Position numbers and translations under genes: made by a program
Origin: Nitrosopumilus sp. Nsub
GTDB taxonomy: Archaea > Thermoproteota > Nitrososphaeria > Nitrososphaerales > Nitrosopumilaceae
NCBI RefSeq assembly: GCF_001541925.1
Contig: NZ_LQMW01000022.1
Coordinates: 1-33,242 of the forward strand
Length of the DNA: 33,242 nt
Direction: 5' to 3'
Shown: one piece after another, positions 1-33,242 of the stretch
How the letters are laid out: each line of letters begins with the position of its first letter
How positions within the stretch are numbered: position 1 is the first letter of the stretch
Notes under the pieces: model-generated
Database searches by the model: none
What the model saw: only the letters and a program-made list of their open reading frames with translations
What the model was told of the DNA's origin: nothing

Positions 1-15
1 ATATGAGTGGGCAAT

Positions 16-449
16 CTAAATAAATAGATGGATGAGAAACATAGCGAGCGTGAAGGTGAGGGAGAGAAAGCTGACTAGTGCAGGTGCACCACTAAATCCA
101 ATCACCTCCTGTACAATAGCCTCTCCAGATACAGCTGCACTAGCAAACTGGAGTACTTGTGGAGGTAGGACATCAGCAGCGATATTTGGGTTATTGATCC
201 AGCGAGCAATCCGGTCACTTTCTTCACCACAGAACATTTCATCGTCGGGCGTGCGTGCCTCGAGAGTGATTTGAAGGTTCTCGGATGAAGTGAAGGACAC
301 GTCTAGCTCACAACGATTGGTCGTTTCATCTGAAATAAAACCAGACTCTACGAGTAGTGCGATGAAATCATCAATGGTTCGGAGTCTGGGGTTGAGTTTC
401 ACATACTCTCCGAGACCTCTGAAGTCAATAGCTACGAAAATTATTCCAC
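16..449 (-). CDS. Terminal coding exon of a eukaryote-type spliced gene fragment; ends in small residues (SGA) plus a hydrophobic tail, resembling a GPI-anchor/TM signal
   Basis: Part of ORF 16..459(-). It is preceded on the minus strand by a polypyrimidine tract plus AG (TATAATTTTTTTTGTGTCCAG, AG at 451-450). The reading frame continues in phase from exon 615..840. G+C is clearly higher than in the rest of the window. Confidence 0.55.
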
Positions 450-614
450 CTGGACACAAAAAAAATTATAGCGATAATCAATCAATCAGAACCAATTGTT
501 TTCTACTGCTGTACACTGAAGCAAAAAGGACAAACATAGTTACCATGGCAATGCTACAGTAAAGGTATGGGAGATGGTAGCAATGCAAGCAAATATAAAA
601 GTTTATGTACTCAC
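450..614 (-). other. Putative spliceosomal intron (165 nt, GT-AG)
   Basis: Donor TGTG|GTGAGTAC, with GT at 614-613. Acceptor ...TTTTTTTTGTGTCCAG| ends at 450. Splicing joins G(615)+GT(449-448) into a Gly codon and keeps the frame of both flanking ORFs. Confidence 0.55.
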
Positions 615-840
615 CACAAAGAGCACAGCATCCTTCCTCCGGTCTCACAAGGTGACGACAGTTGGAAATGTTATAAACACATCGTCTAGCTCGACTCACT
701 CTCTGACAGACACCCTCAGGGGTCTCTTGTGGGTCTTCATCATCTACATCACACTCTCCGTAGTAGTCCACACGAGCATTGCCAGATTGACTGCGGAGGA
801 CACAGATGTTCTCATATGTAACACCATCAGTTCCACACAC
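615..840 (-). CDS. Internal exon of a eukaryote-type gene: C-terminal half of a Kazal/follistatin-like motif followed by a Cys-rich stretch
   Basis: Translation is VCGTDGVTYENICVLRSQSGNARVDYYGEC...CQRVSRARRCVYNISNCRHLVRPEEGCCALCG. It is preceded by the acceptor CTCACTCCTACAG| ending at 841 and followed by the GTGAGT donor. The rest of ORF 478..840 is intron read-through. Confidence 0.6.
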
Positions 841-885
841 CTGTAGGAGTGAGTTTAGATCATACTGATTTTAATTTGGATTCAC

Positions 886-1428
886 CTAGGTACCTAATTT
901 AATTTTGCAAACCAGACTGTTTATCACAATCACCACTTGTCCAACACAAGCACCTTGTAAGGATGCTCTGTTTACTGAATATGTAATTTCTGTTGGAATA
1001 TCAGAACCAATGATTTTCATGATTTTTGCATCTATATTTTTAGATTCTCTTTCAATATCAACTTCCACTTCAAGTATTCCTGTTGAATCATCAACACCTA
1101 ATTTATGAAGAGCAAGTCCAATTTCTTGTAATCTATCCATAGCAAATTCCATTTTTTGCATATCTGCATCAGATATTTCTGCAATCGGTAGTTTGGGGAT
1201 AACTTCATCCAGTTGAGCAAAGAGAGAATCTATTTTTCTTTCATTTGCCATAATCAAAGGAATAGTTGAATCTTTTCCAACCATTTCTAATTGTTGATTA
1301 TCTACCTTTAGTTTGAGGATTTGAGTACCTATTTCATCTTGTAGTTCTGCTGCTGTTTTGTCTTCGGCAAATGTAGAGCTTATTCCACTAATAGAAATAA
1401 TCAATGCAGTAATTAACCCAGCAAACAA
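886..1428 (-). CDS. Hypothetical secreted/membrane-anchored protein
   Basis: 180-aa ORF with an N-terminal hydrophobic signal-like segment (ILFAGLITALIISISGISSTFA) resembling that of ORF 2139..3011. The track start is TTG. The true start may lie a few codons upstream (KKTQT precedes it in frame). Confidence 0.55.
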   Translation of the reverse strand: MFAGLITALIISISGISSTFAEDKTAAELQDEIGTQILKLKVDNQQLEMVGKDSTIPLIMANERKIDSLFAQLDEVIPKLPIAEISDADMQKMEFAMDRLQEIGLALHKLGVDDSTGILEVEVDIERESKNIDAKIMKIIGSDIPTEITYSVNRASLQGACVGQVVIVINSLVCKIKLGT

Positions 1429-1810
1429 GATTGTCTGTGTCTTTTTTGCCGTACTAGTAAAAATGAATGATTTTTGTTAAAAGGTAAAGTGTTGTACAAT
1501 TGACAATTAATTCAAAAAAACATTCCTCATGGAATCATTCCTTGATCAATGCTCTTTTTGACAAACAATTACGGTTAATCGTAATTTAGTAACTTTCTAG
1601 TTATTGGGGATTTGTATATCAGGATAAACCCCAAAACCAAAAACGGAATTCCAATCCAACCATGGTGTCACAAATTTTTGATAGTTTTTTATTCAAATAG
1701 TTTTTACGGGTATTTTTAAAAAATGATTTTCTTAAGAATAACACTATATCGATTACAGAAAAATAATATTAATAAAAATACGGAAAAATGTTAGAATCAG
1801 TAAATTTACA

Positions 1811-2128
1811 TTATTGTTTTTTGTTAGTTTTACGTTTCTCCACATATCTATTAATTAAAATTGCTACAGGTATCCAAAATAACAAATTGAAAATTACAAG
1901 AAAAATAGGATAAATTACATTATCAGAATCAATATTTTGGAAATCATAATTTTTATTGAAATCTATAATCATAAAATCAAAAAAAATATACATCACAGAT
2001 ACTATGGGATTAAGGTAAAACATCATTCCTGGAATTGGGTATGTGTTCCCTGTTAGCATAGGAAAAAAACTAATTAAAATTCCATAAAGAGGAAGTCCAA
2101 TTAATAGTGAAAAGATTGGTTTAATCAT
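1811..2128 (-). CDS. Small polytopic membrane protein (105 aa)
   Basis: ATG start, about 3 hydrophobic helices and a basic C-terminus. It lies 10 nt downstream of the secreted-protein gene 2139..3011, so is probably co-transcribed. Confidence 0.6.
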   Translation of the reverse strand: MIKPIFSLLIGLPLYGILISFFPMLTGNTYPIPGMMFYLNPIVSVMYIFFDFMIIDFNKNYDFQNIDSDNVIYPIFLVIFNLLFWIPVAILINRYVEKRKTNKKQ

Positions 2129-2138
2129 AAAAAAATAC

Positions 2139-3011
2139 CTAAGGTACTGAGACCGTAGATAGTGATGGGTTTGTATCCGATGTATTCATCATATGATTCC
2201 ATGTATTGCTAACATAGATGGTAGCGCCTGGAGAATAGGTTTTTGTTGCTGTTAAATGACAGCCAACAATGCTTCCAGCTAGACAATCGAAGTCATTTGA
2301 TGAACTATAAGTATCATCAAATATTATTTGATTATTGTTTTTAATATCAAAGGATTCAATATCCATAATTCTTTGATACCAGCTTATTCTTAAAGCATCA
2401 TAGAAAGCATCAAGATATGGATGGTCTTCATCAAAGAAATACAAAGTATATGTTCGTACACATGTTGAAGAATTATCACTATACACTACCCCAAATAAAT
2501 CGTTGTCGCCATTAAAAGAATATCCCCCATAGGAGCCTCCATTAATGTCAATTTGGACTTGTTTGTAATTTGGATGTGTTGTACTAGGACACGCAGCTTC
2601 GGCCATCTGGATACCAAATGCTTCTAGAAAATCAATGTTTAATGGTTTAACTGATTTATTTTCCTTCGCAATTTTTAATTTTTCATCTTTTACAGTTTCA
2701 CGAAAAATATAGTCAATTGCGCCTTGAATTTCATCCTCAGTTAATTCAGTCGTATTTGTTTCAATACGAATTTCTTCTATTGATTCTCTAAGTAATTTGT
2801 CATATTTGGCCTTTATTTGTGTGGATTTTTCATCATATGATTTTTTATCTTTCTTTGTATCTTTCAACCAAGTTTTTACATCATTTTTGAGATCTTGTTT
2901 TGTTTCTTTATCATAGCTCTTTGCATCTGCCATTTGCATTCCTGAAAATGGCAGAATCATTGCAACAATGAGTCCAGCAAACAATATCGTTTTGATGTTT
3001 TTTGTCGTCAT
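2139..3011 (-). CDS. Secreted protein: signal peptide, Lys-rich helical region and a conserved C-terminal DEDHP/WNH domain of unknown function
   Basis: 290-aa ORF with ATG start and signal-like N-terminus. The C-terminal ~150 aa are paralogous to ORF 3913..4389 (shared YTLxFxDEDHP, DIESF, Y[VI]SN[TV]WNH[AM]M). Confidence 0.75.
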   Translation of the reverse strand: MTTKNIKTILFAGLIVAMILPFSGMQMADAKSYDKETKQDLKNDVKTWLKDTKKDKKSYDEKSTQIKAKYDKLLRESIEEIRIETNTTELTEDEIQGAIDYIFRETVKDEKLKIAKENKSVKPLNIDFLEAFGIQMAEAACPSTTHPNYKQVQIDINGGSYGGYSFNGDNDLFGVVYSDNSSTCVRTYTLYFFDEDHPYLDAFYDALRISWYQRIMDIESFDIKNNNQIIFDDTYSSSNDFDCLAGSIVGCHLTATKTYSPGATIYVSNTWNHMMNTSDTNPSLSTVSVP

Positions 3012-3077
3012 TAAAATTTACATAAATTATGAGATTAATAAAAAATAGTTCAATCCAAATTGAACAAATCTTTATAT

Positions 3078-3538
3078 TCACATATTCACATGTCTCGCAT
3101 GAACTGCAAAGAAAGAACTCAATAGAATCGATATCGGTAATCCATTTTGTTCCACTGCAACATGTATTTTTGTGCCTGTTATCTTCTTGAATCCATCATA
3201 TCCTATTACGTTGCCCCTTTTTTGGCAGAAATTGATGATGAATCGATGGATACTTTCTGCAGTTGCAGTTTGCCGGACTGATGAGCTGATTTTATTATTC
3301 CAGATAGAATATTTTTCCAAATTTCTTTTTGCTGCCAGTTTTGCAGTCTGAGATGCACAGTGGATTTGCTACCATATCTTTTTGGCATTTCACTCCACCT
3401 GCATCCAGATATCAAAACATAGATGATTCCATTTATTGTTGTGCGGTCATCACATCTTGGTCTCCCAGTTCTATCTGGTTTTGGAAGGTGCTTGTGTATT
3501 CCTTCCCATTGTGAGTCTGTTATTTCTTGATATTTCAT
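3078..3538 (-). mobile_element. Truncated IS5-family (IS427/IS1031-like) transposase remnant with a -1 frameshift site; the DDE catalytic portion is missing
   Basis: ORF 3206..3538 has the typical N-terminal region (ITDSQWEGIHKHLP...GRPRCDDRTTINGIIYVLISGCRWSEMP...STVHLRLQNWQQKEIW). ORF 3078..3320 continues in the -1 frame (GYDGFKKITGTKIHVAVEQNGLPISILLS). The frames overlap at A AAA AAG (T6 at 3218-3223 on the plus strand). Homology stops near 3117, with no DDE motifs after it. Confidence 0.7.
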
Positions 3539-3640
3539 GGAATGGTATCAATTGAGATAATTCTTAGATCAAGATGATCGTAATTATTTTACAAAATGAT
3601 CGGTTTTAGGATGACTTGGTTAATTCAAAGTCATTCTAAA

Positions 3641-3925
3641 TTAGGATTTTAAATGATTGAATATCATGCTAGCTAACACAATTCCAAAAAGTAGTATGCT
3701 TGCAACATATGCAAATTTGTATTTTTTGTAAATTAGATATCCTAAAAAGATTCCAAATACTCCAATTACAAAATGTATTGTAATTGCTACTTCACCACTA
3801 AATTTTACACCATAAAACCAAGTTTCAGCATTAATTATAATTGGAATGATCCAAAGACCATAAAACAACCAATGTAAAACAGATATTGTTTTTCGAATAA
3901 AAGAAAAAAGAACTAGGTAGTCCAT
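3641..3925 (-). CDS. Small polytopic membrane protein (94 aa)
   Basis: ATG start and 3 hydrophobic helices. It overlaps the stop of the upstream paralog gene by 13 nt, the same gene order as 2139..3011 / 1811..2128. Confidence 0.6.
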   Translation of the reverse strand: MDYLVLFSFIRKTISVLHWLFYGLWIIPIIINAETWFYGVKFSGEVAITIHFVIGVFGIFLGYLIYKKYKFAYVASILLFGIVLASMIFNHLKS

Positions 3926-4329
3926 GTAGTCATAGACATTCCTGAATTTTCATTTGTTGTATCCATAGCATGATTCCATACATTACTGATATAGACTGGG
4001 GAGCCACTAGAATATGATCTTACCTTGTTTCCATGTTGACCATAGAATTCTGCAAAGGTCTTGTCATTATCCCAGATACCATTGAAGTTTATGCCTGCAC
4101 TTGTGACATAAAATGATTCAATATCGGTAGTTCTACCATATTGTACAGATCTCCAATTATCCCAAAAATCATCCCACCATTCATCTGGGTGGTCTTCATC
4201 ATCGAATGTTAGAGTATAGGTTACTTTAGTGGACGTATATGAAGTTGACAAGGAAGAAAAGTCGTTACCTCCATCAATATCATAATCATTGCTTGAACTA
4301 TCAGTTCCAGAACCACCCGTTCTATCCAC
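3913..4329 (-). CDS. 5'-truncated paralog of the DEDHP/WNH secreted-domain protein (possible pseudogene; no signal peptide)
   Basis: The track ORF starts at GTG 4329, but the frame is open and still homologous up to 4389 (AYASGNPYPITSWKQVTVD versus AEAACPSTTHPNYKQVQID). There a TAA (4392-4390) ends it. No N-terminal signal or helical region is present. Confidence 0.5.
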   Translation of the reverse strand: MDRTGGSGTDSSSNDYDIDGGNDFSSLSTSYTSTKVTYTLTFDDEDHPDEWWDDFWDNWRSVQYGRTTDIESFYVTSAGINFNGIWDNDKTFAEFYGQHGNKVRSYSSGSPVYISNVWNHAMDTTNENSGMSMTTWTT

Positions 4330-4574
4330 TGTTACTTGTTTCCAAGATGTGATAGGATATGGATTTCCAGATGCATATGCTGCCTGGTGTTATGTAACAA
4401 TAGCAGAAGATTATGGTACTACAACTGGTTTATCATGCAATAACAAATCAGGTCAAGGCGGATTAGTTACTACTGATGCTCTATATGGAACATCAAATAG
4501 CAACACATCTGAATTCCAAGGTGTTACAGGAATAATCCTCTAACCTTTTTTACTTTTTATGGGGACTACAAAAA

Positions 4575-4967
4575 ATGACTAATATGAAAAAAGCTGTGTT
4601 AATTTCAACACCATTAATCGCTGTCACAATAGTTTTAGGATCCGTTTGGATCTATGCAATAAATGAAACTAATGAATACGAGAGTAATTTAGATGACTTG
4701 ATTTTAGTAAAAAATTGTGTACCAAGCTTATTTGATGATTCACCAAAACCAGACATTCCAATACAAAATGATACCCACAAATTCAATCATGTTATTTGTG
4801 AATGGCAAAAGATAGAAAAATATCCAAACACCAACATTGATTGTATTCCTGGACAAAACAAATGGGTAACGGGAGAAGAGATTAGAAACACTACCCACAT
4901 CTACAACAAACACAAATGTTTATGGGAAGAAGAATTTAGTTGGACTGCAGAATATGGCAAACCCTAA
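4575..4967 (+). CDS. Membrane-anchored/secreted Cys-containing hypothetical protein
   Basis: 130-aa ORF with ATG start and an N-terminal TM/signal (AVLISTPLIAVTIVLGSVWIYA). It contains an internal duplicated motif (TH-x-[FY]N-x3-C-x-W). Confidence 0.65.
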   Translation: MTNMKKAVLISTPLIAVTIVLGSVWIYAINETNEYESNLDDLILVKNCVPSLFDDSPKPDIPIQNDTHKFNHVICEWQKIEKYPNTNIDCIPGQNKWVTGEEIRNTTHIYNKHKCLWEEEFSWTAEYGKP

Positions 4968-5048
4968 AAACTTTGGCAACCTCCAAATTATCATAATGGA
5001 CTAGTACTGTACTCTGATAATTTTTATTGCAACCCTACGGATGGCGGA

Positions 5049-5252
5049 ATGCCTGATCATTGCTATTCTCTTGAAAAGATAGTGTTTGGTGATAGCAACA
5101 AAAAGAGAGAAACAAGATGGAGATTATATCCCGGCGGATCGGGATGGACACTTCCAGAAGATTCTACACTTACATCTATCTACAAAGAAGCTGAATTTGG
5201 AATTCCACCACGTGATTTGCAAGCAATGCTTGATGATAATCTCTTAAACTGA
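5049..5252 (+). CDS. Small hypothetical ORF, possibly the downstream part of 4575..4967 interrupted by an in-frame TAA
   Basis: It is in the same frame as 4575..4967. The 27 codons between TAA(4965-4967) and ATG 5049 are stop-free. Confidence 0.4.
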   Translation: MPDHCYSLEKIVFGDSNKKRETRWRLYPGGSGWTLPEDSTLTSIYKEAEFGIPPRDLQAMLDDNLLN

Positions 5253-5254
5253 AA

Positions 5255-5533
5255 TTATTCTACAGATACACCATTCCAAAATGCCACCATTCCTTTAATT
5301 TTGGAGGCAGCATCATTTGGGGTTTCATAGTACCATGCACAGTCTTTGTTTGTCTTACCATTGATGGTAACTGAATAATAATTTGCCATTCCTTTCCAAC
5401 CACAAAAAGTAGTCAAGTCAGTTTTTGTGAAATATTCTTTTTTTATAGAATCAAACGGAAAGTAATGATTTCCTTCAACCACTACAGTGTCATCACTGTC
5501 TGCAATTACTATTCCATTCCATGTTGCTTGCAT
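5255..5533 (-). CDS. DUF427 domain protein
   Basis: MQATWNGIVIADSDDTVVVEGNHYFP...TFCGWKGMANYYSV...AWYYETP...VAFW matches the DUF427 pattern. ATG at 5533 is preferred over the TTG at 5566 used by the track. Confidence 0.75.
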   Translation of the reverse strand: MQATWNGIVIADSDDTVVVEGNHYFPFDSIKKEYFTKTDLTTFCGWKGMANYYSVTINGKTNKDCAWYYETPNDAASKIKGMVAFWNGVSVE

Positions 5534-5590
5534 GGAAGCATTACAAAATATACCATATTTAATCAAATCTAAAATTATAAGATTATTTGA

Positions 5591-7033
5591 TTAAATTTTT
5601 GCTTTGACTTGATCTCGTTTTGTAAAGTCTGGTTTTATTCCAAGAGAATCATAGTTTCCAGATGAACATGTAAAGCACATAGAGTCCTTTGGCATGCCAA
5701 CTGCATCAGCTAAATTCTCAGCATCATTATACCCCAAAAAGTCAACACCAATACTTTTTCTGACCATTTCAGTTATTTCTTCAGTAGTCATTTCTTTACC
5801 ATCAGTGTAAGTTGCAAGTTCCTCTTGAGATGGGAAATCAATTCCAGCATAACAAGGATAGTTAATTTGTGGGTATGTAATTAACATACTAATTTTTTTA
5901 GCTCCTGCTCTTCTGAGTGCTTTGATTATGGCTTTAGAACTTGTTCCCCTAACCAAACTATCATCAATTACTACAACATGTCTATCTCGAATAATTTCAC
6001 TAATTGGAATAATCCATCTGTTAATTTCTACTCTGTCACTTTGGTGAGGTTCAATGAAACTTCTCAAAGGACCTTTCTTGCTGTATCTGTCTTTGAGTAG
6101 GCCTTCATCAAAGGATACGCCTAGTTCTTGTGCGTAACCCAAGGCTGCAGGTCTTGCAGAATCAGGGACAGGAATTACCAAATCAGCATCTTTAATTGGG
6201 AATTTTTTTGCCATAAACTTTCCAATATTTTTTCTAGAGATGTAGATGTTACGTCCTTCCATCATACTAGATGGATGTGCAAAATAAGTAAATTCAAATG
6301 AACAATGTGCACGGGATTTATCATCAGAGAACTTTTCAGTCTCTAAACCATTTTTACTTAATTTAATTAATTCACCAGGAGTTACATCTCGTTGTAACGT
6401 TGCAGCAACTGCAGTTACAGCTGCAGATTCAGAAGTTACAATGTATGTATCATCAGACTCTTTATGTCCCAAAACCATTGGACGAAAACCTTTAGGATCT
6501 CTTGCAGCATAAACAGAATTATCATCAGAAATAAAAGTAAAACAATACGAACCAACCATTTCATTTTTTAAAATTGATAGTGCTTTTCCCATTTCACCGT
6601 TTTCAGAAATTAATGAAACCAATCTTTCTGCAGCGACCAAAGTATCACTTGCATTTTGAGGAGTAAAAGAACATCCTCCAACTAAATTGGATAGTTCTTG
6701 TGCATTTGCAATTGTTCCGTTATGTGCAACACAAAGATCTTTTACTTTCAATGGTTGTGCATTTGCCAAAGTACTTGTACCCATTGTAGAGTATCTTACA
6801 TGTCCAATTACACAAGGTGATGCATACTCTTGTGCAATTTTTTTAAATTCTGATGAGGAGTGCGAAACTAATCCAACTTTTTTGAATGGTGGTTTGTTAG
6901 GTACTGCAAACCCCCAAGCTTCTTGTCCTCTATGTTGTAAAGCACGTAATGCATCAAATACCATAGGTACAACATTCTTACCAGAAAGACTGTAAATTCC
7001 AACCACACCACAATTTTCTTTTACTTTAGGCAC
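5591..7033 (-). CDS. purF: Amidophosphoribosyltransferase
   Basis: 480 aa with the N-terminal nucleophile motif NCGVVGI, a Gln-amidotransferase class II domain and a PRTase motif (VVVIDDSLVRGTS). GTG start overlapping the purL stop. Confidence 0.95.
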   Translation of the reverse strand: MPKVKENCGVVGIYSLSGKNVVPMVFDALRALQHRGQEAWGFAVPNKPPFKKVGLVSHSSSEFKKIAQEYASPCVIGHVRYSTMGTSTLANAQPLKVKDLCVAHNGTIANAQELSNLVGGCSFTPQNASDTLVAAERLVSLISENGEMGKALSILKNEMVGSYCFTFISDDNSVYAARDPKGFRPMVLGHKESDDTYIVTSESAAVTAVAATLQRDVTPGELIKLSKNGLETEKFSDDKSRAHCSFEFTYFAHPSSMMEGRNIYISRKNIGKFMAKKFPIKDADLVIPVPDSARPAALGYAQELGVSFDEGLLKDRYSKKGPLRSFIEPHQSDRVEINRWIIPISEIIRDRHVVVIDDSLVRGTSSKAIIKALRRAGAKKISMLITYPQINYPCYAGIDFPSQEELATYTDGKEMTTEEITEMVRKSIGVDFLGYNDAENLADAVGMPKDSMCFTCSSGNYDSLGIKPDFTKRDQVKAKI

Positions 7034-9191
7034 GTAAAACCATCTCCCTTAACGAATTAAACCAAGTCTCTTGTGCTTTATCAACGCTTAGATCAATTAT
7101 TGGTTTAGAATCATTACTAAATTGAATGGAATCACCAGTAAACTCACCAATTACTGAATACGATACATTGTGTTTTTTCAATATTTCCTCTAGATTTTGA
7201 ATATTTTCTTTTTCAAATGTGATTAAATATCTTGAATGACTTTCTGAAAATAGAATTTTATCAGAATCTAATTTTTCACCAGGTATTTTTTCCAATGAAA
7301 TGTTACATCCAATTTGATTTGTCATACAAAGTTCAGATATTGCAATTGCCAATCCACCTTTAGAACAATCATGTGCAGATTTGATTAATTTATTTTCAAT
7401 TATTTCCAATACAGAACTCATATTTTTCTTTGATTCTGTAAAGTCAACTGAAGGGCATTTTCCTCCAATAAATTTATGAACGTATTCAGAATATTCTGAA
7501 CCGCCCAATTCATCTTTAGTTTCACCAATCATGATTAATGAATTTCCAGAAGTAATTTTTTGAATCCTCAAAGGTTTTTTGTCAATTAAACCAATAACAC
7601 CAATTACGGGAGTTGGTTTGATTGGACCATCAGATGTTTCATTATACAAACTTACTTTTCCACCAACACAAGGAATTTCAAAGTCCTTTGCAAAATCTGT
7701 CAACCCCTTAAGTGATTCCAAAAATGTCCAAAAGATTTCAGGATCATTTGGATTTCCAAATTGAAGGTGATCTAGCATTCCAATTGGTTTTGCCCCAGTA
7801 CAAACAACATTTCTACATGCTTCTTCAAAACAACCAATTGCACCTTCTCGAGGATTAATGTAACATTGTTTTGGATTACCGTCAATCTTAATTGAAAGAG
7901 ATTTTCCATTATCTAGCCTCAAAACAGATGCATCATGACCAGGTTTTGTAACAGTTCTAATTCCCACTTCATGATCATATTGACTATAAACCCAAATCTT
8001 ACTTGCAATATTTGGAGACCCAAGTAATTTCATCAAGGTTTCAGAATAATCAGATAGTTGTGGGAAAGATTTTGCTGTTTCAAGATTTTCAAGATAGACA
8101 GGTTTTCTTGAAGGCAAATCAAGTAAAGTTGCATTTGCAACAATATCTGTAGAAATATTTGCAATTGAAGTTTCACCTTTTTTTACATGCATTTTATTGT
8201 CAAATGTTACGTGTCCAATTACAGAACATTCGATTCTAAATTTCTCACAAATTTTTCGTAATTTAATTAATTTTTCATTATCAGTAACAATTAACATTCT
8301 TTCTTGAGATTCAGAAATCATTATTTCATCTGAATGCATGTCAGATTCACGGATATGTACTTTTTCTACATCCATTTCAATTCCAATATCCAAAGCATCA
8401 GCAGTTTCAGATACTGCACAAGATAATCCACCACCACCAAGATCTTTCATTGCATGAATAAGTTGTTCATTACGTGCTTCCAAAATTGCTTCAATGATTA
8501 ATTTTTCAATAAAAGGATCAGGAATTTGAACAGCTGAGCGGTCTTCAGTTTCTAATGAATCAGATGCAAATTGAGAACCACCAATACCATCTCTTCCAGT
8601 AGCACCGCCTAAGAGAACAACCAAATCACCTTTTTTTGCATGGTTTTTAATCAAATTTTCTTTTTTACCAAATCCAATTGCAGCAACATCAACCATCGCA
8701 TAATTTTTGTAGCACTCATCAAATTCAACTTCACCCCCAACAGTTGGAATACCTAAACAATTTCCGTAATCAGCTATTCCAGTTACCGCATTTTTAAAAA
8801 GCCATTTTGCATGTTTATCATTTTCAATATTTCCAAAACGCAATCCATCAAGAAGTGCAATAGGACGAGTACCAGCAGATAAAATATCTCGAATTACTCC
8901 TCCAACACCAGTTGCGGCACCACCATAAGGCTCAACAGCAGAAGGATGATTATGGCTTTCAATGTGAGCTGTTACCACATAGCCATCACCCACATCTAAA
9001 ACTCCAGAGTCATATCCTTTTTCATTAATCACTAATGGACCATCCATTGGTAACATTTTGAGATGTTTTTTAGAAGATTTGTAAGAACAGTGTTCAGACC
9101 ATTCTGCTGCAACAATTTGTAATTCAGTTGAAGTAGGATTGCGACCAATCTTGGTTTTTAGTTCTTCTAATTCATGTGATTCTAAACTCAA
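7026..9191 (-). CDS. purL: Phosphoribosylformylglycinamidine synthase subunit II
   Basis: 721 aa with duplicated AIR-synthase-like domains (SHNHPSAVEPYGGAATGVGGVIRD; DLGGGGLSCAVSE). There is a 4-nt overlap with purQ. Confidence 0.95.
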   Translation of the reverse strand: MSLESHELEELKTKIGRNPTSTELQIVAAEWSEHCSYKSSKKHLKMLPMDGPLVINEKGYDSGVLDVGDGYVVTAHIESHNHPSAVEPYGGAATGVGGVIRDILSAGTRPIALLDGLRFGNIENDKHAKWLFKNAVTGIADYGNCLGIPTVGGEVEFDECYKNYAMVDVAAIGFGKKENLIKNHAKKGDLVVLLGGATGRDGIGGSQFASDSLETEDRSAVQIPDPFIEKLIIEAILEARNEQLIHAMKDLGGGGLSCAVSETADALDIGIEMDVEKVHIRESDMHSDEIMISESQERMLIVTDNEKLIKLRKICEKFRIECSVIGHVTFDNKMHVKKGETSIANISTDIVANATLLDLPSRKPVYLENLETAKSFPQLSDYSETLMKLLGSPNIASKIWVYSQYDHEVGIRTVTKPGHDASVLRLDNGKSLSIKIDGNPKQCYINPREGAIGCFEEACRNVVCTGAKPIGMLDHLQFGNPNDPEIFWTFLESLKGLTDFAKDFEIPCVGGKVSLYNETSDGPIKPTPVIGVIGLIDKKPLRIQKITSGNSLIMIGETKDELGGSEYSEYVHKFIGGKCPSVDFTESKKNMSSVLEIIENKLIKSAHDCSKGGLAIAISELCMTNQIGCNISLEKIPGEKLDSDKILFSESHSRYLITFEKENIQNLEEILKKHNVSYSVIGEFTGDSIQFSNDSKPIIDLSVDKAQETWFNSLREMVLRA

Positions 9192-9868
9192 TTTTCAATT
9201 CCTGCCTTTTTCAATAATGATTCAAAAATTAATGATGAGGGTTCGTTATCTTGAGGATTTATTTCAGATTCTACAGCTCTTTCAGGATGAGGCATCATGC
9301 CAACAACATTTCCATCTTCATTACAGACACCTGCAATTTGATTTAAGGAACCATTTACAACTTTATCATATTTGAAAACAATTTGGTTTTTTTCTTCAAG
9401 CGTTTTCAATGTGTCATCATCAACATAATAACGTCCTTCGCCATTTGCAATAGGAATTGGTATCTTTTGATTAAGTTCAAATTGATTTGTAAAAGGTGTT
9501 TTATTATTTTCAACGATCAAATTTGTCCATTCACACATAAAATTCAGAGAATCATTTTTCAGTAAGACGCCGGGCAACAATCCAGATTCTACAAGAATTT
9601 GAAATCCATTACAAACACCCAATATTGGAAGTCCTTTTTCAGCAATTTTTTTTACATCTTGAATGATTGGGCTATTTGCAGCAATTACACCTGCTCGTAG
9701 TCTATCACCATAAGAAAATCCGCCTGGCAATACAACAGCGTCAAGATTTTCAGGAAGGGGTTTGTCATGCCAGCAATATTGAGCATTGAGATTAAAAACG
9801 TCAGATAACACATGATACATGTCTCGATCGCAATTACTTCCTGGAAAAACTACAACTCCAACATTCAC
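9188..9868 (-). CDS. purQ: Phosphoribosylformylglycinamidine synthase subunit I (glutaminase)
   Basis: 226 aa with VVVFPGSNCDRD, the catalytic GVCNGFQIL motif and MMPHPER. GTG start. Confidence 0.95.
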   Translation of the reverse strand: MNVGVVVFPGSNCDRDMYHVLSDVFNLNAQYCWHDKPLPENLDAVVLPGGFSYGDRLRAGVIAANSPIIQDVKKIAEKGLPILGVCNGFQILVESGLLPGVLLKNDSLNFMCEWTNLIVENNKTPFTNQFELNQKIPIPIANGEGRYYVDDDTLKTLEEKNQIVFKYDKVVNGSLNQIAGVCNEDGNVVGMMPHPERAVESEINPQDNEPSSLIFESLLKKAGIEN

Positions 9869-9947
9869 AATAGTTTTTAGTTTCAGAGTTATTTAATTTG
9901 AGCCCAGCCTGATACAATTTTTAAGTGAATAATTTGGGGGGATCGCT

Positions 9948-10364
9948 ATGGCAAAAGTTAGAGATATTATGCAAAAAAATGTAATTACAATCGGAAATAC
10001 GAAAAAAGCACAAGATGCAGCAGTTATTCTTAAAGAAAAAGAGATCAGTTTTCTAGTAGTCGTGAATGAAGGAAAACCAGTAGGAATAGTTTCTGAAAGA
10101 GACATCGTGAGAAAAATTGTTGCAGATAACAACGAGTCACAGACAACCCCATTAGAAACAATAATGTCAAAAAAATTCAAATGGGTTGAACCTAATGCAT
10201 CAATTGAATCTGCTGTTCAAAAAATGTTAAACAATAACATTAGACGCTTAGTTGTTTTAGACAATGATGATCTAGCAGGAGTAATTACTCAAACAGATTT
10301 AACAGAATTTTTACGAAGTAAAATTTTGATAAATGCCACTATAGAAAATATTGAATCAGATTAA
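9948..10364 (+). CDS. CBS domain pair protein
   Basis: 138 aa with two CBS motifs (VRDIMQKNVITI...ISFLVVVNEGKPVGIVSERDIV; IMSKKFKWVEP...IRRLVVLDNDDLAGVITQTDL). Confidence 0.85.
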   Translation: MAKVRDIMQKNVITIGNTKKAQDAAVILKEKEISFLVVVNEGKPVGIVSERDIVRKIVADNNESQTTPLETIMSKKFKWVEPNASIESAVQKMLNNNIRRLVVLDNDDLAGVITQTDLTEFLRSKILINATIENIESD

Positions 10365-10621
10365 ACATCAAATACATCAATTTTTACTACACTAACCATA
10401 GGATTGTAAATTCGTAATTCATCGCAAATTTCCTTAATTTTTGATTGGGCAGTTTCTTTATCAGTTTCATCAATTGAGAATTTTAACATTTTTGCAGTTT
10501 TAATTTGAGATATATTTTTGTGAGTACCTTTCATAACCAAATCATTTAAGATTGTTTTTCCTTCAGGATCACTGATTCCAGGCTTATTTTCAATTGTTAC
10601 ATGTACTTGATAGTTTGTCAT
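10361..10621 (-). CDS. purS: Phosphoribosylformylglycinamidine synthase subunit PurS
   Basis: YQVHVTIENKPGISDPEGKTILNDL...KFSIDETDKETAQSKIKEICDELRIYNPMV is a typical PurS. ATG at 10621 is preferred over the upstream TTG (10636). Confidence 0.85.
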   Translation of the reverse strand: MTNYQVHVTIENKPGISDPEGKTILNDLVMKGTHKNISQIKTAKMLKFSIDETDKETAQSKIKEICDELRIYNPMVSVVKIDVFDV

Positions 10622-10801
10622 ATATTCAACTAACAAAATACTGATTAATCTATCTTCCGAATAATTTTAAAAATTACAACAATCCACTTTGTTCTAAAAA
10701 TGATTTTAGTTTTTCTTTTGTGTTTACATCATCGAATTTATCGTTCTGACTAATAGAAACAATTCATGTCCATCTAAAATTAAATTGTGAGGACCCAAAT
10801 C

Positions 10802-11104
10802 TCAAGCGTTATCAATTTTCATATCATCAATCAAAGTAAGAATTTGATCATTTGTTGAATATACTCCATCATTTTCTAAAAATGTTCTTAAATCAATACC
10901 TTGAATCCAAGTTCTGATATCATTCCTTGAACCGTAATCAATGACAATTTCATCAAAAGTTGATTTAATATCAATTTGAGTATCAGGACCAAATTCATCA
11001 CCATATTTTTGAGTACCATGCCATGGACGATCAATTGTTTTTGATGAGGTATTTTTTAACAACCACATTTTTCTTTCAAGTTTTTTATTTGTAGAATCAC
11101 CCAA
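10802..11104 (-). CDS. Hypothetical ORF in a decayed region (may be a gene fragment)
   Basis: 100-aa ORF with a TTG start and no recognisable motifs. It is flanked by non-coding or degraded sequence. Confidence 0.3.
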   Translation of the reverse strand: MGDSTNKKLERKMWLLKNTSSKTIDRPWHGTQKYGDEFGPDTQIDIKSTFDEIVIDYGSRNDIRTWIQGIDLRTFLENDGVYSTNDQILTLIDDMKIDNA

Positions 11105-11135
11105 ACCAGATTCATTTTTGTTTAAGAGTTGAGGT

Positions 11136-11615
11136 TCAAATTTTTTTTAAATTCAGTTTTTCAATTTTAAATCGACGAGAGTTCTTTGTTGCAGAATTTT
11201 CTAATGAGTTTGGATGTTCAAAGAAACAAAATGAATACATAGAAACTATGGTTTCAAGAACATCTTGAAAAGGATCATCAAAGTGATGTACCACATTCAA
11301 AGCCAAAATAATATCAAAATGCTGAACTTCTTTCAAATTTTTTAGATGTTTCAAATTCATTTGTTTTTCCAAAAGGAGAATATTTCGATTATTGTTTTTT
11401 TATGAGTCCAATAAACAACGTTTAGAATGACTCTCCACAATAACAAAAACTCCAGAAAAATCTTCAGACAATCTAAATGTGAAATAACCTTCAGTTGCAC
11501 CTAAATCTAACAGATATTGGGCGATTAAATTTTTGTAAAAAATTTAAAATTTCTTTACAACGTTATTCAGATTCCCGATATCCAGAAGAAATTGTTTTTC
11601 CTTAAATTCTAACAT
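11136..11615 (-). pseudogene. Class I SAM-dependent methyltransferase pseudogene (one frameshift, one in-frame TAA)
   Basis: Three pieces read on the minus strand. First, MLEFKEKQFLLDIGN... from ATG 11615. After a frame change comes ...NLIAQYLLDLGATEGYFTFRL... (SAM motif I-like), ending at TAA 11402-11400. The same frame then continues into ORF 11136..11372 (...FDIILALNVVHHFDDP...). Confidence 0.6.
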
Positions 11616-11913
11616 CGTTGTAAGTATCAATTTTTATGGATTTATTTTGAAAATTTGGTTTTTTGTAATTTTATTGATTCATCAGAATTTTTAAGAATTG
11701 ATGTTAATTGTTCTAGATTTATTTTATTATTTTGTATTTCATTAAAATAAAAATCCAAATCATCCAACGTAGTTTCTCTATCTAAAAATTTCAAATATTA
11801 TTTGCGAATGGATTTTCGTATCTATAACAAATAATTTCATCAGGCTAGTAATTTAGATTTCTAGAGTCAAGTAGGGTTAGATAGTTATACCAGAATATTT
11901 GAACATATTACAT

Positions 11914-12384
11914 ATGGCAAGAAAAGACAGAATGAGATATTGGAAAATTACCTCAGAAGAAATGAATGATTTCAATTATGATGAAACTAAATTACTAAAT
12001 TGGGAAATCAAATGCATTAGAGAACCCGAAGATGAAGCACATTTTATTGGTGTTTTTATGTACAGAAACGGCACAGCTTATGACTATGAATCAGTTAAGG
12101 GAATTTGTTATTTCCACAACAACATAGATAGAAAAGAACTTCCAGAAATTACCAAATTTTTACAAGGAAAATTTAACGGAAAAGAAATGGAAAAAGGAGA
12201 TAGAATATTTTTGAAAGATTCAGACCAAATTTTCTCCAGTAAGGATATTGGAACCCTGGCAAGAGATATGGAAACAAAATTCAATACAAAAGCAATTATT
12301 TCTTTAGAATTTGAAGATATTTCGCCAGAAGCATTAAAGGAATCAGGCATGCCCGAAGCAAAACTTTTACCAATTCCAAAATAG
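11914..12384 (+). CDS. Hypothetical protein
   Basis: 161-aa track ORF. ATG at 11914 is preferred over TTG 11899. No recognisable domain. Confidence 0.6.
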   Translation: MARKDRMRYWKITSEEMNDFNYDETKLLNWEIKCIREPEDEAHFIGVFMYRNGTAYDYESVKGICYFHNNIDRKELPEITKFLQGKFNGKEMEKGDRIFLKDSDQIFSSKDIGTLARDMETKFNTKAIISLEFEDISPEALKESGMPEAKLLPIPK

Positions 12385-12437
12385 TCGATTTTTAAAAAAT
12401 ATACATTTTCATACATCATTGCACAAAACGAGATTAG

Positions 12438-13229
12438 ATGTCAAATTTAGAAAGCATTAATGCACATCTAGAGGAATTAAGAAAAAGATTACTTAGAGTA
12501 GTTTTAGTAATTGGAATTATTACAGTTGTGGTTTTGACATTTCACGCAGAACCAATTAACATTGGAGAAGTTACATTATACTACCCATCACCAGATCCTC
12601 AAAACAACATTGCAGCTCAAATTACAAATCACATGAGAGAAAATCTAGTTCCTTCAGATGTACAGTTAATTCAAACTGCACCAGGACAAGCTTTCTTTGC
12701 TCAGATGTATGTTTCAGCATTAGTGGGAATGGTAATAGGAATGCCCGTAATAATAAAAGAATTTGTAGGATTTATCAAACCAGCATTAAAAGAAAATGAA
12801 ATTAATGTTAGTAGAAATATTTCATTGCCTGCGTTAGGATTGTTTGTTGCAGGATGTGTATTTTCATATAATTTTGTAATTCCATACATCTTAGAATTTC
12901 TGTATCGATATGGAGATTCAGCAGGACTAGTTACTTTCCTAAACGTGATGGAATTTGTAACTTTTGTATTACAATTTTTATTGGCATTTGGATTTTCTTT
13001 TCAACTTCCACTAATCATGTATGCAATATCCATGTCAGAGATGGTTGGAAAAGATTTTTGGAGAAAAAATGCAAGATATGCAATTGTCATTATCATAATT
13101 TTTGGTGCAATCATTACTCCCGATGGAACCGGAGTAACGATGATGTTTGTTGCAGGCCCAATGATTGGATTGTATTTTGCAGGCATGTTATTCATTGAGC
13201 GCAAACAAAGAGAAAAGTTGAACACTTAA
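12438..13229 (+). CDS. tatC: Twin-arginine translocase subunit TatC
   Basis: 263 aa with a 6-TM profile. It has a typical TatC N-terminus (HLEELRKRLLRVVL) and C-terminal part (AIITPDGTGVTM). Confidence 0.9.
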   Translation: MSNLESINAHLEELRKRLLRVVLVIGIITVVVLTFHAEPINIGEVTLYYPSPDPQNNIAAQITNHMRENLVPSDVQLIQTAPGQAFFAQMYVSALVGMVIGMPVIIKEFVGFIKPALKENEINVSRNISLPALGLFVAGCVFSYNFVIPYILEFLYRYGDSAGLVTFLNVMEFVTFVLQFLLAFGFSFQLPLIMYAISMSEMVGKDFWRKNARYAIVIIIIFGAIITPDGTGVTMMFVAGPMIGLYFAGMLFIERKQREKLNT

Positions 13230-13256
13230 ATCTGAAATCTGAGAAGTAGAGACATA

Positions 13257-13463
13257 ATGCTTGGAAGTACCGAAATCATTGTTTTAGTTGTTGTAATAGG
13301 AGTACTAATTTTTGGTGCTAAAAAAATTCCTGAACTGGCCAAAACATTTGGGAAGGCAAAGGGAGAATTTGAGAAAGGAAAGATTGAAGGAGATAAAGAA
13401 TTGAAGGATTTCAAAGGTAAAATTGATGAATCTCCTAAAGATAAAGAAGTAAAATCAGACTGA
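13257..13463 (+). CDS. tatA: Twin-arginine translocase subunit TatA/E
   Basis: 68 aa with an N-terminal TM followed by FGAKKIPELAKTFGKAKGEFEKG (TatA hinge and amphipathic helix). It lies directly downstream of tatC. Confidence 0.85.
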   Translation: MLGSTEIIVLVVVIGVLIFGAKKIPELAKTFGKAKGEFEKGKIEGDKELKDFKGKIDESPKDKEVKSD

Positions 13464-13928
13464 TTTTTCACACAAAGTAGTTAATTCATCCAACAATTTA
13501 GAATAATTTTCAATTAATTTAGATCTGTCCAATAGTTTTGGAATTTTCATTATCCCCATTAATTTCAAATCTACATCAATCAGAATTTTGGTTCCATCTG
13601 GAATTTCAATGAATTCTTGTCGGATGTAACTGCCTTTAGACTTCCCACCAATTACAAAAACTTCATGTAAAACAAAGGGTTTTGAAACATGTTTAGACAT
13701 TAAAAGAAATTCAATTTCACCTAGTTTGAAATGCTCTTCAACAACCGCAGTTTCTCCACGTACAGAACGAATACGAATTGATGGAAAAAATTGAGGAATC
13801 AGTTGTTCATGTTGTTCAAAATTAGAAAATATAGAAAATACATCTTTTCGTTTGGCATGAATGATTTTTTCTAAAGAAAATTTGGGCAATAGTATTTTAG
13901 AAGCTACCCCATCGAGGGTATAAATCAT
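13455..13928 (-). CDS. SRPBCC (START/polyketide-cyclase-like) family protein
   Basis: The ~150-aa alpha/beta pattern is compatible with Polyketide_cyc2-type proteins. The start is uncertain: ATG 13928 overlaps ubiX by 32 nt, and TTG 13886 is an alternative. Confidence 0.5.
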   Translation of the reverse strand: MIYTLDGVASKILLPKFSLEKIIHAKRKDVFSIFSNFEQHEQLIPQFFPSIRIRSVRGETAVVEEHFKLGEIEFLLMSKHVSKPFVLHEVFVIGGKSKGSYIRQEFIEIPDGTKILIDVDLKLMGIMKIPKLLDRSKLIENYSKLLDELTTLCEKSV

Positions 13929-14454
13929 GATCAATATCAAATTGATCAAGACATTTTCCTACACCATGATTTACAATATCCTCAATGGTTTTTGGTTTAG
14001 TATAGAATTCAGTAACAGGCGGTAAAATTATTACGTTCAGTCGAGATAATTTCAACATATTTTCTAAATGAATTGCAGATAATGGAGTTTCTCTTACCAT
14101 CAAAATCAGTTTTCTTGATTCTTTAATTGTTACACCAGCAGCTCTTGCAACTAAAGTGTCATCATATCCATTTGCAATTGCAGAAAGTGTTTTCATGCTA
14201 CATGGTGCAACAATCATACCGTTAATTCTATGAGTTCCACTTGAGACACTTGCAGCCATATTTTTTTCATCTGAAACAGAAGTTGCTAAAGATTTAACAT
14301 AATCTGGAGCATGTTCAGTTTCCATAGTAATACATTTTTCTCCCCATTCAGACATTACCAAATGTGTTTCAATGTTTAATTTTTTTAATACTTCAAGCAT
14401 TCTAATTCCATAAATTACACCAGTACTACCAGTAATTCCAATAATTAATTTCAT
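13897..14454 (-). CDS. ubiX: Flavin prenyltransferase UbiX
   Basis: MKLIIGITGSTGVIYGIRMLEVLK...HLVMSEWG...MIVAPCSMKTLSAIANGYDD is the canonical UbiX/Pad1 flavoprotein pattern. Confidence 0.9.
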   Translation of the reverse strand: MKLIIGITGSTGVIYGIRMLEVLKKLNIETHLVMSEWGEKCITMETEHAPDYVKSLATSVSDEKNMAASVSSGTHRINGMIVAPCSMKTLSAIANGYDDTLVARAAGVTIKESRKLILMVRETPLSAIHLENMLKLSRLNVIILPPVTEFYTKPKTIEDIVNHGVGKCLDQFDIDHDLYPRWGSF

Positions 14455-14591
14455 TGATTATTGTGGAAAATAGTAGTATTTAGAATAGACTCACTAAAGA
14501 AACATGTTTTAAGCAAAGTTAGTTTCATTTTCCATTACCTCCAATCTAAATTAAATAGTGATCAGATAAAAAGCATGATTTTTTGTTGAAA

Positions 14592-15767
14592 TCAAAATTT
14601 ACGCTTGAAAACAACAAAACCCAAAATTATTCCAATACTCACAACACCAATTACAATATACAAAGTTGTTAAATCATTACCAGATTCTTTTGAGGTAAAT
14701 TTTGTTACATCTCCTAGCGGAGTTTCAGATATACGTATTATCTTATCATTATTGCCATTTGCAGTAAGAAGATATAGATTTCCATCAGGGTCAATTTGAG
14801 CAGTTCGGATTCTACCAAATTCTCCCTCAAAAAATTTTTCTGTACCAATTAAAGAACCATCATCACCAATATCAACAACCATCAAATGTTCTCCACGAAG
14901 AGTTCCTACCAAAAATTTTCCATTAAAACTAGAAATTTTTTCTGAATCATAAAAAACCATTCCACTTGGAGCCCACGTCAACTGACCACTATGAGTAATT
15001 GGATTTACAAAATTTTCATCAGAGGAATTACCAACTATGTTTGGCCATCCATAGTTTTTACCTTTCAAAATAACATTTATCTCATCATGCCCATATCCTT
15101 GTTCACCAGAAGGACCATGTTCAGAAGATACAAACATTCCATCTGATGACCATGCCAATCCCTGAGGGTTCCGATGACCATAAGAAAAAACAGGACTAGA
15201 ATCAAATGGATTATCCTCAGGAATAGTTCCATCAGGATTAATTCTCAAAATTTTTCCTGCAAGTGAAGACAAATCTTGGGATAATCCCGGACTGATTGCA
15301 TCACCAGTTGAGACATACAATTTTTGATCTGGACCAAACTTTATTCTTCCACCATCATGCCAAGGTGCACCAGGAATACCATCAAGAATAATTTGTTTAT
15401 CCGTTAACTTGTCTTCATTTAATCTAAAACTGTAAACTTTGTTTTGATAAAATTCAAGTTCCAAATTTGTTTGATAAACGTAAATTTTTTTATTTTTTTC
15501 AAAATCAGGATGCAATGCAAGACCCAATGTACCACCTTCAACAGAACCACTTTTAGGGAATGTTTGAATTATTTTACCATCGCCAGATTCATTTATTTTC
15601 CAGATGCGACCATCCCTCTCCGTAAAGTAAATCTCACCATCAGGACCAAATACAATTTCCCAAGGATTGTTTAATCCATCCACAATTACGTCAGTATTCA
15701 ATTCAGCATTTACAGGGATCATTATTGAAAAAAAAGAAATTAAAAATATCACAAAGAGAAACTGCAT
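14592..15767 (-). CDS. PQQ-dependent sugar dehydrogenase (soluble glucose/sorbosone dehydrogenase family) with a signal peptide and a C-terminal TM anchor
   Basis: Motifs NPWEIVFGPDGEIYFTERDGRIW, HDGGRIKFGPDQKLYVSTGD, GKILRINPDGTIPEDNPF, SYGHRNPQGLAW and NYGWP. Hydrophobic N-terminus and C-terminus. Confidence 0.85.
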   Translation of the reverse strand: MQFLFVIFLISFFSIMIPVNAELNTDVIVDGLNNPWEIVFGPDGEIYFTERDGRIWKINESGDGKIIQTFPKSGSVEGGTLGLALHPDFEKNKKIYVYQTNLELEFYQNKVYSFRLNEDKLTDKQIILDGIPGAPWHDGGRIKFGPDQKLYVSTGDAISPGLSQDLSSLAGKILRINPDGTIPEDNPFDSSPVFSYGHRNPQGLAWSSDGMFVSSEHGPSGEQGYGHDEINVILKGKNYGWPNIVGNSSDENFVNPITHSGQLTWAPSGMVFYDSEKISSFNGKFLVGTLRGEHLMVVDIGDDGSLIGTEKFFEGEFGRIRTAQIDPDGNLYLLTANGNNDKIIRISETPLGDVTKFTSKESGNDLTTLYIVIGVVSIGIILGFVVFKRKF

Positions 15768-16070
15768 AATTTAATGAAAGTTTTTTTAGTTAAAACACTA
15801 TGCAATTAATTCAAAAAACGACTTCATATTTTTCATACATGAAATTTTTGATAAATGAAAAAAAGGAATTTAAAAAAATATGTTTTGGTTTTGATCGATA
15901 TTAGATTTGACCTTTTACCTTGAATATTTTCTTCATAGAGATTAAGCCTATGAATTGTAAGAAAAGGTATGTCCATAATTTCGCATTGTTTGAAATTTTA
16001 TCAAAAAAGATGCGTATTAATTGTAAACAAAAAGAAACCTAGTTTATTTCAAAAATAAATTTTTGGTAAA

Positions 16071-16217
16071 TCAAATATTTTCAGAAACATCTTGCTCAAT
16101 TGAATCATCAGATTCTTTTTCTAATTTTCTTCGTTTTATCCATAAGGATACACCACAAACAGCCATAGCAGTTAATAGAATCACACCTGCCATTTGTAAT
16201 TCTACAGAGTAAAACAT
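16071..16217 (-). CDS. Possible small single-TM protein (48 aa), below the ORF-track cutoff
   Basis: ATG..TGA ORF MFYSVELQMAGVILLTAMAVCGVSLWIKRRKLEKESDDSIEQDVSENI. It has one TM helix followed by a positive cluster, and is the only ORF in a 530-bp spacer. Confidence 0.3.
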   Translation of the reverse strand: MFYSVELQMAGVILLTAMAVCGVSLWIKRRKLEKESDDSIEQDVSENI

Positions 16218-16316
16218 GATTATTCTAATCAAGACATTTGAATAAAACATTATGGTTTTTATCGATCCAATAAATCAAAATTTTACATATATTAGATGCC
16301 AATATTTACGCATAAT

Positions 16317-17408
16317 ATGATAAAATCATCTGAAATCAAAAAAATTGTTAATGATTATTCAGATGTAAAAATCGGGGTTCTTGGAAGCCATTCTGCCTTA
16401 GAAGTGATGGACGGAGCAAAAGAAGAAAATTTTGAAACAACAGTTTTTTGCCAGAAAGGTAGAGAAGGACCTTATCAAAGATTTAACAGAATTGCAGATC
16501 AAATTATTGTTTTAGATAAATTCAAAGATATGGCATCAGCAAAAAATCAAAAAATGTTAAGAGATTCAAATACCATAGTTGTTCCACATAGATCACTTAC
16601 AGTCTATTTAGGGTACAAAACAATTGAAGATAAATTTAAAGTTCCAATTTTTGGAAATAGAAAATTATTTCAAGCTGAAGAAAGAACTGCAAAAAAAGGA
16701 CAATACTACCTATTAGAAAAAGCTCGAATCAAATATCCAAAGTTATTCAAAGACCCAAAAAGAATCAACAAGCCATCCATTGTAAAAGTTCAAGAAAAAA
16801 ACAGACCACTTGAAAGAGCATTCTTCACGGTTTCATCATACAAAGATTACAAAGAAAAATCCGAAGAGAAAATCAAACAAGGGGTTATTGCAAGAAAAGA
16901 TTTGGAAAAAGCAAGTATTGAAGAGTTAGCTATTGGAACATACATGAATTTTAATTTCTTTCACACTCCCATTTCAAATCAAGTTGACTTTATAGGAATT
17001 GAAAGAAGACTTCAAACAAACATTCATGATTATAATGCATTACCAGCAAGAGAGCAAATGGAAATGGACATAGATTTGCAAAATATAGAAGTTGGACATA
17101 CCCCAGCTAGTATCAGAGAATCACTTCTTGAAAAAGTCCTGAAAATGGGAGACAAATTTGTGGCTGCAGTAAAAAAAGAATATGCTCCAGGGATAATTGG
17201 ACCATTTTCACTTCAAAGTGTTATTACAAAAGATTTAGAATTAATCGTCTATGACGTTTCATTAAGAGTTCCAGGAAACCCAATAGTTGCAACAACAAGT
17301 CCATATACAAAATATCAATATGGTCAAACATTTGGAGTCGGAAGAAGAATTGCAATGGAAATTAAAAGAGCTCAAGAAGAAGATCGTCTTGATGAGATAG
17401 TCACATAG
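16317..17408 (+). CDS. purP: 5-formaminoimidazole-4-carboxamide ribonucleotide (FAICAR) synthetase, ATP-grasp, archaeal type
   Basis: IGVLGSHSALEVMDGAKEENFETTVFCQKGREGPYQRF and the C-terminal ATP-grasp part match PurP. The MIKSSEI start (16317) aligns with known PurP N-termini and sits ~25 nt after the TATA-like TTTTACATATATT. The track start is 16296. Confidence 0.9.
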   Translation: MIKSSEIKKIVNDYSDVKIGVLGSHSALEVMDGAKEENFETTVFCQKGREGPYQRFNRIADQIIVLDKFKDMASAKNQKMLRDSNTIVVPHRSLTVYLGYKTIEDKFKVPIFGNRKLFQAEERTAKKGQYYLLEKARIKYPKLFKDPKRINKPSIVKVQEKNRPLERAFFTVSSYKDYKEKSEEKIKQGVIARKDLEKASIEELAIGTYMNFNFFHTPISNQVDFIGIERRLQTNIHDYNALPAREQMEMDIDLQNIEVGHTPASIRESLLEKVLKMGDKFVAAVKKEYAPGIIGPFSLQSVITKDLELIVYDVSLRVPGNPIVATTSPYTKYQYGQTFGVGRRIAMEIKRAQEEDRLDEIVT

Positions 17409-17412
17409 AAAA

Positions 17413-17976
17413 TTATAAACTGTTTATTTTTCCAGTATGTGTTTTAAAATATTCTTGTAGTGCCACGTTTGAACGAACATCTTTGTATGAATCTAACATC
17501 ATTTCCATAATTCGATTTATATGATTTTGTAGTCGTTTAATTCGTTGTTGTGCAATAGGATGTTGTAAAATTCTGATTTTGTCAAAATGATCAATTCTGG
17601 AAATCACCATTGTAACTCGATTAATTTCTTCTTGAATGTGTTCGAGTAATTCCAATCCATCCTTTGTGAAACCAAATCTTCCACCATCACTCATCATAAT
17701 GGTAGGAGTTTTTTGGATCATCTCAATTTCATATTTTTGATAATCTAAAAAATTATCTAACATTAATGAAAATTGATCATGATTTTGTGGTTTATCTAGT
17801 TTTTTATAAAATAGATTATTTTTTAGAGTTCGAGATTCAAGAAATCCCATATAGACAAGTCTGTTAATTGATTCAATCACTTCAGATTCACTTCCACCAC
17901 ATCTTTCTACAATGTCTTTTTTTTCAATCCATTGTGAAGTACAAAATAGAATGTAATCATCATGAATTGTAACCAA
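17413..17976 (-). CDS. Winged-helix plus helical-domain protein (~190-aa putative transcription regulator family)
   Basis: 187 aa with a TTG start and no in-frame ATG nearby. The N-terminal wHTH-like segment is KKDIVERCGGSESEVIESINRLVYMGFLESR. Its architecture is shared with ORFs 26301..26867 and 30424..31005. Confidence 0.55.
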   Translation of the reverse strand: MVTIHDDYILFCTSQWIEKKDIVERCGGSESEVIESINRLVYMGFLESRTLKNNLFYKKLDKPQNHDQFSLMLDNFLDYQKYEIEMIQKTPTIMMSDGGRFGFTKDGLELLEHIQEEINRVTMVISRIDHFDKIRILQHPIAQQRIKRLQNHINRIMEMMLDSYKDVRSNVALQEYFKTHTGKINSL

Positions 17977-18057
17977 TGTATTTTGATTGAATATAGTGGA
18001 TTTCTAATATGTTTAGATGAAAATGAAATGAATCAAGAGCATATGGAAAATGAAAAG

Positions 18058-18151
18058 GCGTAAACCCCATAACTGCAGAACATTTAGAGATTTCCTCTTG
18101 TGGTCAAGCGTCTAAACGCCTGAGTGCCTTTTTCGTTCTGCGGGGTTACGC
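18058..18151. ncRNA. GC-rich structured RNA-like element of unknown class (or a palindromic element)
   Basis: Closing helix of 17 bp: 18058-18063/18146-18151, 18065-18068/18142-18145 and 18075-18081/18135-18141, with a 6-nt bulge. Inner hairpins are AGAG/CUCU (18086-18098) and GCGU-CUAA-ACGC (18108-18119). This is the only G+C-rich island within AT-rich spacer. Confidence 0.35.
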
Positions 18152-18346
18152 AAGTTATTCGTTAGATTTTGTAACTAACGACATCATAGTATATACAAAC
18201 TACAACTATTTAAGATTAAATTGTAATAATTTCAAATTATAATAAAAATATTCAAAATTGTAGGCTTCATAATTAAAATAATCATAAGAAAAACATATTT
18301 TCAATAAAAAAAATGGTATTTTGTTAATTGGTATCTCTAAAATTCC

Positions 18347-18363
18347 AATTTCATTTTGAAATT
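18347..18363 (-). terminator. Possible terminator hairpin after the large surface-protein gene
   Basis: AATTTCA-TTT-TGAAATT perfect 7-bp hairpin, 9 nt after the stop at 18372. On the minus strand it is followed by GGAATTTT. Confidence 0.25.
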
Positions 18364-18371
18364 CCAAATCC

Positions 18372-20897
18372 CTACCAAAACTTCCACCATGGCTTTGGTG
18401 TCTCATTTTGTAATACAACACAATAACCATCTACCATTACAGTTCCCATACCGCAAGTTGGAGTAGGCTCTGGAATGTATTGTGGTTCAGATGGAATCAT
18501 ATCATTTGATTCTACTGGTTCTGAAATGTATGATGCCTCTGAGATAAATTCTACTGGAGATACAACAGAATCAGCTACAGGTTCTGGGATGTATTGTGAA
18601 ATTGATTCACTAGTTTTTGGGACGTTTTGTTTTTCATTTACCATTTCATTAGCAATAGGTTTTACAATTTTTTCATCAGACATCATAACAACATCTACAG
18701 CAGTATTAGCAACGACACCATGTTGGTCTGATGTGTATCCTGAAGTAATTGATGTTCCTTGTTGTTGTGAAGTGTACATGGTCTCACCAGTGTATGTTCT
18801 GTTCAAATCATTTCCATGGGGATAATACCTTTCATCAAAAGTATTTTTTTTGTTGTTTACTGCAATGCTAAAGTCAGTTATACCTTCAGGAAGTATGGCA
18901 CTATACAGTACAATATTTTCATCAATGAGGGGTTGTTCCAATGATAATCCCATAGATTGTTTACCAGAGTCAGTTGTAACACTAGCAGAGACGGTACCGC
19001 AAGTAGAATAAGCTTGTAGGGTTACAAGATTTGTATCAATAGAATAATTGACGTTATACACCATTAGAGATTTACCAGTTCCAAATCCCTTAGAGTCACA
19101 ATTGTTTCCGCCGCCACCTGAACTTGAGGAACTTGATCCACTACCTGAACCTGAACCTCCAACTCCAAATGGAGATAGTGACGTTACAGTACAAGAGATT
19201 TTGTTGTTAGTCTCATCTACAGTACAATTGGATTCTGTTTTCCATTCTCCACCAGTATAGTGTATCATGGTCAAATCAGATTCTGCAGTTCCTGCAGGAA
19301 TGTTTGACTCTGTGTAAGATAGTGTTATGGTAATGTCTCCAGATATGGTTGCAGTTCCAGTTGAGACATTTGTAACTGAACCAATAGTTTCAACAGTTCC
19401 AGCATTGCTGGTACTAACTGAAACTTTTCCAGTGTCTCCGACTGCAGTACTTGCAGGAATATTTGCAGGATCATACAGGTCTGATGTAATTGTTCCATCA
19501 CCAGTTACTGAAGCAAAGGACATCTCCAATCCTGCACCTTCTACTGCAAAGGATTTATCATTTGAAGAAATAGAGTTTGATGTGGCAGCAGGATCTTGTC
19601 CTGCAGTTAGAAACTCACCAGGAGCTAAATACTTTGATGCATCATTTGGAATACAGGTGTTTGCAGATGTGTCAGTTCCACAAGTGATTTGTTCAAGCAT
19701 TACACCAAATGCAGGAATTGTGTTTACTGGAATAGTTTGTGTATCTTTGAATGTAGTTCCACTACCAAACGATGTTCCTTCCATGAAAGTTTGAATTTTT
19801 CCTGTGAAATCATTTGAGTCCCCAAAGTGCATGTATTTGTCAAAAGTTTGAGCGTTTGCTCCCCAGTCTTGTGAATCTGCAAATGCAGTAGATTCTCCAA
19901 AAGTCATGCCAGCACCAAAGGTTTGTGCACCTGATGAGAAATCAGCACCTACCCCCATGACTTCACCTGCTGAGAACTGACCACCAGAATTGAAAAACAT
20001 TGCAGCAGCTGAAAAATCATGGTCTACATTTGTGAAATCCTGGTTTGCTGCAAACTTTGCTGCAGCACCAAATGTTTGAGCTGCATTAAATGTCTGAGTA
20101 CCTGCTGAGAAATCAGCTTTTTCTCCCCATGTGTTTGCAGCTGCAAAAGTTCCACCGCTACCAAACTCTTGGGCATCTCCAAATGTTTGTGCAGAGCCAA
20201 AGGACTGACTTGCTGCAAACTTTGTTCCCTCATCGAAGACTTGGTTTGCACCAAATGTCATTGCACCACCAGAGAAATCCTGATTTGCCTTGAAAGTAGT
20301 TCCTGCTTGGAAGCGGGTTCCAGTATCAAATGATTGTGTTCCTGTAAAAGTGTAATTTTCAGCATAGTTATAGGAAGTACCAGAACCTGATGAAGAGTAA
20401 CTTCCAGTGCCAACTGAATTAACTGCTGCTACCTTGAAATAATATGCAGTTCCTTTTGGCAATCCAGTTACAGTTGCAGTTGTTGCAGTACTGGTGCCAT
20501 CAGAAAATGTACTCCAGTTTGAATCATCAGGGGATATTTGTATGATATAATCAGTAATGGAAGAACCACCATCAGATGGTGCACTCCATGAAAGTGCAGT
20601 AGTGTCAGTTCCAGGAGTTACTGTAACTGTTCCAACTTGAGATGGTGCAGTAGTAGAGGAAGTGATAGTAAATGTGGAGATGTAACCATCATTACCCTCA
20701 CCAGAATAAGCTAAAGCGTAGGTGTCTGAATCCACTTGGACAAGAGAATTATGGGCGCCCCATATTTCATCATGTTCTAAAGTTGCAACTTCTGTAATTG
20801 AAGAACCATCATTTGCAAATGAATCTTCAATTGGAATTAATGTACTAGTTAAAAGAGTAACAGACAGAAATACGATAATGAATTTTTTGAAATTCAT
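18372..20897 (-). CDS. Large secreted surface protein: signal peptide, FN3 domain, ~30 hexapeptide repeats, Gly/Ser linker and a Cys-containing C-terminal region
   Basis: ATG at 20897 (MNFKKFIIVFLSVTLLTSTLIPIEDSFA) is preferred over the track start 20972. The FN3-like segment is ALSWSAPSDGGSSITDYIIQISPDDSNW...YYFKVAAVNSVGTGS. The C-terminus carries YIPEP-type repeats and CGMGTVMVDGYCVV. Confidence 0.85.
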   Translation of the reverse strand: MNFKKFIIVFLSVTLLTSTLIPIEDSFANDGSSITEVATLEHDEIWGAHNSLVQVDSDTYALAYSGEGNDGYISTFTITSSTTAPSQVGTVTVTPGTDTTALSWSAPSDGGSSITDYIIQISPDDSNWSTFSDGTSTATTATVTGLPKGTAYYFKVAAVNSVGTGSYSSSGSGTSYNYAENYTFTGTQSFDTGTRFQAGTTFKANQDFSGGAMTFGANQVFDEGTKFAASQSFGSAQTFGDAQEFGSGGTFAAANTWGEKADFSAGTQTFNAAQTFGAAAKFAANQDFTNVDHDFSAAAMFFNSGGQFSAGEVMGVGADFSSGAQTFGAGMTFGESTAFADSQDWGANAQTFDKYMHFGDSNDFTGKIQTFMEGTSFGSGTTFKDTQTIPVNTIPAFGVMLEQITCGTDTSANTCIPNDASKYLAPGEFLTAGQDPAATSNSISSNDKSFAVEGAGLEMSFASVTGDGTITSDLYDPANIPASTAVGDTGKVSVSTSNAGTVETIGSVTNVSTGTATISGDITITLSYTESNIPAGTAESDLTMIHYTGGEWKTESNCTVDETNNKISCTVTSLSPFGVGGSGSGSGSSSSSSGGGGNNCDSKGFGTGKSLMVYNVNYSIDTNLVTLQAYSTCGTVSASVTTDSGKQSMGLSLEQPLIDENIVLYSAILPEGITDFSIAVNNKKNTFDERYYPHGNDLNRTYTGETMYTSQQQGTSITSGYTSDQHGVVANTAVDVVMMSDEKIVKPIANEMVNEKQNVPKTSESISQYIPEPVADSVVSPVEFISEASYISEPVESNDMIPSEPQYIPEPTPTCGMGTVMVDGYCVVLQNETPKPWWKFW
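19742..20348 (-). repeat. Coding tandem repeat: ~30 copies of the hexapeptide F-[GAS]-x-x-[QT]-x (occasionally 7 aa)
   Basis: FGANQV FDEGTK FAASQS FGSAQT FGDAQE FGSGGT FAAANT WGEKAD ... read directly from the translation (about residues 184-385). Confidence 0.8.
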
Positions 20898-21067
20898 ATA
20901 ATATAAAAAAATTGGAGAATATTTATTTTTTTTTTGTAAAGTCATAAAAATAAGAAAAATCAATACAATCAAGATAAAAATACAAAAAACAACAGATCTA
21001 TTCCTACCCAGAAACCTTTAAGATCAAGTTTTACCATTAGAAAGTAATGATAGGGAAAACTTCTTAC

Positions 21068-21112
21068 GTTAGATTGGAAAACAAATCCCTAGTTAATTGG
21101 TTAGATTGGAAA
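21068..21112. promoter_or_regulatory. Direct repeat GTTAGATTGGAAA x2 (32-bp spacing) in a divergent intergenic region
   Basis: Exact 13-mers at 21068-21080 and 21100-21112. The core GTTAGATT recurs at 18161-18168. Confidence 0.3.
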
Positions 21113-21135
21113 TATACTGAATACCATTCGTTCTA

Positions 21136-21170
21136 ATTTTGAATGATTAAAACGGTTTGACATTCAAAAT
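21136..21170. promoter_or_regulatory. Perfect 10-bp inverted repeat ATTTTGAATG-N15-CATTCAAAAT upstream of the gene at 21228
   Basis: Arms at 21136-21145 and 21161-21170, ending 57 nt upstream of the ATG. Confidence 0.3.
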
Positions 21171-21227
21171 GGATTGCTGATACCAATTAACAGTCAAATT
21201 CTTTTAGTGTTCAGAGTAACAGAAAAT

Positions 21228-21503
21228 ATGGGGAAAATAATATTCATTAAAGAAATCAACAGCATTCAAAAAGAACCTAGATTGTGTCCAACGTGTCAAA
21301 AATCAGATAGATTAGAAAAAGATTTGATTAGAGAAGAAAGATCTTCAGGAAAAACAATTCTTTGCACACGATGTGAAGCATTAATTGTAGTTACAACCAA
21401 TAAAATAATCAAGCCAGAACTATCACCAATAAAAGATGATACTATCATGTTAAAAGAACCCCACATAATTAGACAAATATCAACTTTTAATCATCTAATG
21501 TGA
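21228..21503 (+). CDS. Small zinc-ribbon protein (CPTC...CTRC)
   Basis: ATG at 21228 (MGKIIFIKE) lies within track ORF 21174..21503. Two CxxC pairs are 24 residues apart. Confidence 0.55.
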   Translation: MGKIIFIKEINSIQKEPRLCPTCQKSDRLEKDLIREERSSGKTILCTRCEALIVVTTNKIIKPELSPIKDDTIMLKEPHIIRQISTFNHLM

Positions 21504-21516
21504 CAATAGATTTTAG

Positions 21517-21819
21517 ATGAATTCAGATTCTTTTGACACAGTAGATTATCTTATCTTAGCTTCAATTACACATGGAGTAACAAAATATACCAATATTTTT
21601 AAAAATTGTAAAAAAACAAATGCGGGAAAATTTAGGGAGCATGTAAACAAATTAGAGAATTTAGATTTTATTACAATTAATAAAAATGATAGTTGGTTTA
21701 CAAGAAATACAAATCCTTCAATTATTTTAAAAGAAGAAGGACAAAAATTTGTTAAAGAATATTCAACAAAGATCAATCAAGAATGGGAGTTATTTGTAAT
21801 AAGAGATAAAAAATTATAA
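21517..21819 (+). CDS. Small winged-helix-like DNA-binding protein (tentative)
   Basis: 100 aa. The pattern LILASITHGVTKYTNIFKNC...FREHVNKLENLDFITI is compatible with a wHTH. Confidence 0.5.
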   Translation: MNSDSFDTVDYLILASITHGVTKYTNIFKNCKKTNAGKFREHVNKLENLDFITINKNDSWFTRNTNPSIILKEEGQKFVKEYSTKINQEWELFVIRDKKL

Positions 21820-21821
21820 GA

Positions 21822-22070
21822 TTAATTTTTTGATTGTGACAATAATTCTTTAATTACATATCCCCTAACATTAGCAAACTCCCATTCTTTTAGATTTGCC
21901 AAACGACATTCTTCTTTGATTATAAGACCTGCAAGTCCATCACTCCAAATATGACGTTTTACATCATAAACTTCAATAATTTTACCGCGCTTTGAAATTT
22001 TAATAGCACCATGGCATCGACTGATAATTTTTAATGCCACTTTTGCATATAATTTTTCAAAATTAGTCAT
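21822..22070 (-). CDS. Hypothetical protein (82 aa)
   Basis: ATG-initiated ORF with no recognisable motif. Confidence 0.5.
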   Translation of the reverse strand: MTNFEKLYAKVALKIISRCHGAIKISKRGKIIEVYDVKRHIWSDGLAGLIIKEECRLANLKEWEFANVRGYVIKELLSQSKN

Positions 22071-22148
22071 AATAGAATAACATCATTTCATTTCAAAAAG
22101 CTTCTGTTTAATTATTTAACATCAATATATTGGATCAAAAATAAAAAC

Positions 22149-22219
22149 AAATGCTGATGATTAATCAAATTTTTAAGCTACACTGACGAGTGATGAAATT
22201 GCCGAATTATGAAGCATTT
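22149..22219 (+). ncRNA. Candidate C/D-box sRNA (2'-O-methylation guide)
   Basis: 5' stem AAATGC (22149-54); C box TGATGA (22155-60); D' CTGA (22183-86); 4-nt loop; C' TGATGA (22191-96); a guide of exactly 12 nt AATTGCCGAATT; D-like ATGA (22209-12); 3' stem GCATTT (22214-19), complementary to the 5' stem. Caveats: the D box is AUGA rather than CUGA, and the C-D' spacer is 22 nt. Confidence 0.5.
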
Positions 22220-22236
22220 ACAAATTAAGGATAAAA

Positions 22237-22449
22237 TTAACAATGATCATGACCACAGTCACAACTATGATCATCACCCTGAAGGGATCTTAATTTTGTA
22301 ATCATATCATCATGAATTTTAAGTAAATCAGTTACCTGATTTCTTAAACTTTCATCCATCCAATTTGCTTCTTGTAATGTTCGAACCGTTTCAATTATTT
22401 CAAGATCAGTGTTCAAAATATTATCCATTAATTCTTCTTGTTGTTCCAT
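22237..22449 (-). CDS. Small helical protein with a Cys/His-rich C-terminal tail (DDHSCDCGHDHC), a possible metal binder
   Basis: 70-aa ATG ORF. The tail motif is read from the translation. Confidence 0.5.
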   Translation of the reverse strand: MEQQEELMDNILNTDLEIIETVRTLQEANWMDESLRNQVTDLLKIHDDMITKLRSLQGDDHSCDCGHDHC

Positions 22450-22494
22450 AGCATATCACAAATACACTTAGAAAAAAACCATTCGGAGAGAAAA

Positions 22495-22932
22495 CTATGC
22501 TTCCATTTGTTCTTTAAGTAATTTTTTTCTAACCAAAATTGGAATTTTGTAATATGCGCCTAATGCCATTGCATCTGAAGCTCTATGATTTTTTAAAACC
22601 AAATCCTTCTTACCAGTAAAATACAGGTTTGCTCGTAGCACATCACCACTTTCATAAATTTTGACTTTCACAAGAGATATTTCATTTTGTTCACAAATTT
22701 CTTCAATCATTCGATAAATTGATGGAGATTGTTCATCATCAGGTTCATCAAAACTTGAGATATGTTTTGCAACTTCTCCCGAAAAAGCCCGCATATGAAA
22801 CTCTTTTCCATTATCAGCTTTTAGAATAACCATTCCTTCTAAAGCATAAGGATCTACAAATCCAACATAATTAATTTTTACAGAATCATAATCAGGATCA
22901 GGAGCTTGATCAATTTTCATCGTATTACGCAT
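22495..22932 (-). CDS. Bifunctional nuclease family protein (DUF151)
   Basis: GKEFHMRAFSGEVAKHI...PSIYRMIEEI...VKIYESGDVLRANLYF...HRASDAMALGAYYKIPILV matches the DUF151/BFN pattern. Confidence 0.75.
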   Translation of the reverse strand: MRNTMKIDQAPDPDYDSVKINYVGFVDPYALEGMVILKADNGKEFHMRAFSGEVAKHISSFDEPDDEQSPSIYRMIEEICEQNEISLVKVKIYESGDVLRANLYFTGKKDLVLKNHRASDAMALGAYYKIPILVRKKLLKEQMEA

Positions 22933-23058
22933 AAAGTATGCAGATATTATTTATAAAGATAGCAAAAATGTGGGATCAAAATTTAGATAGACCTTAAAAA
23001 TAATTTATTAATTAAATACTACCCCAAATTATTTAAAATCCAGATATAAGGAAGCTTA

Positions 23059-24873
23059 ATGTCAACAAATCCAGAAAAGGCAGTTTCTTACGTCCTTAGT
23101 AAATACGTGACAGAGTACATGGACAAAGATGTTTTGATGTTAAATCTGAAAACACTAACAAGAGAAGCTGCAACAATGCTGCGAAATTATGAAACAGATG
23201 ACATTGTTGTTGTAGATGAAAAAAAATTTCCAGTTGGAATTGTTACTGATGAAGATATTCTTAGTAAAGTAAGTGATGCATCAGTGTATGCAGAGTCAAC
23301 CACATTAGAGCAAATTATGAGTAAGCCACTTATCACAATTAACGAAAAATCAACATTACAAGATGCATTACACATTATGCGAGATAACAATGTAAGAAAA
23401 CTCCCAGTAGTTTCAAAAAAGAACCAAGTTCTTGGAATGATTCTTCAATCAACGATTGCAAATATAATTAGAAACGCAACTGCAACAACACCTCGACTTT
23501 TGAGTCCGCCAGTAAAAGCAGTTTTAGGAAACTTAGGATTTGTATTACAATTTGCAGGAGTATTGTTACTGGTTCCAGCAGTAATTGCCACTTTATTAGA
23601 AGATACAGTTACTGCATCAGGAATTTACTTAACTACAGTTCTATTACTTGTTACAGGATTTTTCTTAAATTCATATGGTGAAAAATCAAGTCTGAATTTG
23701 CAGCAGGCGTCAATACTGGTATTTTCAAGTTTATTTTTACTATCTTTGTTTGGAACAATACCATATCTGTATGTCTTTCCTAGTGATGAAACAAATGTAG
23801 AAGTATTTGCAAATGCATTCTTTTCTAGTGCAGCAGGATTTACAACTGGAGGAATTTCCCTGTTTGATGAACCTGAAAAATTAACACAAAGTTTCACATT
23901 TTTTAGAAGCTACACACAATTGGTAGGAGGAATGAGTTTCATATATCTAGTAATTACAGCATTCTACCCAGAATCAAAGTTGCAAGCTATGCGTGGTTTT
24001 ATTTCCGGCAAGACACTTCACATGAAAGAACTCTTTCTTACAATTACAGTAATTTTTGCAATTTACATTGTAATTGTTGCATTCTTGTTATATCTATTCG
24101 GAGAGAGAAATATAATTGATAATTTTTCACTGGCGATGAGCACACTGTCTACTGGCGGATTTACACCCACATCTACAATTCTTGAAGGACTTTTGTGGCA
24201 AGAGCACATTGTACTAATGGGTGCAATGATTCTAGGAGCTTTACCATTTACATTTCACTATGCATTTGTTAGAAAAAAATTCTTATCACCAAAATTAGGA
24301 AAGGAAGTACTTGCATATTTTGCAATTTTAGGTGGCGCCACGCTGTTGTTTGCAGCAATTAGTGGATTAGATCCGATGCAAAGTGCATTTTATTCAGTTT
24401 CAGCTAGTTCAACTGCAGGATTGCAAATTGAGAGTTTAGCAGGTCTAAGTGGAGGAGCTCATACAATCCTAATAATTTTGATGTTTATTGGAGGATGCGG
24501 ATTTTCAACTGCAGGTGGTTTGAAAATTTTCAGATTATTTCATCTAAAAGACATCAAATCATTTATTTCAAAAGTTGGTAGATCAAAATTAACTAGTCAA
24601 AATAAAAAAGAAATCATTTCAACATTGATTATTCTTGCATTATTTCCTACAATTTCTGCAATTACAGGAGCTCACCTTGCAGCAATAGAAAATGTACCAT
24701 ATCAAGATGCATTTTTTGAAGCAGCAGGAATTATCACTACAGGAGGATTATCAGCAGGAGTAATTGATAATGGTACGGATCCTGCTACAATGATAGTACT
24801 AGGATTTTTAATGATTTTTGGAAGATTGGAAATAATAGCAATCATCTATATTTTTGTGCCCAAACTCAGTTAA
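23059..24873 (+). CDS. trkH: TrkH/KtrB-family K+ transporter with an N-terminal cytoplasmic CBS pair
   Basis: 604 aa. Residues ~20-140 carry two CBS motifs. The membrane domain has the repeated P-loop signatures TTGGISL, STGGFTP, FSTAGGLKIFR and TTGGLSA. Confidence 0.88.
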   Translation: MSTNPEKAVSYVLSKYVTEYMDKDVLMLNLKTLTREAATMLRNYETDDIVVVDEKKFPVGIVTDEDILSKVSDASVYAESTTLEQIMSKPLITINEKSTLQDALHIMRDNNVRKLPVVSKKNQVLGMILQSTIANIIRNATATTPRLLSPPVKAVLGNLGFVLQFAGVLLLVPAVIATLLEDTVTASGIYLTTVLLLVTGFFLNSYGEKSSLNLQQASILVFSSLFLLSLFGTIPYLYVFPSDETNVEVFANAFFSSAAGFTTGGISLFDEPEKLTQSFTFFRSYTQLVGGMSFIYLVITAFYPESKLQAMRGFISGKTLHMKELFLTITVIFAIYIVIVAFLLYLFGERNIIDNFSLAMSTLSTGGFTPTSTILEGLLWQEHIVLMGAMILGALPFTFHYAFVRKKFLSPKLGKEVLAYFAILGGATLLFAAISGLDPMQSAFYSVSASSTAGLQIESLAGLSGGAHTILIILMFIGGCGFSTAGGLKIFRLFHLKDIKSFISKVGRSKLTSQNKKEIISTLIILALFPTISAITGAHLAAIENVPYQDAFFEAAGIITTGGLSAGVIDNGTDPATMIVLGFLMIFGRLEIIAIIYIFVPKLS

Positions 24874-24908
24874 GATAGAATTTAATTTCACGGTAAAATC
24901 AAGACATC

Positions 24909-25733
24909 ATGGAACAATCTAGTCTAGTCAAAAAAGGGAAAAAAATGATAATTTTGGGATTTATAATTATAGGAGTTTTGTTTATTTTGTATGGAAGATA
25001 TCAAGATCCAGAACTTATGACGCCTAGTGCAATTGATTCAATTCAAAGAATTGCATATGGATTTTACATTACGTTGGTAGCAGCATTTGGTGCAATTGCA
25101 ATTGGAATGTTCAGATATCATAAAGGAAAAGTTGAAACAAATGGAAAAGATCTTTCAACAATTATAGCATTAGTTACATGGAATTCAAAATCAAGGAGGA
25201 TTTTCTTATCCACATTTATCGGATATGGAATATTTTTTGCATTAATTTCAGGAACACTAGTATACCAACCAGAAATTAATTTTGTAACCCATTATGGAGC
25301 AACAATTCCATCAGGATTTATTGCACCATGTTGTGACGGACCAGGATATATGCCAAAAATAATAATCTACATTACAGAACATATTGGCTTACAAATTATT
25401 CCAATTAATCTAGTTCTACAAATTATTGTTTCATATTTAGTTGGTCTTAATGTTTCAATTGCAGTAACAGCATATTCAATTTCCAAAAAAGGTGGAGGAA
25501 TTAGCACTATTGGAGCTGCAACAGGATTATTCATTGCATGTCCAACATGTGCAGGAACATTTTTGTCAATTTTTATAGGAACTGCAAGTGGAATTGCATT
25601 GTCAGTAGCACTGTCACAAATGCAGACATTTTTGATTGGAATTTCAATTCCCATTTTAATTGTAACACCATATCTAATGGCAAAGAAATTAAGAAATTCG
25701 GATGGAAGTTGTAAAATTAATTTTAAGAAATAA
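24909..25733 (+). CDS. Polytopic membrane protein with CC and CxxC motifs (possible membrane thiol-disulfide oxidoreductase; function unknown)
   Basis: 274 aa with about 6 TM helices. It has a loop motif APCCDGPGY and an intramembrane IACPTCAG. Confidence 0.7.
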   Translation: MEQSSLVKKGKKMIILGFIIIGVLFILYGRYQDPELMTPSAIDSIQRIAYGFYITLVAAFGAIAIGMFRYHKGKVETNGKDLSTIIALVTWNSKSRRIFLSTFIGYGIFFALISGTLVYQPEINFVTHYGATIPSGFIAPCCDGPGYMPKIIIYITEHIGLQIIPINLVLQIIVSYLVGLNVSIAVTAYSISKKGGGISTIGAATGLFIACPTCAGTFLSIFIGTASGIALSVALSQMQTFLIGISIPILIVTPYLMAKKLRNSDGSCKINFKK

Positions 25734-25977
25734 ATGCCTTAACTTCAGGAATTTTATAATTTCCAATATCATATCCATCTCTTCGAAGAAATTTTAATGA
25801 TAGTTTGTAAATTAATTCATCATGATCTACTACATCTAGTATTTCACTCCACAGAATTTTTTGATTATTTTGAATATTTTTTTTGAATTGAGGAATTAAT
25901 GACTCAGCTATTGCTTTACATTCATCCATCGTTTTTCCATTTTTATAAGCACGAACACGATGATCACAAGAATCCAT
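25723..25977 (-). CDS. Hypothetical protein (84 aa)
   Basis: ATG ORF convergent with 24909..25733 (11-nt overlap). Confidence 0.5.
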   Translation of the reverse strand: MDSCDHRVRAYKNGKTMDECKAIAESLIPQFKKNIQNNQKILWSEILDVVDHDELIYKLSLKFLRRDGYDIGNYKIPEVKAFIS

Positions 25978-26055
25978 ATGTCAAATACCAAAAAATGGTA
26001 AATAAACCTAAGTTGAAAAGATTGTAACAAATACTAGCCACAAACAAAGCAGATA

Positions 26056-26301
26056 ATGGCAATAAATTCAGAAAAAGAATATGTTGAATTTTTCATTAAT
26101 TTGAATATGGGAGAGAAAGTGACATTACTTAGTTTTGTTAACAATGAAAGAATGGTACTAAAACAAAAATTGAAAAATAAAATCAATCAAAAAGAACCAA
26201 TTCAAAAAGGAATAGTTATCTTAGAATCAATAATTAAAGAAATTTCTGAAAACGGAGAATCAAAAATTTTGGCAAAATATCAAACATCAGATGAGAGATA
26301 A
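26056..26301 (+). CDS. Hypothetical protein (81 aa)
   Basis: ATG ORF whose stop overlaps the next start (TAATG), suggesting translational coupling. Confidence 0.5.
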   Translation: MAINSEKEYVEFFINLNMGEKVTLLSFVNNERMVLKQKLKNKINQKEPIQKGIVILESIIKEISENGESKILAKYQTSDER

Positions 26302-26867
26302 TGAATAAAAATTCAGAAATTATTAAAACAGAAATTATTAGAATTTTAAATGAAAACGGAAAGATACGTGGAAATGAACTAGCAAAAAGAGTGATAGAAA
26401 AAGTAGGCAATGAAAAAATAGTATATAGAGAAATTAGCGAATTAGTAGAAAAAGGAGAGATTGAAAAAACAGTTCACAATAGATCACACATTGAATACGA
26501 ACTAATAGATTTACATGAATCAGTAAATACTCAATTAAAAAATTTGCATAATGAAATAAATTTAATTTTTAAAGAAATAAGAAAATTTCAACAAATTAGC
26601 AAAGAAGAAAATTTTTCATATCATCAAAGATTAAGAGATACAATCCACATTATACATACAATACAGTCAGCTGAGAGCATAATGAAATTGCTATCATATT
26701 ATCCCACATTTAAAAAAGATAGAATGTTTTCACAAATTAAAAGAAAAATTAGTGATTGTTGGGAAATTATTATGAATAGTATGATACATCAACCTGAAGA
26801 AGGTTTTTTGAATGAAATAATTAATAATTTACAGGTTGGAAGAAAAAATCAAAGCAATGTCAATTAA
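26301..26867 (+). CDS. Winged-helix plus helical-domain protein (~190-aa family)
   Basis: N-terminal IIRILNENGKIRGNELAKRVIEKVGNEKIVYREISELVEKGEIEK is wHTH-like. Same size and architecture as 17413..17976 and 30424..31005. Confidence 0.6.
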   Translation: MNKNSEIIKTEIIRILNENGKIRGNELAKRVIEKVGNEKIVYREISELVEKGEIEKTVHNRSHIEYELIDLHESVNTQLKNLHNEINLIFKEIRKFQQISKEENFSYHQRLRDTIHIIHTIQSAESIMKLLSYYPTFKKDRMFSQIKRKISDCWEIIMNSMIHQPEEGFLNEIINNLQVGRKNQSNVN

Positions 26868-27135
26868 AATTTTTTAATTTATCTAAAACAATATTAAAAA
26901 TAGAAATATTGTCTAACAATACATATGGTAAATCATTTTCTTCACAGGCTTGACCACTTTCAGTATCACGGGTAACTAAAATCATATTATTTTCTTTAGC
27001 ATAGTTGATCACAGAATAATCTGTTTTTAATTTGTAACCAGCCGTGCGTAATTTTTTGACACTATATGCATCAAAACCTAATTCTTTAAGTTTTTCATCC
27101 CAACCATCATCCATTTCATCAATCAAAATTTTCAT
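26860..27135 (-). CDS. DUF5615 / Mut7-C-like (PIN-like fold) small protein, a putative orphan toxin-type nuclease domain
   Basis: MKILIDEMDDGWDEKLKELGFDAYSV...DYSVINYAKENNMILVTRD follows the MKfLxDE...L...G.D...D..i...A.e....lvTxD pattern. Confidence 0.5.
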   Translation of the reverse strand: MKILIDEMDDGWDEKLKELGFDAYSVKKLRTAGYKLKTDYSVINYAKENNMILVTRDTESGQACEENDLPYVLLDNISIFNIVLDKLKNFN

Positions 27136-27281
27136 ACAATTATGAAATCGTTTTACAATATTAGTGTAATACGCACAATTTGAAATAGTTTTTTGATTAA
27201 TTTAGCAAAAAAAATTTTTTATCTAAACAGCAAGAAAAATTTTACATTGGATATCTAATAATTATTTTTCAATTTTGGATT

Positions 27282-27515
27282 ATGTCAAGAATAGAAGCAT
27301 ATGACATCAAAGCAAGAAAAAAAGTAACCATGAACAATCCTAAACCATATCTAATGAAAAATGGTTCATGGGCATTAAAAGGAACTAGTTCAGAAACAGG
27401 AATTTCATTATTTAGAATAGTGGGCAGAAATAAACCAAAAATTTCTCAATCCCGATTTGAATCATTCAAAAATTTGTTTGTAAGTAGACAATGTGAATGT
27501 GAAAAAATCTGCTAG
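27282..27515 (+). CDS. DUF5679-like small protein lacking the four zinc-ribbon cysteines
   Basis: EAYDIKARKKVTMNNPKPYLMKNGSWALKGTSSETGISLFRIVG aligns to the remembered DUF5679 pattern AYCxKCxxKxxMxNPxxxxxKNGxxAxxGxCxxCGxxxFRI, with C>D, C>A, C>S and C>T. Confidence 0.5.
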   Translation: MSRIEAYDIKARKKVTMNNPKPYLMKNGSWALKGTSSETGISLFRIVGRNKPKISQSRFESFKNLFVSRQCECEKIC

Positions 27516-27571
27516 TTTTATTTTTTTCAAAAAATTAAAAATTTAATTAAAGAAAAAAATATTTTAAATTA

Positions 27572-27838
27572 ATGAAAGATTTAACAAATGAGGAGATCAG
27601 AGAAATTATTTTAAAAGAATTCTACAAAAGGGCAAAAGGGAAATCAGAAAATCCAAAAATTCACATGTACAATTTTCCAGAATTAAAAGAGATTGATAAT
27701 AAAAAAATTTTTGAGAATGTCAAATATTTAATAAATGAAAATTTAGTAAGAGGTGGAATCGATCAAGATGAAAATCAGTCATTTCCATGGGTTAGTAGAA
27801 TAACAACCACAGGAACAAAATTTGTAGAAGATGAATAA
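27572..27838 (+). CDS. Hypothetical small protein (88 aa), possibly winged-helix-like
   Basis: ATG ORF. KIFENVKYLINENLVRGGI resembles a recognition helix plus wing. Weak evidence. Confidence 0.45.
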   Translation: MKDLTNEEIREIILKEFYKRAKGKSENPKIHMYNFPELKEIDNKKIFENVKYLINENLVRGGIDQDENQSFPWVSRITTTGTKFVEDE

Positions 27839-27904
27839 TATAGAGTAAATTAGTGTAAAATAAAAAAGATCAAGTACTTATTTCTAAAAATAACAATAAA
27901 AACA

Positions 27905-28138
27905 ATGGATGAAAAAGAAGAAGATAAATCAGAAAAATCAAAACAAAATCACATTATTTACTACAAATCATTAAGTAAAATAATTTCAAATATGGAAAAA
28001 GAAATTGACGATGAAGGAGAACCTGCTGTAAAAGAACATCTAAGAAGTAGAATTGATGCAGTAGAAAAAGACAGAAAAAGAATCAGAGATCTATTTCCAG
28101 ATATGAAAATGGAGGAATGGGATGACAACACCAACTGA
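27905..28138 (+). CDS. Hypothetical charged coiled-coil protein (77 aa)
   Basis: ATG ORF that overlaps the next ORF by 17 nt. Confidence 0.45.
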   Translation: MDEKEEDKSEKSKQNHIIYYKSLSKIISNMEKEIDDEGEPAVKEHLRSRIDAVEKDRKRIRDLFPDMKMEEWDDNTN

Positions 28139-28328
28139 AAAAAACCACAACAAACACCTAGATTTACTACATGATTACAAAATACATTTGGTCAGACAGG
28201 TTCAAGAATTAGAAAAAATGGATAAAAAATCAGAATTTTTAAAAAAATGGAATGAAACTACTATTAATGAAAGGAAAAAAGAAATTCAAGTGATAAATAA
28301 AATTTTAAAAAACATGATCAGATTTTAG
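28122..28328 (+). CDS. Hypothetical coiled-coil protein (68 aa)
   Basis: ATG ORF overlapping the previous gene, likely an operon partner. Confidence 0.45.
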   Translation: MTTPTEKNHNKHLDLLHDYKIHLVRQVQELEKMDKKSEFLKKWNETTINERKKEIQVINKILKNMIRF

Positions 28329-28678
28329 TCATGAAATTTTTGTGCCAAATCATAGATACTAGTACATACAAAACCCATATTCTCAATTGAAACACCATCA
28401 ATCCAAATCACTTCTTCATCAATGGTATAATCATAATGTAAATTACTATAGTTTGAATTTACAAATGATTTCTCATTATCAATTAATTGTTTTATTTCAT
28501 TTAATTCAGGTTTTGAAAAAACATAGTTACAAGACATCAAATCAACATTTACAGTATAATTACCATGAACAGGATTGATTTTTGATTTGATAAATGGTTT
28601 GTTTTGTTGTTGACATTCTTTGTAATGTTTATCATATTCAAACATTTTAGAGTCTGCAAGATACTTATGAAAAGTCAT
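28325..28678 (-). CDS. Hypothetical protein (117 aa)
   Basis: ATG ORF 21 nt downstream of 28700..29086. Confidence 0.5.
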   Translation of the reverse strand: MTFHKYLADSKMFEYDKHYKECQQQNKPFIKSKINPVHGNYTVNVDLMSCNYVFSKPELNEIKQLIDNEKSFVNSNYSNLHYDYTIDEEVIWIDGVSIENMGFVCTSIYDLAQKFHD

Positions 28679-28699
28679 CAGATTTTAAAATAATAAAAA

Positions 28700-29086
28700 T
28701 TAGATAGATGCAGTTATCTTTTTAATTTTTTCAATTAATTTAACTTTAGTTGTCATAGGAGTGTTTGGTTCAACTGTAAAAAACACAATGTTTCTTTTTG
28801 TATAAAGTACTAGTTGAGAAACTTTTTCTCTTTCAACATGAACAAATTGAACTTTACCTAATGAACGATCAAATTCTTTTCTCATAGTTCGTCTTTGTGC
28901 AACTTGTTTACAAAAATGCTCTTCAGCTTTTTGAGAATTAAGACTAGTCTGGCCTTTTTTCATGATACCTTCACGAATATTTCCTTTAGTATCAATAATT
29001 GCTGCAAATCTCATTTTTGAATTTAAACTAACGATTTTTTCAACAAGATCTAGAAGATCTACTTTCTTTTTTACAGCCATAGTCAT
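28700..29086 (-). CDS. Hypothetical protein, possibly a Roadblock/LC7-like fold
   Basis: 128 aa. The pattern RFAAIIDTKGNIREG...LGKVQFVHVEREKVSQLVLY...IVFFTVEP loosely resembles Roadblock/MglB-type domains. Tentative. Confidence 0.45.
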   Translation of the reverse strand: MTMAVKKKVDLLDLVEKIVSLNSKMRFAAIIDTKGNIREGIMKKGQTSLNSQKAEEHFCKQVAQRRTMRKEFDRSLGKVQFVHVEREKVSQLVLYTKRNIVFFTVEPNTPMTTKVKLIEKIKKITASI

Positions 29087-29174
29087 AGAAGGTATTTTGT
29101 CAAATATAAGCCATTAAAATAAAAAATGATGCCTAAAAATGCCTATTTATTAATTGGAAATATGACTAAAATTT

Positions 29175-29393
29175 ATGAAAACTGGAATGCCATGGATGAT
29201 CATAGGTGTCAGCATGTTCATTTTAGGACTAATCTTATTTTATTCAATGGAATATAATGAAAATTCAGCAATCATCAAAAATTCAGGAACATTTGTAGGT
29301 CTAACAGGAATAGGCGTAGCAGTTGCAGGGATTCTACTATATCTAATTAACAGAAAACCTCAACCAATTCAAGAAAATTATGATATAGAATAA
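29175..29393 (+). CDS. Small two-TM membrane protein (72 aa)
   Basis: ATG ORF with two hydrophobic helices. Confidence 0.55.
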   Translation: MKTGMPWMIIGVSMFILGLILFYSMEYNENSAIIKNSGTFVGLTGIGVAVAGILLYLINRKPQPIQENYDIE

Positions 29394-29470
29394 TTTCTTA
29401 CATGAATCAAATATCGAAACAAAAAATATGAGAAATAAACTATAATAGTACAAAAAAAAGAATTGGATAA

Positions 29471-29896
29471 ATGTCTGAAAAAACATGGATGGGAAGAATT
29501 TATCTAAAAGAAGAAGGAGGTTACAAAATTATCATCAAATCTTTAACTCATTATAAAAAAAGATTACAAACAATCCATGCAAGTCCAGAAGTAAAGGAAG
29601 CAGCTGCAATGTTTGCTCCAGTATTGCAATCACAAGCTAAAAAAAGAATTCCCATGATAGAAAGTGCTAAAACAAATATTGAAAGATTTTTAGTAGATTC
29701 AAAATTATATGAACCATTAGAACAAGATTTAGAAATTATTGAAAAAGCATTAGAGTGTAGAAAATCAGATATTGAAAAAGTAGAAAATACATCTGACGAA
29801 TATTTTGTAAAGTTATTAGAGAATGTTAGCGAATCTAAAAAAGATTTACCAGAAATAGAAAATGCATTAAATAAAATTAAGATATATTCAGAATAA
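29471..29896 (+). CDS. Hypothetical helical protein (141 aa)
   Basis: ATG ORF with no recognisable motif. Confidence 0.55.
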   Translation: MSEKTWMGRIYLKEEGGYKIIIKSLTHYKKRLQTIHASPEVKEAAAMFAPVLQSQAKKRIPMIESAKTNIERFLVDSKLYEPLEQDLEIIEKALECRKSDIEKVENTSDEYFVKLLENVSESKKDLPEIENALNKIKIYSE

Positions 29897-29897
29897 T

Positions 29898-30128
29898 CTA
29901 TTGACCCTGCAAATACCAGTCATAGTAGGGCAAAAGCAATCTACACTGTTTTTTCTTTTCAGATTCTGACGAAAGTTCAAGAATTTTTTCAACTTTGCCG
30001 TTTAGATACTCAACAGTCAAATTACTTTTAAATTCAAGCATGATTTGAGCCAATATTTCTAAAAATTCATCAGATGACACATCATCAAAATTATCAACAA
30101 TGTTTTTAATTTTAATTTCTAGAGACAT
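29898..30128 (-). CDS. Hypothetical protein (76 aa)
   Basis: ATG ORF, last gene of a three-gene minus-strand run (30424..31005, 30141..30383, 29898..30128). Confidence 0.5.
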   Translation of the reverse strand: MSLEIKIKNIVDNFDDVSSDEFLEILAQIMLEFKSNLTVEYLNGKVEKILELSSESEKKKQCRLLLPYYDWYLQGQ

Positions 30129-30140
30129 TATAATTGATCG

Positions 30141-30383
30141 TTATGATTTAGATAATTTAAACAAATCTTCATCATCCCAAGTTAATCTAAACTTTCCAGT
30201 AACTCTAAACATACTGAGTTTGGCACCATTTTTGAAAATCAGTTTATAGGTTTTATGAGAACTATCTTCAATCTCTAAAGATACTTTGTCTTTCTTTGTT
30301 TGAAAAACTATGGGATTATTAGATATCTGAGTCCATTCCTCATCATCAAAATCCATATAGAATTTTGAATATAGTAATCCCAT
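30141..30383 (-). CDS. Hypothetical protein (80 aa)
   Basis: ATG ORF in the same run. Confidence 0.5.
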   Translation of the reverse strand: MGLLYSKFYMDFDDEEWTQISNNPIVFQTKKDKVSLEIEDSSHKTYKLIFKNGAKLSMFRVTGKFRLTWDDEDLFKLSKS

Positions 30384-30423
30384 AAAGAATCACAGAAACT
30401 ACCGGAATAAAAACTAGATAAAA

Positions 30424-31005
30424 TCATGTTTCAAGATCATATTGTGGAACATTTACCTGATGGTGACTTACAATGGTTGGAAAAATTAACTCATAATCAA
30501 CATCTCTTTTAATTATTTTAAAAAGTTGTGAGATCAATTGTTGAATCATTAAATGTTCGTCACGATATAATGTTTTTTTAGGATTTTTTATAGAATCTAA
30601 AATAGTAAATCCTGTATCAGTTTGTAACAAACTTTTCAAAAACATAGTTCCAATCAAAATTTTTTCATCAACATCCTTGTGGGGAAACGAAACATCGAGA
30701 TTTTTTATCTTTAATTTTATATCATGAAATGCTTTGTTTGTGTTTTGTTCTAATTGTTGTTGAGATTTTTCTTTATAATTAGGAGTAGGAACATAAAATT
30801 TCATATTTCCTTTCTTTTTAACAAACAAAATTTCTTTTTCAATTAAGGAATTTTTTGACTTTTCAAAAGTAGTTTTTGCCATATATTTTGGAACTAATAG
30901 AGTAATCAAACCATTATGATGTAAATCAGGATTATCCTTAATTGTCTCTAAAATTATTCTTTCACGTTCATAATTTTTAACTGTGGGCTCAAATCGACTC
31001 ATCAT
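30424..31005 (-). CDS. Winged-helix plus helical-domain protein (~190-aa family)
   Basis: N-terminal ERERIILETIKDNPDLHHNGLITLL...FEKSKNSLIEKEILFVKKKGNMKFY is wHTH-like. Confidence 0.6.
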   Translation of the reverse strand: MMSRFEPTVKNYERERIILETIKDNPDLHHNGLITLLVPKYMAKTTFEKSKNSLIEKEILFVKKKGNMKFYVPTPNYKEKSQQQLEQNTNKAFHDIKLKIKNLDVSFPHKDVDEKILIGTMFLKSLLQTDTGFTILDSIKNPKKTLYRDEHLMIQQLISQLFKIIKRDVDYELIFPTIVSHHQVNVPQYDLET

Positions 31006-31008
31006 ATT

Positions 31009-31020
31009 TAGGTCGACCTA
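31009..31020. promoter_or_regulatory. Perfect 12-bp palindrome TAGGTCGACCTA between a TATA-like box and the ATG of the wHTH gene, a candidate operator
   Basis: The minus strand reads CATTAAATATAGGTCGACCTAAAT-ATG. This is a G+C-rich palindrome in an AT-rich spacer, 3 nt from the start codon. Confidence 0.3.
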
Positions 31021-31069
31021 TATTTAATGGGTTATCTAATAAGGTTTATTGTTAAAAATTTTAAAAAAA

Positions 31070-31216
31070 TTAACGGAACAATTCCAATTCTTCAAGTATT
31101 TTATTCATAGAATGCTTCCAACGTCTCATTTCATCAATATCATGAGGTCTATTATCTTCCAAAGATTTTTTCATTTTTAATAATTCTTGATAACGAGTAT
31201 TATCAACTTTAACCAT
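31070..31216 (-). CDS. Possible small protein (48 aa) downstream of aEF-2, below the ORF-track cutoff
   Basis: ATG..TAA ORF MVKVDNTRYQELLKMKKSLEDNRPHDIDEMRRWKHSMNKILEELELFR. Confidence 0.3.
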   Translation of the reverse strand: MVKVDNTRYQELLKMKKSLEDNRPHDIDEMRRWKHSMNKILEELELFR

Positions 31217-31242
31217 CAAAATCTATAGAAAAATTAGAATAA

Positions 31243-33242
31243 TTATTCTTTATCTATAAATTCATTAACTCCAGGTGGCTCAGGAGCTAATCCTTTTCTT
31301 TTTCTAATATCAGCTACAGCAGAAGACAACATAGATTTTGGAACTTCAGTCCATTCTTTAAAGGAAGTATTCCAAGTTGCACGACCAGCAGTTTGACCTC
31401 TCATTGCTTCAGATAAAGTAAAAGTTTCAGATGCAGGTAATTCACCTACAACAATACTTGATGCACCTTTTTGTTGCATATCAAGAACTTTACCACGTTT
31501 ACCAGAAAGAATTGTTGCAACATTACCAACAAGATCAGTTGGTACACGAACTTCAATTGCAAGTGTTGGTTCTAAAACAGCAGTACCTGCAGTAAGTAAT
31601 GCACCCATACAAGCTCTTCTGGAAGCAGGACCAAGTTGAGATAATCCTCTGTGAGCAGTATCTTCATGAGGTACAAAGTGTGTAAAGATGAATTTACAAT
31701 CTCTCATTTGTTCTTTACAAAGGGGACCTTCACGCATTACTTCATCAAATCCGGAATTTATAGAATCAGTAGATTCTTGAACAAATTGAACACCTTTTGT
31801 TCCATTAATCAAAACATTTCCACGAGAATCAAATTTCATTACTCTCTTAATTGTATCAGTATCCCATCCTGCACCCTTTAGCAAATCAGCAACAACTTTT
31901 TTGTCTTTCATATCGCTGATTTCTCCAGTTCGTAACATGTGAGCAATTTCAGGTTCCAATGGCTCAACTTTCATGAAAATTTTATTGTGTCTATTTGGCG
32001 ATTTAGACATGATTGGTTCACATCCAGCTTTAACAGTTTCTCTATAGTTAATCAAAGGTTCAGATGTAATGATTTCACATTTTGCGTCTTGAATTCTGTG
32101 AGTTGCAACATCTAAGTGTAAAACACCCATTCCTGCAACAATTGTTTCACCACTCTCTTCATCGATTTTTACAACTAAGTTAGGATCCTCAATAGTAAGT
32201 TGTCTTAAAATTTCAACAAGTTTTGGTAAATCTTTAGGATGTTTTGGTTCAATTGCAATTTGAACAACAGGTTCTGAAACGTATTTTACACCTTCAAACA
32301 TTGGAATGTCTTTTACAGTAGACAAAGTGTTTCCTGCACGACATTCAGTTAAACCTAACAATGCGGGAATATTACCAGCACCCAATTCACCAACTTGTTC
32401 TCTTTGATTACCCATAAAGAAATTAACAGACTGTACACGTCCGTCTCTTTTCTCATCAAGGATATGTAATGTTTGACCATCCTTTATAGTTCCAGAAAAC
32501 AATCTTCCAATTGCAACAGGACCAGCTGCAGGATCCAAAACCATATTTACAACCATCATAATTGTTGGCCCATCATCTTCACCAGCAAGCAAAGCCTTTC
32601 CAACATCAGAATCTAAATCACCTTTCCAAATTTGTGGAATTCTATACTTGATTGCATCTTGTGGTGCAGGATGGTGTTTTACAACCATTCCAAGAACAGC
32701 ATCAGCTAATGGTGCTTTTTCAACTAGATCTGGAAGTTTTTCTGCAGTGTATGCATCTATTACATCTTTAAAAGTAATTCCACGTTCTTTCATTAAATCA
32801 GTGTTAATTGCCCATCTATCTTTTGCAGAACCAAATGTAACACTTGCATCTTGAATAGATACTTTCCATTTTTCTTTGTATTCTGGTTCAGCATATGTTT
32901 CAACTAATTGATTGAAAGTTGAAACAACTTCAGCTAATTGTGCTTGCATTTTTTCAGGGGTTAATCTTAGTTCTTTGATCAATCTATCAACTTTATTGAT
33001 AAACAAAACAGGTCTTACTCTTTCTTCAAGTGCCATTCTGGTTACAGTTTCAGTTTGGGTCATGATACCTTCTACAGCATCACATACTACTACAGCACCA
33101 TCAATTGCTCTAAGACTTCGAATTACTCTACCACTGAAATCAACGTGGCCAGGAGTATCAATCATGTTAATGACATAATCATTGTCATTTTGAGAATAAA
33201 GTAAAGTAACGTTAGCTTGGTAAATTGTAATTCCTCTTTCTT
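31243..33242 (-). CDS. fusA: Translation elongation factor aEF-2 (5' end beyond the window)
   Basis: ...ERGITIYQANV...MIDTPGHVDFSG...NKVDRL... plus the diphthamide-region HEDTAHRG. The frame is open from 33165 to the window edge. Stop TAA at 31243. Confidence 0.95.
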   Translation of the reverse strand, partial: ERGITIYQANVTLLYSQNDNDYVINMIDTPGHVDFSGRVIRSLRAIDGAVVVCDAVEGIMTQTETVTRMALEERVRPVLFINKVDRLIKELRLTPEKMQAQLAEVVSTFNQLVETYAEPEYKEKWKVSIQDASVTFGSAKDRWAINTDLMKERGITFKDVIDAYTAEKLPDLVEKAPLADAVLGMVVKHHPAPQDAIKYRIPQIWKGDLDSDVGKALLAGEDDGPTIMMVVNMVLDPAAGPVAIGRLFSGTIKDGQTLHILDEKRDGRVQSVNFFMGNQREQVGELGAGNIPALLGLTECRAGNTLSTVKDIPMFEGVKYVSEPVVQIAIEPKHPKDLPKLVEILRQLTIEDPNLVVKIDEESGETIVAGMGVLHLDVATHRIQDAKCEIITSEPLINYRETVKAGCEPIMSKSPNRHNKIFMKVEPLEPEIAHMLRTGEISDMKDKKVVADLLKGAGWDTDTIKRVMKFDSRGNVLINGTKGVQFVQESTDSINSGFDEVMREGPLCKEQMRDCKFIFTHFVPHEDTAHRGLSQLGPASRRACMGALLTAGTAVLEPTLAIEVRVPTDLVGNVATILSGKRGKVLDMQQKGASSIVVGELPASETFTLSEAMRGQTAGRATWNTSFKEWTEVPKSMLSSAVADIRKRKGLAPEPPGVNEFIDKE

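Follow-up and report, generated by a model that had tools for sequence, protein, structure and literature searches.

Sponge RECK-like gene fragment at the end of a Nitrosopumilus contig: a very probable product of chimeric metagenome assembly

How does a contig of the archaeon Nitrosopumilus sp. Nsub (TaxID 1776294) come to carry, at one end, what reads as part of a spliced, eukaryote-type gene? The window analyzed here is a stretch of 33,242 nucleotides that is included in a 91,269-bp contig of this organism, and its PurL, 180-aa, 105-aa, and 290-aa ORFs, together with a transposase fragment, match RefSeq Nsub proteins exactly. The original prediction, made from the letters alone, left two options, a chimera produced in assembly and a genuine junction between domains. 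An intact host locus, a break in composition, and the lack of support for the joint now strongly favor the first, and we put at roughly 93% the probability that the contig end is chimeric, with a fragment of a sponge RECK-like gene joined to a Nitrosopumilus contig by metagenome assembly.

Nsub was binned from a SPAdes 3.1.0 assembly (HiSeq) of whole sponge tissue, and the HiSeq contigs were then supplied as --trusted-contigs for a MiSeq re-assembly of sponge-cell-enriched and prokaryote-enriched fractions, comprising mixed eukaryotic and prokaryotic DNA; CheckM contamination of Nsub was 0% (PMC5361782). The genome (LQMW00000000) is mentioned in PMC7848895 and PMC9289680 and is in use for comparing sponge Thaumarchaeota. 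We compared the window with an independent, third-party MEGAHIT reassembly, ERZ922811 (k=127), of run SRR1802789 from the same BioProject (PRJNA275362), labeled "sponge metagenome". This reassembly provides a 6415-bp contig (L001) and a 728-bp contig (L004), one for each side of the joint. An 839-kb contig from a different ENA assembly (L002) serves as a relative of the first. The features at the left end of the window are as follows.

1..15, minus strand: start of the 3' UTR (15 nt), sponge RECK-like gene; 100% identical to L001 3997..3983
16..449, minus strand: terminal exon, GIIFVAIDF...SGAPALVSFLSLTFTLAMFLIHLFI, with stop codon TAG at 18..16 and a GPI-signal-like tail
450..614, minus strand: predicted spliceosomal-type intron of 165 nt, with a GTGAGT donor at 614..609, a T8 run, and a CAG acceptor at 452..450
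615..840, minus strand: penultimate exon; a Kazal-like domain, C-terminal half only (VCGTDGVTYENIC...GEC), and then a Cys-rich stretch ending CCALCG
841..853, minus strand: last 13 nt of the upstream intron (CTCACTCCTACAG), an orphan acceptor; identical to L001 3145..3157
854..861, no strand assigned: 8 nt, TTTAGATC, right after the breakpoint; in neither L001 nor L004
862..885, minus strand: archaeal 3' flank of ORF 886..1428; covered by L004 with 1 mismatch near 878
886..1428, minus strand: complete archaeal ORF of 180 aa, secreted/hypothetical (WP_067960105.1); the first Nitrosopumilus gene past the joint

The left piece contains a GT-AG intron at 614..450. On the minus strand, its donor reads TTTGTG/GTGAGTAC, with the exon end at 615 and the GT at 614-613, and a pyrimidine tract leads to an acceptor, TTTTTTTTGTGTCCAG, whose AG occupies 451-450 and from which the next exon runs on at 449. 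Both sites lie where the original prediction had placed them (exon end 615, intron end 450). Removal of 614..450 keeps the frame: the terminal exon enters in phase 1, with G615 and GT449-448 together giving Gly, such that ...EEGCCALCG-GIIFVAIDF... is read through to the TAG at 18..16 as a 219-aa product. The phase-preserving splice from 615 to 449 had been foreseen, as had the second acceptor, ending at 841, followed by the C-terminal half of a Kazal motif. Positions 840..615 (minus strand) encode VCGTDGVTYENICVLRSQSGNARVDYYGEC...EEGCCALCG, where Kazal_1 (PF00050) scores 24.7 bits (cut-off 21), covering profile positions 16-49 only; Kazal_2 (PF07648) reaches 21.5 bits (cut-off 22.8). The window contains no complete Kazal domain, since the motif starts there at VCGTDG and the C-x4-C-x4 segment lies upstream, being found only in an L001 exon (2666..2837). 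It likewise lacks the remainder of the ∼320-nt upstream intron and all upstream exons.

L001 supplies these missing parts. It is 100% identical to window 1..853, intron and UTR included, and continues at both ends, running 2418 bp beyond window position 1, which itself falls within sponge DNA, and 3144 bp past window position 853. The identity ends exactly between 853 and 854, where the window reads GAGTGAG/TTTAGATC and L001 reads GAGTGAG/AGAGACAG; the left piece, previously taken to extend to 885, is therefore shorter by this measure. Upstream of the 13-nt intron end, L001 continues as ...CTGTCTCT, where the window differs, through the rest of the ∼320-nt intron and into an exon ending ...GECDREECDGGL/GTAAGT (ECDREECDGGL/GTAAGT). 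The N-terminal Kazal cysteines, which the original prediction had expected in an upstream exon, are found in L001, carried by the exon at 2666..2837, and farther upstream lie exons with Thyroglobulin-1, VWC/FnI_RECK-like, and two more Kazal-like modules.

Comparison of L001 with L002 yields eight colinear blocks of 74-92% identity, separated by unalignable spacers of differing length, a signature of exons and introns. The two exons of the window follow this pattern: the penultimate exon is 91.5% identical to L002 9427..9662 and the terminal exon 87.6% identical to L002 10062..10513. In contrast, the intron 450..614 cannot be aligned with L002, and the gap between the exon blocks there is 399 nt in L002 vs 155 nt in L001. 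Related ORFs occur on contigs of 0.2-2.2 Mb, and all homologues lie either on such contigs or on sponge-metagenome contigs. Thus, the reading of the left end as a spliced, eukaryote-type fragment is borne out by an identical contig that carries the rest of a multi-exon gene, and by the RECK homology described below. As judged from these alignments, window 1..853 corresponds to the predicted last two exons of a RECK-like gene with the intron between them, the final 13 nt of the intron before these, and a 3' UTR stretch of 15 nt, and its origin is best explained as the nuclear genome of the host sponge (Suberites sp.). Downstream of this gene, at a distance of about 1.6 kb (L001 5612..5941), we also note an ORF whose beginning resembles a signal peptide (MTIVPLTAACMCILAVALAQ...) and which is ∼68% conserved in L002; this ORF probably represents exon 1 of the neighboring host gene.

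To identify the gene, the exons of L001 were joined into a reconstructed product of 533 aa, which was used as query. Residues 89-476 of this product are colinear with RECK 554-915 (PDB 8tzp_C, E=9.8e-15), the penultimate exon of the window aligning to about residues 765 to 829 and the terminal exon to about residues 824 to 915. RECK was found only with this longer reconstruction; a PDB search with the 219-aa window product alone returned only generic Kazal matches. The alignment is gap-free across the 615/449 splice (CCALCGGIIFVAIDF vs CCPLCAGMLRVLFD in RECK of human/mouse type). Continuity of RECK at this point, together with conservation of the exons and not of the intron in L002, argues that the splice signals are more than chance and, at the level of homology, confirms the predicted 615/449 splice. 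In the reconstructed protein, Kazal_2 scores 49.6 bits in 3 stretches, and FnI_RECK gives a weak 26.8 bits, below its cut-off of 30. Amnionless (PF14828) was considered as an alternative identity and rejected, as its 26 bits vs a cut-off of 30.4 (23.6 in a longer construct) reflect a Cys-rich/stalk likeness only.

RECK is GPI-anchored and contains Kazal motifs. The tail of the window product looks like a GPI-attachment signal: S-G-A (N-G-A in homologues) is followed by ∼20 uncharged hydrophobic residues that run to the stop codon, and the last 25 aa contain no charged residue in 7 homologues. This SGA with a hydrophobic tail directly at the stop had been remarked upon in the window alone, and the pattern is common to the 7 homologues. 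With RECK, the sponge gene shares the order of an FnI/VWC-like module, Kazal-like domains, a CC-x-LC-(A/G)G motif, a C-terminal domain, and a hydrophobic C-terminal tail. In contrast to RECK, it has a Thyroglobulin type-1 domain upstream, and the available upstream DNA yielded neither the N-terminal cysteine-knot modules nor the FZ module of RECK. On L002, the upstream ORFs called in prokaryote style, which are a poor proxy for exons, gave no CC or FZ matches. Because of the thyroglobulin module and the absence of the N-terminal RECK modules from the available upstream DNA, the gene would be better named RECK-like than RECK; the window holds only its last ∼219 codons.

Base composition changes abruptly at the joint. 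The greater G+C richness of the left ∼850 nt, visible by eye in the original prediction, corresponds to a GC content of 0.448 at 1..850 vs 0.314 at 886..33242; for the sponge piece as delimited here it is 0.449 vs 0.314±0.040 for the archaeal remainder, with about 0.46-0.49 in both exons and 0.355 in the intron. The tetranucleotide comparison that had been proposed as a check places the left piece outside all archaeal tiles: its correlation to the archaeal remainder is 0.36, below 149/149 tiles (minimum 0.48), and its correlation to sponge contigs is 0.48.

One other part of the window departs in composition. Within the archaeal sequence, 18372..20972 (minus strand) is the sole stretch with a GC of 0.41-0.43, and its tetranucleotide correlation to the remainder is low (0.48-0.58). 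It encodes an 866-aa secreted protein with an FN3 domain and long G/S/T-rich repeats, whose exact sequence is absent from the searched protein collection. A second foreign piece at 18.4-20.9 kb was considered and rejected in favor of an FN3-containing, G/S/T-rich archaeal surface protein.

The window right of the breakpoint is Nitrosopumilus DNA, encoding purF/L/Q/S, a purP-type DUF1246/DUF1297 protein, tatC, a ubiX-like protein, GSDH, TrkH/CBS, and aEF-2; there are no tRNA or Rfam matches in the whole window. The archaeal ORF 886..1428 does adjoin the eukaryotic fragment, as originally described, but its start does not face the junction: the ORF is on the minus strand, and it is the stop codon that faces it. 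Among JGI metagenomes, the 180-aa protein has one distant relative, a 369-aa protein on L014 to whose C-terminal part it is 56% identical; the C termini of the two end equivalently, so the C terminus of the 180-aa ORF is complete. A scan of GTDB species genomes found no relative of this protein. On this side, L004 matches the window over 862..1589, ending 8 nt before the joint, with an archaeal tip that reads ...GATCTAAA. Close to that end (window ∼878), in the 24 nt between stop codon and contig end, a single base is different between L004 and the window (GTGAGTCC vs GTGAATCC), which hints at strain heterogeneity or a low-coverage error beside the joint.

Each half can thus be found apart in its own context, the sponge half fully, as L001 runs through the breakpoint, and the archaeal half partly, as L004 ends at 862. 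No contig of the ERZ922811 reassembly spans 853 and 854, and none offers an alternative archaeal continuation left of 862. The absence of a spanning contig is weak evidence, because the archaeon is fragmented there into contigs of 0.7-6 kb. A real joint at genome coverage would be expected to branch L001 and to carry L004 up to 126 nt into sponge sequence at k=127; L001 is unbranched and L004 lacks any extension into sponge sequence, which favors a chimera. Independent contigs from other runs cover 1463..3021 only. A further proposed check, a search for the same junction elsewhere, found no copy of the 44-nt joint sequence in JGI metagenomes. At the joint itself we found no shared k-mer, and a search for repeats or microhomology returned chance-level short matches only. 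The CTGTCTCT bases beyond the breakpoint in L001 equal the 8 nt with which the Nextera read-through adapter begins. Adapter trimming as the cause of the breakpoint was nevertheless rejected: CTGTCTCT is part of the intron's CT-rich pyrimidine tract, and the side that is retained does not fit trimming.

These observations bear on the possibility that the Nitrosopumilus symbiont very recently took host nuclear DNA, the intron-containing RECK-like 3' end, into its genome, which we regard as highly unlikely. Such an event would account for the presence of the joint in the deposited contig and for the loss of archaeal sequence in both assemblies within 8 nt of the same place, and a variable island with a transposase fragment is a possible landing place for foreign DNA. 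Set against this, the 853 bp are 100% identical to the host allele, intron and UTR included, and show no compositional amelioration. The breakpoint lies within an intron, such that no functional unit was carried over, and beyond the sponge piece no return to archaeal DNA was observed. Neither the branch in L001 nor the extension of L004 exists at k=127, the joint was not found elsewhere (in JGI metagenomes or, for the spliced protein, in GTDB species genomes), and the assembly method is prone to chimeras.

The reverse case, sponge nuclear DNA with a large archaeal insert acquired from the symbiont, is less probable still, as the joint itself is all that speaks for it. The archaeal part is no less than 32 kb long, made up of intact and closely spaced housekeeping genes (purF/L/Q/S, purP-type DUF1246/DUF1297, tatC, aEF-2), and it matches archaeal contigs of the sample at 99.95% identity. 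In the ERZ922811 reassembly, L003 matches 1614..3021 and L005 matches 4795..10997. It was binned at archaeal coverage, with a completeness of the bin estimated at nearly 100% (PMC5361782), and the host gene is uninterrupted in L001.

The least probable reading, that the two minus-strand ORFs are ordinary archaeal genes with splice-like signals arising by chance, is that of RefSeq; it draws on an ORF (16..459) with 147 open codons, which two annotation pipelines called, and is already refuted: RECK aligns across the splice, conservation is limited to the exons, an upstream exon is present in L001, and homologues occur only on sponge-metagenome or 0.2-2.2-Mb contigs. The original prediction had also named archaeal homologs covering both ORFs as a finding that would overturn the exon-intron reading; a scan of 185,579 prokaryotic species genomes (GTDB) found no relative of the spliced 219-aa protein, and the gene is homologous to RECK.

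For the preferred reading, a chimera, we envisage an in silico join between sponge nuclear DNA and the Nsub contig end, created while reads from host and symbiont were being assembled together. Archaeal sequence would end, or become unassemblable, ∼30 nt downstream of ORF 886..1428, in the variable island with its IS fragment. This island spans about 862..5230, with the joint at its outer edge, and includes an IS4/5 transposase fragment besides secreted/hypothetical ORFs; over this region the window loses synteny with another Nitrosopumilus MAG, and assemblies are expected to break in such a place. From the archaeal tip, the assembler may have extended into sponge sequence via a chimeric read, a false gap closure, or a path extension; that the assembler made the joint, and by which of these steps, we infer from the evidence above. 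The sponge piece is probably terminal on the 91-kb contig. The next L001 ORF left of the window piece is not among the Nsub proteins, and at the other end the aEF-2 gene is cut, running off the right edge of the window, which is therefore an arbitrary cut in a longer contig; both fit a sponge piece that is a short terminal tag.

The fragment would have no function in the archaeon, and the corresponding RefSeq gene would be an exon read as a prokaryotic ORF. The terminal exon stands in RefSeq as the "hypothetical protein" WP_156416077.1, of 128 aa (147 aa in an earlier annotation), and UniRef also holds it under the name Nitrosopumilus sp. Nsub. Host-DNA chimeras at the ends of MAG contigs are a close parallel: composition and taxonomy switch abruptly at the contig end, the foreign piece is identical to intact host sequence in the same sample, and mixed host and microbe reads were put through a single-genome assembler with trusted contigs, under a CheckM contamination of 0%. 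In nothing essential does the present case differ; it is unusual only in having propagated into RefSeq as archaeal WP_156416077.1. Genuine eukaryote-like proteins of sponge symbionts are encoded by complete, intron-less ORFs with the symbiont's own composition. The present locus resembles these in that a eukaryote-type domain is annotated in a sponge-symbiont genome, but it has an intron, a truncated domain, and host composition, and is 100% identical to host DNA.

Most likely, then, the left piece is contamination of a public archaeal genome and not new biology; as biology, the Nitrosopumilus genome is unremarkable and the RECK-like gene ordinary. Foreign pieces at contig ends are invisible to marker-gene contamination tests, and the 0% obtained here by marker genes shows how end-of-contig chimeras escape such checks. 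The practical value lies in data hygiene, as a flag for trimming of the contig at 853/861 and for withdrawal of WP_156416077.1, which surveys of eukaryote-like proteins or host-derived genes in symbionts could count as a symbiont-specific gene. Were the joint real, it would be an animal-to-archaeon DNA transfer caught in the act, within an IS-bearing variable island of a Suberites sp. symbiont.

The variable island has several further features. In the region 886..1464 (minus strand), the only start codon of the 180-aa ORF is a TTG directly at the hydrophobic core of the signal peptide. Upstream in-frame codons (…KKTQTI) would give a normal charged n-region, and there is no ATG, GTG, or TTG among them, so this may be an unusual start codon or a truncated gene. 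The adjacent segment 1633..3618 (L006 1..1986), comprising the 105-aa membrane ORF, the 290-aa secreted ORF, and the IS4/5 transposase fragment, is 99.3% identical (13 mismatches/1986) to the terminal 1986 bp of JAANXA010000027.1 from the Nitrosopumilus MAG GCA_018263505.1. The match is inverted with respect to the pur/tatC block, for which identity between both genomes is only 73-82%. On the left, the segment has a sharp boundary at 1633, and several contigs in Logan, assembled from other runs, end at 1633/1634. Its explanation is either mobility, with one segment occurring in multiple contexts and in more than one species, or a second chimera, in the GCA_018263505.1 MAG.

Within this segment, the 110-aa ORF at 3206..3538 (minus strand), named "transposase" in RefSeq, matches only the N-terminal DUF4096 part of IS4/5-family transposases and lacks the DDE domain, which marks it as an IS remnant. 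The 138-aa ORF at 3913..4329 (minus strand) shares a C-terminal region with the 290-aa ORF at 2139..3011 (minus strand), and the two contain DNA repeats (2415-2454/4183-4222 and 2339-2372/4101-4134). The 138-aa ORF falls into one cluster (>=90%) with a protein of 298 aa from another source and is probably a 5'-truncated paralogue beside the IS remnant. Farther to the right, 26000..31000 is very AT-rich (GC 0.23-0.29), and the ORFs 24909..25733, 26301..26867, and 30424..31005 have no Pfam match; this region may be another variable island.

Follow-up and report, generated by a model that had tools for sequence, protein, structure and literature searches.

A mobile archaeal module pairing a predicted secreted Lsa23-like protein with a small membrane protein, present as two cassettes in Nitrosopumilus

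The immunity proteins of pore-forming colicins and bacteriocins are small polytopic inner-membrane proteins. In polymorphic toxin and CDI/Rhs systems, as outlined by Zhang et al. 2012 (PMC3482391), a small cognate gene lies directly 3' of the gene for the secreted protein, and unrelated genes stand downstream of different effector variants. The same outline includes 5'-truncated orphan ends that keep an intact downstream gene, association with IS elements and exchange between strains, and it gives non-homologous replacement at a fixed position as typical of immunity genes. From archaea, a hypervariable module of the Thermococcales was described in which the gene of a surface or secreted Ig-domain protein is followed by variable downstream genes; a role in conflict or self/non-self recognition is proposed in that description (PMC8416519). 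The Leptospira lipoprotein Lsa23 (LIC11360, NF047489) is the only studied relative of the protein domain analyzed here, and its binding of host extracellular matrix and complement proteins is known only from recombinant-protein assays (PMC5174078).

In this study, the window is the whole stretch of 33,242 nucleotides of contig NZ_LQMW01000022.1 from Nitrosopumilus sp. Nsub. Judged by its counterparts in other genomes, it carries two cassettes of a two-gene module that is conserved and mobile among archaea (Table 1). A total of 37 archaeal modules with intact 3' end were compared, and in 34 of them a small membrane ORF starts between -19 and +66 nt after the domain gene. These partners are 70-138 aa long with one to four predicted TM segments, apart from one 232-aa version that is fused in tandem. 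The linkage is conserved in Nitrosopumilaceae, Archaeoglobales, Methanoperedens and unclassified archaea. In this 3' position of a small cognate gene, in the unrelated downstream genes, in the 5'-truncated orphans and in the IS association with exchange between strains, the module resembles the polymorphic toxin systems as outlined above. Unlike them, it lacks a long conserved region for delivery or repeats, having only a signal peptide of ~30 aa in common with proteins of other C-termini, and it has neither a dedicated secretion system nor a known toxin or immunity domain; the orphan of the window lies upstream and not downstream of the intact gene, and the domain also occurs in non-conflict contexts. 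The putative protector resembles colicin and bacteriocin immunity proteins in its size (~90-130 aa), its three to four TM helices and its place next to the secreted-protein gene, but has no sequence similarity to them, and the upstream domain is modelled as beta-rich and globular with an enzyme-like polar cluster, not as helical and pore-forming. The Thermococcales proteins, as described, are large Ig-domain proteins, whereas the protein here is Lsa23-like with ~300 aa, and no homology between the two was detected.

A whole-library profile search linked the archaeal and bacterial members of the domain with 281 matches. The domain occurs in Nitrosopumilaceae, Archaeoglobales, Methanoperedens, Theionarchaea, Planctomycetes and Leptospira-type lipoproteins, so that a possible confinement to Nitrosopumilales, raised in an earlier note made from the window alone, does not hold. 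By profile comparison the domain is a distant relative of the Lsa23 family. The homologous regions span ~120-150 aa, copies 1 and 2 match NF047489 with E values of 5e-10 and 4e-13, and intermediate bacterial proteins match at 1e-19 to 1e-44. The motifs F.DEDHP, D..YD..R, D.E and NTWNH are in common, and both kinds of protein are extracytoplasmic, here by prediction. However, copies 1 and 2 score 39 and 49 bits, against an equivalog cut-off of 270 bits, below which the bacterial relatives of ~200 aa also remain (only 68-150 bits). The archaeal proteins, copy 1 among them, further differ from Lsa23 in having a Sec-type signal and a helical region of ~100 aa instead of a lipobox Cys before the domain. 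The membrane gene downstream of the archaeal genes is absent in three bacterial contexts and in both Planctomycete loci.

Near-invariant residues among 109 diverse family members are D61, E62, D63, P65, D68, Y71, D72, R75, D84, E86, H119, N136, W138, N139, H140 and N148. This fits a catalytic or ligand site and agrees with the earlier view of the Asp/Glu/His clusters as resembling a metal or catalytic site; the cluster DEDHP ... D.E ... H ... NxWNH would most likely make up an extracellularly acting, metal-dependent site for catalysis or ligand binding. The N-terminal region of the domain proteins is variable and helical, and a conserved 'A.A' is found just before the domain in most subfamilies (GIQxAxAxC, LPSAYAAC). 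The domain, which had not been recognised before, is indeed absent from Pfam. Searches of the domain copies and partners against Pfam, NCBIfam and PADLOC gave nothing except the sub-threshold Lsa23 match, and thus no similarity to known toxin, immunity or defence families. Profile searches of PDB sequences with A2 and A6 reached E values of 0.18 and 0.78 at best. AF2 models of the domain protein have pLDDT of 84 and 88.5; Foldseek searches with two such models against PDB gave best E values of 1.3 and 0.79 with TM of at most 0.26, and the best BFVD match had E 0.08 and rmsd 9.5 A. No fold could be assigned from these searches.

The surroundings of the domain vary among its relatives. In giant proteins of Theionarchaea and others, it is located close to the N-terminus with FG-GAP, MG2, CARDB, Laminin_G and TSP3 modules around it, which would suit binding at the surface better than a toxin tip at the C-terminus. 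Bacterial Lsa23-like proteins are ~200 aa long and include lipoproteins (P0126 and P0131 possess ...LAACS). A membrane partner is missing in all three bacterial contexts examined, where the gene follows metK, is coupled to xth, or is fused to YhhN. Since the bacterial homologues stand without partner in housekeeping surroundings, the domain is not intrinsically self-toxic. A link to lipid enzymes, considered for the YhhN fusion P0195 and nearby EEP and PLD genes, was discarded, as the neighbours are exonuclease III and a NucT-like nuclease and a single fusion remains.

Table 1. Features of the two cassettes and of the IS remnant (positions of the window).
Feature	Position	Strand	Basis or remark
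3' flank of the copy-1 cassette, T-rich tracts, up to the recurrent breakpoint 1633/1634	1633..1810	(-)	identity with L007/L055 ends at 1633
Partner A, 105-aa 3-TM membrane protein, basic C-terminal tail	1811..2128	(-)	10-nt gap after copy 1
Copy 1, full-length secreted-protein gene (predicted), 290 aa	2139..3011	(-)	ORF and translation
Copy 1, DEDHP/WNH (Lsa23-like) domain, aa 134-290	2142..2612	(-)	NF047489 match, E 5e-10
Copy 1, Lys/Glu-rich helical region, aa 31-133	2613..2921	(-)	
Copy 1, signal peptide, aa 1-30, ending ...MQMADA before K	2922..3011	(-)	predicted
Truncated IS5-family element; homology to other copies spans 3126..3612	3078..3618	(-)	Pfam and NCBIfam matches
IS DDE part, first ~35 residues	3078..3320	(-)	profile positions 111-146 only
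IS orfA	3206..3538	(-)	DUF4096, E 1e-24; IS5 transposase profile positions 3-105 of 258, E 1e-28
Partner B, 94-aa 3-TM membrane protein	3641..3925	(-)	13-nt overlap with copy 2
Copy 2, 5'-truncated orphan of a subfamily-B domain gene, 158 codons, no internal stop	3916..4389	(-)	open frame and homology to full-length relatives
In-frame TAA, 5' breakpoint of copy 2	4390..4392	(-)	homology to full-length relatives starts right after

The copy-1 cassette represents the two-gene module, about 1.4 kb in size. Copy 1 has a single N-terminal hydrophobic segment (aa 9-25 by hydropathy scan) and is 100% identical to the cluster representative P0001, named hypothetical protein in its source, a Nitrosopumilus MAG; about 45 full-length homologues were found. 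The TM segments of partner A lie at aa 5-21, 34-50 and 75-91 by hydropathy scan, and its conserved motifs GLPxYG, NP and NLxFWxPxA are intramembrane. A total of 21 distinct members of its family are encoded directly 3' of domain genes. Its database search returned 22 matches only, all Nitrosopumilus-type where named, and none in Pfam. Copy 1 and partner A are best read as an intact cassette that was recently transferred.

Copies 1 and 2 have a domain of ~155 aa in common, with 35% identity over 158 aa (BLASTP, E 7e-20). The blocks KQV..D..GGS, YTL.F.DEDHP, DIESF and Y[VI]SN[TV]WNH[AM]M are all present, so the paralogy seen in the earlier note is borne out. A simple duplication is not: the copies belong to ancient subfamilies, and each resembles genes of other genomes much more than it resembles its counterpart in the window; it is for this reason that 'duplicated' is misleading. 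Copy 2 has no signal peptide, no helical N-terminus and no ATG, the first possible start being the GTG at 4329. Two full-length relatives, L031 with 304 aa and L035 with 296 aa, match it by tblastn only from about residue 142-149 up to their C-terminus, with 73-77% identity, and a search upstream of copy 2 for their N-termini found nothing. The frame upstream of the TAA contains many stops. The proposed loss of the 5' part and the rearrangement breakpoint at this TAA are thus both confirmed by the full-length relatives. The TM segments of partner B (hydropathy scan) are aa 14-30, 46-62 and 73-89, and the conserved motif NAETWF[FY]GxKFSG lies in a loop predicted to face outside. Homologues that stand 3' of subfamily-B genes include those of L031 (60% identity), L039, L033, L025 from Archaeoglobales, and Methanoperedens L029, L030 and L043; a profile search gave 25 matches, including Ferroglobus placidus and Methanoperedenaceae. 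The best reading of copy 2 with partner B is an orphan, in which the domain gene lost its 5' half by rearrangement and the partner gene stayed intact.

A small three-TM ORF follows each copy, as had been noticed, and the two were rightly held to be dissimilar. BLASTP finds no match between partners A and B, and distant homology was rejected by hhalign of the two families (probability 0.5%). They are not divergent forms of one partner, though, but members of two unrelated conserved families. At least two such families exist, each associated with certain domain subfamilies. Co-divergence of domain and partner was not detected within family A (Spearman 0.02, which saturation could explain). Joining of both ORFs by programmed frameshift or readthrough was also rejected, as the gaps between them occur in every frame and a separate start codon is present for each partner. 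An intact partner beside a 5'-truncated domain remnant was found in at least six loci: copy 2 of the window, L013 (5000-5170), L022, L044, L043 (4038-4187), and L048/L049, the last from a closed Methanoperedenaceae genome and adjoining a tRNA synthetase gene. Copies truncated at the 3' end (L023, L037, L038) have no partners, and given these, the orphans may just be products of frequent IS-driven decay. Alignments used to scan metagenomes for partner-only loci varied too much, and the narrower one gave a single truncated locus. We further found sister proteins that have other C-termini and only the signal peptide in common with the domain proteins; a small TM ORF follows in all three that were examined. 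In P0046-P0060 the likeness is confined to the ~30-aa signal peptide, and the L001 gene 9984-10832 also matches the next ~25 residues of the domain proteins of the same genome. If the module is a family of effector and immunity cassettes, the signal peptide MTTKxIKTILFAxLIAAMILPFSGM would mark a wider repertoire of them with other C-terminal domains.

The truncated IS that had been noticed between the copies was identified by profile matches as an IS5-family remnant. Its DDE domain is incomplete, with everything after profile positions 111-146 missing, and the element is therefore a remnant and not an active IS. It is present once in the window and again in L007 (98% identity), and relatives of about 70% nucleotide identity adjoin or interrupt domain genes in L026, L027, L037 and L038. 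The segment of IS remnant, copy 1 and partner A is 99.3% identical to GenBank JAANXA010000027.1, where the purF-purL flank next to it reaches only 82-85% identity with the window and the segment has the opposite orientation relative to this flank. Twelve metagenome contigs of 1.2-1.7 kb, one of them from a sponge metagenome, carry the copy-1 cassette only; the seven that were aligned are 99.7-100% identical to the window. Contig ends cluster at ~3005-3021 and at 1633/1634, the breakpoint at which the independent metagenome contigs L059-L061 end. By these comparisons, the copy-1 cassette is mobile between strains. Several genomes possess three to five copies of the domain gene, often beside transposases. 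Carriage of the module by plasmids, phages or viral contigs was not found; neither were terminal repeats or recombination sites flanking the copy-1 cassette, nor a tRNA (integration site) within the window. A scan for bacterial-type promoters and terminators was not informative, as its counts equalled those of shuffles.

The arrangement of the two cassettes side by side has to be judged separately, as copy 2 next to the IS is known from one assembly only, in which a repeat-induced misjoin is possible. The IS sequence could have served to join loci that no single genome has side by side. We regard such an artefact as unlikely, and the individual cassettes would still be real. It would fit that the near-identical JAANXA010000027.1 ends inside the IS region (window 3618), that the cassette in that genome is opposite to purF with copy 2 absent between them, that the metagenome contigs break at ~3005-3021, and that positions 1-850 of the window are compositionally foreign. 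On the other side, rearrangement at IS elements is expected biology too, and both assemblies place cassette and purF no more than a few kb apart.

For the function, we tentatively favor a mobile secreted effector with a cognate membrane protector. Gene 1 would encode a Sec-exported protein of ~300 aa (predicted) built from a cleavable signal peptide, a helical region that evolves fast and a beta-rich domain of ~155 aa. Gene 2, probably co-transcribed and often translationally coupled, would supply the small polytopic membrane protein that corresponds to the respective domain subfamily. We infer that the secreted protein may act as an antagonistic effector, possibly by an enzymatic activity, against neighbouring archaea at their envelope or membrane, and that the small membrane protein would protect the producer at its own membrane. 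No delivery system beyond the Sec signal was found, and no secretion-system genes in the loci read. Profile and fold searches gave no housekeeping-enzyme match, and the synteny of domain gene and membrane ORF is strongly conserved in other genomes; on both counts the effector/immunity idea of the earlier note is not refuted. It gains circumstantial support from the orphan modules, the cassette mobility and the sister cassettes; tight linkage, subfamily-matched unrelated partners, multi-copy IS-rich loci, the polar cluster and the outside-loop motif of partner B point in the same direction. Against it stand the partner-less bacterial homologues in housekeeping contexts and the adhesion-type modules around the domain in archaeal giant proteins, as do the lack of a match to toxin, immunity or defence families, the absence from plasmids, phages and viral contigs, the missing co-divergence in family A, and the 3'-truncated copies. 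The main alternative, somewhat less probable, is that the secreted domain does no harm and serves outside the cell for binding or as an enzyme, such as a lectin or a hydrolase for envelope or environmental substrates, with a partner that positions it at the cell surface. The partner would serve as tether because bacterial-type lipoprotein anchoring is absent in the archaea here. Some bacterial homologues have a lipid anchor of their own and no partner, the domain is embedded among adhesion-type modules in giant archaeal proteins, the partner family tracks the domain subfamily, and the conserved loop of partner B is predicted to face outside, all of which would suit a dock, as would the description of Lsa23 as a surface adhesin binding host glycoproteins (PMC5174078). 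A dock does not account well for intact partners beside destroyed domain genes in at least six loci, for unrelated families at the same position, or for partner A, where the conserved residues are intramembrane and the loops variable; the mobility and multiplicity of the cassettes are more typical of conflict genes. Quite improbable in our view is a partner that aids secretion, folding or processing, such as cutting off the helical N-terminal part at the conserved A-x-A before the domain. The tight translational coupling of both genes, the conserved 'A.A' in most subfamilies and the variable, helical, pro-region-like N-terminal part are consistent with such a helper. However, neither conserved polar or catalytic residues nor a resemblance to peptidases or translocon components was found in the partners, two unrelated families would be needed for the same job, and orphan partners would be without a client.

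If the effector and protector reading holds, the module might, with considerable doubt, represent a previously undescribed family of effector and membrane-immunity cassettes with a new fold, horizontally exchanged among Nitrosopumilaceae and several euryarchaeal lineages. Few microbes of the ocean are as abundant as ammonia-oxidising archaea, and to our knowledge little is known about their competition and mutual recognition. The two-gene module is compact, directly testable, conserved across archaeal phyla and mobile between strains. The domain lacks a Pfam entry as well as a solved or matching structure, its only studied relative being a Leptospira 'adhesin', and together with both partner families it merits family definitions under either reading. 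A dock would mean that archaea can anchor secreted proteins in a manner not described before. If the module is indeed an effector/immunity system, it could be among the first candidate systems of inter-archaeal antagonism in abundant nitrifiers, which would open archaeal antagonism in these organisms to experiment and re-frame the role of Lsa23-type proteins.

The two cassettes belong to a conserved, mobile archaeal two-gene module, in which the gene of an exported protein with a C-terminal Lsa23-like domain is followed by that of a small polytopic membrane protein. Its partners fall into at least two families that go with particular domain subfamilies, orphans are frequent, and IS elements are associated with it. 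The paralogy of the two domain ORFs, claimed by the earlier note, is borne out by BLASTP (35% identity across 158 aa, E 7e-20), and the ORF map and hydrophobic segments agree with its description of a small three-TM ORF after each copy. The same holds for the stop codon before copy 2 and for the truncated IS between the copies. Profile matches cover the DUF4096 N-terminal part of the transposase (E 1e-24 and 1e-28) in the first IS5 ORF and, in the second, the DDE part over its initial ~35 residues; the remaining ~110 profile positions are absent.

Features of the window cassettes and of related loci (L, fetched loci from other genomes or metagenomes; P, protein cluster representatives)
Feature	Source	Position	Strand	Description
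Copy 1	window	2139..3011	minus	290 aa; single N-terminal hydrophobic segment (aa 9-25, end ...MQMADA/K), Lys/Glu-rich region (predicted helical), ~155-aa C-terminal domain
Partner A	window	1811..2128	minus	105 aa, three hydrophobic segments, basic tail; 10 nt 3' of copy 1
IS5-family transposase parts	window	3206..3538 and 3078..3320	minus	two short ORFs 5' of copy 1
Copy 2	window	3916..4389	minus	158 codons, no ATG, no signal peptide; earliest possible start GTG at 4329
In-frame TAA	window	4390-4392	minus	before copy 2; more stops farther upstream
Partner B	window	3641..3925	minus	94 aa, three TM segments; 13-nt overlap with copy 2 frame
Domain remnant	L013	5000-5170		right after complete pair
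Domain remnant	L043	4038-4187		intact partner follows
Domain remnant	L048/L049			closed Methanoperedenaceae genome; 50 residues, intact 114-aa partner B, adjoining tRNA synthetase gene
Signal peptide sharers	P0046-P0060			
Signal peptide sharer	L001	4876-5784		
Signal peptide sharer	L050	4001-4948		
Signal peptide sharer	L051	3989-4948		
Bacterial context 1				domain gene after ahcY-metK
Bacterial context 2				domain gene translationally coupled to exonuclease III gene
Bacterial context 3	P0195 / L064	4001-5137		fusion to YhhN-family membrane domain (PF07947, E 4e-37)

The earlier note had read the locus as a duplicated cassette; it holds instead two old cassette types and no recent duplication. 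Among 5.8 billion proteins searched, copy 1 has ~45 homologues that are full-length, at ~290 aa each. Those with names are almost all of Nitrosopumilus type, with more than one copy in several genomes, and the weaker matches (P0046-P0060) have the signal peptide alone in common. Copy 1 falls into subfamily A, whose members contain Cys (...SNTWNHMMDTSDTN...VSVP). The last 150 residues of two full-length Nitrosopumilus proteins, from L031 (304 aa) and L035 (296 aa), share 73-77% identity with copy 2, against 35% between the two copies; the same region in Methanoperedens (L029) and Archaeoglobales (L025) shares 53-54%. Since the N-terminal ~145 residues of these relatives have no counterpart upstream of 4389, in keeping with the loss of signal peptide and N-terminal region noticed before, copy 2 represents another subfamily, B (GQHG...SNVWNHAMD), and has been truncated at its 5' end. 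A plus-strand open frame at 4392..4543, ending 31 nt before the ATG of a 130-aa gene, has no homologue among the fetched loci and may be a 3' gene remnant, its 5' part removed by the same event that truncated copy 2.

One genome per GTDB species was scanned for the domain, and the domain ORF and the next same-strand ORF were tabulated for each locus. Among archaeal modules with an intact 3' end of the domain gene, 34 of 37 have a membrane ORF downstream (70-138 aa, 1-4 predicted TM segments, spacing -19 to +66 nt), so that the synteny asked about in the earlier note is strongly conserved, with three exceptions (L032, L034 and L035). Neither of the two Planctomycete loci has a membrane partner. 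At the expected partner position of L035, right after an intact subfamily-B gene, lies an insert (4470-5800) that is GC-rich and contains long ORFs overlapping one another, in an otherwise AT-rich Nitrosopumilus chromosome.

Partner family A comprises 21 distinct members, including partner A of the window, with motifs GLPxYG, NP and NLxFWxPxA all within predicted helices. Its member in L020, from a GC-rich Nitrosopumilaceae genome, is a tandem duplication in one 232-aa ORF (4478-5176) with two GLP...FW.P.A units. Family B, which includes partner B, carries the motif N[AP]E[ST][WY]FFGxK[FL][SG]G in a predicted outside-facing loop. It is encoded 3' of subfamily-B genes in Nitrosopumilus (L031, 60% identity; L039; L033), Archaeoglobales (L025), Methanoperedens (L029) and unclassified archaea (L030, L043), and profile search added Ferroglobus placidus and Methanoperedenaceae GB37. 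L014 and L015 have a third partner type, of 88 aa, after their subfamily-A genes. Neither family A nor family B matches Pfam, and the two are unrelated (hhalign probability 0.5%; no BLASTP similarity between the window members), in line with the earlier note, which saw no obvious similarity between the two ORFs. Within family A, divergence of the domain and of the N-terminal region track each other (0.78). The Spearman value for partner against domain divergence is 0.02. With partner identities (median 24%) close to saturation, this speaks neither for nor against pairwise co-evolution.

Remnants of the 3' part of a domain gene directly before an intact partner were found at copy 2 and in L013, L022, L044, L043 and L048/L049. 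Domain genes truncated at the 3' end and without a partner also occur (L023, L037, L038), and decay therefore goes both ways.

The window region 3618..1633, spanning the IS remnant and the pair of copy 1 and partner A with a further 178 nt, is 99.3% identical to JAANXA010000027.1 (Nitrosopumilus sp. SuakinDeep_MAG45_8, GenBank). In the purF-purL flank of that contig, identity falls to 82-85% and the relative orientation is reversed; the stretch between flank and cassette has other genes than the window and lacks copy 2. A protein identical to partner A is present on 13 contigs, 12 of which are metagenome contigs of 1.2-1.7 kb with copy 1 and partner A only. Seven aligned metagenome contigs are 99.7-100% identical to the window (two from sponge metagenome run SRR1802789 at 100%), and contig ends cluster at window ~3005-3021 and 1633/1634. 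A 1.39-kb two-gene unit thus sits in variable flanks across natural populations. No repeats flanking the copy 1 cassette were found. The same IS family occurs beside or inside domain genes of another Nitrosopumilus genome, and in L027 it separates the signal peptide from the remainder of the gene. Because JAANXA010000027.1 ends within the IS region, a misjoin at this repeat may have created the link of copy 2 and partner B to the IS in the window.

Between purF/DUF427 and the cassettes, both strains, that of the window (4575..4967, plus strand, 130 aa) and that of L007 (3253-3486, 77 aa), encode a small protein that contains Cys and has a TM or signal segment at its N-terminus. Its difference in length and orientation shows the boundary of a rearranging island beside purF. 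Window positions 1-850 have 45-50% GC against ~30% elsewhere, with minus-strand ORFs at 16..459 and 478..840, and encode a Kazal-type serine protease inhibitor domain (PF00050, 23 bits, barely over the cut-off). Either the join is chimeric, or the protein is a eukaryote-like one from a sponge-associated archaeon. The near-identical metagenome contig L056 departs from the window sequence at 1455.

The domain has no Pfam match. Copies 1 and 2 match NCBIfam NF047489, surface adhesion protein Lsa23, with E 5e-10 and 4e-13, far under its cut-off. Profiles run exhaustively against 1.84 billion representatives gave 281 families at E <= 1e-3, and confinement to Nitrosopumilales, raised as a question by the earlier note, was not found: the domain also occurs in Theionarchaea, Archaeoglobales, Methanoperedens, Planctomycetes and ~200-aa bacterial proteins (1e-19 to 1e-44 to the Lsa23 model), some with a lipoprotein signal. 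Archaeal giants of, for example, 1,934 aa (Theionarchaea) and 2,663 aa carry it near the N-terminus, followed by FG-GAP, MG2, CARDB, Laminin_G_3, DUF2341 or TSP3 modules. Residues N37, D61, E62, D63, P65, D68, Y71, D72, R75, D84, E86, H119, N136, W138, N139, H140 and N148 are invariant or nearly so in 109 diverse members. Two AlphaFold2 models (pLDDT 84 and 88.5; pTM 0.80 and 0.83) agree on a predicted, mostly beta fold with one long helix. A housekeeping enzyme match was looked for: Foldseek gave none in PDB (best E 0.79, TM <= 0.26) or BFVD, and sequence profiles found no PDB relatives. All three bacterial contexts examined are housekeeping ones without the membrane partner. P0195 is the only case seen in which the domain is fused with a membrane enzyme, and its neighbour genes give no further lipid link.

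The signal peptide of copy 1 (2922..3011; MTTKxIKTILFAxLIAAMILPFSGM) is common to unrelated Nitrosopumilus proteins of ~200-390 aa without Pfam domains. A small TM-containing ORF follows all three of these genes whose context was read, which suggests a wider repertoire of secreted-protein/partner cassettes marked by this peptide. Two unrelated cassettes have a gene of the small winged-helix family HTH_45 (PF14947) directly upstream of the secreted-protein gene (L051 3582-3923, assigned by Pfam; L005 1324-1653, by resemblance), which may be a dedicated cassette regulator.

Our best guess, a tentative one, is that the module would be an effector/protector pair, because non-homologous partners occupy a fixed position, orphans retain the partner, the cassette is transferred between strains with several copies per genome, and sister cassettes carry other C-terminal domains. 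The main rival, in which the membrane protein docks a surface module that is benign, seems to us somewhat less likely; it would explain the partner-less bacterial lipoprotein versions and the giant surface proteins, and it fits the adhesin literature, from which Lsa23 is known solely through binding of the recombinant protein to factor H, C4BP and plasminogen (PMC5174078). That the partner serves as a secretion or maturation helper is improbable.

NCBIfam has already named the domain family, which lacks both a Pfam entry and a structure. No earlier description seems to exist of the module, the two partner families or the way the cassette behaves; the portions of the literature consulted hold only general polymorphic-toxin work and an unrelated Thermococcales module. 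In kind, the module is akin to a secreted protein with a small cognate membrane gene, with a putative function, and it is a solid, testable subject.
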